Assembly: GCA_038212275.1 (NCBI GenBank)
Contig: JBBQUR010000001.1
Span: 224,001-288,000, forward strand
Direction of reading: 5' to 3'
Source of the DNA: Planctomycetota bacterium
Lineage (GTDB): Bacteria > Planctomycetota > B15-G4
DNA length: 64,000 bases
Shown here one piece after another: positions 1 to 64,000 of the stretch; the stretch's first letter is position 1; each line of letters opens with the position of its first letter. Under the pieces are notes generated by a model. That model was given only the letters and a program-made list of their open reading frames with translations. It was not told the DNA's origin and searched no databases. Both the position numbers and the translations under genes were made by a program.

Positions 1-2
1 AG

Positions 3-365
3 CTTGCGGGCTTCGGCACGGTGATCAACCTGCGGCCCAACAGCGAAATGACCATGCCCGAAGACCTGATCGTGCGCGCCAGCGGCCTCAACTACGTGAG
101 CATCCCGATCAGTCCGGCCACGATGGGGCAGGCGGAAATCAATCGCTTCCTCGACGAGGTGCGCGGCGCGGAGTCGCGCAAGGAGAAGATCTTCGTGCAC
201 TGCAGTTCCGGCAATCGATCCGCCGCGATGTGGGCCATCTACGAGATCACCGACCTGCAGGTGCCGGCCGAGGAGGCTGTCAGGCGGGCGCGTCAGGCCG
301 GGCTCACGAGTCCAGAACTGATCGGCTTCATCGGGCAGCATGCGCGCAACATCGGCGTGTACTGA
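3..365 (+). CDS. DUF442/BLH-type protein-tyrosine-phosphatase-like (sulfur transferase-like) protein, 5'-truncated by the window edge
   Basis: Frame is open from base 3; VINLRP..E motif and CX5R loop HCSSGNRS. Confidence 0.8.
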   Translation, partial: LAGFGTVINLRPNSEMTMPEDLIVRASGLNYVSIPISPATMGQAEINRFLDEVRGAESRKEKIFVHCSSGNRSAAMWAIYEITDLQVPAEEAVRRARQAGLTSPELIGFIGQHARNIGVY

Positions 366-443
366 GCGGCGCACGGACGGCGCCTTGCTGTGCCGCCGAG
401 GCACCGTGCTTCGCCGCCGACGAGAGGCTCCGACAGGTCACCA

Positions 444-1106
444 ATGACCTCGCACCGGGTTCGAGAGCTGTCGCTGCAGTCGCCCGCAGGCGCCTTGCGT
501 GCGCTGCACGACTCTCCGAGCGTGGAGTGGTCCGGGAGCGGACCGCGTACGGCGCTGGTCTGCCACCCGCACCCGCTGTACGGCGGAACCATGGACAACA
601 AGGTGGTCCACAGCGTCGCCAGGGAGCTGCGCGAGCACGGCGTGCATGTGCTGCGCTTCAACTTCCGCGGTGCGGGCGGCAGCGAAGGCCTGCATGACCA
701 GGGACGCGGCGAGGTGGACGATGCCCGCGCCGCCCTCGACGTGGCCGCCGGCCTCGCGGGCGATGCGCGCGTCGCGCCCGGCAGCGTGCTGGTGGCGGGC
801 TTTTCCTTCGGTTCCTACGTCGGATTGACCGCGGCGCTGAACGACCCGCGTGTCGGGGAGCTGCTCGCCATCGCGCCGCCGGTGAACCACTACGACTTTT
901 CGGAGATCGCGGCCCGGGCGCGGCGGCTCACGGTGGTCTACTCGGACGCCGACGAACTCGTTCCCGCGCCGCAGGTCGAGGCCTTCCTCGCCACCTGCGC
1001 GCACCCGCCGCGCGTCGTTCGCGTGCAAGGCAGCGGCCACCTTTTCCACGGGCACCTCGGCGACATCCGCCGGGCGGTCGCTGCGCTGCTCGAGAGCCTG
1101 GACTGA
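444..1106 (+). CDS. Alpha/beta-fold hydrolase
   Basis: CHPHPLYGGTMDNKVV, RFNFRGAGGSEG, nucleophile elbow GFSFG, DELVP and GHLFHG. Confidence 0.9.
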   Translation: MTSHRVRELSLQSPAGALRALHDSPSVEWSGSGPRTALVCHPHPLYGGTMDNKVVHSVARELREHGVHVLRFNFRGAGGSEGLHDQGRGEVDDARAALDVAAGLAGDARVAPGSVLVAGFSFGSYVGLTAALNDPRVGELLAIAPPVNHYDFSEIAARARRLTVVYSDADELVPAPQVEAFLATCAHPPRVVRVQGSGHLFHGHLGDIRRAVAALLESLD

Positions 1107-1195
1107 GTCCGGACTGAGCCCGGCGCCAGGAGACGGCGGAATCCCCGGCACAACGGAGCGCGGAACTCGGCGTGTCGGGCTGCTAGACTCCGGCC

Positions 1196-1714
1196 ATGCT
1201 TTTTGACCGCTGGCGTGCACAAAGGGCCATTGCGACCCGCTCCGCTCCCTCCGTCGTGAACGAACCGGCCGCGCCGGAGTTGTTCGAGGCGGTGGAGTCG
1301 ATGAAGGTCGCGGTGAGCTGCCTCGACTCCCTGGGCGACCCGAACTGGCACTACCGCTGGGAGGGGGACGTGCAACTCGTGGGGCTCGACGCCACGACGC
1401 GCTCCGTGACGGACGTGCGCCAGCGCCTGCTCAGGCTGGTCCACGAATGCGACCTGCGTCACATGCCGCGCGGACGCCGGCGCGTGCTGGCCGTCGTGCG
1501 CTGCGAGCCGCACGAGGACGAGGACCTCGCCGGCTGGGCTCTGCGCCTTGACCACGACGAAGGCGAGGTCGGCGCGTCCGACTGGCGCGCCGCGCGGCGC
1601 CGCATCGCCGTGCTGGCGATCGACGGCAGCGGCGCACACCTCCTCACCGGCGGCGACCGTCCCATCCGGGAGGCCGTGGCGACGTGGGCCGCCACGCGCG
1701 TCCGCACCGGCTGA
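1196..1714 (+). CDS. Hypothetical protein, first gene of the decahaem cluster
   Basis: 172-aa ORF with host-like codon usage; stop lies 2 nt before the next GTG. Confidence 0.6.
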   Translation: MLFDRWRAQRAIATRSAPSVVNEPAAPELFEAVESMKVAVSCLDSLGDPNWHYRWEGDVQLVGLDATTRSVTDVRQRLLRLVHECDLRHMPRGRRRVLAVVRCEPHEDEDLAGWALRLDHDEGEVGASDWRAARRRIAVLAIDGSGAHLLTGGDRPIREAVATWAATRVRTG

Positions 1715-1716
1715 CG

Positions 1717-2766
1717 GTGTCCCGCGCGCGCGGCAGCGACGACCCCGCGCTCGACCTGTCCGACCTGCGCCACGTGCGCGCCCTGTTCTTCGACCTGCTC
1801 GGACGCAGTCCCGACTCCGACGAGCTGGAGCTGGCGCACGAAGCGAGCGCCGACTCGCTGCTGCGCCATCTCTGTGGCCTGCGCGAGTTCTGGGAACACT
1901 GGTACGAGGACGAGCTCTACTACTTCCTGCTCATCGACAACGCGCGGCCGGCGCAGGACAGCGGCGAGGACAGCCTTCCCGCGCGGCTGCAGCGCGGCGA
2001 GCTGGGCGCTCTGGCCGCCGTGCAGAACATCGTGTCGAGTTCCGCCTTTCATCGCGCCAACCCGGGCAACGACACCTTCGTCAGCGTCGTGCTCGAGCAG
2101 CTCCTCGGCATCAACGTGCAGCAGGACACCGCGTTGCTGCAGGCCGGCAAGAAGATGTACGACGGCCAGCCGTCGGCGCTCTTCGGGGAGCGCGGCGCGA
2201 GCCAGGCGGATGTCGTCGCGATCGCGTGTCGGCAGCCCGGTTTCGCGAAGCTCTTCACCGAGAGGCAGTATCGCAGGCTCGTCGGTGTCGAACCGGAGCG
2301 GCGCGCCAGCGAGGCCTGGGTCGCGGCACTGGCCGCGCAACCGACGGGCTTTCCGGAGCTGGTGCGCAGCTGGCTGTCGTCGCCCGCCTACGCGCACCGG
2401 CTGGAAACGCTGCGCGCGAAGTCCGATCTGCAATTCATCCGCGGCCTCTACGTGGACCTGCGCGGGACGCCGCCGGCACCGGCGGAGCTGCAGCGACTGC
2501 GCGGCGCGCTCTCGGTGCTTGCCGACACGGCCCCGCTGCGCTCGGTCATCGCACGCACGTTGCTCGACGGGGCCGACCTCGACCTGCCGAAGCGCGGCGA
2601 GGTGGATCCGGACGAGTTCGTGACGGCCAGCTTCCGCCGCTTCCTCGGCCGGAGACCGTCGCCGGAGGAGCTGCAGGACTTCGTGACCGTCTATGCGCAG
2701 GAAAGTTGTCTGCCTTCCACGCTCATCGCGGCCATCGTCACGCACCCGGAATACCAGTACTATTGA
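1717..2766 (+). CDS. Helical-repeat protein, DUF1553/DUF1800/DUF4214-like partner of a DUF1501-type protein
   Basis: Repeated motif RALFFDLLGRSPDSDE / FIRGLYVDLRGTPPAPAE / FVTASFRRFLGRRPSPEE; C-terminal HPEYQYY; start codon uncertain. Confidence 0.65.
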   Translation: MSRARGSDDPALDLSDLRHVRALFFDLLGRSPDSDELELAHEASADSLLRHLCGLREFWEHWYEDELYYFLLIDNARPAQDSGEDSLPARLQRGELGALAAVQNIVSSSAFHRANPGNDTFVSVVLEQLLGINVQQDTALLQAGKKMYDGQPSALFGERGASQADVVAIACRQPGFAKLFTERQYRRLVGVEPERRASEAWVAALAAQPTGFPELVRSWLSSPAYAHRLETLRAKSDLQFIRGLYVDLRGTPPAPAELQRLRGALSVLADTAPLRSVIARTLLDGADLDLPKRGEVDPDEFVTASFRRFLGRRPSPEELQDFVTVYAQESCLPSTLIAAIVTHPEYQYY

Positions 2767-2863
2767 GGTGCGCACGCAGCCTGCCCGACGCGAGCGCGCC
2801 CTGCGCGGCGGCTCGGCCGGACGGCAGCAGCGCTGCGCCGTCGTCGCCGACAAGGAGATCGTG

Positions 2864-4114
2864 ATGAGCACTTCACGCAACGACAGCCGCGGCAGGATCC
2901 TGCCTGGCCTGGCACCGTCGACCGGCCCGCGGGCGGGCGGGTTGAGCCGGCGCGACGTGCTGAGGAGCGGGGTGATCCTCGCGGCCCTCGCCTCGCTGTC
3001 GGGCCGCGCGCGCGCCGAGTTGCTGGCGACGCTGCTGCCGTCACCCGCGCCGGGCTTCCTTGCGGGGGCGCCACGGACCCGGCGCGTGGTGCTCGTGGTG
3101 TTCGGCGGCGGCGTGCGCAGCCGCGAGACGCTGCTGTCCGACAACACGCCCAATCTGCGGCGCATCGCCGAGCAGGGCGTGACGTATCCGCTCACGCGCG
3201 TCGAGAACAACGGTCACTACGCGGCCGCACTCTCCATTTTCACCGGCGCCACCGAGAACTTCGGCATCCGCGAGAACGACCGCTCGCCGCACCCGACGCT
3301 TTTCGAGTATCTGCGCAAGGGGGGCGGGCTCTCGGCCGCGGACGTGTGGCTGTCCACCTCCGGAAGCGAGCAGGAGACCAACTATTCCTACGGCACCGAC
3401 CCGCGCTACGGCGCGGCGTACGGAGCCAACCTCATCGGCGGCGAAGGCATTTTCAATGCGGAGTTCCGCGAGCTGCTCGGCGCCTCGCGCGCACCGCCCG
3501 ACGCCGAGCGCGAGAGTCAGTTGCGCCGGCTGCGCGCGGCCGTGCGGACGCCCTTTCCGACGGAGGGCAAGGGCGGCGTCGGCAACGATCCGGAAGCCGC
3601 GGCCCGCATCGAGGCCTACATCCTCGAGGAGCTGCGCGGCGGCACTGCCGCCATCACCGGGCTGGGCAGCAACGATGCCAAGGCGCTCCGCGTCGCGCGC
3701 AATCTGCTCTCCATCTTCAAGCCACGGCTGCTCGCGGTCACGCTGCGCAACGCGGATGTCGCGCACGGTTCCTTCAACGACTACGTGAACGTCATCAAGC
3801 GCAACGACACGGAACTCGGCGCGCTCTACGACGCGATCCGTGCCGACCCGGAGCTTGCGTCGAGCACCGCGCTATTCGTGCTGCCCGAGTTCGGCCGCGA
3901 CCGCGACCTGAATGCGCGCCGGGGGCTCGACCACGGTGACGACAGCTCGGAGCTGCACCAGGTCTCGCTCGTGGCCTGGGGCCCGGACTTCCGCCAGGGC
4001 AAGGTGGTGAATCAGGAAACCCGCTCGCTGGACGTGTGCCCGACCATCGCCTCGCTCTTCGGGGTCCAGGCGAGCGGCGCGCGCGGAAGCCTGCTGCCCG
4101 GGCTCATGGCCTGA
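2864..4114 (+). CDS. Tat-exported DUF1501-like / alkaline-phosphatase-superfamily protein
   Basis: RBS AAGGAG at 2852; twin-arginine SRRDVLR plus hydrophobic stretch; VVLVVFGGG, DVAH, LPEFGRD, DHGD motifs. Confidence 0.75.
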   Translation: MSTSRNDSRGRILPGLAPSTGPRAGGLSRRDVLRSGVILAALASLSGRARAELLATLLPSPAPGFLAGAPRTRRVVLVVFGGGVRSRETLLSDNTPNLRRIAEQGVTYPLTRVENNGHYAAALSIFTGATENFGIRENDRSPHPTLFEYLRKGGGLSAADVWLSTSGSEQETNYSYGTDPRYGAAYGANLIGGEGIFNAEFRELLGASRAPPDAERESQLRRLRAAVRTPFPTEGKGGVGNDPEAAARIEAYILEELRGGTAAITGLGSNDAKALRVARNLLSIFKPRLLAVTLRNADVAHGSFNDYVNVIKRNDTELGALYDAIRADPELASSTALFVLPEFGRDRDLNARRGLDHGDDSSELHQVSLVAWGPDFRQGKVVNQETRSLDVCPTIASLFGVQASGARGSLLPGLMA

Positions 4115-4115
4115 C

Positions 4116-7100
4116 GTGCGGGCGGCGGCCCTGTGCAGCGCGATCTGCAGGCGAAGCCCGTCTGCGCCGCGCTTGCTTGCGATTCTCGCCATCGCGCTGA
4201 TCGGTCTGGCGAGCGCCGCTCCGGCACCTGGCCCGAGGGCCGTCCGTGCGCTGCCGGCGGCCGCCCAGGTCGCGCCAGCTGGTGCTCAGCTCGTGCCAGC
4301 TGGTGCTCAGGTCGCGCAAGCTGGAGCTCAGCTCGTGCAGGCCGGTGCGCCGGTTGCGTCGGCGCCGAATCGCGCGGGAGGTGTCGGTGCGCCGGATGCC
4401 GGCTGCCGCGATTGCCACGCGGGCATCGAGGAGATGCACCCGTGGAAGGCGTTGAGCTGCGTGGATTGCCACGGCGGTGACGGCGCGGCCGTGGATGCGG
4501 CGCGCGCGCACGTCGCGCCGCGAGCCGGCTGGCCCATCGATGAGCGCGTCCTGCCGCTGGGCTTCGATCCCGCGGCACTGCGCTTCCGCAATCCGGCCGA
4601 CCTGCGGATCGTGAAGGACACCTGCGGCCAGTGCCATGCCCGCGAAGTGGATCGCGTGAGCACGAGCCTGCACGCCACGACCGCAGGCCATCTCAACGAC
4701 GGCCTCTACGAGAACGGGTTGCTGTCGAAGAAGCAGAGCAAGTACGGCGTGTTCGACAGCAACCGCGCCGGAGACGACGCGGGGCCGCACAGCCTGCAGC
4801 ATCTCGACGCGATCGAACGCCTTCGCGTCCCGTTGACGCCGGTGACGCTGGCGGATCATTTCGCGGACCTGCCGCGCAAGGCGTGCATGCAGTGCCACCT
4901 GTGGTCGTCCGGTCTGGCGGTCGAGGGGCGGCTCGGGCAGGACGGTCTTTATCGCGGGGCCGGCTGCGCCGCCTGTCACGTCGTGTACGCAGAGGACGGT
5001 CGCAGTCAGAGCGCTGACGCGCGCGCCGAGCACGCCAGCCCCGGACACCCGCTGCGGCACCAGATGACGGCTGCCCCGCCGACCTCCACCTGCACGAGCT
5101 GCCACGTCGGCGACGCGGCCATCGGCAACGGCTTCCGCGGCATGGCGCAGCTCTACCCGCAGCAGCCCGCCGGCCCGGACATCCCCGACACGACCGACCA
5201 CCTCATCGCGGGGCAGTTCTTCATCAAGGATCCCGTGCTCACGCCGCCCGACCTGCACGCCGCGGCCGGCATGGATTGCGTGGACTGCCACACGGCGCGC
5301 GATGCCATGGGCGACGGCAGCATGCCGGGCGCGATGGAGCACGCCGTCGAGATCGAGTGCAGCGATTGTCACGGCACGTTCACGTCCTACGCGACCGGCA
5401 CGACCTCGCACGGGCACAAGCTCACCAACCTGGAGCAGCGCGGCGATCTCTTCGTGCTGATGGACAAGGCCGACGGCCACACCCGCCGCGTGAAGCAGGT
5501 GAAGGACGTGCTCGATCCCGACCACCCCGACTGGAACCCGCGCGCCGCCGCCGCGATGACCTCGGAGCACGGCGGGCTCGAGTGCTACGCCTGCCACGCC
5601 GGCTGGAACACGAACTTCTTCGGCTTCCACTTCGACCGCAATCTTGGCTTCACGCAGCTGGATGCGATCACCGGGGTGCGCACGCCCGGGCGTGTCACGA
5701 CGCAGGAGCGTGTCTTCGCCTCGTTGCGGCAATTCTCGCTGGGCGTCAATCCCGAGGGCGACGTCGCACCATACGTCGTGGGCTTCTCGAGCATGGGCAC
5801 GGTGCACGGCAAGAACGGCGAACTGCTGCTCGACCAGGCGCTGCCGGCCACCGCCGCCGGTCTGTCGGGCATGACGATGGTTCACCACCAGCTGCACACC
5901 ACGCAGCCGGTGGCGCGCAGCTGCGTGGAGTGCCACCGCAGCCCGGCGACGTGGGGACTCGGGAGCGGTGACCAGTCGACGTCGTCCTTCGCGCTGTCGC
6001 GCGGACTGCTCGTCGTGGCGGGCGAGCGCGGCCTCGACACGCTGCTGCTGGACCGCGAGAACGCGCAGAACACGCTGTATCTCGCGCGCCTGCCGCTCGG
6101 AGGAGCCAGGAAGGTGGTGCTCGACAGCGACCCGATCACGGGGCGCGCGAGCACGGCCTTCGTCGTGATCGAGCACGCGGGCGTCTGCATCGTGGACCTC
6201 CGCAACCCGGCGCTGCCGGAGGTCATCGGCTTCGCGGCGGCGGGCGACGCGCGCGACTGCGCCCTGGCGGGCGACCTGCTCGTCATCGCGAACGGAAGCG
6301 GCGGACTGCGCCTCGTGGACATCTCCAACCGGCGCCTGCCGGTGCTGGTCTCGGATCTCGTGACCATGGAAGCGCGCGGGCTGGCCGTGCAGTGGCCGCG
6401 CGTGCTCGTGGCCGACGGTGCCGGCGGCCTGCTCATCGCGGACATCTCGAATCCGCGCCAGCCGACGGTGGCGGGCCAGGTGCGCCTCGCGCCGCCGGAT
6501 GCGCAGGACGACGGCGACGCGCGCGCCGTCGCGGCCAGCTTCCAGTACGGCAGGCCGCGCGGCCAGGCGCGGCGCACGCTGGCGCGCATGATCGCGGTGG
6601 TCGCGAACGGGCGCTACGGCTACTCGGTGGTGGACGTCACGGAACCCGCAGCCGCACGCTCGCTGACGGGCATCTCGACGGGCTACGCCAACGAGCTGCT
6701 GCCGGTGGACGTGACGCTCGGCATGCGCATCGACCTCGGAGACAGCAGCGGCCAGCGCCCGACGGTGGAGCGCGACGTCGCGACGCTGCTGCTCGTGGCG
6801 GCCGACGGCGAGCGCGCCGTCACGGCGCTGCTGGACGTGACCGATCCGGGGAAGCCCGTGTTTCTTTCGCGCGTGAACATCGGCAGGAACACGGGGCTGC
6901 CGCCGGCGAGTGGGCTCGCGCTGCTGCGCAGCTTCAATCCGCCCGTGCTGGTGACGCAGGTGCTCGTCGCCGGCGAGGGCGGCCTGCAATTCCAGGACGT
7001 GACGCGTCTCGACGAGGGCAGGAACGGCCCGCTGCTCCCGGGCGTGGAGGGCGCGCGCGACGTCGCGGTGGAGGCCTTCGCCTTCGACCGCATGCTGGAC

Positions 7101-8018
7101 GAAACCGGCCGGCAGCTGAAGGACATCAGTCACGACGGTGCGCGCTTCCTCACCACGGCCGAGATCCACCGCATGCTCACCGTGCCCGGCGAGCGGCTCG
7201 GCACCATCCTCGACGGTGGCAAGGTGCGCGCGGGCCTCGCCGAGGAATATGCGGACCGCGCACTGGCGGGTGGGGATGCCGCCGCGAGTCTCAACGTGCG
7301 GCGCCGCGATCGCGAGCAGGACGAGGCGATGGCGCTGCGGCTCGCCGGAGGCTTTCGCATCGCGCCCGAGGAGGACCTCGCGCGCCTCGTGCGGCACATG
7401 TCGGCACAGGACTTCGATGACAACCGGGACGGCTCCCTGTCGCGCGGCGAACTCGAGCGCCTCGTCTTCGCCGCGCTCGACGCCAACGGCAGCGGGACGC
7501 TCGATCCGCTGGAGTGGCCCCGGCATCCGGGCACCGACCCCGGGCACCTCGACAAGAACCACGATGGCGTGCTCTCGCGCTCCGAAATGGACCTCGGTCG
7601 TGACGTGACGCAGTACTTCGATCTCGATCGCGACGGCCGCGTCCAGTTTGCCGAGTGGCCCTGGGCGGTGAACGCCCGGCCGCTGCCCACGCTCTTCGCG
7701 GCCTCGGTCGCCAGCCTGCGCAAGGTGCTGGCGCGGCCCGGCTTCGACCAGCGCCGTCCGGAGCTCAACACGGTGTTCTACGGCGAACGCAGCACGCGCG
7801 AGCTGAAAGACGCGGAGCTGCAGCAGGCCATCGACCGCGCACGCGGCAATCCGCTCATCGACATCCGCGGCGACGGGGCGCCACCCGGTTTCATCGAGCG
7901 CTACGACCTGGACGGCGATGGGGCCGTGGACCTCGTCGAGTTTCCGGAGCTGCCGCGCATCGCGGACCGCTGCGACAGGAACGGCGACGGGCGCATCGAT
8001 CGGCGCGACCGGCCCTGA
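4116..8018 (+). CDS. Secreted decahaem cytochrome c fused to LVIVD-type beta-propeller repeats and EF-hands
   Basis: Signal peptide; 10 CxxCH (CRDCH, CVDCH, CGQCH, CMQCH, CAACH, CTSCH, CVDCH, CSDCH, CYACH, CVECH); GLRLVDISN, GLLIADISNP, YSVVDVTEP, LLDVTDP repeats; six DxD/NxDG loops. Confidence 0.9.
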   Translation: MRAAALCSAICRRSPSAPRLLAILAIALIGLASAAPAPGPRAVRALPAAAQVAPAGAQLVPAGAQVAQAGAQLVQAGAPVASAPNRAGGVGAPDAGCRDCHAGIEEMHPWKALSCVDCHGGDGAAVDAARAHVAPRAGWPIDERVLPLGFDPAALRFRNPADLRIVKDTCGQCHAREVDRVSTSLHATTAGHLNDGLYENGLLSKKQSKYGVFDSNRAGDDAGPHSLQHLDAIERLRVPLTPVTLADHFADLPRKACMQCHLWSSGLAVEGRLGQDGLYRGAGCAACHVVYAEDGRSQSADARAEHASPGHPLRHQMTAAPPTSTCTSCHVGDAAIGNGFRGMAQLYPQQPAGPDIPDTTDHLIAGQFFIKDPVLTPPDLHAAAGMDCVDCHTARDAMGDGSMPGAMEHAVEIECSDCHGTFTSYATGTTSHGHKLTNLEQRGDLFVLMDKADGHTRRVKQVKDVLDPDHPDWNPRAAAAMTSEHGGLECYACHAGWNTNFFGFHFDRNLGFTQLDAITGVRTPGRVTTQERVFASLRQFSLGVNPEGDVAPYVVGFSSMGTVHGKNGELLLDQALPATAAGLSGMTMVHHQLHTTQPVARSCVECHRSPATWGLGSGDQSTSSFALSRGLLVVAGERGLDTLLLDRENAQNTLYLARLPLGGARKVVLDSDPITGRASTAFVVIEHAGVCIVDLRNPALPEVIGFAAAGDARDCALAGDLLVIANGSGGLRLVDISNRRLPVLVSDLVTMEARGLAVQWPRVLVADGAGGLLIADISNPRQPTVAGQVRLAPPDAQDDGDARAVAASFQYGRPRGQARRTLARMIAVVANGRYGYSVVDVTEPAAARSLTGISTGYANELLPVDVTLGMRIDLGDSSGQRPTVERDVATLLLVAADGERAVTALLDVTDPGKPVFLSRVNIGRNTGLPPASGLALLRSFNPPVLVTQVLVAGEGGLQFQDVTRLDEGRNGPLLPGVEGARDVAVEAFAFDRMLDETGRQLKDISHDGARFLTTAEIHRMLTVPGERLGTILDGGKVRAGLAEEYADRALAGGDAAASLNVRRRDREQDEAMALRLAGGFRIAPEEDLARLVRHMSAQDFDDNRDGSLSRGELERLVFAALDANGSGTLDPLEWPRHPGTDPGHLDKNHDGVLSRSEMDLGRDVTQYFDLDRDGRVQFAEWPWAVNARPLPTLFAASVASLRKVLARPGFDQRRPELNTVFYGERSTRELKDAELQQAIDRARGNPLIDIRGDGAPPGFIERYDLDGDGAVDLVEFPELPRIADRCDRNGDGRIDRRDRP
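4263..4346 (+). repeat. 4 x 21-nt imperfect tandem repeat encoding AQ(V/L)(A/V)(P/Q)AG after the signal peptide
   Basis: gcccaggtcgcgccagctggt / gctcagctcgtgccagctggt / gctcaggtcgcgcaagctgga / gctcagctcgtgcaggccggt. Confidence 0.85.
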
Positions 8019-8267
8019 ACTCCGGGCATTGACCGCACGTGCCGGCGGCCGAGGTCCGCCTGCACGTCAGCTGCGATCCACCTGCAGCACGTGACCCCGG
8101 TCGCCGGCTCGGCGGACGCGCTGCGTGCTGCCATGTGGTTGCACGACCGTCGCGACCGTGGCGGCAGCGCGCAAGGGCTGCGTGCTGCACACTCTGGGAA
8201 GGGCGGATGGACGGGGTGGTTCGTGCGGCTCCGAAGCGGCCCGTCGGTACCGGGAAGGGTGAAGACT

Positions 8268-8813
8268 GTGATTCAACGCACGCTCGATCGCGCGCCGAGG
8301 CACCGGACGTGGGGCACGGCGCTGCTGCTGCTCCAGGTGGCGCTGTTCGCACTGACCGGTTGCGACGAACACGCACCCGACCTGATCGCCACCTTGAAGG
8401 GGCGCTGCGAAGGGCGCTGGGTCGTGGTGGACGCCGATCGCGCGCGCCTCCCGCTCTGCGATGTGCCGCGAGACCGGTTGGCCATCGAGCTCGCGTCGCG
8501 CGCGCCGCTGGGCGACACGCTCGTGCCCGGCGAGACCTATGCGATCGGCACGCTCGCCTGGGGTGATCGCGCGAGCGCCTTCGCGCTGGACTACCCGCTG
8601 GGCTCGCGAGACCTGTGCTGCGCCTATGCCCGCTACGTGAGCCGCGAGGTGGCTCCGTTCGGTCGTCTCGACGGCGCCGGCTTCAACCTGCTGCTGCTCA
8701 CCGCCGGAGGCCGCGACGACGACCTGCTGTGCGTGGACTTCCAGCGCACGGCTCCCGTCTCCGGCGGCTTGGAGCACATGCTGCGCTTCGAGCGCGATCC
8801 GGCCGGCGACTGA
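8268..8813 (+). CDS. Hypothetical lipoprotein; frame stays open past the TGA to 9140
   Basis: Hydrophobic stretch with lipobox ALTG-C; start uncertain (GTG 8259 or 8268). Confidence 0.55.
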   Translation: MIQRTLDRAPRHRTWGTALLLLQVALFALTGCDEHAPDLIATLKGRCEGRWVVVDADRARLPLCDVPRDRLAIELASRAPLGDTLVPGETYAIGTLAWGDRASAFALDYPLGSRDLCCAYARYVSREVAPFGRLDGAGFNLLLLTAGGRDDDLLCVDFQRTAPVSGGLEHMLRFERDPAGD

Positions 8814-8891
8814 ACGCCGGCGCTTGGCGATGCCATCACGGTCCTGCATCGTGTCGCGGCTGAGGCAGGCGGCGGAGTTTCGGAGGACATC

Positions 8892-9140
8892 GTGAGCCCC
8901 GAGGCTGTTGGCGCCGTGGAGTCCGCGCTCGGCCCGGATGGCCGCAAGTCGTTCCCCGAGTTCTTCGGCTGCTCGCCGCGCGAGGTCTCTCGGAAGCCGG
9001 GACGGCCCTCATGGGTCCGTCCCTCCGAGGCCAGGACACGCTGGACATCTCGTCGCGAGTTGCCGAGCAGGGATCGCACTCTGATCGTCGACGTCATGGA
9101 TGGCGGCGTGATCGCCTGCTACCCGAACTTCCATTGCTGA
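8892..9140 (+). CDS. Small hypothetical ORF, or detached C-terminus of the upstream lipoprotein (same frame)
   Basis: GGAGGA 4 nt before the GTG; in frame with 8268-8813. Confidence 0.35.
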   Translation: MSPEAVGAVESALGPDGRKSFPEFFGCSPREVSRKPGRPSWVRPSEARTRWTSRRELPSRDRTLIVDVMDGGVIACYPNFHC

Positions 9141-9162
9141 AGCTCACCTGCTGAAGCTCACC
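9135..9162. repeat. Perfect 14-bp tandem duplication upstream of lipA
   Basis: tgctgaagctcacc x2. Confidence 0.85.
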
Positions 9163-9307
9163 GGGCGCTCCCCTGCGACCCTCTCGCGCATGGATGTACG
9201 GGGCGGATCTCGGGTATAAAGGCCGGTCGCATCCCGGGTCGGAAAGTCGGCAGTCCGCGATCGTCCCGGCCGGGTCTGCACCCTCTCCCGCCTGACCCGG
9301 AGTCCGC

Positions 9308-10372
9308 TTGTCCGCCACGCCCTCCCATGCCGACGCAGACCGCAGCGGCGGGAGCACCGCAGGCATCGGCGGCATCGGCGGTAGCAGCGGTAGCAGCGGT
9401 AGCAGCGGTAGCAGCGGCGGCCCGGCCCTCGCCGAGCTGCGCGCGGGCGGGGTGACGGGGCCGAAGCCCGACTGGCTCAAGATCAGGCCGCCCGGCGGCG
9501 AGCGCTACACGCGCCTCAAGGGCCAGCTCCGCGAGCGCGGCCTGCACACCGTCTGCGAGGAAGCGCGCTGCCCCAACGTGGAGGAATGCTGGGGCGGCGG
9601 CACGGCGACGCTCATGCTCATGGGCGACACTTGCACGCGCGGCTGCTCCTTCTGTGCGGTGAAGACCGCGCGAGCGCCCGCGCCGCTGGACGCCGACGAG
9701 CCGGCCAAGTCCGCACAGAGCGTCGCGCTCATGGAGCTGGACTACGTCGTGCTCACCTCGGTGGACCGCGACGACCTGCCCGACGGCGGCGCTGCGCACT
9801 TCGCGGCCTCCGTGCGCGCCATTCGCGAGCGCAATCCGGCCACGCTCATCGAGGTGCTCATCCCGGACTTCCAGGGCGACGAGCGCGCGCTGGCGACGCT
9901 GGTCGCGTCGCGGCCCGATGTCGTCGCGCAGAACCTGGAGACGGTCGAGCGCCTCACGCACCCGGTGCGCGACCCGCGCGCCGGCTACCGCCAGACGCTC
10001 GAGCTGCTGGCCCGCGTGAAGCGCCTCGCTGCCAGCATGCAGACCGCCGACGCCGCACGCCACGCGCCGATGCTCACCAAGAGCAGCCTCATGCTGGGCC
10101 TCGGCGAGCGCGACGACGAGGTGCGCGCCGCCATGGCCGACCTGCGAGCCTCGGGCGTGGACTTCCTCACCTTCGGCCAGTACCTGCGGCCGACGCCGCG
10201 ACATCTCCCCGTGCAGCGCTACGTGCCGCCCGAGGAGTTTTCGCGCTGGCAGGCCGAGGGCGAAGCGATGGGCTTCCGCTACGTCGCGAGCGGTCCGCTC
10301 GTGCGCAGCAGCTACCGCGCCGGAGAGTTCGCGATCCGCGCAGTGTTCGAACAGCAACGGAGAACCGGATGA
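9308..10372 (+). CDS. lipA: Lipoyl synthase
   Basis: [52 protein letters not shown]-terminal (GSS)4 repeat; start uncertain. Confidence 0.97.
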
Positions 10373-11481
10373 GCACCACCGACATGTTGCAGATCCTCAC
10401 CGAGAGCGGCCGCGCCGCGCCGGGCACGGACGCCGGCCTGAGCCGGATCCAGCTCCTCGACCTTTACGAGCACATGCTGCGCACGCGCCTCATGGACGAG
10501 CGCATGCTCAACCTGCAGCGCCAGGGCCGCATCGGTTTCTATGTGCCGAGCACCGGCGAGGAGGCCTGCCAGATCGGCGCCGGCTCCGCGATCGGCAAGC
10601 GCGACTGGATCTTCCCCAGCTATCGCATGCCCGGCACGCTCATGATGTGCGGCGCCCGCATCACCGACATGGTGGCCAACTGCTTCGGCAACGAGGCGGA
10701 CCTGTGCAAGGGGCGCCAGATGCCGGTGCACTACGCGATGGCGGAGGCGCACATCGTGTCCATCTCGAGCCCGATCGGCACGCACCTCGTGCAGGCGACG
10801 GGCACCGCGATGGCGCAGAAGCTGAAGCACGACAAGGGCATCTCGTGGGCCTTCTTCGGCGACGGCGGCACCAGCAGCAACGACTTCCACTCGGGCCTGA
10901 ACTTCGCGGGCGTCGCGAAGGCGCCGGTGGTCTTCGTCTGCACCAACAACCAGTGGGCCATCTCGGTGCCGCTCTCCAAGCAGACGGCCAGCGAGACCAT
11001 CGCGTGCAAGGCCGAGGCCTACGGCATGCCCGGCGTACGCGTGGACGGCAACGACGTGCTGGCCGTGCAGCAGGCCTGCCAGCAGGCCGCCGAGCGCGCG
11101 CGGCGCGGCGACGGCCCGACGCTGCTCGAGCTGATGACCTACCGCCGCGGCCCGCACAGCTCCAGCGACGACCCGACGCGCTACCGCGGCAACGAGGCCG
11201 ACGACTGGATCAAGCGCGACCCGATCGTGCGCTATCGCAAATACCTCGAGCTGGCCGACCTGTGGAGCGACGCACAGGAGAAGGACCTGACCGAGCGCCT
11301 GAAGACGCAGATCAACGAGGCCGTCTCCACTGCGGAGAAGGCGCCGCAGCCCGCGCTCGACTCGCTGTTCTCCGATGTCTATGCCAAGGTGCCCGCGCAC
11401 CTGCGAGAGCAGTACGAAGACCTCATCCGCACCGAGGGCACCGGCCACGAGGCCGACCCCGACGCGGCCTTCCCGCTCTGA
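10369..11481 (+). CDS. 2-oxoacid (pyruvate/branched-chain) dehydrogenase E1 alpha, copy 1
   Basis: [20 protein letters not shown] motif GDGGTS...[22 protein letters not shown] overlap with lipA. Confidence 0.95.
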
Positions 11482-11614
11482 CGACTCACCGCAACGCGCA
11501 TCGCCCACCGACGCACGAACCAGCAGACACGCACGCTCACCAACTCGCACGACGGAAGCGCAACCTGCCGCTCCGCCGCCACCCCACGAACGACTGCAAC
11601 GAAACGAGAGATCG

Positions 11615-12589
11615 ATGGCTGAAATGACCCTGGTCCAGGCCGTGAACGAAGCCCTGCGCGCCGAGATGCGCGCCAACGACGACGTCGTCATCCTCGGCGA
11701 GGACGTCGGCATCAACGGCGGCGTGTTTCGCTGCACCGCCGACCTCGCGAAGGAGTTCGGCGAGGAGCGCGTGATCGACACGCCGTTGTCCGAGTCGGGC
11801 ATCATCGGCGCCGCCATCGGCATGGCGCTGTACGGCCTGCGGCCCGTGCCGGAGATCCAGTTCAGCGACTTCATCTGGCCGGCCTTCGACCAGATCACCT
11901 CCGAGCTGGCCAAGATGCGCTACCGCAGCGGCGGCCAGTTCACGTGCCCGCTCGTGATCCGCACGCCGTATGGCGGCGGCATCCGCGGCGGCCACTACCA
12001 CAGCCAGAGCCCCGAGGCCTACTTCACGCAGACGCCTGGCCTCGTCGTCGTGACGCCCAGCGACCCGTACGACGCCAAGGGCCTGCTGCGCGCGGCGATC
12101 CAGTGCGATGACCCGGTCATCTTCCTGGAGCCCAAGCGCATCTACCGCGCGCCCAAGATGGACGTGCCGGACGGCGACTACATCGTGGAGATCGGCAAGG
12201 CCGCGGTGCGCCGCGAGGGCAGCGACTTCACCATCACCTGCTACGGCGCGATGGTGGGTGTGGCCCTGGAGGCCTGCAGGAAGGCGGCCGAGCGCGGCTG
12301 GGAGGGCGAGGTGCTCGACCTGCGCACGCTGCTGCCACTGGACGAACCGGCGCTCATCGAGAGCGTCACCAAGACGGGCCGCCTCGTCACGCTGCAGGAG
12401 GCGCCGAAGTTCTGCGGCTTCTCCAGCGAACTCTCCGCGATCGTCGCCGAGAAGTGCATCGACGTGCTCGAGGCGCCGGTGAAGCGCGTCGCGGGTTTCG
12501 ACACGCCGTTCCCGTACACGCTCGAGCACGTGTACATGCCGCATGCCGACCGCGTGATGCACGCGATCGAAGCGGTGATGACCTACTGA
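11615..12589 (+). CDS. 2-oxoacid dehydrogenase E1 beta
   Basis: GEDVGINGGVFR, DTPLSESGI, EIQFSDF, GGHYHSQSPE, DLRTLLPLD. Confidence 0.96.
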   Translation: MAEMTLVQAVNEALRAEMRANDDVVILGEDVGINGGVFRCTADLAKEFGEERVIDTPLSESGIIGAAIGMALYGLRPVPEIQFSDFIWPAFDQITSELAKMRYRSGGQFTCPLVIRTPYGGGIRGGHYHSQSPEAYFTQTPGLVVVTPSDPYDAKGLLRAAIQCDDPVIFLEPKRIYRAPKMDVPDGDYIVEIGKAAVRREGSDFTITCYGAMVGVALEACRKAAERGWEGEVLDLRTLLPLDEPALIESVTKTGRLVTLQEAPKFCGFSSELSAIVAEKCIDVLEAPVKRVAGFDTPFPYTLEHVYMPHADRVMHAIEAVMTY

Positions 12590-12680
12590 AACCTTGCACG
12601 CGCCCGACGTCGTGGCGCACCAGGCAATCCACTTCACAGCATGAGATGCGGCACCGGAGGCCGCGCGGGAGTTTCAAGAC

Positions 12681-14765
12681 ATGGGCAAGCGGGTCGAGTT
12701 CAAGTTGCCGGACATCGGCGAAGGCGTCGCCGAGGGCGAAGTCACCAGCTGGAAGGTCAAGGCCGGCGACGTTTTGAAGGAAGACCAGGTCATGGTCGAG
12801 GTCATGACCGACAAGGCGACCGTCGAGATCGGCTCGCCCGTGAACGGCACCGTGCTCGAGATCCGTGTGGCCGAGGGCCAGGCGGTGCCGGTGGGCGCGA
12901 TCATCATCGTGCTCGAGGAAGGCGCCACCGCGGCGGCTGCTCCTGCTGCGGCGCCGAAGCCGGCCGCTGCGCAGGCCGCACCGACCTCCGCGAAGCCCGC
13001 GGCACCGCAGGCTCCGCCGTCCGCCCCGAAGCCTGCGATGTCGCAGGCCGCAGCGCACCCGGTCGCGCCGCCCGCAGCGTCCACGCCCGCCGCCTCGCGA
13101 CCCGCGCCCGCCGCGGCGTCGTCGACCGCGAGGCCTGCTCCGTCGCCCGCAGCACCGGCCGTGACGAAGTCCGCCGCGGGCGGCGCGCGCGAGGAGATCA
13201 ACTTCGCGCTGCCCGACATCGGCGAGGGTGTCGCGGAGGGCGAGGTCACACGCTGGATGGTGAAGCCCGGCGACAAGGTGCAGGAAGATCAGCCCATCGT
13301 CGAGGTGATGACCGACAAGGCCACCGTCGAGATCGGCTCGCCCGTGGACGGCGAGGTCCTGCAACTGCTGGTGAAGGCGGGCGAGACCGTGCCGGTGGGA
13401 GCGATCCTGCTCGTGCTCGGCGCAGCTCCCGGCGTCGGCAAGCACGTCCCCGTGCCGCATGGCGGACACGCCGCCGCCGCGAAGGCCGCGCCTGCCGCGC
13501 CGGCTGCGCCTGCCGCGCCTGCCGCGCAGCTGAACTTCGAGGACGAGTCCGCGGGTGAGGACTCCGCCGAACTGGTCGGCGCCGGCGTTGCGGCGTCTCC
13601 CGTTGCGCTGTCCGACAGCGGCCTGCCCGACCGGGGCGACGGCAGCCGCCGCGTCCGCGCCGCGCCGGCCACGCGCCGGTTCGCCCGCGAGGCGGGGCTC
13701 GATGTCGCGTCACTGAACGGCAGCGGGCCCGACGGCCGCGTCCTGATGGGCGACGTGCGCGCGGCTCTCGCCGGCGCCGCTCGTCCGGCGACGACGCGGG
13801 CTCCGGGCGCGGCGCAGCCCGCACCGCGCACGGCCGCACAGCCTGCGGCACGCACCACGGCGCCTTCGGCTGCGGCACCTGCGGCTGCGTCACCGGCGGC
13901 TGCGGCGCGCACGGCTCCGAGCCAGGCAGCTCCGTCGCGTGCGGCCGCGCCGGCCTCCGCACCCGCCTCCGCGCCGGCCGCGTCGCCGGCCCGCGCGCCG
14001 GCTGCCGCTGCGCCAGTCGCCGCCGCGGCCTCCGTGGCTGCGCCGCGGCCGCATGTGCTCGCAGGCGACGAGCGCGTCCCGCTGCGAGGCCTGCGCAAGC
14101 GCATCGCTGCGCAGATGCGGCTGTCCAAGCAGACCGCGGCGCACTTCACCTACGTCGAGGAAATCGACGTCACGGAGCTGGTGAAGCTGCGGGGGGCGGC
14201 CAAGGCGCGCGCGGCGGCGGCCGGCGTGAAGCTCACCTACATGCCGTTCATCATCAAGGCGACCTGCGTCGCGCTGCGCGAATTCCCGCTGCTCAATGCC
14301 TCGCTCGACGAGGCCGCGGGCGAGCTGGTCATGCACCACAACCACAACCTCGGCATCGCGGTGGACACGCCCAACGGCCTCATCGTGCCGGTCGTGCGCA
14401 ACGCGGACCGCAAGTCCATGACGGACCTCGCGCGCGAGATGACCGAGCTGGCCGATCGCGCGCGCGCCGGCAAGACGAAGCCGGACGACATCGGCGGCGG
14501 AACCTTCACGATCACGAACGCCGGCAACATCGGCGGCCTGCTCGCGACGCCGATCATCAACGTGCCCGAGGTCGCGATCATGGGCGTGCACGCCATCCGC
14601 CGTCGCCCGTGGGTGGTGGCCGAGGAGATCGTGATCCGCGACGTCATGCTGCTTTCGCTGTCGCTCGATCACCGCGTCGTGGACGGCGCCGTCGGCGCGT
14701 ACTTCATGAACCGCGTGAAGGAGCTGCTCGAGAATCCAGGCCTCATGCTGTTCGAGCCGGCGTGA
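12681..14765 (+). CDS. Dihydrolipoamide acyltransferase E2 with two lipoyl domains and long Ala/Pro linkers
   Basis: Two LPDIGEGVAEGE...EVMTDKATVEI domains, binding domain AAPATRRFARE...GSGPDGRV, catalytic DHRVVDGA. Confidence 0.96.
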   Translation: MGKRVEFKLPDIGEGVAEGEVTSWKVKAGDVLKEDQVMVEVMTDKATVEIGSPVNGTVLEIRVAEGQAVPVGAIIIVLEEGATAAAAPAAAPKPAAAQAAPTSAKPAAPQAPPSAPKPAMSQAAAHPVAPPAASTPAASRPAPAAASSTARPAPSPAAPAVTKSAAGGAREEINFALPDIGEGVAEGEVTRWMVKPGDKVQEDQPIVEVMTDKATVEIGSPVDGEVLQLLVKAGETVPVGAILLVLGAAPGVGKHVPVPHGGHAAAAKAAPAAPAAPAAPAAQLNFEDESAGEDSAELVGAGVAASPVALSDSGLPDRGDGSRRVRAAPATRRFAREAGLDVASLNGSGPDGRVLMGDVRAALAGAARPATTRAPGAAQPAPRTAAQPAARTTAPSAAAPAAASPAAAARTAPSQAAPSRAAAPASAPASAPAASPARAPAAAAPVAAAASVAAPRPHVLAGDERVPLRGLRKRIAAQMRLSKQTAAHFTYVEEIDVTELVKLRGAAKARAAAAGVKLTYMPFIIKATCVALREFPLLNASLDEAAGELVMHHNHNLGIAVDTPNGLIVPVVRNADRKSMTDLAREMTELADRARAGKTKPDDIGGGTFTITNAGNIGGLLATPIINVPEVAIMGVHAIRRRPWVVAEEIVIRDVMLLSLSLDHRVVDGAVGAYFMNRVKELLENPGLMLFEPA

Positions 14766-14769
14766 CGTC

Positions 14770-15879
14770 ATGACCGGCGCACCCGCACCGCTGCAGATCC
14801 TGTCGCCCAACGGCAGCGTGGACACCGCGCTGCTGCCGTCGCTGCCGCCCGACCGGATGGTGGAGCTGTACCGGCAGATGGTCATGGTGCGCATCATGGA
14901 CACGCGCATGCTGGCGCTGCAGCGCCAGGGGCGCATCGGCTTCTACGGCACGTGCAAGGGCCAGGAGGCCGCGACGGTGGGCAGCGGTGCGGCCGTCGCC
15001 GCGCGCGACTGGGTCTATCCGGCACTGCGCGAGGGCGCGGTGCTGCTCATGCGCGGTTTCCCGCTGGACCGCTACGTCGCGCAGCTCATGGGCAATGGCC
15101 ACGACGAGGCGCACGGGCGGCAGATGCCCTGCCACTTCGGGAGCCGCAAGTACCGCTTCGTCACGCTGAGCTCCGTCATCGGCACGCAGATCCCGCAGGC
15201 GATGGGCACCGCGTGGGCCGCGAAGATCCGCGGCGACGATGTCGTGACGCTGGCCTACCTCGGCGACGGCGCGACGAGCAGCACGGACTTCCATTGCGCG
15301 CTCACCTTCGCGGCCGTGCACAAGTTGCCGGTCGTCTTCCTCTGCCAGAACAATCAATTCGCGATCAGCGTGCCGTTCGCGAAGCAGACGGCGAGCGCCG
15401 GCATCGCGGTGAAGGCCGTCGCCTACGGCATGCCCGGCGTCGCGGTGGACGGCAACGACGTGCTCGCGGTGTACAGCGCCACGCGCGAGGCCGTGGACCG
15501 CGCGCGCAGCGGCGAGGGCCCGACCCTCATCGAGGCCATCACGTATCGCCTCGAAGGCCACAGCAGCAGCGACGACCCGACGCGCTACCGCGACGAGTCC
15601 GTCACGAAGTCCTGGGCCCAGCGCGATCCGATCGCGCGCTTTCGCCGCTTCCTCGAGCTGGAAGGCCTGGTCTCCGTCGCGCTGGACGAGCAGATCCAGG
15701 CCGAGCTCAAGTCCTCCATCGATGCCGCGATCAGCCAGGCCGAAGCCGGCCCCGCGCCCGACGTCGAGACGCTGTTCACCGACGTCTACGCGGAGATGCC
15801 GGCGCACATCGCCGAGCAGCGCGACGAAGTGCTGCGCGAGCAGGGCGGCGGAAGCAACTCGGGAGCATTCCCGCTCTGA
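14770..15879 (+). CDS. 2-oxoacid dehydrogenase E1 alpha, copy 2
   Basis: [23 protein letters not shown]...[19 protein letters not shown]. Confidence 0.95.
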   Translation: MTGAPAPLQILSPNGSVDTALLPSLPPDRMVELYRQMVMVRIMDTRMLALQRQGRIGFYGTCKGQEAATVGSGAAVAARDWVYPALREGAVLLMRGFPLDRYVAQLMGNGHDEAHGRQMPCHFGSRKYRFVTLSSVIGTQIPQAMGTAWAAKIRGDDVVTLAYLGDGATSSTDFHCALTFAAVHKLPVVFLCQNNQFAISVPFAKQTASAGIAVKAVAYGMPGVAVDGNDVLAVYSATREAVDRARSGEGPTLIEAITYRLEGHSSSDDPTRYRDESVTKSWAQRDPIARFRRFLELEGLVSVALDEQIQAELKSSIDAAISQAEAGPAPDVETLFTDVYAEMPAHIAEQRDEVLREQGGGSNSGAFPL

Positions 15880-16235
15880 CTCTGCCCGGATGGGGACTGA
15901 GCGTATGCGTTCCTCAGGCTTGGCCATGTTCCGCCTGCTCCTTGGGAGTGGCGCGGCAACATGTAACGGCACGAGCCAGCGCACGACATTGCCGAGTGGC
16001 AAGTCGCGCACACGGGGGGACACGCTCGTGGAGAGCGGGCTCCCCGATGCGAAGATGGCCGGCCTGCGCGCAGGCCAATCAACTGCCGGCGTGTTCTGCG
16101 TGAGTTCCACCCGATGTTTGATGCTTCTGGTATCCGCCGATCCCTGCAACTCCTGATCGAGGCCCGCTCGATCCGGCATCGTCAACACCTGAAGGTTCGC
16201 TCCGACCGTCGGCTCGGCTTCGCGGGGACTTTGCG

Positions 16236-17249
16236 ATGAGCGGAAGCGAGCCGGAGGACCGTGGCGAGGTTCTCGTCTATGAGGCCCCGGACGGGGCGGT
16301 GCGCGTGGATGTCCGGCTGGCGCGGGAGACGGTCTGGCTGAGCCAGCAGCAGATGGCCGAGTTGTTCGGCCGCGAGCGCTCGGTGATCACCAAGCACCTC
16401 CGCAACGTGTTCAAGGAGGGCGAACTGGAGCCGGCGGCAGTATGTGCAAAAATTGCACACACTGCCGCGGACCGCAAGACTTACGAGGTCGACTTCTACA
16501 ACCTCGACGCCATCCTCTCGGTTGGCTACCGCGTCAACTCGAGGCGCGGGACCCAGTTCCGCATCTGGGCCACGACGACTCTGCGGGAGCACCTGCTGCG
16601 AGGCTACACGCTTCATGAGCGGCGGCTGCGAGAGCGCGGCCTGAAGGAAGTCGAGGAGGCCGTCGACCTGCTGGCCCGCACCTTGACGACCCACGAGCTG
16701 GTCACGGACGAAGGCCGCGCGCTGCTCGATGTCATCCAGCAATACACCCGGGCTTGGCGGCTCCTGCTGGCATATGACGAGCAGCGGCTGGCCGAAGCAC
16801 CGGAGCGCCCGGTGCTCCAGACGGCGGCGCTCTCGCTCGACGACGCGCGTGCCGCCGCTGCAACCCTGCGAGCAGATCTCGCGGCACGCGGTGAAGCAGG
16901 CGAGCTCTTCGGCCAGGAGCAAGGGGACGGCCTGGCGGGACTTCTCGGCGCCATCGAGCAGACCTTCGGTGGCAAGGCGCTCTATCCCAGCGCCCAGAGG
17001 CGCGCGGCGCACCTGCTGTACTTCGTCATCAAGGACCACCCGTTCGGCGACGGCAACAAGCGCATCGGCACGCTGTTGTTCCTCGAGTACCTGCGGCGCA
17101 ACGGGTTGCTCCTTCGAACGGATGGCAGTCCGCGCCTTGCGGACAATGCGATGGTGGCGCTTGCACTACTGATCGCCGAGAGCGCCCCGCCGCAGAGAGA
17201 CCTGATGGTCCGGCTGACCTTGAACCTGCTCGGTGACGGGACTCCGTGA
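16236..17249 (+). CDS. RhuM-family / Fic-Doc fusion protein
   Basis: ETVWLSQQQMAELF, YNLDAILSVGYRVNSRRGTQFRIWAT; Fic motif HPFGDGNKRIG. Confidence 0.92.
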   Translation: MSGSEPEDRGEVLVYEAPDGAVRVDVRLARETVWLSQQQMAELFGRERSVITKHLRNVFKEGELEPAAVCAKIAHTAADRKTYEVDFYNLDAILSVGYRVNSRRGTQFRIWATTTLREHLLRGYTLHERRLRERGLKEVEEAVDLLARTLTTHELVTDEGRALLDVIQQYTRAWRLLLAYDEQRLAEAPERPVLQTAALSLDDARAAAATLRADLAARGEAGELFGQEQGDGLAGLLGAIEQTFGGKALYPSAQRRAAHLLYFVIKDHPFGDGNKRIGTLLFLEYLRRNGLLLRTDGSPRLADNAMVALALLIAESAPPQRDLMVRLTLNLLGDGTP

Positions 17250-17566
17250 ATGAGGAAGGCGCCAGCGCTCAACTCATCCACATGCTGCCGGAGGCTGGCA
17301 TGCGGATGCGTTTTTGCCGTAACCATTGTGTCGTGCGCGCCACTTGCATGCAGCGCGTATCGGCGCGGGCATGCCGGGCACACCAGGCGCTGACCCTCGA
17401 GGCGTCGTGCATGGGCGGAGGTGGGACGATGGGACCGGATCGACCGGCAGACGTGGACTGCCAACCGAACGACGTGGATCGCCGGCTGCGACGATGGAAG
17501 TGCGCTCCCGACGATACATGGCCGCACGCATCACGCGATCGCGTGAGTCGTCGTTGCGCTGCGACC

Positions 17567-19435
17567 ATGCTGGTGATGCTGACGCTCCTGGCCGGGCAGG
17601 CTTTCGGGCAGGATGCAGACGCTCCGAGTGGGCTTCCCGGCCGCGTCGTCGATGCCGCGTGGGAGCCCGTGCCGTTCGCGAAAATCCTCGTCTGGCATCT
17701 CTCGAGTCCGGCCCCGATATGGGACCAGCTTCCGGATCCTCCTGCCGCGACGCTGACCGCGGACGAGCAGGGCGAGTTCCTGCTGCCCGCATCGGACAAA
17801 TGGCTTCTGGTCTCCGCCGAGGCCGCGGGGCTGGCGGCTGCCTTCGATCTCCGCGTCGCGCCGGGAGCGCGGCCCCGGCACACGCTCGAGTTGCAGTTGG
17901 TGGCTGAAGTTCGCTGGACAGCACACCTGACGACCGAAGGCGGCGGCCCGATCGGCGCGGGCCGCGTGTGCTTTCATCCGCGCCGCGATGGAAACGCCCA
18001 CGAGTTCACGCTGGACCCGGGCGTGCTGCGCGTCGATCGCCCGCTTCCCGATGCGACTCTGCGGGCGGATGGTTCCGCGACGGCCAGGGTGCCGGACGTT
18101 CCCTGCTTCGTCATCGTGTGCCCGGAGTTCTGCGCCGACTGGTCGGGGACGGTCAACCCGCGGACGCCGCTCGCGCTGGTGCTCCCGAGTCTCCACCGCG
18201 TTGCTGGACGCCTTGTCGATTCCGACGGGGCGCCCATCGCCGACGCCACCGTGAATGTGGGCAGCTACCGCCAGGAACAGACCGACGCATCGGGTGGGTT
18301 CAGCGTCGAGGTCGAGGCGCAGGACGGCATCGCCACGTTGCCGATCGCCGCCGCCGGTTTCGCGCAGACGTCGGCAGTGGTGGACGTGTCCGGAGGCGAC
18401 GTCTCGGGAGTCGTGCTGACACTCGCGCCCGTGGCGCCACTACGCGGCGTCATCACGAACGCGCATGGCGACCCTGTGAATGCCTGCATCGATCTGCTCC
18501 GCAAACGAAGCGCCGACGGAAGCTGGGAGCGCGTCGATCCACAGTGGTCCTTCGACTGGTGGGCGACTTCATCGGACGGCAGCTTCGCGGCCCCCGTCCC
18601 CGCGGCCGGCGAATACATGGTCTCCATCGACAATGCGAATGACGACACGGGGACGCAGCTCGTCCTGCGTACGGGAGACGAGCCGCTCGCCATCCAGCTC
18701 GGTGAAGACGAACACGGTGCGCTGGACTCACTCACCGTGCTGGCGCACGAGGCACTCGGCGGAGCACCGATCGAGCCGACGCTGCTGCAGGTGACCACGC
18801 TCTTCGGGGAGCAGCGCGCGACCCAGTCCGCCGGGCCGCAGCGTGCCTGGAGCATGAGCGTCTCCGACATCCCGCTGGGTCGCGTGAGCCTGCGTCTCGC
18901 GGCGCGCGGCCACCTCGTGCATGACGAGACCATCGAGGAGACCGAGGGTGGCGGGCGACAAGTCGCGGTGTCCATGCAGCCGGCACGCTGCGTGCGGCTT
19001 CGGCTCGTCGACGGAACTGGCAGGCCGCTCGCGCACGCGCGCGCGAGCGTCCTCGACGAGAACGGCGTCGTCGTGCCGCTGCTCGCCGGACCGGAGTCCA
19101 TCGTGGACGAAGTGCTGATGGACGAGCGAGGCGAAGCCTGCGTGGATGGCGTGCCGCTCGGCCCGGTCTCCGTGCTCGTGACGGTAATGCCTGGTGGGGA
19201 CGCTGTCGCCCGGCCGCTCGAGCAGACGGCGATGCCAGGTGGGGATTCTGTCGCCCGGACTCCCGGGGCGGCGGAGGGGGAGACGGAGGAGGCAGCGGCG
19301 CACGACGACGCAACGTACGACGCCGCGTGGCGCGCCACACGGCCGAGCGGCGTCCTGCCGGCTAGCGACGTCGCTTCCGCGGACGACACGATCGTCGTGG
19401 TGATCTCAGCGCCAGGCAACGCGCAGCGTCGCTGA
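17567..19435 (+). CDS. Secreted carboxypeptidase-regulatory-like (beta-sandwich repeat) protein
   Basis: Signal peptide ending AFG-Q; repeated GRVVD..PV, GRLVDSDGAPIADATV, TDASGGF, LVDGTGRPLAHA; start uncertain. Confidence 0.7.
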   Translation: MLVMLTLLAGQAFGQDADAPSGLPGRVVDAAWEPVPFAKILVWHLSSPAPIWDQLPDPPAATLTADEQGEFLLPASDKWLLVSAEAAGLAAAFDLRVAPGARPRHTLELQLVAEVRWTAHLTTEGGGPIGAGRVCFHPRRDGNAHEFTLDPGVLRVDRPLPDATLRADGSATARVPDVPCFVIVCPEFCADWSGTVNPRTPLALVLPSLHRVAGRLVDSDGAPIADATVNVGSYRQEQTDASGGFSVEVEAQDGIATLPIAAAGFAQTSAVVDVSGGDVSGVVLTLAPVAPLRGVITNAHGDPVNACIDLLRKRSADGSWERVDPQWSFDWWATSSDGSFAAPVPAAGEYMVSIDNANDDTGTQLVLRTGDEPLAIQLGEDEHGALDSLTVLAHEALGGAPIEPTLLQVTTLFGEQRATQSAGPQRAWSMSVSDIPLGRVSLRLAARGHLVHDETIEETEGGGRQVAVSMQPARCVRLRLVDGTGRPLAHARASVLDENGVVVPLLAGPESIVDEVLMDERGEACVDGVPLGPVSVLVTVMPGGDAVARPLEQTAMPGGDSVARTPGAAEGETEEAAAHDDATYDAAWRATRPSGVLPASDVASADDTIVVVISAPGNAQRR

Positions 19436-19546
19436 TGCGCAGGAGGCCGCCGGAGACGAGTCCCGCCCCGCGGCTCCGGAATGCGCTGCGCGCTGACGGC
19501 AACAGCGCGTAAAGTCACACCTCTTCGCACGCGAGAACCTGCCGCA

Positions 19547-22183
19547 GTGACCCTGCCCGTCGGCTCCAGCCTCTCCTGCTACGAGATCCTCGGTCCGCTG
19601 GGCGCGGGGGCGATGGGCGAGGTGTATCGCGCCCGGGACACGCGGCTCGAGCGCGAGGTTGCGATCAAGGTGCTGCCCGAGCACTTCGCCAGCGACGGCG
19701 AACGATTGCGGCGCTTCGAGCGCGAGGCGAAGACGCTCGCGTCGCTCAACCATCCGAACGTCGCGCAGATCTTCGGCGTGGACCAGGTCGGCGACACGTG
19801 CTTCCTCGTGCTCGAGCTGGTGCCGGGCGAGTCGCTCGAGGAGCGCCTCAAGCGCGGGCCGCTGCCGCTCGACGAAGCGCTCGACGCGTGCCGGCAGATC
19901 GCGGAGGGACTCGAGGCTGCGCACGAAGCCGGCGTGATCCATCGCGACCTCAAGCCCGCGAACATCCGCGTCACGCCCGACGGCAAGGTCAAGGTGCTCG
20001 ACTTCGGCCTGGCCAAGTCCGTGATCGTCGGCGAGCAGCACTCCTCCGACAGCGTGCTCTCGACCGAGCACGGCCGGCTTCTCGGCACGCCGACCTACAT
20101 GGTGCCGGAGCAGGCGCGCGGCCGGCACATCGACCGGCGCGTGGACATCTGGGCCTTCGGCTGCGTGCTCTACGAATGCCTGACGAGCCAGCGCGCCTTC
20201 ACGGGCGAGACGCTCACCGACGTGCTCGGCGCCGTGCTTCACACCACGCCCGACCTGGCGCGGCTCCCGGCAGGCACGCCGCGCTCCGTGCGCGAACTCC
20301 TCGCGCGCTGCCTCGAAAAGGATCCGCACAATCGATTGCGCGACATCGGAGAAGCGCGCCTCCTGCTCGGTGATCGCGCCGCGCTCGTCGCGGCGGAGGC
20401 GGCGGAGGCGTCGGCAGCGGTTGCGTCGGCAGCGGCGGCCGCTGCTGCGGCGTCCGACTCCGCGGCGCGTGGCGGCCGCGCGCCGTGGCTGCCGTGGACA
20501 CTCGCCGGTGCCACCGTGCTGGTGGCAGTCTTCTTCGGGCTGCGCGGCGGACGCCAGCCGCCGCTCCCGCTGCCGGACGCCACTCCGACGCTGACCGCCG
20601 CGACGCCGTCGCCGCGCACGTTCACCCCCCGAACCTTCGGGCCGCAGTTCGTGTGCACTGCCCGCTTTCTGCCGCACGCGCAGGGCATCGTCTACAGCTC
20701 GGCGCTCACGGGAAACCGGCCCGAGATGTTTCTGCTCCAGACGGGCGCGATGGCGCCGCAGCGCATCGCACCCGCGGGCACGGTGCTGCTCTCGATCTCG
20801 TCGAGCGGCGAGCTGGCCGTGCTCACCGACGCGACCTACTTCAACCACCGCCTGTTCGTCGGCACGCTGGCGCGCATGACGATCGACGGTGCGCCGCGCG
20901 CCCTCATCGACGAAGTGCGCGACGCCGATTGGGGCCGCGACGGCGAGCTGGCCGTCGTCCGCAGGCTGGACGGGCTCGATCAGCTTGAGTACCCGTCGGG
21001 CAAGGCGCTTTACACGACGACCGGCTACGTGAGCGAGCCGCGCGTCTCGCCCGACGGCACGCGTGTGGCCTTTCTCGATCACACCGACTGGCTCGACGAC
21101 CGGGGCTGGGTCAAGGTGGTCGACCGCGCCGGCAACGTCACGACGCTGAGCGACGAGTGCTCCGCGCTCGAAGGGCTCACGTGGGAGCCGGGCGGCGCGC
21201 GGCTGCTGTTCTCGGGAGCGCGCAGCGGTGGCTCGGCCCGCATGTCGCCGCTCTCCACGTCGGCGTCCGGCCCGGACGTGCGCGACGAGTTCGACACGCC
21301 CGGCGAGATGTTCCTGCTGGATGCCGCCGACGACGGGCGCCTGCTCGCCATCGAGGCGGACACGTTCTACGGCGTCGGGGTGCGACTGCCCGGGCGGCCC
21401 GCGGATCTCGACGTGAGCTGGCTGGACCAGTCGTGGGGCGGGCAGCTCTCGCCGGACGGGACTTCGGTCGTCTTCTCGAACGGCCACGGCGGGCCGAACT
21501 ACACCGTCGTCACGCGCAGGCTCGATGGCTCACCGATCACGACGCTCGGCGAGGGTGATGCGCGGGGCTACTCGCCCGACGGACGCTGGGTTGTCGCGCA
21601 GCTCTTCACGCCCTGCGGTCTCGTGCTCTATCCGACGGGCGCCGGCGCCGCGCGGCCGCTCGAGCGCGGGCCGCTCGAGACCATCACGGGCGCCGCGTGG
21701 TTCCCGGACGGGAAGAGCCTGCTGGTGACCGGTGCGGAGAAGGGCCGGCGGCTGCGCTGCTACCGGCAGCCCATCGATGGCGGGCCGCCCGAAGCGGTCA
21801 CGCCCGAGGGCTTCGCCGGAACCCTTTCACCGCTCGGAGACCGGATCATCTGCCGCGACGCAAAGACTGGCTGGGTCTTCTGTGCCCTCGACGGCGGCGC
21901 GGCCGTGCCGGTGCCCGGCCTCGATGCGCTCGATGACGTCGAGGCGTGGACTCCCGCAGGCGACGGCGTGTACGTGCAGCGATTCGGGGCCATTCCCGCA
22001 CGACTCGATCATGTGGACCTCGCGACCGGGACGCGCACCGCGGCCTTCGTGCTCGGGCCGGAGAGCCAGGCCGGGCTCGTGCGCGTCGTGTCCGCCGAGC
22101 GCGTGCTCGATCCGCAGCGCGCCTACGCCTACGGCTACTATCGCCGCCTGTCGCAGCTTTTCGTGGTGGAAGGCGGACGATGA
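19547..22183 (+). CDS. Hanks-type Ser/Thr kinase with TM helix and WD40/PD40-like propeller
   Basis: [40 protein letters not shown] repeats in the C-terminal half. Confidence 0.93.
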
Positions 22184-22205
22184 ACGCGACCAGGGAGCAT
22201 GCACC

Positions 22206-25154
22206 GTGACCAGGGACGAAGGACGCGACCGATCGTTCGCCGGGCCGCCCTCTTCGGGCGTGGATCTCCCGCCGTCGGTCCTCGATCTGGTGGGCAAGCG
22301 CACGGGCGTGGCGCCGCGCGTCATGCTGCGCGACGAGGACTCGGCCACCGTCGCGTCGCCGGTCATCGACCCCAGCTCGAAGGAAGTGGCGTCGATCCCG
22401 CTCGGCCGCAGCAACTACCAGTTCCTGGGCGAGATCGCGCGCGGCGGGATGGGCGTCATCCTCAAGGGCCACGACACGGACCTCGGCCGCGACGTCGCGG
22501 TGAAAGTGCTCGATGCGCGGCTGTCCGATCACCCCGAGGTGGTGCAGCGCTTCATCGAGGAGGCGCAGATCGGCGGGCAGCTCCAGCACCCGGGCATCGT
22601 GCCCGTGTACGAGCTGGGCACGATGAAGGACGAGCGCCCCTTCTTCATCATGAAGCTCGTGAAGGGCCGCACGCTGGCGACGCTGCTCGCCGAGCGCGAG
22701 TCGCCGGCCGCCGACACGCGCCGCATGGTGGACATCTTCGAGGCCGTTTGCCAGACGATGGCGTACGCGCACTCGCGCGGCGTCATCCACCGCGACCTGA
22801 AGCCCGCCAACATCATGGTCGGCGCCTTCGGCGAGGTGCAGGTGGTGGACTGGGGACTCGCCAAGGTGCTCGCGCGCGGCGGCACCGCCGACGAGAAGCG
22901 CGCGCGCCAGGCGCAGGTGCAGTCGCAGTTCACGGTGCTGGAGACGGTGCGCTCGAAGGAGGGCTCGGGCAGCGGCAGCGACTCGATGGTGGGCTCGGTG
23001 ATGGGTACGCCCGCGTACATGCCGCCCGAGCAGGCCTCCGGGCACGTGGACCGGCTCGACGAGCGCGCGGACGTCTTCGCACTCGGCGCGATCCTGTGCG
23101 AGACCCTCACCGGGCTGCCGCCGTACACCGGCACGCGCGACGAGATCGTCGCCGCAGCCGCGCAGGCCGAGTGCGAGCCCGCGCTCAAGCGGCTCGAAGT
23201 CTGCGGCGCGGACCCTGAGCTGCTGAAGCTCACGAAGCAGTGCCTGATGCCCGCCGCGGCGGCGCGGCCGGCCAACGCGGGCGTGGTCGCCGAGCGCGTA
23301 CACCACTACATCGTCTCCGTCGAGGAGCGCGCGCAGGCCGCGCGGGTGGAGAGCGCCGCGGCTCTCATGCGCGTCGAGCAGGAGCGCAAGGCGCGGCGGC
23401 TGACGGCGGCGCTGGCCGTGGCCGTGGTCGCCATCCTTCTGGTGGCCGGCGCGAGCTGGGCCTTCGTGCAGAGCGAGCGCACGGCCCGCGAGCACGAGCA
23501 GGCGGCGCGAGAGCGCGAGGTGGCCGAGCGCAACGCGAAGCTCTCGACCGAGGTCGGCGACGCGCTGGCCGAGGCCTCCGTGCACGAGGGCGGCGGGCGC
23601 TGGGACGAGGCGCTGCTGTCCGCGGAACGTGCCAGCGCGCTGGCGCAGGGCGGCGGCGCCGGTAGCGATCTGCTCGACCGCGTGAACGGCGTGGTGTCAC
23701 GCCTGCAGGCGGCGCGCGACCTCGCCCGCGTGGCCGCCGCACGCGACGAGGACAACCGGCAGTTGGTGGCCGAGCTGCTCGAAGCGCGGGAGCCGATCTG
23801 GGCCGACAACCGCGACGATCCGGCGCGCGCGGAGGCGTCCTTCGAGGCCGTCTTCCGCATGCACGGCATCGACATCGACGCGGGCACGCCGCAGGACGTC
23901 GCATCGCTGCTGGTCGCGCGCGGCCTGGGCTCGGAGATCGCGCTCTTCCTCGACTCGCTCACCGCGCTGCGCCGCCAGACCGGCGACACGGCGGGCACCG
24001 ACCGTGCGCTGGACGTCGCGCACGCCGTGGATCCCGACCCGCTGCGCGCCGATCTGCGCGAGGCGCTCGCCGCGCGCGAGCTCGGCATCCTGAACGACAT
24101 CGTGGCCTCGGGCTTCCGCGACCAGCCACCGATCACGATCGAGCTGCTCGGCGCGGCGCTCCAGCAACTCGGCCAGCGCGAAGCCGCGCGCGGCGTCTAT
24201 CGCGCGGGCATCGACCGCTTCCCGGGAGACTTCTCGCTGCAGTACCGGCTGGGGCGGCTGCTCACGCCGCCAGAACTGACCACGGGACCGCGCGACGAGA
24301 TGGACGAGGCCGCCGAGTGCTACCGCGCCGCGCTCGCGCTGCGCCCCGACAGCACGGTGGTGCGCTACTACCTCGGGCGCATCTTCTTCAAGCTCGACCG
24401 CTCCGAGCGGGCCATCGAGCAATACCTGGTGGCGCTGCAGCAGCGCCCGGATGACGGCACCTTCCTGTTCAACCTCGCGGCCAGTCGCTTCAAGCTCGGC
24501 GAGGTCGAGCCGGCGCTGGAGACATTCCGCACGCTCGTGGATCGCAAGGATCCCGACTGGCTCGAGGGCTGGTCGGCGCACCTGATCGGGAAGTGCCTGC
24601 TTGCACTCGGCAGGCCGGGAGAAGCCATCGTGGCCGCCGAGCGAGCGGTGCGCGTGTTGCCGGGCCAGGCCCCGCTGGTCGGGGGGCTGCTCGATGCCGT
24701 CTTCGCCGGAGGCACGGTCGAGCAGCAGCGGCGCGTGATCGACGACACGCTCGCGCAGTTTCCCGTTGACTCCAACATGCTGGACAACGTGGCCTGGAGC
24801 CTGGCCAAGTCGAAGGATGCAGCCCTGCACGACACGGGCGAAGCGATCGCGCTCGCGCGCCGCTCGATCGAGCTGAACGACGCGTTCTCGGCGTGGAACA
24901 CGCTGGGCGTCGCGCTGTACTACGCGGGCGATTTCGCCGGAGCCATCGACGCGATGCAGCGCTCGGTGCGGATGCAGGGCGCCGGCAGCATCAGCGACTG
25001 GCTCTTCCTGGCGATGGCCCACAAGCGCCTCGGGCACGACACCGAGGCGCAAGTCTGGTACGACCGCTCGGTGGACTGGATGGCGGGCCAGGTCGGCATC
25101 GACCCGGACACCGCGCGCTTCCGCGCCGAGGCCGACGCGCTGCTGGCGCCGTGA
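22206..25154 (+). CDS. Hanks-type Ser/Thr kinase with TM helix and TPR repeats
   Basis: [38 protein letters not shown]-like [12 protein letters not shown]. Confidence 0.93.
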
Positions 25155-25217
25155 GGCGGCGGGCCGGGCCGTGCAAGTCTGTCGCTGCGGATTCGAGCGA
25201 GGAGCAGGCGGCGCGGC

Positions 25218-26378
25218 GTGGAGATGGAGCCGATGAACAAGCCGACGACTCGGCCGCTGCGTGTGGTCGTCATCGGCGCCGGGATCGGCGGGCTGGCGTG
25301 CGCCATCGCGCTGCGGCAGGTCGGGCACGACGTCGCCGTGTTCGAGCGTGCGGACGAGCTGCGCGAGGCGGGCGCCGGGCTCACGCTCTGGAGCAACGCG
25401 ATCCGCTGCGCGCGGCAACTCGGCCTCGAGCGCGCGCTGCTCGACGCGGGGGCGGAACTGCGGCGCGCCGAGATCCGCGCGTCCGGCGGCAGGCTGCTCG
25501 CGGCGACGTCCGTCGCCGATCTGTCGCGGGAGCTCGGCGCCCCGAGCCTGGCGATCGCGCGCGCCGATCTGCAGGCCGTGCTCCTGGGGGCGCTCCCGCG
25601 CGACGTCGTGACGCTCGGCGCCCGCTGCGTGCGCCTCGATGACGGCGTGCACTTCGCGAACGGCAGCACGGAACGAGGTGACGTCGTCGTCGGCGCGGAC
25701 GGCGTGCACTCCGTCGTGCGCGCGCAGCTCCACGGCGAGCAGCCGTTGCGCGAGGCGGGGTACACGTGCTGGCGCGCGCTGCTGCCGTTCGAACACGCGC
25801 GCCTGCCGCCGGGCCTGGCCTTCGAGACGTGGGGGCGCGGTGCGCGCTTCGGCGCCGTCGGCGTGGGACGCGGCCGCGTGTACTGGTTCGCCACGGCCAA
25901 CGCGGCGCCCGGAGGCCGCGACGGCGACGTGCGCGCCGAGTTGCTCGCACGCTTCGGTGCCTGGCACGAGCCGATCGGCGCGCTGCTGGAGGCCACGGAT
26001 CCCGCCACGGTGCAGCGCCTCGATATCGCGGATCGCCCGCCTCTGGCCGCGTGGGGCCGCGACGCGGTCACGCTGCTGGGCGACGCCGCGCATGCCACGA
26101 CGCCCAATCTCGGTCAGGGCGCATGCCTCGCCTTCGAGGACGCGATCGTGCTGCGCGATGCGCTCGCGCTCGACGTCCCGACTGCCGATGCGCTGCGGCG
26201 CTACGAGGCGACGCGCAACCCGCGCGCCGCCTTCATCATCCGGCGCTCGCGCGCGCTCGGGCGCGTCGGTCAGCTCCGCCAGCCGCTGCTGTGCGCGGCG
26301 CGAGACCTGGGGCTGCGCCTGACGCCCGCGGCTGTCCTGCGCCGCGGCATGCTGGCCGCGCTCGCGGGAGGCCCGTGA
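25218..26378 (+). CDS. FAD-dependent monooxygenase (class A aromatic hydroxylase-like)
   Basis: GAGIGG, VVGADG, LLGDAAHATTPNLGQGA. Confidence 0.93.
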   Translation: MEMEPMNKPTTRPLRVVVIGAGIGGLACAIALRQVGHDVAVFERADELREAGAGLTLWSNAIRCARQLGLERALLDAGAELRRAEIRASGGRLLAATSVADLSRELGAPSLAIARADLQAVLLGALPRDVVTLGARCVRLDDGVHFANGSTERGDVVVGADGVHSVVRAQLHGEQPLREAGYTCWRALLPFEHARLPPGLAFETWGRGARFGAVGVGRGRVYWFATANAAPGGRDGDVRAELLARFGAWHEPIGALLEATDPATVQRLDIADRPPLAAWGRDAVTLLGDAAHATTPNLGQGACLAFEDAIVLRDALALDVPTADALRRYEATRNPRAAFIIRRSRALGRVGQLRQPLLCAARDLGLRLTPAAVLRRGMLAALAGGP

Positions 26379-26408
26379 GCCCCACTGCGAGCGCGGCCGG
26401 TGCGCACA

Positions 26409-26738
26409 TCACCTGCGGTGCACGGCTGTTCCGGTGAGCTTGAACTGGTAGCCGTTCAGCACCCAGGCCCAGAACCAGTCTTCCTGGATGGTGATGTCGG
26501 TCAGGCGCGTGGTGCCCGGTTCCGACGCCACCGCCATCGAGTAGGCGTCGTTGAAGCGCTCGTTCTGGTTGATGGGGATGAACCCGAACAGCATGACGCC
26601 GGTGCACTCGCCGGTGACGGTGCCGCCTGCGGCCTCATCGGGGCCGACGGGTGTTGTGGGGATGCGGAGCGGTACGCCCCTGCAGCCCGCGAGGGCCACG
26701 AGAAGCAGGCACGGCAGCAGAAAGCGGCGCTTGGACAT
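26409..26738 (-). CDS. Small lipoprotein (TRL-like/Bor-like)
   Basis: MSKRR plus lipobox LAG-C; GECTGVMLFGFIP...LTDITI...LTGTAV; AAGGGAG RBS. Confidence 0.7.
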   Translation of the reverse strand: MSKRRFLLPCLLLVALAGCRGVPLRIPTTPVGPDEAAGGTVTGECTGVMLFGFIPINQNERFNDAYSMAVASEPGTTRLTDITIQEDWFWAWVLNGYQFKLTGTAVHRR

Positions 26739-26864
26739 GATTCGACTTCTCCCTTTTCGTGGCGGGTTCACGTGCATCCACGTGCAGCGGTGATCTTGGG
26801 CGAGCGTAGCACGCCGCCACTTCCGTCGTTGGTATCGCTGCGTGGTGCAGGCACAATCCGGCGC

Positions 26865-27566
26865 ATGCCACGTGCAACTGATTTTCGAAACGACCTCGCG
26901 GCGCTGCCGCATTTCCGTGGACTGCCGCCCGCGCTGCTGGAGCGCGTGGCGGAGCTGGCCCGGCTCATCACGCTGCGCCGCGGTGAGGCCGTGTTCCGCG
27001 AGCGGCAACGCTGCGACGGCTTCTATTTCGTGCAGCGCGGGCTCGTGAAGGTCTTCCGCCTGGCGCCGGACGGCCGTGAGCAGGTCGTGCACCTCGTCGG
27101 CGCCGGGCACAGTTTCGCGGAGGCGGCGCTGTTCCACTTCGGCGTGTTCCCGGCCTCCGCGGCGGCGGCCGCGACCGGCACGCGCGTCGTGCGCATCGAT
27201 GGCCCGCGCTTTCTGAAGCTGCTTCAGGCGGAGCCGTCGCTGGCCACGTCGATGCTCGGCTCGTTGAGCGGCTGGATGCACACGCTGCTGGATCGCATCG
27301 AGGTTCTCACGCTCATCTCGGCCGGCTCGCGGCTGTCCACTTATCTGCTGCGGCTGCCCGCTACCACGGTGCGTGGCGACCTCGTCGTGGAACTGCCGGT
27401 GGCCAAGCGCTTGCTGGCGAGCGAGCTGTCGATCACGCCCGAGACGCTGTCCCGCCAGCTCGCGCGCTGGCGCGAGCGCGGACTCATCCGCGTCGAGGGC
27501 AAGCGCGTCGTGCTGCTCGACACGCAGACGCTGGAAGCCCTGGCTGACAGCTCGCAGCCCGACTGA
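26865..27566 (+). CDS. Crp/Fnr-family regulator, DNR/NnrR-like (no FNR Cys cluster)
   Basis: cNMP-type domain GLVKVFRLAPDGREQ...SFAEAALF; HTH ITPETLSR. Confidence 0.9.
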   Translation: MPRATDFRNDLAALPHFRGLPPALLERVAELARLITLRRGEAVFRERQRCDGFYFVQRGLVKVFRLAPDGREQVVHLVGAGHSFAEAALFHFGVFPASAAAAATGTRVVRIDGPRFLKLLQAEPSLATSMLGSLSGWMHTLLDRIEVLTLISAGSRLSTYLLRLPATTVRGDLVVELPVAKRLLASELSITPETLSRQLARWRERGLIRVEGKRVVLLDTQTLEALADSSQPD

Positions 27567-27601
27567 TACCCGGCGCGGGCTCCGGTGCGGCGGGACCGGA
27601 C

Positions 27602-27615
27602 TTGACGCCGGTCAA
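27602..27615. promoter_or_regulatory. FNR/DNR-type binding site upstream of hemerythrin-qNor
   Basis: Inverted repeat TTGAC-gccg-GTCAA matching the TTGAY-N4-RTCAA consensus, ~105 nt before the ATG. Confidence 0.85.
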
Positions 27616-27719
27616 GGTTCTGCGCGCGCGGATGGGCGATGTTGCTTCCGTGGTCGACGGCGGACACGGCGAGACAGATCTCGCGCTTCCCGTCCGGACG
27701 ACCCGCACGGAGGTTCGCC

Positions 27720-28292
27720 ATGTCCACTGTCCACCCAAGCCAGGCTCTTCCGCAGGGCGCCCCGGCCGCTGCCGGCGCCACGTGCTGCGGTCACCACGAT
27801 GCCTTCGAGATCCTGCACGACTGCCACGAGCACATCGGCGAGCGTCTCGCGCGCCTCGACGCGCTGGCTCGCGAGGTCGGCCGCGACGGTGTGCTCGGAG
27901 AGAAGCAGCTCGCAAACCTGTGCGAGCTGCTGGCGTTCTTCGACACAGCCATTCCCGTCCACTCCGCCGACGAGGAGCAGACACTGTTCCCGCGACTGCG
28001 CGAAGCGCTGGGCGATTGTTCCGGCGGCACGCCGATGGACTGCATGGAGCATGAACACGTGCAGCACCAGGCGATGATGCGCCGCCTCAAGCAGGCCGTC
28101 GTCCAGCGCGATGTGACCGGGCTCGCACGCGCCGCCGCGGCGATCGTGGCCGCGTACCGCGATCACATCGGCAAGGAGGAGTCGATCCTCTACCCCATGG
28201 CCCGGGAGCTGCTGACCGAACGGCCGGTCATCGACGCGATGACGGGCGAGATGCGAGCGCGGCGGGCCGCGCTCGGCCTGGGCGGCTGCTGA
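27720..28292 (+). CDS. Hemerythrin-domain protein
   Basis: H...HSADEEQTLFP...EH...HIGKEESILYP pattern; GGAGG RBS. Confidence 0.88.
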   Translation: MSTVHPSQALPQGAPAAAGATCCGHHDAFEILHDCHEHIGERLARLDALAREVGRDGVLGEKQLANLCELLAFFDTAIPVHSADEEQTLFPRLREALGDCSGGTPMDCMEHEHVQHQAMMRRLKQAVVQRDVTGLARAAAAIVAAYRDHIGKEESILYPMARELLTERPVIDAMTGEMRARRAALGLGGC

Positions 28293-28314
28293 GTTCTCGG
28301 GGAGATCGCTGACC

Positions 28315-30708
28315 ATGAATGATTCGATCGAGGATGCCCGGCCGCTCAACAAGTGGTGGCGCCATGCCGCCGTGCTGGTGGCCATCGGCGGCTTCGCCGT
28401 GCTTTCCTTCGTGACGGTGCGCACGTATCGCGACGCGCCGCCGATCCCGGGGCACGTGCTGGATGCCGACGGCGCGCCGCTCTTCAGCGGTGACGACGTG
28501 CTCGCGGGCCAGGACGTCTTCCTGCAGTACGCGCTCATGGAGCACGGCTCGCTGTGGGGGCACGGCGCCTACCTCGGTCCCGACTACAGCGCGACCTACC
28601 TGCACCGCACGACGGAGGTCACGCGCGACGGCCTGGCCCGGGCGCGCTTCGGCAAGGACTACGCGCAGCTCGACGCGGAGCAGCAGTATGCGGTGGCCGA
28701 GGCCGTGCGCGTCGAGCTGAAGCAGAACCGCTACGACGCGGCCACCGACACGCTGCGCTTCACCGCCGGCGAGGCGGCCTCGTTCGTCGCGCAGAAGTTC
28801 GAGTGGCGCGCCTACTTCGGCAGCGACACGGCGCCGCCCGGCCTGCCCCCGCGATTCATCGACGACATGGCGAAGACCGACGCGCTCACCGCGTACTTCG
28901 CGTGGGCCGCGTGGGCGACTGTCGCGCCGCGGCCGGGCACGGAGGCGTCCTACACGAACAACTGGCCGTACGAGCCGGCCGCTGGCAACACGCCCTCGAC
29001 GGCCAGCTACTTCTGGAGCGCGATGTCGCTGCTCACGCTGCTCGGCGGCCTCGGCGCGGTGCTGTTCGCGATGGGGCGCTTCCCGTTCCTCGGCTGGCAG
29101 CGGCCCAGCGTCTCGGGGCCGCTCGCCGAGAACCGCATGCTGCGCTGGGTGCTCACGCCCAGCCAGCGGGTCGTCGGGTTGTTCCTCGCCGTCGTCGCGC
29201 TGCTGTTCCTGCTGCAGGCGCTCTGCGGCGGCGCGCTGGCGCACTACCGGGTGGAGCCCGGCGCCTTCTACGGCTTCGACCTCGCGAAGTGGCTGCCCTA
29301 CAACCTGCTGCGCACCTGGCACCTGCAGCTCGCGGTCTTCTGGATCGCGACGGCGTGGGTGGCCGGCGGGCTGTTCCTCGCGCCGATCCTCGCGGGCGGC
29401 GCCGGCAGCACCGGTGGCGCGGAGGCCCGCCACGAACCGAAGGGCCAGCGCCTCGGCTCGCTCATCCTGCTCGGCGCGCTCGCGATCGTGGTCTTCGGCA
29501 GCCTCTTCGGCGAATACCTCGGCATCAACGACAAGCTCGGATCGCTGTGGTTCTGGTTCGGTCACCAGGGCAGCGAATACCTGGACCTCGGCCGCTTCTG
29601 GCAGGTGTTGCTGGCGACCGGCCTCGTGCTCTGGCTCTTCCTGATGTTCCGCGCGCTGCGCCCCGCGCTCCGCCGGCCCGGGCAGAGCGACCTCGCACCG
29701 CTGTTCCTCTACGTCGCCGTCGCGATCCCGCTCTTCTATGTGCCGGCGCTCTTCTACGGCCCGCACGACAACTTCGCGGTCATCGACAACTGGCGCTTCT
29801 GGATCATCCACCTCTGGGTGGAGGGATTCTTCGAGCTCTTCGCGACGGTGCTCGTCGCGGTCATGTTCTTCGTGCTTGGCCTGGTCACGGCGAAGAGCGC
29901 GACGCGGGTCGTGTATCTGGACGCGATCCTCTACCTGGGCGCGGGCGTCATCGGCACAGGGCACCACTGGTACTTCACCGGGCAGGGCACGCTGAACATG
30001 GCGCTGGCCTCCTGCTTCTCGGCGATGGAGGTCGTGCCGCTCACGCTGCTCACGCTGGACGCCTGGGAGTTCATGCGCCTGCGCGGCGGCGGGGCGGGTG
30101 CGGCAGGTGGGGCAAGAGCGGTGAGCACGACGGGTGCGAGCGGGACAACCGGTGCGGCCGGTGCGCCGCTTGAGGCGGGTCACGCCGGCGCGCTGCGCCA
30201 GAAGTGGGCCATCATGTTCCTCATCGCGGTCGGCTTCTGGAACTTCGTCGGCGCGGGCGTCTTCGGCTTCCTCATCAATCTGCCCATCGTGTCCTACTTC
30301 GAGATGGGCACGACGCTGACCACCAACCACGGGCACGCCGCGATGTTCGGCGTGTTCGGAATGCTCGCGCTCGCGGTGGTCGTGTTCTGTCTGCGCGCGA
30401 TCGCCGACGACCGCACCTGGCAGCGCAACGAGAAACTGCTGCGCACGGGCTTCTGGGGCCTCAACATCGGCCTGGCGCTCATGATGCTGCTCGACCTGTT
30501 CCCGGCCGGCGTGCTCCAGCTCTGGCAGTCCATCCGGTACGGCTACTTCGCCGCGCGCGAACTCACCTTCACGATGCAGGGCCTGTTCCACACGCTGGAG
30601 TGGGTGCGCGTCGGCGCCGACACGGTGTTCCTGCTCGCAGGCGTCGTGCCGCTGGTGCTGTTCACGTTCCGGATCGTGCTTGCGAGGCGCGTGCCATCTC
30701 CCAGCTGA
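28315..30708 (+). CDS. norZ: Quinol-dependent nitric oxide reductase (qNor)
   Basis: GSLWGHGAYLGPDY, YTNNWP, RTWHLQ, HQGSEYLDLGRFWQ, HLWVEGFFE, GTGHH, NHGH. Confidence 0.96.
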   Translation: MNDSIEDARPLNKWWRHAAVLVAIGGFAVLSFVTVRTYRDAPPIPGHVLDADGAPLFSGDDVLAGQDVFLQYALMEHGSLWGHGAYLGPDYSATYLHRTTEVTRDGLARARFGKDYAQLDAEQQYAVAEAVRVELKQNRYDAATDTLRFTAGEAASFVAQKFEWRAYFGSDTAPPGLPPRFIDDMAKTDALTAYFAWAAWATVAPRPGTEASYTNNWPYEPAAGNTPSTASYFWSAMSLLTLLGGLGAVLFAMGRFPFLGWQRPSVSGPLAENRMLRWVLTPSQRVVGLFLAVVALLFLLQALCGGALAHYRVEPGAFYGFDLAKWLPYNLLRTWHLQLAVFWIATAWVAGGLFLAPILAGGAGSTGGAEARHEPKGQRLGSLILLGALAIVVFGSLFGEYLGINDKLGSLWFWFGHQGSEYLDLGRFWQVLLATGLVLWLFLMFRALRPALRRPGQSDLAPLFLYVAVAIPLFYVPALFYGPHDNFAVIDNWRFWIIHLWVEGFFELFATVLVAVMFFVLGLVTAKSATRVVYLDAILYLGAGVIGTGHHWYFTGQGTLNMALASCFSAMEVVPLTLLTLDAWEFMRLRGGGAGAAGGARAVSTTGASGTTGAAGAPLEAGHAGALRQKWAIMFLIAVGFWNFVGAGVFGFLINLPIVSYFEMGTTLTTNHGHAAMFGVFGMLALAVVVFCLRAIADDRTWQRNEKLLRTGFWGLNIGLALMMLLDLFPAGVLQLWQSIRYGYFAARELTFTMQGLFHTLEWVRVGADTVFLLAGVVPLVLFTFRIVLARRVPSPS

Positions 30709-30738
30709 TCTACCCGACAGGCGCCCGCCGGATTGTCC

Positions 30739-31632
30739 TCAATCCGGCTCGCCCTCCGGCGAGGCGTCCTCGCTCTCGCGCGCATCGGTCCACGTGGCAA
30801 AGGCGCGCGCGAACTGTGCGCCGGTGAAGACGATGATCGACGCGAAGTAGACCCAGACGAGCAGTACGACGAGCGAACCGGCCGCGCCGTAGGCCGAGAC
30901 CACGGCCGCGTGCCCGACGTACTGGCCGATGGCCCAGGCTCCGGCCAGGAAGAGTCCGGAGGTCAGCAGCGCACCGCTCCACGCCTCGCGCCAGGTCACG
31001 CGCGCCTCCGGCAGCCACTTGAAGAGCAGTGCGAAGAGTGTGGTCGTCACCGCGAAGGACGAGGAGAGGCGCAGCGCGAGGCTGACCCCGGCGCTGGCGC
31101 CGACGAGCTCGTCGAGTCCCGAACCCAGCGCGGACACGATGGTGTTCACGAGCATGGACGCCAGCAGCAGCACGCCGAGGCAGAAGACCATGGCCATGGA
31201 GACCAGCCGCGTACGCAGGTAGCGGATCGCGCCCTGCTTCGGGCCCGGCCGCACGCCCCAGATGAGGTTGAGGCCGTCCTGCAGCTGCGCGAAGACGGCC
31301 GATGCGCCCAGCACGAGCATCGCGAGGCCCACTCCCGATGCCCACAGGCCGGCGGACGAGGCGTGCTGCTCCTGCGCCAGCGTGCGCACCAGCGCAGCGC
31401 CATCGGGCCCCAGCGCATCCGAGACCTGCTGCACGACATGCTCCTGCACCAGGTCGCCATCCACGATGAGCCCGGTGACCGCAAAGGTGATGACCACCAG
31501 CGGCGCGAGCGACAGCGCGGAGTAGTACGCCAGCGCCGCCGACATCTGCGGCACGCGGTTCGCCACGAGCCCGCTCACCGTCCCGTACACGACTCCCAGT
31601 GCGCTGTCCGGCGGCGGATTCCTCCAGTTCAT
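30739..31632 (-). CDS. YihY/BrkB-family inner membrane protein
   Basis: SAALAYYSALSLAP, LQDGLNLIW, YGAAGSLVVLLVWVY. Confidence 0.92.
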   Translation of the reverse strand: MNWRNPPPDSALGVVYGTVSGLVANRVPQMSAALAYYSALSLAPLVVITFAVTGLIVDGDLVQEHVVQQVSDALGPDGAALVRTLAQEQHASSAGLWASGVGLAMLVLGASAVFAQLQDGLNLIWGVRPGPKQGAIRYLRTRLVSMAMVFCLGVLLLASMLVNTIVSALGSGLDELVGASAGVSLALRLSSSFAVTTTLFALLFKWLPEARVTWREAWSGALLTSGLFLAGAWAIGQYVGHAAVVSAYGAAGSLVVLLVWVYFASIIVFTGAQFARAFATWTDARESEDASPEGEPD

Positions 31633-31666
31633 GGAGCGGATGATAACGTCGTGTCGCGGCTGGCGT

Positions 31667-33358
31667 TCAGCGAGGCGCGGCCACGGGAACGAACCGGCAG
31701 CAGCCGAACATGCGCCGCGCCCAGGCGTCGAAGCGCTCGCCGTCGTCGAAGGCGCGCCCGGGATCGAAGCGCAGCGGGTCCACCAGGATCACCGGGTCCC
31801 GCATGCCGATCGCGCGGTCCACTGCCTCAAACAGGACCGCGGCGAAGTCGTGATCGCGAAGCCAGGCGAGTTGCAGCGCCTCCCAGCCTCGCTCCCCGCG
31901 CCGCTCCGGAACCACGTGCTGCGGGCCCAGCAGCACGAAGGCATCAGCGCCCGCGGGGAGTCCCGAGCCGGCCTGCACGTAGCGCACCGCATGGTCCGGG
32001 TCCCAGCACGACCACGTGCCGTCGCGCGGATCGAGCACCTCGACGAAGCGATGGGCTCCGACAGACGCCGGACGCGTGCTGAATACCTGCACGAGGCGGC
32101 TCGTGAGCTCCAGGCGATCGAGCAGCGCCTTCAGGGCGTAGGCGCGCGGCCCGCACGACAGGTGCGGGCGGCCCTGCGAGAGCCCGCGCTGGTGCGCCCA
32201 CATCCAGTGCAGGACGCGCGGCGTGTCGTAGGCGTAGCGGTCGTGGTCGCCGTCGATCCGGTGCTCCGAGTTGGCCGTGATGAAGTCGAGTGCCCGCCAC
32301 AGCATGGCCTCGTGCCCGTCGCCAGGGGGGGCGGCACCCGGCGACTCGCGCAGCCAGGCGAGCAGTTCGTCGAGTTCGTAGCCTTCGCGACCGAGTTGCG
32401 CGGCGCCGCCGAAGGAGATCGCGTAGCGGCGGCCGTTCGTGTTCGGATCCGTGCCGTCGCTGCTCGAGAACCAGAGCGCGGCGCCCCAGTGGCTGTACCG
32501 TCCCGCGCCGAACTCGCGCACCAGCGAGTGGCGCTGGTGGGCAGGCCCGAGCGGCATGTCGTCCTCGTGCAGGACGAGGTCCGAACGGAACAGGGTCTCC
32601 GGTCCGTCGCTGCCGGCCTCGTGCGCGGGAAGCGCGGCGGTGAAGGCGAGCTGTCCGCTGGGGGCGAACGGCCGTTCCAGGATCTCGCGGCGGAATCGGT
32701 CCAGCGACGAGAAGTGAACGAACGGCCCCTGCACCGACGCGCCGTGCTCCTCGAAGAAGCGGCGCAGCTCTGGCGTGTACGGCCGGCCGTCGGCCTCGTC
32801 GTTGAAGGCGAGGAAGACCGCGCCGCCCGGGGCCAGGTGCCGGCTCGCGAGGTGCTCGAGGAACCAGCGCCATTCGACGGCCGTCCAGACTTGCGGCGTC
32901 TTGTGGCCGTTGAAGCAGATCTGGAACGCGGTCACGAGATCGAATCGTACGCCGAAGTCGGGCAGCGGCGACAACGCCTCGATGCGGTGCACGCGCCGGT
33001 TCACGCCGAGGGCTGCGACGAGTTCGTCGTACATCGGCGTGTCGTCCACGTCGAGCGCGGCCGCGCGATGACCGAGGCGCCCGCAAAGGTACGGAAAGAA
33101 GCCGGAGCCGGTGCCCAAGTCGAGCACGGAGCGATGCGGTTGGCGGGCGAGTTGCAGCCGCCGGACGTGCGCGAACTTTTCGACGAGCTGTCCGCCGAAG
33201 TCCAGGTACTTGCTGTAACCGTGGCCCGGGGCGGCGGCGCGGTGTCGCTCGCGGATCTCCCGCAGCCGGGTGAGGTCCAGGCCCGTGATCACCGCGCGCA
33301 GCTCGGCGGGGAGGTCGGTGTCGGCGAGCCCGCCGTCTGTCGGCGCTGTTGTGGCCAT
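31667..33358 (-). CDS. Class I SAM methyltransferase fused to an unnamed middle domain and a transglutaminase-like domain
   Basis: VLDLGTGSG; GRYSHW...FSSSDGTDPNTNGRRY; LSCGPR...HRFVEV...WDPD. Confidence 0.75.
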   Translation of the reverse strand: MATTAPTDGGLADTDLPAELRAVITGLDLTRLREIRERHRAAAPGHGYSKYLDFGGQLVEKFAHVRRLQLARQPHRSVLDLGTGSGFFPYLCGRLGHRAAALDVDDTPMYDELVAALGVNRRVHRIEALSPLPDFGVRFDLVTAFQICFNGHKTPQVWTAVEWRWFLEHLASRHLAPGGAVFLAFNDEADGRPYTPELRRFFEEHGASVQGPFVHFSSLDRFRREILERPFAPSGQLAFTAALPAHEAGSDGPETLFRSDLVLHEDDMPLGPAHQRHSLVREFGAGRYSHWGAALWFSSSDGTDPNTNGRRYAISFGGAAQLGREGYELDELLAWLRESPGAAPPGDGHEAMLWRALDFITANSEHRIDGDHDRYAYDTPRVLHWMWAHQRGLSQGRPHLSCGPRAYALKALLDRLELTSRLVQVFSTRPASVGAHRFVEVLDPRDGTWSCWDPDHAVRYVQAGSGLPAGADAFVLLGPQHVVPERRGERGWEALQLAWLRDHDFAAVLFEAVDRAIGMRDPVILVDPLRFDPGRAFDDGERFDAWARRMFGCCRFVPVAAPR

Positions 33359-33531
33359 GTTTCGCTCCGCCGCTGCTGGGGAGCGCGCGATGCTGCGCCT
33401 TGTGGCGCGGGCCGTCAAGCACGACTCCCGCACAGGGAGCCGCCTCGCACCGAGGCTGCTTCCTTGCTGGCGCGGAGCGCTGTCCGCAGGCTAGATTCCG
33501 GCTTCCGTCACCACGCTCCGAGGAGAGTCCC

Positions 33532-34950
33532 TTGTCCACCACCACGCTCCAGGCCGACGTCGTCGTCATCGGGTCCGGTCCCGGGGGCTACGTGGCCGCG
33601 ATCCGGCTCGCCCAGGCCGGCCTGAAGACCGTCTGCGTGGAGCGCGAGGTCATCGGCGGCGTGTGCCTCAACTGGGGCTGCATCCCGAGCAAGGCGATGA
33701 TCGCCGCCAGCACGCTGGCCGAGTCCATCAAGCACGGCGCCACGATGGGCATCAAGGTGGACGGCGTGTCGGTGGACATGGGCGTCATGAAGGCCTGGAA
33801 GGACGGCATCGTGAAGCGCCTCACCGGCGGCATCGGCGAGCTGTTCAAGCGCAACGGCGTGCAGTTCGTGAAGGGCGAGGCGAGCTTCGTCTCGCCGACG
33901 CAGATCCGCGTGAAGAGCAGCGACGGCGAGACGACCATCAACACGAAGAAGACGCTCATCGCCACCGGCGCGCGCACCGTGTCGCTGCCCGGCATGGACA
34001 TCGACGGCAAGCGCTTCCTCTCGGCCAAGGAGGCGCTGGACCTCACGGCCGCGCCGGGAAACTTCCTGGTGATCGGCGGTGGCATCGTCGGCTGCGAGAT
34101 CGGCACCTACATGGCCAAGCTCGGCAGCAACGTGACCATCGTCGAGCTGGCGCCGCAGATCCTCACCGGCACCGACCCGGACATGACACGGGTGGTCGAG
34201 CGCGGCATGCGCAAGCGCAAGATCACCGTGCTCACCGGCACGAAGGTCTCGCACATCGAACACAAGCCCGACGGCATGACGGTCACGCTGGCCACGGCCG
34301 ACGGCGAGCAGACGCTGGCCGCGGACAAGGTGCTCGTGGCGGTGGGCTTCAAGCCGAACACCGAGGGCCTGAACCTCGGCAACGTCGGCGTGCGCATGGA
34401 TCCGAAGGGCCACGTGCTCGTGGACGCTCAGCTGCGTACCAGCAACCCGGCGATCTTCGCCATCGGCGACGTGATCGGCCCGCCATACCTCGCGCACAAG
34501 GCCAGCCACGAGGGCCTCGTCGCCGCGGAGGTCATCTCGGGCCTGAACGTCTCGCTGGACGTGAAGGCGATGCCGGCCGCGATCTTCACCGACCCGGAGA
34601 TCGCGAGCGTCGGCCTCACGGAAGCGCAGGCGCGCGAAAAGGGCCTGAACATCAAGGTCTCCAGCTTCCCGTGGGTGGCCAACGGCCGCGCGCTCGCCAT
34701 CGGCGGCAGCGACGGCATCACCAAGCTCATCGCCGACGCGGACGACGACACGCTGCTCGGCATGCACATCGTGGGTCACGAAGCGAGCAACCTCATCTCG
34801 GAGGGCGCGCTGGCCATCGAGATGGGCGCCACCGTCAAGGACATTGGCCTCACCGTTCACCCGCACCCGACGCTCTCCGAGACAGTCATGGAGTGCGCGC
34901 ACGTCGTCGAGGGCCACGCGATTCACATCTTCGTTCCGCCGAAGAAGTGA
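33532..34950 (+). CDS. lpdA: Dihydrolipoamide dehydrogenase E3
   Basis: GSGPGGYVAA, GGVCLNWGCIPSK, GGGIVGCE, HPHPTLSE; AGGAG RBS before TTG. Confidence 0.97.
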   Translation: MSTTTLQADVVVIGSGPGGYVAAIRLAQAGLKTVCVEREVIGGVCLNWGCIPSKAMIAASTLAESIKHGATMGIKVDGVSVDMGVMKAWKDGIVKRLTGGIGELFKRNGVQFVKGEASFVSPTQIRVKSSDGETTINTKKTLIATGARTVSLPGMDIDGKRFLSAKEALDLTAAPGNFLVIGGGIVGCEIGTYMAKLGSNVTIVELAPQILTGTDPDMTRVVERGMRKRKITVLTGTKVSHIEHKPDGMTVTLATADGEQTLAADKVLVAVGFKPNTEGLNLGNVGVRMDPKGHVLVDAQLRTSNPAIFAIGDVIGPPYLAHKASHEGLVAAEVISGLNVSLDVKAMPAAIFTDPEIASVGLTEAQAREKGLNIKVSSFPWVANGRALAIGGSDGITKLIADADDDTLLGMHIVGHEASNLISEGALAIEMGATVKDIGLTVHPHPTLSETVMECAHVVEGHAIHIFVPPKK

Positions 34951-34957
34951 GCCCGCG

Positions 34958-35812
34958 ATGCGCGATGCCACCGGCGTGCGCGACGTGGTTCCGGTGCGCC
35001 GTGCTGCTGCGGTGCGCGACGTGACCGACCTAGCTGTCCGCGACCTCGGGCACATGCCGTATCGCGCCGCGTGGGCGCTGCAGAGAGAACTGGTCGAGGC
35101 GCGGCTCGCAGGCACGGCCCCCGACACACTGCTGCTCGTCGAGCACGCGCCCGTCATCACCGTGGGGCGCGGCACAAAGGGCGAGTTTCTCGCCTCGGGC
35201 GTGCAGCGCGCGGCGCCGCAGTCCGGCGATGCCGCCGACGCCGTGTTCATCGCGCTGCCCGGCGGCGCGCGCGCCGAGGTCATCGAGGTCGAGCGCGGCG
35301 GGCAGGCCACCTACCACGGCCCGGGCCAGCTCGTCGCCTACCCGATCGTGAAGCTGCGCGAAGGCCACCGCGACCTGCACGCGTACATGCGGGCCTTGGA
35401 GCAGGCCGTCATCGACACGCTGGGTGAGCACGGCTTCGCGACGGACGACATGCCGAAGACCGCCAGGAGCAATGTGCCGGCCAGCACGTCGAGCGGCGAC
35501 GCGGCGTCGCGCGGCCCGCATGCCGGCCGCAAGCCCGGCGCCACAGGAGTGTGGATCGACGGCCAGCGCAAGCTCTGCAGCATCGGCGTCGCCGCCTCGC
35601 GCTGGGTCACGTACCACGGGCTCGCGCTCAACGTGCAGCCCGACCTGTCGCACTTCGCCGCCATCAAGCCCTGCGGTTTCGAGGCGGGCGTGATGACCAG
35701 CGTGGTGCGGGAGCGATCAGGCAGTGGTGTCGAGCCCGGGGTCATGCGCGCGGCGCTGTTGTCCGCGCTCGGCGTGCAACTGAACCGGTTTCGCGAGGTT
35801 GCCGTTCCCTGA
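34958..35812 (+). CDS. lipB: Octanoyltransferase LipB
   Basis: LLLVEHAPVITVG, RGGQATYHGPGQLVAYP, KLCSIG, HGLALN, PCG. Confidence 0.95.
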   Translation: MRDATGVRDVVPVRRAAAVRDVTDLAVRDLGHMPYRAAWALQRELVEARLAGTAPDTLLLVEHAPVITVGRGTKGEFLASGVQRAAPQSGDAADAVFIALPGGARAEVIEVERGGQATYHGPGQLVAYPIVKLREGHRDLHAYMRALEQAVIDTLGEHGFATDDMPKTARSNVPASTSSGDAASRGPHAGRKPGATGVWIDGQRKLCSIGVAASRWVTYHGLALNVQPDLSHFAAIKPCGFEAGVMTSVVRERSGSGVEPGVMRAALLSALGVQLNRFREVAVP

Positions 35813-36114
35813 AGTCGGTCGAGTTGCAACAAGGTCCGCGCCCGCTTCCGCGGTGAATCCTCCTGCAGCATCCACTGCGGGGCCGGCAGCAGGGGGCTTT
35901 CTGCGCGACCGCCCCAATGCGGACCGCGACAGTGTGCTCACGCCCTTGGCCCCGCCTCGTGCGTACCTGGCTTCCTGTTTCCGATGGACACCTCCATCTC
36001 TGCCTTCTCCTGCCAGATGGTGGTCCACGGAAATCATGGGCGGGGGATGTCGCAACCGGCTTGGCCGTGATAGCGTCCGATCCTGATCAGGGGCAGACTT
36101 CGGATGGAGGGCGC

Positions 36115-38859
36115 ATGTCACGCACCGATATTGTCAGCGAGATGGGGCGGCGAGGCCTGTTGGTCGTGTTGCTGGGAGTGCTGATGGCTACAGGGCCCCG
36201 TGCTGGAGTGATCCACGTTCCAGCGGACCAGCCGACCATCCAGGCCGGCATTATGGCGGCGCAGGGGGGCGATCACGTGCTCGTGGCGCCTGGCACCTAC
36301 CACGAGGCCATCTCCTTCCTCGGCAAGGGCATCGTGGTCGAGTCGATTGGCGGGTCGGCGCTCACGATCATCGATGCGACGGGGCTGGGAACGAGTGTCG
36401 TATCGATGGTGAACGGAGAGCCGGAGGCAACTCGGCTTGAAGGCTTCACGATCACAGGTGGCAACAGCGTCGGCAACGGCGGTGGTATCACGATCGGTGG
36501 CGACTGCTTCAAGCCCGGGCCTGAGGTTGCCGAGTGTCTCCTCAGCGGCAACACGGCGGCTGGCCTCGGAGGCGGAATCTACGCCGCGCGCGGAGTCATT
36601 GATCACTGTCAACTGGTAGAAAATCAGGCGGCGTCAGGCGGGGGAGCATACGCCTGCGACCGCGTGGCCATGCGCTCGTGCCTGGTGAACTCCAACGTCG
36701 CCATCAATGGCGGCGGCGTGTTCCTCTTCTACAACGCAGGTTCGGATGTGTCTCTCGTCGAGTGCACGATAAGCCGCAATCAAGGCGGAGGCGTTTACGT
36801 TCGCTCTGAGAATTTCTTCACCCAGGGAACAGTCGCAGAAGAGTGCGTGATCGCCGACAACACGGGCGGCGGGGCTGGAAGCGGTCTAACTTACGACCCG
36901 TACATCGACAACATTGACGAAGTCACCCTGCTGTTGAACAGCGTACTTTCCGGCAATGGGCTGGCGGTCGTGCCCCAAGGGCACTTTGCGACGGGATATT
37001 ATTTCATTGTCGGCTCGATCCTTTCAGGCGCGCCGCTGTCCGGCTATTATTTATACGTGTCGTGGTCCGACGACGTCGGCGGTCGGCCTGGTACCGGAAA
37101 CATCGCCGCGGACCCGCTCTTCGTCGACCCGGTGCACCTCGACTTCCACCTGCAGCCTGGTTCGCCGTGCATCGATGCCGGCGATCCCGCAGCTTCACTG
37201 CCCGCTTACCAGGACATCGACGGCGAAGCCCGCATCGCCAACGGCCGGATCGACATGGGGGTCGATGAAGTTCATGACTGCGATGGTGACCAGTTGCCGG
37301 ACTACCTGGTGCTCGCTGCGGGAATGGATTCGGACATCGACGGAAACCACGTGCCTGACGCCTGTGACCCGGATTGCAACGGGAACGGCCTCGTGGATGG
37401 TTTCGACCTGATCCTGGGCACGTCGCACGACTGCAACCTGAACGGCATTCCGGACGAGTGTGAGCCCGTTTCAGACTGCAACGACAACGGTCAGAACGAC
37501 GCCTGCGACATTGCGACCGGAATCAGCAAGGACTGCAACGGCAACGGCACACCCGACGAGTGTGACATTGCGTCGGGCAGCAGCAGCGACGAAAATGGAA
37601 ATGGCGTTCCCGACGAATGTGAATCCATCATGGTTCCTCAAGAAGCGCCTACTATCGCTGTTGCTGTGGCGATGGCAGAGCCGGGAACCACGATTCTGTT
37701 GGCGCCCGGCACGTGGTCGGGGCCGGGTTTCTCCGGTATCACCGTGAACAAGTTGCTCCACTTCAAGGGTGCCGCTGGGCCAGAAGTCTGTGTGATCGAC
37801 GGCACAGCCGCGGCTGGCGCTCGATTCGCCACGTTGAACGTTGCTGGCTGCTCCATCGAGGGATTGACATTCCGGGCGTTTGTTTCGGGATCCGTCTCGG
37901 GCGGAGCCATTTCCGCTGGTTACTCAGTTGAAGTGAAAGCGTGCCGCTTCGAGAACTGCTCGACATCGAGCCTGAGTGGGGGCGGGGCGATCATCCTGAG
38001 CGGAAATGCCGGCCAGAAGAGCGTGATCAGCAACTGCGTGTTTTCCGGAAACCATTCAGGCACCGAGGCGGGTGCTCTGGTCGTCACCGGTCAGCAGCTG
38101 GCAATCCTGCACTGCTCCTTCGTGGACAATGCTGCCATCTCGCGTGGTGATGACATCTCCATCAAGTCGAATGCCAAGGTCGCGGTTTCCGACTCCATTT
38201 TCTGGAGTCCGTCGTCGCAACTGCCGTCGATTTACTTCAATGGCGCTCAATCAACGCTGGGCTGCTCGACCAGCGATGTCCTCGCGGGCCGGTTCGGCGT
38301 GCAGTTCGGCACGAATCCCGGATTGTTCACCTGGGGCGCCGGCAACCTCGATGCCGACCCGCAGTTCGTCGATGCCGCATTCGGTGATTTTCATCTCGTC
38401 CCCGGCTCGCCGTGCATCAACGCCGGCGACCCGGCGGGAGAGCCCGATGCCGACAACTCGCCGCCGGACATGGGTGCCTATGCGTATCAACCCTGGGTAG
38501 ATCTAGGTGGCGGCGTAGGCGGGTCATTCGGCGTGCCGCTGCTCGAGATGAACGGCCCGCTCACGGGCGACACTGCAGTGACCTGGTCGCTCTCGAGCGC
38601 CCGCGCGGGCACGCCGTTCGTTCTCATCGCCGGCTTCTCCGAAGCCGGCACTCCGTACTACGGCGGCATCCTGTGGCCGATGCCCGACGCGCTCGTCAAC
38701 GGCTTGGAATTCGGGCCGGAGGGCGCCGCATCTGGCTACGGTCGCTGGCCGCTCGGCGTGCCGCCTGGCACCAGCATCTGGCTGCAAGCCTGGTACGAAG
38801 ACATTGGCGCGCCGGCCGGCGCAGCGGGGAGCAACGGAATGCGCGGGACGGCGCCATGA
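36115..38859 (+). CDS. Secreted protein with two right-handed beta-helix modules and seven DCNGNG-type Ca-binding repeats
   Basis: IHVPADQPTIQAGI, GGG(I/A)Y repeats, two DP.FVD...DFHL.PGSPCI.AGDP motifs, DCNxNGxPDECE repeats. Confidence 0.85.
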   Translation: MSRTDIVSEMGRRGLLVVLLGVLMATGPRAGVIHVPADQPTIQAGIMAAQGGDHVLVAPGTYHEAISFLGKGIVVESIGGSALTIIDATGLGTSVVSMVNGEPEATRLEGFTITGGNSVGNGGGITIGGDCFKPGPEVAECLLSGNTAAGLGGGIYAARGVIDHCQLVENQAASGGGAYACDRVAMRSCLVNSNVAINGGGVFLFYNAGSDVSLVECTISRNQGGGVYVRSENFFTQGTVAEECVIADNTGGGAGSGLTYDPYIDNIDEVTLLLNSVLSGNGLAVVPQGHFATGYYFIVGSILSGAPLSGYYLYVSWSDDVGGRPGTGNIAADPLFVDPVHLDFHLQPGSPCIDAGDPAASLPAYQDIDGEARIANGRIDMGVDEVHDCDGDQLPDYLVLAAGMDSDIDGNHVPDACDPDCNGNGLVDGFDLILGTSHDCNLNGIPDECEPVSDCNDNGQNDACDIATGISKDCNGNGTPDECDIASGSSSDENGNGVPDECESIMVPQEAPTIAVAVAMAEPGTTILLAPGTWSGPGFSGITVNKLLHFKGAAGPEVCVIDGTAAAGARFATLNVAGCSIEGLTFRAFVSGSVSGGAISAGYSVEVKACRFENCSTSSLSGGGAIILSGNAGQKSVISNCVFSGNHSGTEAGALVVTGQQLAILHCSFVDNAAISRGDDISIKSNAKVAVSDSIFWSPSSQLPSIYFNGAQSTLGCSTSDVLAGRFGVQFGTNPGLFTWGAGNLDADPQFVDAAFGDFHLVPGSPCINAGDPAGEPDADNSPPDMGAYAYQPWVDLGGGVGGSFGVPLLEMNGPLTGDTAVTWSLSSARAGTPFVLIAGFSEAGTPYYGGILWPMPDALVNGLEFGPEGAASGYGRWPLGVPPGTSIWLQAWYEDIGAPAGAAGSNGMRGTAP

Positions 38860-39029
38860 GCGTTGCGATCCGAACGCCACGGGCGCGCGAGCCCGCAGTG
38901 CGGTTGGCGGCACGGCACTGATCCTCAAGCAGGCTCGGCACACTTGCCGTGAGCCAGCAGTGCGTGCTGTGGAGTACGCTCCGCGCCCGAGTGCCTCACC
39001 GGCACGAGCATCCACCGTGAGGCTTCCGC

Positions 39030-39899
39030 ATGCACGCAGCACCGCCCCCCGACTTCGCCGCCATCGCCCGCACCGAGGGCGCGGCACGCGCCGCGTCCGA
39101 ACGCGAGACGCTGGCGCGGCTGACCGAACTCGTCGGCATCGTGTATCGCCTGCGCGACGACGACGGCTGTCCGTGGGACCGCGCGCAGTCGGTGGACAGC
39201 ATGGCGCTCAACCTCGTGGAGGAGGCCTTCGAGGCGCACGAGGCCATCGCGAATGACGACGACGCGCACGTCTGCGAGGAGCTGGGAGACACGCTCATGA
39301 ACATCCTGCTCATCGCGCGCATCGCGGAGCAGGGCGGCCGATTCGATCTCGCGGGCGTCGCGGCCGGCATCGCGGAGAAGCTCGTGCGCCGGCATCCGCA
39401 CGTCTTCGGCGATCGCCACGCGGGCAACGAGGCCGAGGCGCTGGCCAGCTGGAATGCCGCGAAGGACGCCGAGCAGGCGGACAAGAAGGCCAGCCGTCCC
39501 TCGGTGCTGGACGGAGTCCCCGAGGGCCTGCCCGCGCTGGCCGCCGCGCTGCGCACTGGGCAGAAGGCCGCCGGCGTCGGCTTCGACTGGCCCGACGAGC
39601 AGGGCGCGCTGCTCAAGCTGGACGAAGAGGTCGCTGAATTGCGTGGCGCGATCGGCCTGGGCGAAGCGCACAAGATCGAAGAGGAGCTGGGCGACGTGCT
39701 CTTCTCCGCGGTCAATGTGGCGCGCAAGCTGAAGTTGGACCCGGAGCTGGTGCTGCGCCGCGCGACCGCCAAGTTCAAGCGGCGCTTCGCGGTGGTGGAG
39801 GCCAGCTTCGGCTCCTCGCTGGGCAGCACGCCCCTCGATGATCTCGAGCACGCCTGGCGCGTCGCCGCAAGCAGCGAGACTCCGCGCATCCTGCCCTGA
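39030..39899 (+). CDS. mazG: Nucleoside triphosphate pyrophosphohydrolase MazG (two-domain)
   Basis: GCPWDRAQS, EELGD twice, KLVRRHPHVF, GFDW. Confidence 0.95.
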   Translation: MHAAPPPDFAAIARTEGAARAASERETLARLTELVGIVYRLRDDDGCPWDRAQSVDSMALNLVEEAFEAHEAIANDDDAHVCEELGDTLMNILLIARIAEQGGRFDLAGVAAGIAEKLVRRHPHVFGDRHAGNEAEALASWNAAKDAEQADKKASRPSVLDGVPEGLPALAAALRTGQKAAGVGFDWPDEQGALLKLDEEVAELRGAIGLGEAHKIEEELGDVLFSAVNVARKLKLDPELVLRRATAKFKRRFAVVEASFGSSLGSTPLDDLEHAWRVAASSETPRILP

Positions 39900-40028
39900 G
39901 TCGCTGCGCCCCCCGGCTGCGCACCTCTGCTGCGAGCGCGCGCGTCAAGTGCGGCGTCGCGCCGGTGGCCTCTTGACATTTCACACGGAGTGCTCGCACC
40001 TCCCGCGGACGGTGGTCGCCGGGCTACC

Positions 40029-40922
40029 ATGCGCGCCATGCCCGTCTCCACGCCATGGTTCGTCGACGCGTTCACGAACAGCTACCTCGAGGCCTACGCC
40101 CACCGCGACGAGACTTCGGCGCGGCGCGAGGTCCAGGGTGCGCTGAACCTGCTGCGCCACGACGGCAGCCAGGGCATGCTGCTCGACCTCTGCTCGGGCG
40201 CAGGCCGCCACAGTCGCGCCTTCCGGCTCGCGGGCTGCCCGGTCACGTGCTTCGACCTGTCGCCGGACCTCGTGCTGCAGAGCGCCGCGATCGGCCTGCC
40301 GACGGTGCGTGGCGACATGCGTGCGCTGCCCTTCCACGGTGGCAGTTTCGCTGCGGTGGCCTGCCTGTTCTCGTCCTACGGCTACTTCGAGACGGACGCG
40401 GAACACCAGCGCACGTTGAGCGAGATGGCGCGCGTGCTCCGGCCCGGCGGCCGTGTGCTTCTCGACCTCATGGACCGCGAGACCGTGCGCTGCAAGCTGC
40501 GCCCGCAGAGCGTGGAGGTCACCGAGGGCCGCACGATCGAGGTCGAGCGCGCCCTCACCGACGACGGCACGCGCGTCGAGAAGACGGTGCGCCTGCGCCG
40601 CAGCGGGGCGCCCACGCGCCTCTGGCACGAATCCGTGCGCCTCTTCACCAGCGACGAGCTGCAGGTGCTGGCCAACGGCGCCGGCCTGAGTATCGAGCGC
40701 ACCTGCGGCGACTACGACAGCCGCCCGCACGTGCCCGGCGAGACGCGCCGCCTGCTGCTGCTCCGCAAGCCGCAGCTCCCGCAGGCCGCTGACACCGCGA
40801 CGACGACGCACGCTGCGGCGCCCGCGCCGATGCCACCGACGGCGGTGCCTGCGGCGTCCGCTGCGGCGTCGCCCGCAAGGCCACCCGCGCGGCCGCCCTC
40901 CGATCCGCGGAAGGGCTTCTGA
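40029..40922 (+). CDS. Class I SAM-dependent methyltransferase
   Basis: LLDLCSGAGRH, GDMRALP, FSSYGYF, LRPGG. Confidence 0.9.
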   Translation: MRAMPVSTPWFVDAFTNSYLEAYAHRDETSARREVQGALNLLRHDGSQGMLLDLCSGAGRHSRAFRLAGCPVTCFDLSPDLVLQSAAIGLPTVRGDMRALPFHGGSFAAVACLFSSYGYFETDAEHQRTLSEMARVLRPGGRVLLDLMDRETVRCKLRPQSVEVTEGRTIEVERALTDDGTRVEKTVRLRRSGAPTRLWHESVRLFTSDELQVLANGAGLSIERTCGDYDSRPHVPGETRRLLLLRKPQLPQAADTATTTHAAAPAPMPPTAVPAASAAASPARPPARPPSDPRKGF

Positions 40923-41776
40923 TGAGCGTCGTGAAGCTTTCCACGCGCGTTCGCTGCGTCGACGGTCTGGAGCTGGGTCTCGACCTCTTCGTGCCCGAGG
41001 GCGAGACGCGCCCGCTGCCGGTCACCGTGATCTGTCACGGCTTCAAGGGCTTCAAGGACTGGGGCTTCTTCCCGCCGCTTGCGTCGACGCTGGCCGAGTC
41101 GGGCCGCGCGGTGGCGATCTTCGACTTTTCGCACAACGGCGTCGGTGCGGAAGGGGCGGCCGGCGAGTTCACGCGCCCTGACCTGTTCCGCGAACAGACG
41201 CTTTCGCGCAGTGTCTCGGATCTCGGCCTCGTGCTGGATGCGCTCGACGGCAGCGCCTTTGCCGGGCAGTGCACGCTGCAGCGCAATCGACACTTCAATG
41301 TCGTGGGGCACAGCCTTGGCGCGGCGGCGGTGATGCTGCGCGCGGCCGACGACGGGCGCATCGTGCAGGTGGCCACGCTCAATGGCACGGCCAGCCTGGA
41401 CCGCTTCTCGCCGGAACAGCTCGCGGAGCTGGCCGCCACGGGCCAGGTGCTCGTCCGCAATCAGCGCACGGGCCAGGAACTGCCGCTCGGCCGCGCGTGG
41501 TTCGACGAAGCGCGCCACCTCGACCTCGAGGAGGCCGCCACGCAGATCTTCGTGCCGGCGCTGGTCATCGCGGGTGACGCCGACGAGAGCGTGTCGCCCG
41601 ACGAGAGCCGCACCATCAATGGCTGGATCGCGGGCAGCCGGCTCGTGATGATTCCCGGCGCCAACCACGTGTTCGGCGCGACGCATCCCTTCGCCGGCTG
41701 GACGCCCGCGTTGACCACCGCATGCAGGGAGCTGGACCAGTTCCTCCCGCACGTCGGGCGACTGGGAGGTATCTGA
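40922..41776 (+). CDS. Alpha/beta hydrolase
   Basis: CHGFKGFKDWGFFP, GHSLG, GDADESV, NHVF. Confidence 0.9.
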   Translation: MSVVKLSTRVRCVDGLELGLDLFVPEGETRPLPVTVICHGFKGFKDWGFFPPLASTLAESGRAVAIFDFSHNGVGAEGAAGEFTRPDLFREQTLSRSVSDLGLVLDALDGSAFAGQCTLQRNRHFNVVGHSLGAAAVMLRAADDGRIVQVATLNGTASLDRFSPEQLAELAATGQVLVRNQRTGQELPLGRAWFDEARHLDLEEAATQIFVPALVIAGDADESVSPDESRTINGWIAGSRLVMIPGANHVFGATHPFAGWTPALTTACRELDQFLPHVGRLGGI

Positions 41777-41779
41777 ATC

Positions 41780-42673
41780 GTGGAGAGCCGCCCCCGCACC
41801 GCCGCGGTCGTGAGCGAGAGCCAGGTCGAGGCCGCCATCTCGCTGCTCACGGACAGCAGCGACCGCGTCGTCGAGGGTTGCCGGCGCGCGCTGCTCGATC
41901 ACGCCTCGCTGGCGGAGTCGCTGCTGCGCGACCGCCTGCGGACCGCAACCGGCGCCGACGCGGAAACGCTGCGCGCCGCGCTGCTCGATGTCGTCGGCAG
42001 CCGGCTCGAGGCGCCGCTCGTGGAGCACATCGTGCACAACCCGTCGCTCGAACAGGGCGGCATCCTCATCGGGCGCCTCATCGACGCGAGCGAGTCGCCG
42101 CTGGCGGTGACGGCCGCCCTGGACGCGATGGCAGCGCAGGTCAGCGCGGAGCTCGAGGCGCGCCGCGCAGCCGGCACCGCGACGGATGCCGGCCCCGACA
42201 GCGAGCTGGCCGTGCTCACCGACGTGCTCGTGCGCGGGCACGGCCTCGTCGGCACCGACACGCGTCACGCGGATGCCTGGGATGCGGTGCTGCACGGCGT
42301 CACGCAGCGCCAGCGCGGCCTGCCGCTCGCGCTGTGCATGACCTGGCTGCTCGTCGCGCGGCGCGTCGGCCTGCCGCTCCACGGCGTCAACATGCCGGGG
42401 CATTTCCTGCTGCGCTGGGAGCGCCCGGGCCAGGTGCTCGTGCTGGATCCGTTCCACGGCGGGCGCATCCTGCGCGATGCCGAGTGCCGGGCCATGCTCG
42501 TGGACGCCGGCTACCCGTCCATCGACGTGACACTGCTGCACGCCACGGATCGCGACATGCTGCTGCGCACGCTGCGCAACCTGATGATGATCGCGTCGCG
42601 GCTGCGGCAGCGCGAGCTGGCCGCACGCTGCGCGCGCATCGTCAGCCGTACGACCGCGATCATCGGCGCCTGA
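41780..42673 (+). CDS. SirB1/YchA-like (transglutaminase-like core 2) protein
   Basis: RGLPLAL, GVNMPGHFLL, LDPFHGG, RTLRNL. Confidence 0.82.
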   Translation: MESRPRTAAVVSESQVEAAISLLTDSSDRVVEGCRRALLDHASLAESLLRDRLRTATGADAETLRAALLDVVGSRLEAPLVEHIVHNPSLEQGGILIGRLIDASESPLAVTAALDAMAAQVSAELEARRAAGTATDAGPDSELAVLTDVLVRGHGLVGTDTRHADAWDAVLHGVTQRQRGLPLALCMTWLLVARRVGLPLHGVNMPGHFLLRWERPGQVLVLDPFHGGRILRDAECRAMLVDAGYPSIDVTLLHATDRDMLLRTLRNLMMIASRLRQRELAARCARIVSRTTAIIGA

Positions 42674-42686
42674 AGGGCGGCGGGGC

Positions 42687-43847
42687 ATGGCCGGCGAACG
42701 TATCCTTCTGCTGTGCGCTGAAGACGCCCGCCGGCGCCAGCTGGAGGACCTGCTCGCCGACGGTCGCTCTGTGGTGCGGCCGCTTCCGCGCGGCGCGCCC
42801 GACGTGCCCTGGGCCGGCCCCGCGCCGGACCTGCTCGTCATCGGCGCCTTCGGGCGCACGGCCGACGCCGTTGAGCTGGTGCGCGTCGTGCTCGCCGCGG
42901 AGGCCTCGCTCTCGGTGCTCGTCGTGGACGAGCCGGACAACTGGCCCGAGGCGCTGCTCGCCCTGCCCGGCGTCGCGGTGGTGACGCTGGCGGCACGCGG
43001 AGGCTTCGCCGCGGCGCGCATCCGTCTGGCGGAGCGGCGCGGCCTGCTCAGGGAAGTCGCGGCCAGGCGCGCGGAACCCAAGGACCGGCTCGCGGCCGAG
43101 GCGCTTGCCGGGGACCTGCCCGCAGTGCGCGAGATGCGCCTCATGCTCGAGCGTCTTGCGGAGCGCAGCAGTCCCGTCGTGCTGGCGGGCGAGCCGGGCA
43201 CGCTGCGGCGGCGCCTGCTGCGCCACCTGCTGCGCACGCAGGGCGACCTCGGCGTGGACAGCGAGACCGTGCTCGTCGAGGACCTCGACGCCCTGTCGCC
43301 CGTGCAGCAGGGCAGCGTGCTGCGGCTGCTTCAGCAGGGGCGCCGCATCGTGGCCACGGCGACGACGCGCTTCGCGGAGCGCGTCCGCGAAGGCAGTTTC
43401 CGCAGCGACCTCTACTACCGTCTCGGCGGGCCGCCTGTCGCCACGGTGCCGCTGCGCGACCGGCCTGAGGACCTGCAGCGACTGGCGCACGCCTGCGGCC
43501 TGCGCGATGCGGCCGGCGACGCGCTGGCCCTGCTCGCGGCCTACGACTGGCCCGGCAACCTGCGCGAGCTGGAACTGGCCGTCGAGCACGCCCGGATTCT
43601 CGCGCAGGACATGCCGGTGGACAGCCGGCACGTGGTGCTCCCCGAGTTGTCGACGCACCGCCTGCCCTCGGGCTCGTTCGTGCTGCGCATCCCCGATGCG
43701 GGCGTCTCGCTCGAGGCCGTGGAGCGCGAGGCCATCCGGCAGACGATGGAGGCCACGGACCGCAACGTGGCGGAGGCCGCGCGGCGCCTCGCGCTGCAGC
43801 GCGGCAAGCTGCGCTATCGCCTGCGGCGCTACGGCCTCGGCCGTTGA
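42687..43847 (+). CDS. Degenerate sigma54-interaction-type regulator with Fis HTH
   Basis: FRSDLYYRL, PLRDRPEDL, YDWPGNLREL, NVAEAARRL; Walker A/B eroded, no GAFTGA. Confidence 0.8.
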   Translation: MAGERILLLCAEDARRRQLEDLLADGRSVVRPLPRGAPDVPWAGPAPDLLVIGAFGRTADAVELVRVVLAAEASLSVLVVDEPDNWPEALLALPGVAVVTLAARGGFAAARIRLAERRGLLREVAARRAEPKDRLAAEALAGDLPAVREMRLMLERLAERSSPVVLAGEPGTLRRRLLRHLLRTQGDLGVDSETVLVEDLDALSPVQQGSVLRLLQQGRRIVATATTRFAERVREGSFRSDLYYRLGGPPVATVPLRDRPEDLQRLAHACGLRDAAGDALALLAAYDWPGNLRELELAVEHARILAQDMPVDSRHVVLPELSTHRLPSGSFVLRIPDAGVSLEAVEREAIRQTMEATDRNVAEAARRLALQRGKLRYRLRRYGLGR

Positions 43848-43884
43848 TCGCGCCGCGGTGCAGGCCGCGACGAAGGCTGCCGCG

Positions 43885-44718
43885 CTACTCCGAAAGCAGG
43901 CGGCGGGCGCTCAGGTCGAGTCCCTGGCGTTCCAGCGCCAGCGCGCTCAGCTCCGTCGCGAGGCGCTCGTAGCCGGGCTTGCTCCGCAGCGGCTCGAGGC
44001 GGTCCAGCGCCTCGCCGGTGAAGCCGCACTGCAGCGCGACGAGCGCCGACATGAGGCTGGCGCCTTCGTGGTTGTCGCCGGCGAGATCATGGGCCGCGGT
44101 CATTGCGCGCACGAGATGCTGCGCCACCGGCTCGGACACCCAGGTGAAGCCGCAGAGGGCGCGCTGGGCGTCGTCGACCGGATCGGAGAGCGTCATGAGG
44201 TAGCTGCTGCCGCGCAGCAGGGGCATCGCCAGCGCCACGCGGTCGCGCCCCGCGGGCACGGCCTCCGTGCCGACGTCGAGGTTCATGTCCGTGTTCTTCA
44301 GCTGGAAGGTGAGCGGGCCTGACGGCGCCTCGCGCAGCCGCACTCCGACGGGCGCATTGAGCAGCTTGTCGAGCGGGCCGAGAAAGGTGGGCTCGTGCGC
44401 GTCCTCGAGCAACTCGGCCTCGGGCACTGCCGCGAGGTCCGACAACTTGCGCGCCCGCACCGACTTCGGCCACCAGTTCATGCCCGCGAGCTCGGCGGGG
44501 AGCTCCGTGGCCGCAGCGGATTGCAGCAGATCCAGTGCGGCTTCGGGCTTGCCGTCGCGGAAGTCGCGGCGCAAGGCTGCGGCATCGAAGCGGCCGCCGC
44601 CGCCGAAAAGCCAGTAGGCGATGATCACCGTGGCGACCGGCAGCGCCCAGGGCCGGAACCGCTGCGCGAGCGCCTTGGCACGAGGTGTCTCGACCGTCCC
44701 GTGCGAGAGCCGCCTCAT
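43885..44718 (-). CDS. Hypothetical membrane-anchored protein
   Basis: ATGA overlap with upstream gene; one N-terminal TM helix; host-like codon usage. Confidence 0.65.
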   Translation of the reverse strand: MRRLSHGTVETPRAKALAQRFRPWALPVATVIIAYWLFGGGGRFDAAALRRDFRDGKPEAALDLLQSAAATELPAELAGMNWWPKSVRARKLSDLAAVPEAELLEDAHEPTFLGPLDKLLNAPVGVRLREAPSGPLTFQLKNTDMNLDVGTEAVPAGRDRVALAMPLLRGSSYLMTLSDPVDDAQRALCGFTWVSEPVAQHLVRAMTAAHDLAGDNHEGASLMSALVALQCGFTGEALDRLEPLRSKPGYERLATELSALALERQGLDLSARRLLSE

Positions 44719-45527
44719 GCCGGCAGGGCGTCGATCGCGGCAGCCATGACGAGCAGCGTCTCGTGACCCGTGCCGCAGCAGCCTCCGAGGAAACGCACGC
44801 CGCGCAGGCGCGCGGCCCGTGCGAAGGCCGCCATCACGTTGTCGTCCACGGGCTCGTCGGGAGAGCCGGTGCTCGGCTTGCACCAGCGCGGTGCGGCGGG
44901 CAGCGCCAGCGCCAGCTTGAAGGCCTCGTTGGGCCCGCGGCAGCAGTTGAGGCCCAGTTCCACGCCGGCGTCCGAACTGCTCACGAAGCTCGCGATCTCG
45001 TCGAGGCGTTTGCGGTCCTCGCGGCTGCCGTCCGTGCTGCTCAGGCAGAGCACCGTCGGCAGGCGCGAGGCGAACTCCTGGTGCATCTCGAGCACGATCT
45101 GGCCGTCGCGCACGGTGTTGCAGGTCTCGAAGGCCAGGAGGTCCACGCCTTCATCGAGCATCACGCGCAGCACGTCCTCGAGTTGCGGCACGCGGCTCGA
45201 GAGGTCGCACGCCGCCAGCGAGCCGGCGATTTTTGCCTGTCCGCCTGCCGCCTTGCGCGCGATGCGCACCGCGGCGGCCACGGCTGCCAGGCGCTCCTTG
45301 CCGCTGACGATCGATGCGGACAGCGCATCGAAGGTGTTGGTGTGCAGCACGCGCGCGCCCGCCTCGCGATGACTGACGTGGACGTAGGAGACGAGTCCCG
45401 GTTGGCGCAAGTTGGCGAGCAGCGTGGGTTGCGCGGTCGACCAGCCGTGCTCGCGCAGGGACGTGCCCATGGCGCCGTCGAGGAGCACCGCATCATGGCC
45501 CGGAAAAAGTCGATCCAGAAGGTTCAA
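44715..45527 (-). CDS. Homocysteine S-methyltransferase family protein (stand-alone)
   Basis: LLDGAMGTSL, TNTF, FET, GLNC, GGCCGT Zn ligands. Confidence 0.88.
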   Translation of the reverse strand: MNLLDRLFPGHDAVLLDGAMGTSLREHGWSTAQPTLLANLRQPGLVSYVHVSHREAGARVLHTNTFDALSASIVSGKERLAAVAAAVRIARKAAGGQAKIAGSLAACDLSSRVPQLEDVLRVMLDEGVDLLAFETCNTVRDGQIVLEMHQEFASRLPTVLCLSSTDGSREDRKRLDEIASFVSSSDAGVELGLNCCRGPNEAFKLALALPAAPRWCKPSTGSPDEPVDDNVMAAFARAARLRGVRFLGGCCGTGHETLLVMAAAIDALPA

Positions 45528-45566
45528 GGCGACCAGCGTACACCCGCCCCGACCATCGGGGCAGGC

Positions 45567-48188
45567 TCAGGGTGCGAGGGACGGATCCAGCGCATTCCAT
45601 ACGGTCGAGTCGTTTTCGATCGTGCGGCGCGCGGCGAGCAGCAGGCCTGCCGCGGTTGCGCGCGGGTCGTCCGCCGCTGGTGAGTTGTCGACGATCTGGC
45701 GGATGGCCCGGGCTGCCGCGGCGCGCACCCGGTAGTTGCTGTCGTTGAGCGACTCGCCGAGCTGGCGCAGGATCGTGCCGTCGGGGTCGGCCGTCCCGGG
45801 GTAGCCGGACAGGGCCGCGACGGCGGCGACGCGGACACGCGGCACCGGCTCGCAGCGTGCGGCCGCCAGCAGGAAGGGCAGCACCCGGTCATCGTGCTCG
45901 ATGCGCGTGATCATCAGGACGATGGCCTCGTCGAGCCGGTACTTGTCCGTGCGGGAGGCCGTGGCCGCACAGAGGGCGAAGGCACCGGGGAAGTCGCGGT
46001 CCACCAGCGCCGCCAGCGCTGCGGCGGCGACCGAGCCATTGCCGTCCTCGGCGAGCGTGGTCAGCGCGGGCAGCGCTCGATTGCCGGCGTGGCGGGCAAG
46101 GCCGTTCGCGGCGGTCTCTCGCAGCCTTGCGTCGGGGGACGTGGCGGCCGCCAGCAGAGCCTCGGCCACCGCGTTGTCCTCGAGGGAACCGCGGAAGGAG
46201 AGCGCAACGAGCGCCGCGTTGGCGACCTCGGGCACCGCGTCCTGCGCCGCGCACAGCGCGAGCGCCGCCACGGAGGCCTCATCAGGCTGCCAGCCCGCCG
46301 GCGTGTCGGCGCGCGTCTCGGGCAGTCCGGCGAACCACTGCGCCGCGCGCAGGCGCGCCACCGCGTCGCTCGCGCTGCGGAGCTGGTTGCGCCACTGCTC
46401 CTCGGGCTGCTGCTGATCGATGGGGCCGGGCACCGAGGACGGGCTGTCGAAGGCCACCCAGTCCAGCGGACCCTCGCCGTCGAGCGTCAGGCTGGCGTGC
46501 AGGGAGTTCAGCTCCACGCGCGCCGTGTGCTCGCTGCCGCCACGGGACCACGTCACCGAGACCGGCAGGTGGTCGACGTGCCGCCAGACGTCGGGGCCCT
46601 GCACCTGCTCGATGCTCAGGACGGGGTCGTCGCCGGAGCCTGCGGCGGTCGGGGCGCCGTCGTAGACGGGCATGGTAAATTCGTTTTCACCGAGGCGCAC
46701 ACGGATCACCGGAAGCCCGGGACTGTCGATGAACTCGTCGAAGAAGCGGCTGAGGTCCACGCCGCTGGATTCCTCCATCGCACGCTGAAGATCCGCCGTG
46801 ACGACGATGCCCGCTGCATGGCTGGCCACGTAGTGGGCCACGCCGCGCTGGAAGGCGTCGGCGCCGAGCATCTCGCGCAGCAGGTGCAGCCGGATGGCGC
46901 CGCCCTCGTAGCTGTTCACGCCGAACATCGCGTCCGGATCCACGTAGTCCTTCCACACGATGGGGCGATCGTGCTCGTCCGTCGCGCCGAGCGCCTTGCT
47001 GCGCATGGCCACGACACAGAGCCGCAGCGCCTCCTCGCCTCCGACATGGCCACGGTAGAGCGCCTCGCAATACGTGGCGAAGCTCTCGTTGAGCCACAGG
47101 TGCGACCAGTCGGCGCAGGTGAGGTAGTCGCCGAACCATTGGTGGGCTGCCTCGTGCGAGATGAGATCCAGTGAGCTGGCCTGCGGTTCGTCGGCCGGGT
47201 CGTGAATGGTCTCGGTGAGCAGCGTCGTGGCAGAGATGTTCTCCTGGCCGCCGGCGACGAAGTCGTGCACGCAGGACTGCGCGTATTTGTCGTACGGGTA
47301 GGGCTGGCCGGTGTACGTGCCGAAGAAGTCGATGAAGTCGGGCGTGGCCGCGAAGTTGACGAGCGCATCGGGCAGCTTGCCCTCGTCGGCGAGGACGAGC
47401 AGCGGCACCGGTCCACCGGGAATCTCCGCCTGTCCGAGCTGGCCCGCGATGAGCGTGAACAGGTAGCTGACGCAGGGCACGTCCAGCACCCAGGTGTCGG
47501 TGCGGAGTCCGGTGCGCTCGTTGAGGCGGCTGTTCGTCAGGCGGCCCGCCGAGAGCGTGCGGAAGCTGCCGTCCACGGTGACGTGCAGCGTGAAGGTGGC
47601 GCGGTCGTTGGGCTGGTCCCAGCACGGGATCCAGTGCCGCGTCTCATGCGTCTCGCCCTGCGTCCACAGATGCCACGGGCGCTGCGGGTCGGCAGCGGTG
47701 GGGCCCTGGAAGTACATGCCGCGCGTCGGGTAGCAGCTGTAGTGCAGGGTCACTTCCTCGACGGAGCCCGGTGCCAGAGCCTGGGCGAGTTCGACGCGGA
47801 GGGTGTCGCCGGTGCGGCTGTGCTTCAGCTCGCGGCCAGCCGTGTCCCACGCGCCGCTGACGTCGATGCCGACGGCGTCCAGCTCGAGCGTCGTCGCCGG
47901 GAGCCCGGGCAGCGCCGCGAACTGGATGGCCACCTGCCCGTTCACGAAGCCGGCGCGGTGGTCGATCTCGACGTCCACGTCATAGTGCTGGATGTCCACG
48001 AGCGGTGAGCGCACGGCGGGCACCGAGGTCACGGGGTGGGACATCGTGGCCGAGCGCATGAGCGTCGAGGGCGTCGAGGCGCAGCCCCCGGAAAGCAGGA
48101 CCGGAACCAGGACCAGGGCGAGCCGCAGCGCCAGATGGCGCCGTCCGCGACTCAGGCCGGCCGAGCGGGGCGGGCAGTGAATGGACAT
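45567..48188 (-). CDS. M1-family aminopeptidase with HEAT repeats, probable lipoprotein
   Basis: GGQEN (GAMEN variant), HEAAHQWFGD...WLNESFA, YEGG; signal peptide ending SGG-C. Confidence 0.92.
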   Translation of the reverse strand: MSIHCPPRSAGLSRGRRHLALRLALVLVPVLLSGGCASTPSTLMRSATMSHPVTSVPAVRSPLVDIQHYDVDVEIDHRAGFVNGQVAIQFAALPGLPATTLELDAVGIDVSGAWDTAGRELKHSRTGDTLRVELAQALAPGSVEEVTLHYSCYPTRGMYFQGPTAADPQRPWHLWTQGETHETRHWIPCWDQPNDRATFTLHVTVDGSFRTLSAGRLTNSRLNERTGLRTDTWVLDVPCVSYLFTLIAGQLGQAEIPGGPVPLLVLADEGKLPDALVNFAATPDFIDFFGTYTGQPYPYDKYAQSCVHDFVAGGQENISATTLLTETIHDPADEPQASSLDLISHEAAHQWFGDYLTCADWSHLWLNESFATYCEALYRGHVGGEEALRLCVVAMRSKALGATDEHDRPIVWKDYVDPDAMFGVNSYEGGAIRLHLLREMLGADAFQRGVAHYVASHAAGIVVTADLQRAMEESSGVDLSRFFDEFIDSPGLPVIRVRLGENEFTMPVYDGAPTAAGSGDDPVLSIEQVQGPDVWRHVDHLPVSVTWSRGGSEHTARVELNSLHASLTLDGEGPLDWVAFDSPSSVPGPIDQQQPEEQWRNQLRSASDAVARLRAAQWFAGLPETRADTPAGWQPDEASVAALALCAAQDAVPEVANAALVALSFRGSLEDNAVAEALLAAATSPDARLRETAANGLARHAGNRALPALTTLAEDGNGSVAAAALAALVDRDFPGAFALCAATASRTDKYRLDEAIVLMITRIEHDDRVLPFLLAAARCEPVPRVRVAAVAALSGYPGTADPDGTILRQLGESLNDSNYRVRAAAARAIRQIVDNSPAADDPRATAAGLLLAARRTIENDSTVWNALDPSLAP

Positions 48189-48436
48189 GAGGCGCCTCCG
48201 CTGAATGGCCGATAGGGGAAAAAGCCCCACGGCAGCGGACGTCGCACCACGGGCGGGCCGGAATCCTAGCGGAACACCTGCTTCCTTGACACATGGCGAA
48301 TCATGGACGACTCTGCATCTGTTTTCGCGGTGTCCCCGAGATTTCTGTTTCATCACACCGCATTGGTGCTCCGATTTACTCACTCGCTCCGAAGCCCATC
48401 GCGGCTCGCTTTTCCCGAACCCAAAGGATCCATCCC

Positions 48437-49438
48437 ATGCTCAAGCTGGCCCGATTCGCCTGCCTCCTCGGCGCGTTCGCCTTCGCAGGCCCGACCTTCG
48501 CGCAGACCATCAGCAGCACCTCTCCGACGAATATCGAAGGTGCAGCCGTCGGCACGACGATCACGATCAACGGCAGCGACTTCGGTGTCGCGAAGCCGAA
48601 GGTGCAGCTCTTCGATTCGGTGACGAACAAGAAGTATGCGCTGAAGGTCGCGACGTTTTCGGACTCGCAGATCACCGCCACGATTTCCAAGGCGGTGTCG
48701 GGCGAGTTCTCGCTGCAGGTCATCGTGAAGGGCGCTGCCGCGCCGGCCGAAACCCCGATGACGATCAGGGCGCCGCTCGTCACGTCCTTGTCGGTCGCGT
48801 CGGCAGGACCCAATGCACCCTTCAGCATTCTCGGTGATTTCTTCGGCACCAAGAAGGGCAAGATCCGGGTCAACGGCCAGAACGCGAAAATCGTGAGCTG
48901 GGCGATGAACGAGATCCAGCTGCTCATGCCCAAGAAGCTGCCGAACGGCTTCTGGACGATCGCCGTCGACAACAAGGTCGGCGTCGACGATGGGGCGACC
49001 ATTCAGGTCGTCGGCAGCACGGTCAAGATCGGCAAGGCGACGCTCAATGCCTACATCAACGGCACGAAGCTCAAGCTGAAGTACGGTCAGGGCGCAGTTC
49101 CGGGCAATTATGCCGTCGTTGCCGTGGGTGCCAGCGGAAGCTACCCGTCGGGCGAGGCCCTGGTGATTGGCGTGCCGTTCTTCGACGGCAACAACGTCCC
49201 CGAGGACTACGTGTGGGGCACGAACCTCTTCGTCGTCTCGTACTTCGAATACAAGGTCATCAGCAAGTTACCCGTGACCAAGGCCTACCTTCCGGCCAAC
49301 GGCTTCACCGTGAACATCACCGCCAACAGCGCGGGACAGGTCGCCGGCAACTTCCACGGGACCCTGGCGAACGTGGCCAATCAGCTCGACACGGTCTCCT
49401 GCGATGGCGACTTCGTCGTGGACATCATCGATCTCTGA
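48437..49438 (+). CDS. Secreted IPT/TIG-repeat protein, paralogue 1
   Basis: Signal peptide ending TFA-Q; GTTITINGSDFG, ILGDFFG..KGKI. Confidence 0.78.
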   Translation: MLKLARFACLLGAFAFAGPTFAQTISSTSPTNIEGAAVGTTITINGSDFGVAKPKVQLFDSVTNKKYALKVATFSDSQITATISKAVSGEFSLQVIVKGAAAPAETPMTIRAPLVTSLSVASAGPNAPFSILGDFFGTKKGKIRVNGQNAKIVSWAMNEIQLLMPKKLPNGFWTIAVDNKVGVDDGATIQVVGSTVKIGKATLNAYINGTKLKLKYGQGAVPGNYAVVAVGASGSYPSGEALVIGVPFFDGNNVPEDYVWGTNLFVVSYFEYKVISKLPVTKAYLPANGFTVNITANSAGQVAGNFHGTLANVANQLDTVSCDGDFVVDIIDL

Positions 49439-49560
49439 GCGTCGCGACGAGGGTCCGACGGCCGGCCGGGGCTCATGCCGCGGCCGGCCGGGACCGAAGC
49501 CTCTCTCAGGCGGGTCTCCCGCCTCGGGCGCTGCCCTGAAGCGGCCGTGAACAGTTCGAT

Positions 49561-49602
49561 ACGCGGGGCTCGGGAGCAGTGCGCTGCTCCCGAGCCCCGC
49601 GT
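49561..49602. repeat. Perfect 19-bp inverted repeat with 4-nt loop (REP-like or structured RNA element)
   Basis: acgcggggctcgggagcag-tgcg-ctgctcccgagccccgcgt. Confidence 0.9.
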
Positions 49603-49998
49603 CCGTTGTGGGGCTGCAGGCCCGGCTTCGCGCCCGGAGAAGCCGGCGAGTCCAGGCTGTGGCAGGCGGGGCCAGGCGGGCCAGGCGGGGCCAGGCGGTG
49701 GCCGGACAGCGGCGAGGGAGGGGCGCCCGAGGCTCGGGTTGCAACGGGACGAACACGCCTCGCGATCGGCCTGGCAGGGTGCTTGAGAGAGAAGTGCACA
49801 TCCGATCGCTAGGCTGCTGGTGGCGCTGCGCTTCGTGCTTCTCAGGTCGACGCACGCCGCGGCCGTACACCACGCAGCCCCTCGCGCGGTGTCATCACCG
49901 GGCGTGCGGGGTTTGACCGTGAAAATCGCGTGCTACCGGGATGCCGTGCCAGATCGGCATCAGGGCGTGGGTCTCCCGCGCCGAAAATGGAGACCATC

Positions 49999-51372
49999 AT
50001 GAAGACTCTCTCGTGCCTTCTGTCCTTCGCGCTGCTCGCCGTGCTCGGCAGCGCCACCGCCCAGATCGACACCGTGACCGGCGACGGCGTCGACCCGTCG
50101 ATGGGTTCGCTCGGTACCACGCTGACGATCACGGGCGCCGGCTTCGGCGGCCCGACCGGGCTCGGCAAGCCGTCAGCCTTCCTGCTGGACCCGATGACGC
50201 TGAAGAAGTTCACGCTCAAGCTGCTGACCTTCTCGGACACCGAGGTCACGGCGCAGATCACGAAGGCCGCCTACGGCGCGCTGGACGTGAACGTGCAGCC
50301 CAAGGGCGGGCCATTGCTGGTCGCGGCGGGCGCCTTCACCGTGCCCGATCCGGAGATCACGGGCGTGCTGCCCATGGACGAGAGCGGCACCATCGGCACC
50401 ACCGTCACCATCTCGGGCAGCGGGCTGCTGGGAGTGGTCGGCCTCTCCAAGCCGAAGGTGCAGCTCTTCGATCCGGACACCGGCAAGAAGTATGCGCTCA
50501 AGGTGGCCACGTTCTCGGACACCGAGGTCACCGCGTCGATCACCAAGGCCGTCGCCGGGACGATGGAGCTGCAGCTGCTGCCGAAGGGCGGCGCGGCGCT
50601 CATCGCGACGGCGGGCTTCGAAGTGCCGCTGCCGAACATCCTGAGCATCACGCCGGCCTTCGGCTTCGCCAACGACACGATCACGCTCGAGTGCGAGCAC
50701 GTCGGCAACAAGAAGCCCAAGGTGAAGCTGGGCACCAAGAGCTGCAAGGTGCTGAGCTTCTCCGACACGGAAGTCGCCTTCCTGATGCCCAAGAAGCTGG
50801 CCAAGGGCGCGCAGACGCTGCAGCTCACCAACAAGGTGGGCGTCGCCACGCAGATCGCCGCGATCATCAATCAGGGCGACGGCCCCGACACGGTGACCGA
50901 CGATGCCTTCACCGCGACGCTGGGCAAGACGAAGTTCGTCGCGGGTGGGTTCATCTTCTTCGTAGTGAGCTCCGACTATGACCCGATGCAGGTCGATACC
51001 AATTCCATGTGCTACTTTACGGACCCGCTGACTTTCCAGGAAATCGCTGGAATGGTCGTGCACACGCCCTTTGACCCGCACGCCTTCACGGAGCCGGTGG
51101 CATTCGTGGATGCCCCGGGAGGGAGCATCGGATACAAGCTGATTGATCCGAATGCAGATCCCGTCTTCGGTCTGCCCCTCGGGCGCTGGAGCTCCGATGC
51201 GGTCGGCGGCTCATCGATCATCACGGCGCTGGGCGTCGAGGAGCTGGGGGGCAATACCGTCCGGATGCGACTCGCTTTCTCCGGCACGATGGTACTCGTG
51301 GAAGGCACTGGTCCCGAGACGATCGTCGTCACCAACGGCTTCTTCCGAAGCACCTTCGATGCGCTGCCCTGA
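49999..51372 (+). CDS. Secreted IPT/TIG-repeat protein, paralogue 2
   Basis: GGAG RBS; signal peptide ending ATA-Q; three repeats [12 protein letters not shown] / [11 protein letters not shown] / [11 protein letters not shown]. Confidence 0.78.
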
Positions 51373-51461
51373 TCGGCACACATCGCTTCAGGATCGTGAT
51401 GCGGGGCCGACCGTCGGCCCCGCGCCTCTTTCCGGGGCGCTCCCGAGTATGCTGGCGCGCG

Positions 51462-51785
51462 ATGTCGGATCCGAAGCGTGACACCGGGACGGGCACGGGA
51501 ACTCGCACCGAGACCGAAACGGAGACCGTCACGAGCGTGCAGCTCGGGTTTCCGTGGAACGTCATCGTGTGGGATGACCCCGTGAACCTCATGAGTTACG
51601 TGGTGTACGTCTTCCAGAAGCTGTTCGGCTTCTCGATGCAGACGGCCACGAAGCACATGCTCGAGGTGCACGAGAAGGGCAAATCGCTGGTGGCAAGCGC
51701 GGATCGCGAGCGCGCCGAGTACTACGTCACCCGGCTGCATGCCTACGGGCTGCAGGCCACGCTGGAGCGCGCCGACCCCGCCTGA
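51462..51785 (+). CDS. clpS: ATP-dependent Clp protease adaptor ClpS (actinobacterial type)
   Basis: [25 protein letters not shown]...MLEVHEKG. Confidence 0.93.
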
Positions 51786-51814
51786 CGCGGGCGGCGGCGG
51801 CGGGGCAGCGCGGG

Positions 51815-52330
51815 ATGGCGCAGATCGAACAGACGACGCCCGAGGCCGACGGAGAGAGGCGCTGGTTGCTTCAGCTCCCTGCTGCCGAGGCTGCGCTCCT
51901 CACCGCGCTCCCCGAGCAACTCGCGCGGCTGCTGGCAAGTCCCGAGCGCAACCGGCGCCTCATCGCGCGACTCTTTCCGGCCAGCTACAGCGACCCGGCT
52001 CAGGAAAAGGAGCATCGCGCGCTGCTCGGGTCGTCACTGCTCGACAGCCGGCGCGAACTGCTCCAGGAGGTGCGCATGCTCTTCGCCAGCGGGACGCGCC
52101 ATCGCAAGGGGCTCCGCATCAGGCTGAGTCCTGCGGGCGCCGACCAGCTCCTGCGCTTCGTCAACGACATGCGCCTCGTGCTGGCCACCGACCTCGGCGT
52201 CGAGAAGAACCTCGGCGAGCTGACCATCGCCGCCGACGACCCCAACGCGCCCAAGTACGCCCTGCTCGTCTACCTCGGCGGGCTGGAGTCGGCGCTCGTG
52301 GACATGCTCATCGGGGACCAGGGCTTCTGA
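51815..52330 (+). CDS. DUF2017-family protein
   Basis: RLFPASYSD, VNDMRLVLATDLGV; directly follows clpS. Confidence 0.8.
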   Translation: MAQIEQTTPEADGERRWLLQLPAAEAALLTALPEQLARLLASPERNRRLIARLFPASYSDPAQEKEHRALLGSSLLDSRRELLQEVRMLFASGTRHRKGLRIRLSPAGADQLLRFVNDMRLVLATDLGVEKNLGELTIAADDPNAPKYALLVYLGGLESALVDMLIGDQGF

Positions 52331-54089
52331 CGGCGGCCCCGTCCGGCCCCGCGCTTTCCCAGAGCTGTTCGCCGGACGGCATGGTTTCGATGAGGTGCAG
52401 GCCGGCCACCGCTTCGTCGGTCGGCTCTCGGCGCTGCGTGACCAGCACTCCGTCGGGGTGCTGCTGCAGCCAGCCTGCGACCTCGCGGCCCGGCATGCTG
52501 GCGATGGGCTCGCGGAGCTGTCCGAAAAAGTCGAACTGAGCGCGGTACTTGCCCAGCCACGCGATCGGGCGGCCATCGAGCTGCAACGCCGCCACGCGCG
52601 TCGCGGCGACGCGCAGGTCACGCTGCACGAGGGGCGCAGGCGGTGCGCCGAGGTGCACCGCGACGAAAAGCGTGGCGCAGACGCAGGCGAGCAGCGTCAT
52701 GGCTCGCGGGAGCGTGCGCGGGACGGCTGACGCGATGGCGAGACCCACGCCGAAAAGGGCGACGCCAGCGATCGCCGACGTGCCCGCAAGGTCGGCGCGA
52801 TCGAGCGGCGCCCAGCCCTGGGCGGCGAAGACGAGCGCGGCACCGCACGCCGCGAGCAGCAATCCGGGCACGAGCGCCTCGTGTCGCGGACGCCGCGGCC
52901 CGGCGCCCGGCTTCACACCGTGTCCGCCTTCGCCGCCGACGAGCGAAGCCGCGGCGTCGGTCTCCGCCGCGTGGCGCACGAGCGACGCGGTGGCGAGCAG
53001 CGCGAAAGCCGGCAGTTCGGGGAGCAGATACTGCTCCTGCTTCGAACCGATGGCCGACAGGATCAGCAGTGCGGGCAGCGACCAGGCCAGGCAGAAGCGC
53101 ATGCCGCTCACGCCTGCCGCCGCTCGCGGCACGGCGGCGGACGTCGGCCCGCCCGCGCTGCGCCCGGAGCGGGCCGCGCGCCACAGCCGTGGCCAGAGAC
53201 TCCACGGAAAGAGCATCAGGGGGAGCATCGCGACGTAGAACCACCAGGGCTCGGCGTGCGGGACCTCGGCGCTGTTGGCGAGGCGCGAGCTGGCCTGTCC
53301 CCAGAGCAGGGCCTCGCGATAGGCGCTGCCGCCCGCGTTGCCCGCCGGGATGACCCAGAGCAGAGCGAGCGCCACACCGAGCAGCACGGCGAGGGCCACG
53401 CGCGAGGCCCAGGCCAGTCCGCGTGTCGCGGGCCCGTCGGCCTCGCGCGTCCTGCGTCCGCCAGCCGGGTCGGTGCCGTCGCGGCCTGCTGCGGATGGGG
53501 ACCACCAGCGCACGGCCAGAGCTACCGGCAGCACGTGCACCAGCAGCACCGGGCCCTTCAGCAGGAAGCCCGCGCCGAGGCCGAAGCTGCACAGCAGCCA
53601 GCCACGTACGCCGCCTTCCTGCCGCGCGACGAGCAGGCCGAGCAAGCTCAGCAGCGTGGCGCTCACGAGCAGCATGTCGAACATCAGGAAAGTGCTCCAC
53701 GCCACGAACAGCGCCGAGCCGCACAGCATGAGCGGAGCCAGTGGGGCGACGGCTGGCGCCGGAGCAGGCGCGGCGGGGAAGAGCCGGCGTGCGAGCCGCG
53801 AAGTCAGCCACAGAGTTGCCAGCGCGGCCAGCGGAGAGATGAGCCGGGGCCACCACGCGTTCACGCCGAAGACAGCCCAGCCTGCGTGCATCAGCCAGAA
53901 GAGCAATGGCGGCTTGTCGGTGTACAGCGCGCCGCCGAGGCGCGGCACGAGGAAGTCGCCGCGCGCCCACATGCCCCAGGCGATGCCGAGGTAGCGCGTT
54001 TCGTCCACGGGCCACGCGGGACGCGCAGCCAGCGCCGCCGCCGTGCTGGCGATGACGAGGATCAGGCAGGTGAATGCCGTGCGACTCAT
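52308..54089 (-). CDS. ArnT/GT83-like (PMT family) membrane glycosyltransferase
   Basis: DETRY...M...GDFLVP, DKPPLLFW, LKGPV, HAEPWWFY, SKQEQYLLP. Confidence 0.9.
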   Translation of the reverse strand: MSRTAFTCLILVIASTAAALAARPAWPVDETRYLGIAWGMWARGDFLVPRLGGALYTDKPPLLFWLMHAGWAVFGVNAWWPRLISPLAALATLWLTSRLARRLFPAAPAPAPAVAPLAPLMLCGSALFVAWSTFLMFDMLLVSATLLSLLGLLVARQEGGVRGWLLCSFGLGAGFLLKGPVLLVHVLPVALAVRWWSPSAAGRDGTDPAGGRRTREADGPATRGLAWASRVALAVLLGVALALLWVIPAGNAGGSAYREALLWGQASSRLANSAEVPHAEPWWFYVAMLPLMLFPWSLWPRLWRAARSGRSAGGPTSAAVPRAAAGVSGMRFCLAWSLPALLILSAIGSKQEQYLLPELPAFALLATASLVRHAAETDAAASLVGGEGGHGVKPGAGPRRPRHEALVPGLLLAACGAALVFAAQGWAPLDRADLAGTSAIAGVALFGVGLAIASAVPRTLPRAMTLLACVCATLFVAVHLGAPPAPLVQRDLRVAATRVAALQLDGRPIAWLGKYRAQFDFFGQLREPIASMPGREVAGWLQQHPDGVLVTQRREPTDEAVAGLHLIETMPSGEQLWESAGPDGAAVRSPGPR

Positions 54090-54164
54090 CGCTTCAGCCT
54101 GCACAAGCAGGGCGGCACTTCCTAGGGCCTGAGGCTTCCGTCGGCCCGACTTGCTGCCGTCTCC

Positions 54165-55223
54165 TCAGCCGAGTGGCTGCTGGGCTCCGACGCGCGCCTT
54201 GTGCAGGCGCTTCGCGGTGGTGCTTCCCTCGATGCTGCCGTCCATGAGGGGCGTGCCCTCGAAGACGTTGAACGGGTCCGACCGCGTGCCGAGCAGCTCG
54301 GCGCTGTAGTTGTGGCCGCTCTTGCGGTTGTTTTCGGCCCATTGCTCGGGGCAGGTCTCGAGCAGGCAGAAGCTCTTGTGCACGATGAACTTCTCGTACA
54401 TGCGCTTGTGGATGTCCGCCAGCGGCTCGTCGGCGATGTTGCCGTAGATCGCGTGGATGCGGTCGCAGGTCATGACGTCACCGTCATTGGTGACGTAGAG
54501 CTTGTGTGTGCCGGCCGGGCAGCGGTCCTTGCCGCTCCAGAAGAGGTTGTCCTCGCGGCAGCGCGGGTGGTAGCGCATCTTCCAGTAGTACTCGCTGTCC
54601 ACGCCGACGTTGTTGTAGATCATCGGGTAGTTGAACAGCACCGAGAAGTCGTCCTCCTCGGCCATCTTGAAGGCGAACTCGATGTTCTCGCGCTCCTTGA
54701 GCAGGTTCACCACCGAGAGCGTGACCGAGATGCCCTGCTCGACGCAGTACTGCGCGAGCTCGCGCTTGAAGCTCTTGAGGTAGTAGCCGCCGTAGCTCAT
54801 CTGGATCGTGGAGAGCCCGGCCTTTTTCAGGCGGTCGATCTTCTCCTTCGTGAGCAGCGTGCTGTTGGTGACGAGCGAGATGACGACGTCCTTAGGGATC
54901 GCGTCCACGACCTCGTAGATGTCCTTGCGGACCATCGGCTCGCCGCCGGTCACGTTCACGTGGATGAGCCCGAGCGCGTGCGCGTCGCGGGTGAGCTTCG
55001 CCACCGTCTCCACCGTCATGTCCGGCGGACGCTTCTGGGCCTTCATGAGGTCTTCGGCGTAGCAGAACTCGCAGTCGAGATTGCAGATCCACGTGACGGC
55101 CAGTTCAAGGCTGCGCAGCGTGCGGATGCCGGCGCGCATCTTGGCCTCGGACGCGAGCACGCGCATGGCCTGGCTGGGCGACTTGACGCCGAGCGAGAAC
55201 TGCTTGATGGCCTTCTTGAGCAT
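54165..55223 (-). CDS. Radical SAM protein with Twitch/SPASM-type C-terminus
   Basis: CNLDCEFC, TGGEP, CPAG...DGDVMTC...GNI. Confidence 0.9.
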   Translation of the reverse strand: MLKKAIKQFSLGVKSPSQAMRVLASEAKMRAGIRTLRSLELAVTWICNLDCEFCYAEDLMKAQKRPPDMTVETVAKLTRDAHALGLIHVNVTGGEPMVRKDIYEVVDAIPKDVVISLVTNSTLLTKEKIDRLKKAGLSTIQMSYGGYYLKSFKRELAQYCVEQGISVTLSVVNLLKERENIEFAFKMAEEDDFSVLFNYPMIYNNVGVDSEYYWKMRYHPRCREDNLFWSGKDRCPAGTHKLYVTNDGDVMTCDRIHAIYGNIADEPLADIHKRMYEKFIVHKSFCLLETCPEQWAENNRKSGHNYSAELLGTRSDPFNVFEGTPLMDGSIEGSTTAKRLHKARVGAQQPLG

Positions 55224-55365
55224 GAAGTCGTGCGTCCGGAGGTGAGCCGGGAAGTGTACCGGATGTTATCGGCAGAGCTGGCGCCGGACTGTTTCCGGAG
55301 TGGTCTGTCGGCTGCGGGATGGGGCCGCTCGACGCTCCCTGTTCCGGAGCGCGGGAGGCTGCGGC

Positions 55366-55986
55366 CTACTCGCGATCGAGGAAGATCACGCCGTCGATGA
55401 CCCCGAGGCGCAGCGCATCGTCGGTGGACATGTCCAGCGCGGTGGGAATGCTCTTCTCGGCCCACACGGCGTCGTGGTTCAGGAAGCGGCCGATGTAGGC
55501 ATTCTCGAGCCGGCGGCAGAGCTGCACGTACTTCTCGTCCGGCGGCGGGTATTCCTCGCGGTCTTCTTCGCCGTCTTCCGGCTCCTCGGGCTCGTCCCAG
55601 ACCATGCGGTGGATGAGCAGCACGGAGTTCTCGAAGGCGGTGCGCACGCCGGTGCCGGCCATCAGGATGATGCAGGCCGCGCTCTGCGCGAAGCCCATGC
55701 ACACGGTGTTCACCCGGCAGGGGATGCCGTGCATCGCATTGATGATCGCGCAGGCGGCCTCGACGTCTCCGCCGACCGAGTTGATCAGCAGGTCCACGGA
55801 CTCGACCGGGTTTTCCTCGGCGAAGGTCAGGAGCTGGCCGACCACGCGCTCGGCGACGGCCGCGTTGATGTCCCCGAAGAGGAAGACGCGGCGCTTGCCT
55901 GCGAAGGATTGTCGTCGGGGCACGGAGGTCGATGTCGCGGAGGGAAAAGGGTCGGGGAAGCTTGACGGGGTGCGGCGCTCTGCCAT
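55366..55986 (-). CDS. Divergent ClpP-family protein
   Basis: RRVFLFGDI, LLINSVGGDV, MGFAQSAA, LIH, ALRLGVIDGVI. Confidence 0.82.
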   Translation of the reverse strand: MAERRTPSSFPDPFPSATSTSVPRRQSFAGKRRVFLFGDINAAVAERVVGQLLTFAEENPVESVDLLINSVGGDVEAACAIINAMHGIPCRVNTVCMGFAQSAACIILMAGTGVRTAFENSVLLIHRMVWDEPEEPEDGEEDREEYPPPDEKYVQLCRRLENAYIGRFLNHDAVWAEKSIPTALDMSTDDALRLGVIDGVIFLDRE

Positions 55987-56157
55987 GGGAGGCAGCATAG
56001 CAGCGGCGAGGGGCGGGCGCCCCCGATGCTTCCCGGCCAAGGCGGGCCGCCCGGACTTCGCGCGCCGGCGATCCGACGCGAGCACCTGTCCGCAATCGGT
56101 GCGGGGGCTGCTAATCTCGTCCTTGTCCCGGCCTTCGCCAGCCCGCTCGAGTCCTCC

Positions 56158-58374
56158 GTGCCGACAGCACCTCACGCCGCTTTCGTGTCGGGCCGCCGCC
56201 GGGAAGCCAGCGCTCCGCTCGCAGGAGCCGTCGCTTTCGCGCGCTCGGTGGCGCTGCGCGCGAGGCCCGCGAGGCCCGCGAGGCCCGCGAGGCCCGCGAG
56301 GCCCGCGAGGCCCGCGCTGCTGGCGCTGCTGGTAGCCGGCCTGGTGTCGTGCGGCGAGGCGAGCCATGCGCCGCCGGTCGCCGCGCCGCCCACGCTGCCC
56401 GATGCGCCACCCGTGGTCGTGGAGGTCAAGGCGCTCGACATCATCGAGGCCTTTGCGAGCGACGACGGCCGCGTGAAGATCCTGGCCCAGAACGCGCAGC
56501 AGCCGCTCTACTGCGGCCCCGGCAATTTCGAGAAGGACACGCAGCTCGCCTCCGATGCCGCGCACAAGGTCATCGATGCCCGCGCCGAGAGCGCCTTCGA
56601 GATCACGGTGGGGCCGCTGGGCAAGGGGGCGCGACTGCTGGCGCGCACGCTGGTCTACAGCTCCTTTCCACACGATCCGGCGCGCGCAGATCCCGCTCCC
56701 GTCACGTACCGCATTCTCGTGAACGGCACCGAGGCTAAGGCGCTGAGAAGCGACTACATCCTCGAGCCGGGCCCGAGCGAGCATCCCTACGACCAGTTCA
56801 TGCGCACGCTCTCGGTACCGCTTGATGCCGCGGAAGCCGGGCCGGTGACGCTGCGCTTCGAGACGACGCGCCTCGGCGCGCCGGAACCCGGGCCGGGCGT
56901 CGTGGTGCCCGAGCCGCTCTGGTGGGACCTGGTCGTGCTGCAGCCGGTGGCCGTGCCGCGCGCGCTGGCGGATCGCGCCCATCCCAACGTGCTCATGCTC
57001 GTCGTGGACACGCTGGCCGCAGGCCGCATGTCGCTGCACGGGTATGAGCGCCCGACGACGCCGGAGATCGAGCGCTTCGCGACGCGCGGCCTGCGTTTCG
57101 AGCGCGCGCTCTCGATGTCGAGCTGGACGCTGCCGGCGACGGCCTCGCTGCTCACTGGCCTGGCGCCCAATGAGCACGGCGTGCTCGGCTACAAGCGCAA
57201 CTATCTCATGGACGGCGTCCTCACTTGGCCCGAAGTGCTGCGCCAGCAGGGCATGGAAGGCGGCGCCTTCGTGGCCAACACGCTCATCTCGCGCGCCAAC
57301 AACTTCCAGCAGGGCTTCGGCCACTGGGAGCAGGCCAACGACGAGACCGCCGAGCAGCTCAACGCGCGGCTCCTCGCGTGGTTGCAGTCGCAGCCGCCCG
57401 GAGCGCGCTGGTTCGCCTACGTGCACTACATGGATCCGCACGCGCCGTACGACGCCCCGGGCGCCGCGCGCGACCGCTTCTCGGGAGGCACGCCGGCGCC
57501 GGCGGAGCTGTCACGCCTTCGCCCGGAGAGCGTGCTGCGCGGCGAGACGCCGCCGCCCGACGCAGCCGCGCGCGCGCAGCTCGTGAATCTCTACGACGGC
57601 GAAGTGGCCTACTTCGATGCGTGCTTCGGCGCGCTCATGGCAGCGCTGGAGGCGCGCGGTCTCGCCGACGACACGGTCGTGCTGCTCACCGCGGATCACG
57701 GCGAGGAACTCTTCGAGCACGGCCGCTGGGGACACGGCTTCTCGCTCTACAACGAGATGCTGCACGTGCCGCTGGTGGTCGCCGGGCCCGGCTTCTCGTC
57801 CGGCGGCGTGCGCGACGATCCCGTCAGCACGGCCGCCGTCGCGAGCCTGCTGCTGGGGGCCGCGCACGCGCCGCCGGCGCCCGATGCGCTGGCCATGCTG
57901 CCTCCGCCGGCGCCCGGCGAGTGGCGCCCCGTGATGTCGCTGGTGCGCACCGAACTCTTCGGCCCGAAGCGCACGCTCGTGTCCGCGCAGACCGCCACGC
58001 ACAAGGACATCTGGGTGCAGGCCGAGCAGGACGAGGCCGAACAAGTCGACGAGGTCTTCGATCTCGGGGCCGACCCGGACGAGCAGCACCCGCTGATCTT
58101 CACGCATCCGAGTGGCGACGAGGCGCAGCACAGCCTGCAGCGCCTGATCGACGAGACGCGTGCATGGTCGCGCGCCACGGCTGCGCGTCGGCCCGCCGAG
58201 CCGCAGCCGCAGAATCCGCAGATTCTCGAATCGCTGCAGGAGATCGGCTACGTCGGCGACGGCAAGCTCAAGTCGCCGCCGGTGCACGCTCCGGACGCGC
58301 AGAAAACCAGGGATGCGAAGGACGCGCAGGACGCGCAGGACGCGCAGGACGCGCAGCCGGAGCCACCGAAGTGA
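56158..58374 (+). CDS. Sulfatase-family lipoprotein (Ser-type)
   Basis: Lipobox LVS-C; PNVLMLVVDTL, SSWTLPATASLLTG, HYMDPHAPY, YDGEV, ADHGE, LHVPL, LQEIGY; start uncertain. Confidence 0.88.
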   Translation: MPTAPHAAFVSGRRREASAPLAGAVAFARSVALRARPARPARPARPARPARPALLALLVAGLVSCGEASHAPPVAAPPTLPDAPPVVVEVKALDIIEAFASDDGRVKILAQNAQQPLYCGPGNFEKDTQLASDAAHKVIDARAESAFEITVGPLGKGARLLARTLVYSSFPHDPARADPAPVTYRILVNGTEAKALRSDYILEPGPSEHPYDQFMRTLSVPLDAAEAGPVTLRFETTRLGAPEPGPGVVVPEPLWWDLVVLQPVAVPRALADRAHPNVLMLVVDTLAAGRMSLHGYERPTTPEIERFATRGLRFERALSMSSWTLPATASLLTGLAPNEHGVLGYKRNYLMDGVLTWPEVLRQQGMEGGAFVANTLISRANNFQQGFGHWEQANDETAEQLNARLLAWLQSQPPGARWFAYVHYMDPHAPYDAPGAARDRFSGGTPAPAELSRLRPESVLRGETPPPDAAARAQLVNLYDGEVAYFDACFGALMAALEARGLADDTVVLLTADHGEELFEHGRWGHGFSLYNEMLHVPLVVAGPGFSSGGVRDDPVSTAAVASLLLGAAHAPPAPDALAMLPPPAPGEWRPVMSLVRTELFGPKRTLVSAQTATHKDIWVQAEQDEAEQVDEVFDLGADPDEQHPLIFTHPSGDEAQHSLQRLIDETRAWSRATAARRPAEPQPQNPQILESLQEIGYVGDGKLKSPPVHAPDAQKTRDAKDAQDAQDAQDAQPEPPK
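56260..56313 (+). repeat. 6 x 9-nt perfect tandem repeat (ARP)6 in the sulfatase signal region
   Basis: gcgaggccc x6. Confidence 0.9.
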
Positions 58375-58712
58375 GTGCACCGTCGCCTGCCGTGCAGCGC
58401 CTGCGCGCCTGCCGCTCCGACGAACTCCTCGAGGGACATGTGCTCAGTCGCGTCCTTGGCGGCCGCCCGGTGGCGCTGCTGCGCCGCGCAAGCATCGTGT
58501 GTGCCTTCGGCGCCCTGTGTCCGCACCAGCAGGCCGACCTCGCCGAGGGGCTCGTGCTGGATGGCGGCATCACCTGCCCGGATCACCTGTGGCACTTCGA
58601 GCTTCCCGGCGGCCGCTGCACCAACGTGCCCGGCGCCGCGCTACCGGTGTACCCGGTCGTGGAACAGGATGGGGCGATCTACGTGGAGCTCGCGCCGCGA
58701 GGTAGCCGGTGA
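58371..58712 (+). CDS. Rieske [2Fe-2S] ferredoxin
   Basis: CPH...CPDH ligands; GTGA overlaps at both ends. Confidence 0.88.
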   Translation: MSAPSPAVQRLRACRSDELLEGHVLSRVLGGRPVALLRRASIVCAFGALCPHQQADLAEGLVLDGGITCPDHLWHFELPGGRCTNVPGAALPVYPVVEQDGAIYVELAPRGSR

Positions 58713-59377
58713 GGAGTGAGTCAGCGCACGGCACACCGGGAGCTGGTCCGGACGCCCCGACGGTCGCCACGCCGAGTGCTGCCTTCAAGCTGGCGAGCCG
58801 CACGCCGCCGACGTGGGCACCCGCTGCGGCGCGAGACCTGCACGCGCTGCTCTCGGACCACGCGCATTGCGAGCTGAAGGCAGCGGCCTCCGGACTCAGC
58901 CTGCTCAAGCGCCAGCCCGTGGGGGCCGGTCACGTGCCGCGCCTGCTGGCGCTGGTCCGCGAGGAAGTGGAGCACGCCCAGCGCGTGCTGCGCGAACTCG
59001 AGGTGCGCGGCTGGTCGCTGCTGCCCGACAGCCGCAGCCCCTACATGACCGGCCTGCTCGCGGCAGCGGGTGCACCGCGCAAGCGCCAGGACGGATACGT
59101 GGACGCGATGCTCGTCTCGGCACTCATCGAGGCGCGCTCTCATGAGCGCTTCGAGCGCCTGCTCGAGTGCGCGGAGCTGACCGAACTGGCCCCTCTGTAC
59201 CGCGTGCTGGCCGAGGCCGAAGCGCGGCACGGAGCTCTGTTCGTGGAGTTGGCCTGCGCCGCCGCACCGCGGGAGGCCGTCCGAGTCCGCCACGCGGAAC
59301 TGGCTGCGGCCGAGGCCCTGCTGATCGCCGAACTGCCCTGCGCGCCCAGGGTCCATTCGGGCCATCCGAGGGCCTGA
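58709..59377 (+). CDS. miaE: tRNA-(ms2io6A37) hydroxylase MiaE (di-iron)
   Basis: DHAHCELKAA, REEVEH, LIEARSHERF, EAEARH. Confidence 0.9.
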   Translation: MRSESAHGTPGAGPDAPTVATPSAAFKLASRTPPTWAPAAARDLHALLSDHAHCELKAAASGLSLLKRQPVGAGHVPRLLALVREEVEHAQRVLRELEVRGWSLLPDSRSPYMTGLLAAAGAPRKRQDGYVDAMLVSALIEARSHERFERLLECAELTELAPLYRVLAEAEARHGALFVELACAAAPREAVRVRHAELAAAEALLIAELPCAPRVHSGHPRA

Positions 59378-59427
59378 ACGGCCCAGGAGAGGAGTTCTCC
59401 TTGCCCCGGAGCGGGGACATCCGGGGC

Positions 59428-59449
59428 ATTCACGAGATCTTCACGCAGC
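59428..59449 (+). promoter_or_regulatory. Candidate Pho box upstream of pstS
   Basis: Two TTCACG hexamers at 11-bp period (aTTCACGagat cTTCACGcagc), ~80 nt before the pstS ATG. Confidence 0.6.
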
Positions 59450-59527
59450 CGGGTTCGAATTCCCACGCGGTCCGGCCATCTTCCGGGCGCGACGAATCCC
59501 GACCACGAACGACGGAGATCCGATGTC

Positions 59528-60505
59528 ATGAAGAGTTTCATCCGCCCGGTGCTCGCCGCGCTGCTCCTTCACACGGCCGTGTCCGCGCAGGCCGTCAGCG
59601 TCGATCCTGCACTGCCCGAGTACACGCCGGTGCAGGGCGTGTCCGGCAGCCTCAAGAGCGTCGGCTCCGACACGATGAACAACGAGATGGCGCTCTGGGC
59701 CGAAGGCTTCAAGCGCCTCTACCCGAGCGTGAAGATCGAGATCGAAGGCAAGGGCAGCTCCACCGCGCCGCCCGCGCTCGTCAAGGGCAGCGCGCAGTTC
59801 GGCCCGATGAGCCGCGAGATGAAGTCCGAGGAGATCGAGGACTTCGAAAAGGCCTTTGGCTACAAGCCCACGTCGCTGCCGACCAGCATCGACATGCTCG
59901 GCGTCTACGTGAACAAGGACAACCCGATCGAAGGTCTCACGCTGCAGCAGCTGGACGCGATCTTCAGCAAGTCGCGCAAGGGCGGCGCCGATCGTGACGT
60001 GCGCACCTGGGGCGACCTCGGACTCACGGGCGAGTGGGCGGACAAGCCGATCTCGCTCTACGGCCGCAACAGCGCCTCGGGCACGTACGGCTACTTCAAG
60101 GAACACGCGCTCTTCAAGGGCGACTACAAGGACGAGGTCAAGGAGCAGCCGGGCAGCAGCTCGGTCGTGCAGGGCGTCGCGAGCGACCGCTACGGCATCG
60201 GCTACAGCGGCATCGGCTACAAGACGGCCGACGTGCGCGCGGTGCCGCTGGCACACGCGGCCGGCGAGGACTTCGTGGCCGCGGAGCCGGAGAACGGCTA
60301 CTCGGGCGACTATCCGCTGTCCCGCTACCTGCTGCTGTACGTGAATGTGAAGCCGGGCACCGCGCTCGACCCGCTGCGACGCGAGTTCGTGCGCTACGTG
60401 CTGTCGCACCAGGGTCAGGACGAGGTGGTGAAGGACGGCTACCTGCCGCTGCCCGCCGCGGTCGCCAGGGAGTCGTTGCGCAAGGTCGAAGTGCCCGGCG
60501 TCTGA
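59528..60505 (+). CDS. pstS: Phosphate ABC transporter substrate-binding protein
   Basis: SVGSDTM, EGKGSSTAPPAL, GPMSR, GRNSASGTYGYF, YPLSR. Confidence 0.96.
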   Translation: MKSFIRPVLAALLLHTAVSAQAVSVDPALPEYTPVQGVSGSLKSVGSDTMNNEMALWAEGFKRLYPSVKIEIEGKGSSTAPPALVKGSAQFGPMSREMKSEEIEDFEKAFGYKPTSLPTSIDMLGVYVNKDNPIEGLTLQQLDAIFSKSRKGGADRDVRTWGDLGLTGEWADKPISLYGRNSASGTYGYFKEHALFKGDYKDEVKEQPGSSSVVQGVASDRYGIGYSGIGYKTADVRAVPLAHAAGEDFVAAEPENGYSGDYPLSRYLLLYVNVKPGTALDPLRREFVRYVLSHQGQDEVVKDGYLPLPAAVARESLRKVEVPGV

Positions 60506-60611
60506 GCGGGGTCCCCTTGGCACTACGCCAGCACGAGTCCGAGACGCGAGGCGGGATCGGGTGGTCGCAAGCCACCGGATCCCGCCTTGATTTGCAGGGC
60601 TCTGGACCACC

Positions 60612-63314
60612 ATGACGGGCAAGCCGATCACCGGACGCTCGCGCCGCCGCACGACTACGCGCGCGGTGAAGATCGCGGAGAGCGTGTCGCGCGTGTTCAT
60701 CACGTTCGGCGGGATGGGCACGATCGTGGCCGTGGGCGGGATTTTCCTGTTCCTGCTGTCGGTGGCCATCCCGCTCTTCCGCGGCGCCGAACTGCGCGAC
60801 GATGCGAGCGTCGCCGTCCCCGCGCTGCCGGATGCGGTGGCGCCGCTTCACGTCGCGATGGACGACTACCGCAGCTCGGCGTGGGCGCTGCTGCCCGGCG
60901 GCGAGGTGGTCGCCTTCGCGCTGACGGACGGTGCGGAGCTGGATCGCCGCACGCTGTTCGAGGGACGCGCACCCACGGCCTTCCACGCCGCGACGCACGG
61001 CGACTCCGTGGCCTTCGGCTTCGACGACGGCAGCGTGCAGATCGGGCGCATCGGCTTCAGCAGCCGCTTTCTGAGCGCTGACGATCCCGCCGTGACTGCG
61101 GAACAACAGGCCTCACTGCAGCCCGGCGTCTGGCAGCGGCTGGGAAAGGGGCTGGTGGAGCTCACCCCCGAGGGCCAGCTTCGCCTTCAGGAACTGAACG
61201 TCAGCCTCGATGAGCCCGTGCGCTCCGGCAGCGCCTCGCGCGTGCTGCTCATCACGCACTCGGACAGCGAGACGCGCGAGGTCTTCACGGTGCTCAAGGC
61301 GGACGGCTCGCTGCGGCGCGAGGATGTCGCTCGCCGCAAGAATCTGCTCACGGGGCTGGTGACCGTGAAGGTGAAAGAGGTCTCCCTGCCGCTGCAGCCG
61401 CGGCTGGGTCACGGCGCTCCGTCCTTTCTGCTGCAGTCCGATCTCGCCGACAGCATCTGTGTCGCGTGGGACGACGGCTTCACCCAGCGTTTCGACGTCC
61501 GCGATGCGACGGCGCCGAAGCTTGCCGAATCGCTGCAGCTGCTGCCCGGGAGCGATCTCAAGCTCACGGCACTCACGCAGTTGCTCGGCGCGACGACGGT
61601 TGTGGTCGGCGACTCCGGCGGCGGCCTGTCGGGCTGGTTTCTTGCGCGGCCCGAGAACGAGGCGGCGGGCGGCGATCTGCGCCTCGTCCGCGGACACACG
61701 CTTCCCGGGCGGCCTTTCGCGGTCACGTCGCTGGCCGTGTCCGCACGCAACCGGCAGTTCGCCGCCGGCTATGCCGATGGCGCCGTGCGCGTGCTGCACA
61801 TGACCTCCGAGCAACTGCTGGCCGAGGCCGCGCCGACGCAGGACGACAGTGTCGGCGAGTCGGGGTCCGGGACAGGCGCCGTCGCCGACGCGGACGCCGC
61901 CGCGGATGCGGGCGCTGCCACGGGATCATCCGGGGGTGATGGTACGGCCGCGCTCATCGCGCTCTCGCCGCGCGCCGATGGCCTGCTGGCGCTGGGCGCG
62001 GGCCAGGTGCGCCACTGGACGGTGCGCGCGGAGAGTCCCGAGACCACCTTCGCGGCCCTTTTCCGCCCGGTCTGGTACGAAGGCGCCAGCGGTCCGGCGC
62101 ACGTCTGGCAGTCCGGCGGCGGCACCGACGACATCGAACCGAAGTTCGGCCTCTGGCCGCTCGTGTTCGGCACGCTCAAGGCCAGCCTCTACTCGCTGAT
62201 CTTCAGCGTGCCCATCGCGCTGCTGGCGGCCATCTACACCAGCGAATTCCTGTCGCGCTCGATGCGCTCGCGCGTCAAGCCCCTGATCGAGATCATGGCC
62301 AGCCTGCCGAGCGTCGTGCTCGGCTTTCTCGCGGCCATCGTCATCGCGCCGGTGATCGAACACATCGTGCCGGAGGTGCTGGCGGCGATGCTCACCGTCC
62401 CGCTGGCCTTCGTGGTCGGCGCGCACCTGTGGCAGCTGCTGCCGCAGGGCGTGGCGCTGCGCCTTGCGGGGCTGCCCCGCTTCGCCGCGATGATTCTCGC
62501 CGTGTTCGCGGGCCTCGGCCTCGCGGCGCTCTGCGGCGGCGCTCTGCAGCGCGCCTTCTTCGCCGGCGACATCATGGCCTGGCTCGACGGCCAGAAGGGC
62601 GACAGCGTCGGCGGCTGGCTCCTGCTCACGCTGCCGACCGCAGTGTTCCTGGTCGTGCTGCTGCGCGTCCGTCTGCTTGCGGGCTGGACGCGCTCGGTGA
62701 CGCGTCAGTACTCGCGCGGTCGCAGCGCGGCCTTCGGCCTCGGCCTGCTGGTCGTCTCGCTGGGTGGCGTGGTGGTGCTGGCGCTCGGCTTCGCGCACAT
62801 GCTGAACGGCGCGGGCCTCGATCCGCGCGGGAGCTTCGTCGGCACCTACGTGCAGCGCAACGCGCTCATCGTGGGATTCCTCACGGGTTTCGCCGTGATC
62901 CCCATCATGTACACGCTGGCCGAGGACGCGCTGGCCTCGGTGCCGGACCATCTGCGCGCGGCGTCGCTGGCCGCGGGGGCCACGCCCTGGCAGACGGCGG
63001 TGCGCGTCGTCGTGCCGACCGCCATGAGCGGCATCTTCTCGGCAGTGATGATCGGCATCGGCCGCGTCGTCGGCGAGACGATGATCGTGCTCATGGCCGC
63101 CGGCAACACGCCGGTGCTCGACTGGAACATCTTCAACGGCTTCCGAACACTGTCCGCGACGATCGCCGTGGAACTCCCGGAGGCCGTGCAGGGCGGCACG
63201 CTCTATCGCGTGCTCTTCCTCGCGGCGCTCACGCTTTTCGGCATGACCTTCGTGCTGAACACGATCGCCGAAGTCGTCCGCCAGCGCTTCCGCAAGCGGG
63301 CTTACGAGCTGTGA
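60612..63314 (+). CDS. pstC: Phosphate ABC transporter permease PstC with large propeller-like periplasmic insertion
   Basis: PLVFGTLKA, EIMASLPSVVLG, EDALASVP, GRVVGETMIVLMA, ELPEA. Confidence 0.92.
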   Translation: MTGKPITGRSRRRTTTRAVKIAESVSRVFITFGGMGTIVAVGGIFLFLLSVAIPLFRGAELRDDASVAVPALPDAVAPLHVAMDDYRSSAWALLPGGEVVAFALTDGAELDRRTLFEGRAPTAFHAATHGDSVAFGFDDGSVQIGRIGFSSRFLSADDPAVTAEQQASLQPGVWQRLGKGLVELTPEGQLRLQELNVSLDEPVRSGSASRVLLITHSDSETREVFTVLKADGSLRREDVARRKNLLTGLVTVKVKEVSLPLQPRLGHGAPSFLLQSDLADSICVAWDDGFTQRFDVRDATAPKLAESLQLLPGSDLKLTALTQLLGATTVVVGDSGGGLSGWFLARPENEAAGGDLRLVRGHTLPGRPFAVTSLAVSARNRQFAAGYADGAVRVLHMTSEQLLAEAAPTQDDSVGESGSGTGAVADADAAADAGAATGSSGGDGTAALIALSPRADGLLALGAGQVRHWTVRAESPETTFAALFRPVWYEGASGPAHVWQSGGGTDDIEPKFGLWPLVFGTLKASLYSLIFSVPIALLAAIYTSEFLSRSMRSRVKPLIEIMASLPSVVLGFLAAIVIAPVIEHIVPEVLAAMLTVPLAFVVGAHLWQLLPQGVALRLAGLPRFAAMILAVFAGLGLAALCGGALQRAFFAGDIMAWLDGQKGDSVGGWLLLTLPTAVFLVVLLRVRLLAGWTRSVTRQYSRGRSAAFGLGLLVVSLGGVVVLALGFAHMLNGAGLDPRGSFVGTYVQRNALIVGFLTGFAVIPIMYTLAEDALASVPDHLRAASLAAGATPWQTAVRVVVPTAMSGIFSAVMIGIGRVVGETMIVLMAAGNTPVLDWNIFNGFRTLSATIAVELPEAVQGGTLYRVLFLAALTLFGMTFVLNTIAEVVRQRFRKRAYEL

Positions 63315-64000
63315 CGCCCGCCCCTGGAAACCCGCTGGTCTCCGGTGCCGCCCGCACGCCACGCCGGGCAGCAGCCGGCCATGGTGCGCTCTCGCGGCGC
63401 ACCGAGGGCGCGCGGCGCACGGCGCTGTTCGCCCACGGCGAACCGATGATCTGGATCACGGGCGGGGCGCTCGCCATCGCGCTGATCATGATCGTCGGCC
63501 TGCTCACGCTCGTCGTCGTGCAGGGCGCGGACACGTTCTGGCCCGAGTCCGTCGTGCAGTTCACCACCGCCGACGGCCGCGTGCTGGCGGGCGAAGTGAC
63601 GCGCAGCGAGGAGTGGACCGTGGACGGCTCGGCGGAAGGTCCCGGGCGCCGGCGCCTCCTTCGCGTCGGCAACTACGAGCTGACGGGCGAGCACTTCGCG
63701 TGGGTGCCCGATACGGACATCGTGGTGGAAAGCCGTCCGCCCTGGTTCCTGGTCGTGGAGCGCCTCTCGTGGGGGCGCTTCTACGGCGTGCCGAGCGGCT
63801 ACGTATCGGGTGGCAAGGCGGTGGCCTGCGATCCTGCCGACGCCTGGGCGTTCTTTGAAGCGAATCACGACGCGGTGCGCGAGCGCTGGGAGCAACGCAC
63901 GGAGCTGGAGACCGACACCATCGGCGACGTGAACCGCGAACTGGAAGACGCACGGCTCGCGCTGCGCACGGTGGAGCTGGAGCATGGCGTGAAATCGCCG
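63311..64000 (+). CDS. pstA: Phosphate ABC transporter permease PstA, 3'-truncated by the window edge
   Basis: GTGA overlap with pstC; GEPMIWITGGALAIALIMIVGLL...FWP, RVGNYELTGEHFAW, ERLSWGRFYG; frame open to the window end. Confidence 0.85.
   Translation, partial: MTPAPGNPLVSGAARTPRRAAAGHGALSRRTEGARRTALFAHGEPMIWITGGALAIALIMIVGLLTLVVVQGADTFWPESVVQFTTADGRVLAGEVTRSEEWTVDGSAEGPGRRRLLRVGNYELTGEHFAWVPDTDIVVESRPPWFLVVERLSWGRFYGVPSGYVSGGKAVACDPADAWAFFEANHDAVRERWEQRTELETDTIGDVNRELEDARLALRTVELEHGVKSP

Follow-up and report, generated by a model that had tools for sequence, protein, structure and literature searches.

A predicted decahaem cytochrome joined to a seven-bladed LVIVD propeller and an EF-hand tail in a conserved operon of uncultured Planctomycetota

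The window analysed here is a stretch of 64,000 nucleotides from a Planctomycetota bacterium (contig JBBQUR010000001.1, positions 224,001 to 288,000). Near its beginning, on the forward strand like every feature given with coordinates below, lie a gene for a helical-repeat protein similar to DUF1800, DUF1549 and DUF4214 (1684..2766; 360 aa as called), a gene for a DUF1501-like protein of the alkaline-phosphatase superfamily with a predicted Tat export signal (2864..4114; 416 aa from the ATG at 2864), and a 1300-aa open frame that begins with GTG (4116..8018). Other neighbours are lipoyl synthase and 2-oxoacid dehydrogenase genes. The product of the 1300-aa frame, as read from its sequence, is an exported ten-haem electron carrier that continues into a seven-bladed propeller and a putative calcium-binding tail. 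The frame has GC contents of 0.74, 0.52 and 0.89 at the first, second and third codon positions, like the other forward-strand genes, and the gene is present in a single copy in the genome. Relatives of the cytochrome number 206 in species-representative genomes, and all phylum-named entries among the 80 kept for analysis are Planctomycetota MAGs; the gene set is conserved in uncultured members of this phylum.

The original prediction described ten haems, a propeller and EF-hands in one chain, a layout that is both confirmed and conserved. It also named misassembly of the EF-hand region as an alternative origin of this layout. A misassembled fusion is rejected, since 31 fused relatives come from other assemblies and an independent contig covers the whole gene with 0 differences. 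The statement that no characterised protein has the same layout holds as well: neither the PDB sequence search (best E 0.048) nor the NCBIfam ExtM model, which scores below its cut-off, gave a full-length match to any characterised family.

The chain starts with a signal-peptide-like N-terminus (residues 1-35; 4116..4220), comprising a charged start, an LLAILAIALIGLA core and ASA-AP, which was judged by eye from the sequence and not by a predictor. The public gene call for this frame (P0002, 1227 aa) starts 73 residues later, and the signal peptide is lost from it. An Ala/Gln/Pro-rich low-complexity linker follows (residues 36-93; 4221..4394) that is not conserved in the alignment consensus. 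The cytochrome would be located in the periplasm.

The haem domain (residues 94-619; 4395..5972) is ExtM-like (NCBIfam ExtM, E 1.4e-57) and contains ten CxxCH motifs at nt 4404-5936, with their first cysteines at C97, C115, C170, C257, C284, C326, C388, C415, C490 and C603. In agreement with their earlier placement in the first 610 residues or so, they cover residues 97-607, with none after 607; all ten are invariant in an alignment of 44 relatives. The motifs take up 20 of the 25 Cys of the protein. Shuffling the protein 2000 times gave a mean of 0.0145 such motifs and a maximum of 1, and the six frames of the whole window contain 12, ten of them in the cytochrome frame. The CxxCK motif is absent from the sequence. 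The spare histidines that had been proposed as possible distal ligands (H186/H192, H311/H315, H381 and H591/H594) are all invariant in the alignment and, with H108, H132, H485 and H505, bring the invariant non-motif His to 11, while H248 is kept in at least 90% of the sequences. These 11 invariant and one nearly invariant His would be sufficient as distal ligands for ten six-coordinate haems, and the ten haems are probably low-spin and bis-His. Because the AlphaFold2 model contains no haems, their ligation and the haem nearest to the propeller are deduced from conservation only. Between haem motifs 9 and 10 lies a conserved beta-rich insert (residues 500-590; 5613..5885; strands at model residues 416-506) with many invariant residues, including F504, H505, F506, R508, D516 and E531; in the flanks of motif 10, H591, H594, R601 and R608 are invariant. 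The genome also carries a cytochrome c maturation gene (PF01578 above cut-off, in a 1068-aa frame on contig C27).

The haem domain is followed by a predicted seven-bladed LVIVD beta-propeller (residues 628-989; 5997..7082), for which the early reading of the repeats is now supported by Pfam LVIVD (PF08309; 48 bits against a cut-off of 20.2) and by an AlphaFold2 model of residues 85-1060 (pLDDT 90.9, pTM 0.92). In this model the propeller has 27 strands at model residues 542-905 and superposes on the seven-bladed 4qrj (Z 31.3, rmsd 2.5, 304 aligned) and 1l0q (Z 31.2, rmsd 2.2, 280 aligned), as well as on the designed seven-bladed 7bid (Z 29.3, 273 of 286 residues aligned). Haem domain and propeller, modelled together at this pTM, would form one rigid body. 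The fold is uninformative on function, since the likeness is confined to the repeat motif and the profile matches 50,025 proteins in a library of 1.84 billion, the top ones being giant LVIVD repeat proteins. Only 15 of the 404 profile positions are invariant, mostly the Gly, Ala and Asp of the repeats, which makes a catalytic pocket in the propeller less likely; nor do the blades show a conserved group of Cys or His that could bind a metal or cofactor. The most conserved segment outside the haem domain (residues 986-1021; 7071..7178), VEAFAFDR...LKDISHDGAR...E, overlaps the end of the propeller. Its residues E986, D991, K1002, D1003, S1005, H1006, R1010 and E1016 are invariant, and it is also found in short forms of the protein, whose matches stop near residue 1024. 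A variable linker (residues 1045-1098; 7248..7409) marks the point where the relatives split into two genes.

The C-terminal EF-hand module (residues 1099-1298; 7410..8009) was identified by Pfam, by reading of its loops and by comparison of its profile with calmodulins. The six predicted loops, each of 12 residues, begin at residues 1101, 1122, 1146, 1169, 1264 and 1287; shuffled versions of the protein averaged 0.05 loops and never had more than 2. Pfam scores are above the cut-offs for EF-hand_5 (57.3 bits against 25.9), EF-hand_1 (49.1 against 25.4) and EF-hand_6 (41.2 against 25). Positions 1, 3, 5 and 12 are D, D/N, D/S/N and E in five of the loops, the sixth having Asp instead of Glu at position 12, and these liganding positions are conserved in the long forms (alignment A1). 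With loops so canonical and conserved, it is a fair inference that this part binds a cation, most simply Ca2+. Hits of the family profile in the PDB include calmodulins (E 1e-8 to 1e-6) and the lanmodulin 6mi5 (E 4.2e-7). A lanmodulin-type binder was considered and rejected: a Pro at loop position 2 marks lanmodulin, this position is occupied here by D, A, K, L, L and R, and the 6mi5 match is no better than those to calmodulins.

Within the 80 related loci, the EF-hand part is fused to the cytochrome in 31, is encoded by a separate gene directly downstream in at least 26, and does not adjoin the cytochrome in about 12. The separate EF proteins match the present chain from about residue 1099; all 16 of those inspected have signal-peptide-like N-termini, and they carry 7-14 EF loops. 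The tree requires at least three changes between the fused and the split state by fusion or fission. Judged by this pattern, the EF-hand part appears as a detachable subunit. A full-text literature search combining 'multiheme' and 'EF-hand' returned nothing relevant, its NADPH oxidase match being unrelated by title and abstract.

The cytochrome sits in a conserved operon with the Tat-exported protein of alkaline-phosphatase fold. A single base separates the stop codon of the DUF1501-like gene from the GTG of the cytochrome, and in relatives the median gap is 4.5 bases. Of the 69 loci with enough upstream DNA, 54 have the DUF1501-like gene ahead of the cytochrome in the same orientation, and 51 have a DUF1800-like gene on that strand no more than 4.5 kb upstream. 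Strong matches in 400 sampled genomes of the phylum numbered 59 for the cytochrome, 56 for the DUF1501-like protein and 55 for both, so that the two occur together in 55 of the 60 genomes with either. The DUF1501-like gene has one strong copy in this genome. Its product has an invariant RR at residues 29-30, and its relatives match Pfam TAT_signal and, weakly, DUF1501 (E 4.7e-5 in one relative). The family profile matches the sulfatase 9bes_B (E 1.3e-8); in the weak N-terminal part of this alignment (8.8 bits) the invariant H118 stands opposite the non-standard residue X of the sulfatase, and invariant Asp, His and Glu are found around the usual metal site of the fold. Catalysis may fall to the DUF1501-like protein rather than to the propeller. 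As for the helical-repeat protein, its Pfam matches are weak and below cut-off; its relatives often have a signal-peptide-like N-terminus, and the copy in the window, as called, has none. No membrane quinol-oxidising partner is present in the operon.

The explanation that we prefer, and to which we would give nearly even weight, is that the cytochrome serves a periplasmic redox module of four parts as its electron wire and docking subunit. The ten probably bis-His haems would form the wire, which together with the LVIVD propeller would be one rigid body bearing the Ca2+-binding EF-hand subunit, fused here and separate in many relatives. Its partners would be the DUF1501-like metalloprotein and the DUF1800/DUF1549-like helical protein. 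Electrons would pass along the wire between the metal site of the partner, or a site on the propeller, and other periplasmic cytochromes of the cell, and the EF-hand part, loaded with Ca2+, would lend the assembly stability or anchor it. A bolder and rather unlikely proposal is that the operon specifies a periplasmic metallo-oxidoreductase of a new type, in which the DUF1501-like protein would be catalytic, the decahaem-propeller protein would connect it with the respiratory chain and the EF-hand subunit would hold the assembly together. This proposal is drawn from the invariant His at the sulfatase nucleophile site and from the Asp, His and Glu of the metal site. If it were true, the operon would be a tractable model for the numerous unexplained cytochrome (PSCyt)-DUF1549/DUF1553 and DUF1501 gene pairs of Planctomycetota and Verrucomicrobiota, and the DUF1501 branch of the alkaline-phosphatase superfamily would perform redox chemistry, not hydrolysis.

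Among the alternatives, the strongest, although a doubtful one, is that the cytochrome is a surface or matrix conduit passing electrons to, or taking them from, insoluble or polymeric partners (minerals, humics, cells), with the propeller and the Ca2+-loaded EF-hands serving to bind or anchor. A divergent branch of the haem domain (E ~1e-95) points in this direction: in it the domain is joined to He_PIG, Big_9 and cadherin-like Ig domains instead, which are typical of surface adhesins. LVIVD repeats were defined in cell-surface proteins, according to PMC2447325, and the EF regions of relatives match Dockerin_1 weakly. The genome carries an MtrC-type cytochrome gene elsewhere, and MtrC-type domains occur in 21 of the 59 cytochrome-bearing genomes and in 59 of the 341 others, an enrichment that is, however, confounded by kinship. 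Moreover, 38 of these 59 genomes have no MtrC-type match, and in the family to which the window belongs the cytochrome is found in nine of ten other genomes, the MtrC-type domain in one of ten. The cytochrome sequence contains neither a lipobox nor a C-terminal sorting signal, and its closely coupled partner is a Tat substrate; such substrates usually remain periplasmic.

Less probable still is a self-contained redox enzyme, built like cytochrome cd1 nitrite reductase, quinohaemoprotein dehydrogenases and hydrazine synthase, in which the propeller, segment 986-1021 and haem 10 would form an active or substrate-binding site fed by the other nine haems. Some 20 residues separate haem motif 10 (C603) from the first blade, and both the flanks of this motif and the segment hold the invariant residues listed above. 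The haem-domain profile matches NrfA (6v0a, E 3.6e-6) and octahaem nitrite reductase (E 0.018) weakly and over short stretches, but the structural match to OTR (1sp3; Z 3.3, rmsd 5.5, 222 aligned) was obtained with a poor model (pLDDT 63.5) and is within noise. The propeller resembles hydrazine synthase beta (profile E 0.018; Z 26.1, rmsd 2.3, 268 aligned) no better than it does generic propellers (Z 31). The scarcity of invariant blade residues other than structural ones, the lack of a Cys or His cluster in the blades, and a number of spare conserved His that fits ten six-coordinate haems also argue against this enzyme. A Ca2+-gated or Ca2+-sensing carrier, in which cation binding by the EF-hand part would switch the contacts or potentials of the wire, could draw on the six conserved canonical loops and on the calmodulin and lanmodulin matches, but is very improbable, since Ca2+ levels outside the cytoplasm normally suffice to saturate EF-hands, a point in favour of a structural role, the lanmodulin-type Pro is absent from every loop, and about 12 of the 80 loci have no EF-hand gene adjoining the cytochrome.

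With regard to known systems, the nearest relation of the haem domain is ExtM of Geobacter sulfurreducens (GSU2935, NF040943), which is also an exported multihaem c-type cytochrome. Residues 94-619 are colinear with positions 19-303 and 338-513 of the 599 in the ExtM profile, but the score of 195.4 bits (pieces of 138 and 57 bits in the genome search) compares with an equivalog cut-off of 800, and ExtM, with its 12 haems, lacks both a propeller and EF-hands. By sequence, the domain is best regarded as a distant relative of ExtM and not as ExtM itself. ExtM belongs to the extHIJKLMNOPQS cluster, with the porin ExtI, ExtKL, ExtN, the Rieske protein ExtO and the cytochrome b ExtP (PMC5877670), and none of these cluster genes (porin, Rieske, cytochrome b) is found in the operon of the window. 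Hydrazine synthase beta-gamma homologues from outside anammox (clade I) similarly join a multihaem block, of eight N-terminal haem motifs, to a seven-bladed propeller in one exported chain, and are described as ending in a dihaem peroxidase/MauG-like domain (PMC12758564). The present protein ends instead in an EF-hand tail and has no CxxCH past residue 607, so that the dihaem domain is absent and assignment to this class is rejected. MtrC and OmcA share with it ten haems, beta-rich non-haem parts and possible long-range electron transfer; membership of their family is rejected on the scores for MtrC-MtrF_II-IV (PF22113; 16.8 bits against 30) and TIGR03507 (17.4 against 209.3).

DUF1501 is presumably one of the families adjoining the PSCyt-DUF1549/DUF1553 genes. 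The systems built on these genes in PVC bacteria, which are reported to adjoin conserved families of unknown function (PMC5615132), resemble the operon in combining a c-type cytochrome with a helical protein of DUF1549/DUF1800 type and a DUF1501-type protein, but their cytochrome is a single-haem domain, whereas here it is a separate decahaem-propeller protein. The DUF1501-like protein of the window also represents a family distinct from canonical DUF1501: in this genome the Pfam model picks up other genes but not this one, and hhalign against the canonical DUF1501 protein of the genome gives E 0.016, in a C-terminal motif only. The haloalkylphosphorus hydrolase Sb-PTE (5hrm, 5ioj) and LVIVD/YVTN-type propellers have in common with the propeller its seven-bladed fold and a widespread blade motif (profile E 6.1e-6; Foldseek E 5.5e-8). 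Finally, the EF-hand module has canonical 12-residue loops in pairs, as calmodulins do, and differs from them in being predicted to be exported and in being fused to, or encoded beside, a multihaem cytochrome.

The cytochrome gene (window 4116-8018, + strand) is a single open frame of 1300 codons with a GTG start, and its codon-position GC (0.74/0.52/0.89) is the same as that of other + strand genes in this window of 70% GC. Residues 97-607 of its product contain ten CxxCH motifs, which take up 20 of its 25 cysteines, and residues 1101-1298 six EF-hand loops of 12 residues each. Among 2000 shuffled versions of the protein, CxxCH occurred 0.0145 times on average (maximum 1) and EF-hand loops 0.05 times (maximum 2). 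The ten haem motifs and six EF-hand loops that the original prediction had placed in one 1300-aa chain are therefore present by direct count and lie far above the shuffles. The LVIVD propeller predicted for the same chain is likewise supported, both by a Pfam LVIVD match and by modelled strands that superpose on 7-bladed propellers; the other Pfam models above cut-off are EF-hand_5, EF-hand_1, EF-hand_6, Cytochrome_C7 and Cytochrom_c3_2. Judged by eye, the N-terminus reads as a putative Sec signal peptide, with a charged start, the core LLAILAIALIGLA and then ASA-AP. The public gene call for this protein (record P0002, 1227 aa) begins 73 residues inside the frame and so loses that peptide, for which reason its start is probably miscalled. 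The gene is single-copy in its own genome (4.65 Mb, 40 contigs, 91% complete). Misassembly of the EF-hand fusion, which the original prediction had named as one outcome that would undo it, is ruled out, since an independently built Logan contig of 16,280 bases (sequencing run X1, possibly the source sample) covers window 2600-8100 with no differences. Three further runs (X2-X4) contain only small pieces of the region, and no RNA run is among those listed as containing it.

A word-indexed search with the cytochrome returned 951 proteins at E <= 0.001 among 8000 candidates scored. These relatives fall into two length classes, a longer one (about 1230-1320 aa) in which Pfam detects EF-hands and a shorter one (about 950-1020 aa) in which it does not, and the named ones are labelled 'hypothetical', 'LVIVD repeat', 'EF-hand' or 'multiheme c-type cytochrome'. 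The named organisms are Planctomycetota in all cases except one, a partial protein of 879 aa and 55% identity (public record P0045) assigned to the gammaproteobacterial family Pseudohongiellaceae, a label that may stem from misbinning or from transfer. Across species-representative genomes, relatives are encoded by 206 stretches, 80 of which were kept; all those with a named phylum are Planctomycetota MAGs. Record titles and run labels give their habitats as sediment, activated sludge, groundwater and lakes. In a sample of 400 evenly drawn Planctomycetota genomes, a haem-domain profile matched 75 at E <= 1e-30. The cytochrome family is common in uncultured Planctomycetota, as strong matches (better than 1e-130) occur in 59 of the 400 genomes and cluster by family, reaching most genomes of several families (9 of 10, 6 of 8, 3 of 4 and 8 of 12). 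ESM Atlas leads, with scores of 0.80-0.87 that lie under the 0.9 line, suggest that LVIVD-plus-cytochrome clusters occur in Verrucomicrobiota and Pseudomonadota too. Atlas leads for this gene set also point to Acidobacteriota. Four MAGs carry two cytochrome loci each. Two of these MAGs (L017/L026 and L052/L047) combine a locus fused to the EF-hand part with a split one, a third (L048/L058) has two split loci, and the fourth (L018/L023) pairs a fused locus with one that has no visible EF region. The phylum sample likewise contains genomes with two cytochrome matches.

The gene directly upstream (2864-4114, + strand) has a stop codon that ends 1 base ahead of the cytochrome GTG, and encodes 416 aa from an ATG at 2864. 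Its twin-arginine pair is invariant, its relatives match Pfam TAT_signal and, weakly, DUF1501, and its family profile matches sulfatase 9bes_B (E 1.3e-8) and phosphodiesterases; taken together, the arginine pair, the TAT_signal match and the enzyme matches identify the product as a predicted Tat-exported member of the alkaline-phosphatase superfamily. The invariant H118 falls opposite a non-standard residue of the sulfatase chain, which we take to be the formylglycine nucleophile, in a weak N-terminal alignment of 8.8 bits; the further invariant residues are D298, H301, E342, D346, D356, H357 and D359. A canonical DUF1501 identity was rejected, as the Pfam model picks other genes in this genome and misses the partner gene. 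In hhalign, the partner and the canonical DUF1501 of the genome align at E 0.016, through the C-terminal EFGR...DH motif only. The next gene upstream (1684-2766, + strand) encodes a DUF1800/DUF1549/DUF4214-like helical-repeat protein. As called, it lacks the signal-peptide-like N-terminus present in many relatives, and it shares 31 bases with a 172-aa ORF (1196-1714) whose conservation is limited to close relatives; the gene may start elsewhere or contain a frameshift.

This gene order is widespread. Among the 69 loci with 2.6 kb or more of DNA upstream, a crude gene caller, whose figures are lower bounds, placed on the same strand within 4.5 kb upstream a DUF1501-like gene in at least 54, a DUF1800-like gene in at least 51 and both in at least 41, with a median gap to the cytochrome gene of 4.5 bases. 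The pairing of cytochrome and partner is nearly complete in the phylum sample, in which kin are not independent: 59 genomes have a strong cytochrome, 56 a strong DUF1501-like protein and 55 both. The four genomes with the cytochrome and no partner all have partial or weaker cytochrome matches, and the single genome with only the partner is 76% complete. Second-tier DUF1501-like relatives (E 1e-47 to 1e-91) are found in cytochrome-free genomes (families f27 and f14 of the sample), some of them inside frames of 800-1020 aa that may be fusions, and the ESM Atlas contains relatives of the DUF1501-like protein in several phyla (scores 0.95-0.97). For a 240-aa ORF directly downstream of the cytochrome (8091-8813), Pfam and NCBIfam gave no match, and among the 80 related loci no relative reached a cluster threshold of five members; this ORF may be specific to the lineage or may not be a gene. 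It is followed at 9308-15879 by a block encoding lipoyl synthase, 2-oxoacid dehydrogenase E1 alpha, E1 beta, E2 (with two lipoyl domains) and a second E1 alpha, which lies downstream of the cytochrome in its closest relatives only. Further along, at 19436-26378, the + strand contains large frames (916, 1142 and 408 codons) whose GC3 resembles that of genes.

The reading that we put forward, tentatively, is that the cytochrome belongs to a four-part module outside the cytoplasm, made up of the DUF1800-like protein, the Tat-exported metalloprotein, the decahaem-propeller protein and an EF-hand subunit, in which the decahaem-propeller protein would serve as electron wire and as docking platform. 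Physical binding of the partner to the cytochrome is something we infer from gene order and co-occurrence. A complex prediction for one pairing, partner residues 45-416 against cytochrome residues 480-1050, gave a score of 0.01 and a mark of 0.32, which speaks neither for nor against binding. The module echoes the PSCyt-DUF1549/DUF1553 genes of PVC bacteria, whose adjoining families presumably include DUF1501. Passages of one study describe conserved uncharacterised families next to those genes (PMC5615132).

AlphaFold2 modelled residues 85-1060 from 113 sequences with confidence (pLDDT 90.9, pTM 0.92), and haem domain and propeller are therefore predicted to form one body. The haem domain (residues 94-619) is loop- and helix-rich, as multihaem domains are, and a conserved beta-rich insert (residues 500-590) separates its haem motifs 9 and 10. 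Across 44 aligned relatives every one of the ten CxxCH is invariant, as are eleven non-motif histidines of this domain (108, 132, 186, 192, 311, 315, 381, 485, 505, 591 and 594), and H248 is kept in at least 90% of them; the 'spare' histidines first proposed as possible distal ligands are among those conserved. These 11-12 residues would suffice for ten haems, which fits six-coordinate, bis-His ligation throughout, the model itself containing no haems, and points to a wire rather than to a catalytic haem. The NCBIfam model ExtM matches the haem domain colinearly (E 1.4e-57; profile positions 19-303 and 338-513 of 599) with 195 bits, below its cut-off of 800. Passages of the Geobacter literature describe ExtM (GSU2935) as a 12-haem cytochrome of the extHIJKLMNOPQS cluster, without giving it a biochemical role (PMC5877670). 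The haem-domain profile also matched NrfA (6v0a, E 3.6e-6) and octahaem nitrite reductases (E 0.018) over short stretches only, and a PDB sequence search with the single protein gave nothing below E 0.048. Folded alone from a 46-sequence alignment, the haem domain yielded a poor model (pLDDT 63.5), with which Foldseek found nothing below E 0.46 and a wide VIA search matched only 1sp3 (Z 3.3); the Foldseek and VIA lists for the large model were filled by propellers, so that the haem part was barely probed. Two related loci (L085:8347-12288 and L086:8112-12098, both - strand) encode a divergent branch of the ExtM-like haem domain (profile E about 1e-95). In these proteins of 1313 and 1328 aa the haem domain is C-terminal, the N-terminal halves consist of He_PIG, Big_9 and cadherin-like Ig domains, and there is no LVIVD, no EF-hand and no DUF1800/DUF1501-like neighbour.

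The fusion of that divergent branch to such domains, without the operon, would suit a conduit at the surface or in a matrix, equipped with binding modules, as would the MtrC-type gene that this genome also carries. Such a conduit is rather unlikely; against it, 38 of the 59 cytochrome-bearing genomes, and all except one of the 10 further genomes in the family to which the window belongs, have no MtrC-type match. Tight coupling to an MtrC-type conduit was rejected on these counts (21 of 59 genomes with the cytochrome against 59 of 341 without it). The cytochrome itself differs from MtrC/OmcA in scoring under the cut-offs of those models.

The propeller (residues 628-989, 27 strands in the model) superposes on 7-bladed 4qrj (Z 31.3, rmsd 2.5, 304 aligned), on the YVTN protein 1l0q (Z 31.2) and on the designed 7-bladed protein 7bid (Z 29.3). 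Its repeat motif ties to Sb-PTE (5hrm, profile E 6.1e-6), and only 15 of its 404 profile positions are invariant. Against a representative library, the propeller profile gave 50,025 matches, with giant LVIVD repeat proteins at the top and its own family as single-stretch matches, and no functional lead came from that search. The predicted fold is a generic one. A self-contained enzyme with its site at this propeller is improbable. The most conserved non-haem segment (residues 986-1021) lies in the short helical part that follows the propeller.

After a variable linker, the chain ends in the EF-hand module, whose profile matches calmodulins (E 1e-8 to 1e-6) and whose loops conserve the liganding positions. 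Lanthanide-specific EF-hands were rejected, there being no Pro at loop position 2. When residues 1090-1300 were placed on the 80 related loci, the region was in frame with the cytochrome in 31 and in a separate ORF directly downstream in 26; it was not found in 18 loci with room for it and 2 without, and in 3 the contig stops within the cytochrome gene. Comparison at the protein level added five loci, until then without a match, in which an EF-hand ORF lies downstream (L027, L033, L045, L069 and L078), and two borderline loci (L061 and L080) appear fused, to judge by length. The separate proteins match EF-hand families at E 1e-35 to 1e-40, and all 16 inspected have a signal-peptide-like N-terminal segment and 7-14 loops each. 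On a FastTree tree of 71 haem-plus-propeller sequences (10 of 81 loci were excluded, the gene being incomplete or split by the gene caller), the fused state must have changed three times or more, and the fused sequences form clades of 10 (the one with the window), 18 and 3, plus a lone sequence. The EF-hand part thus appears to be a detachable subunit, and the recurrence of fusion and splitting argues that it and the cytochrome function together. A Ca2+-gated carrier is a very unlikely account of the protein.

Multihaem cytochromes power much of the microbial redox chemistry of metals, nitrogen and sulfur, and their accessory domains usually tell where the electrons go. The coupling to an alkaline-phosphatase-fold Tat protein, together with the recurrent EF-hand fusion and splitting, would give experimenters a defined four-protein unit, and the module may help to make sense of the PSCyt/DUF1501 gene pairs in PVC bacteria, which have long lacked an explanation. 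The original prediction knew of no characterised protein with this layout, in agreement with the literature searched (titles, abstracts and passages), which contains no description of a multihaem, LVIVD propeller and EF-hand architecture, nor of EF-hands combined with a multihaem cytochrome. Multihaem-propeller fusions are already known in kind, cytochrome cd1 and the quinohaemoproteins among them. For the beta-gamma homologues of hydrazine synthase in non-anammox organisms, passages of one report give an architecture of eight haem motifs at the N-terminus, a propeller of seven blades and a tail with two haems (PMC12758564). Compared with these known fusions, the cytochrome family is distinguished by its ExtM-like ten-haem block, its LVIVD propeller and its EF-hand subunit, and also by the operon in which it is found.
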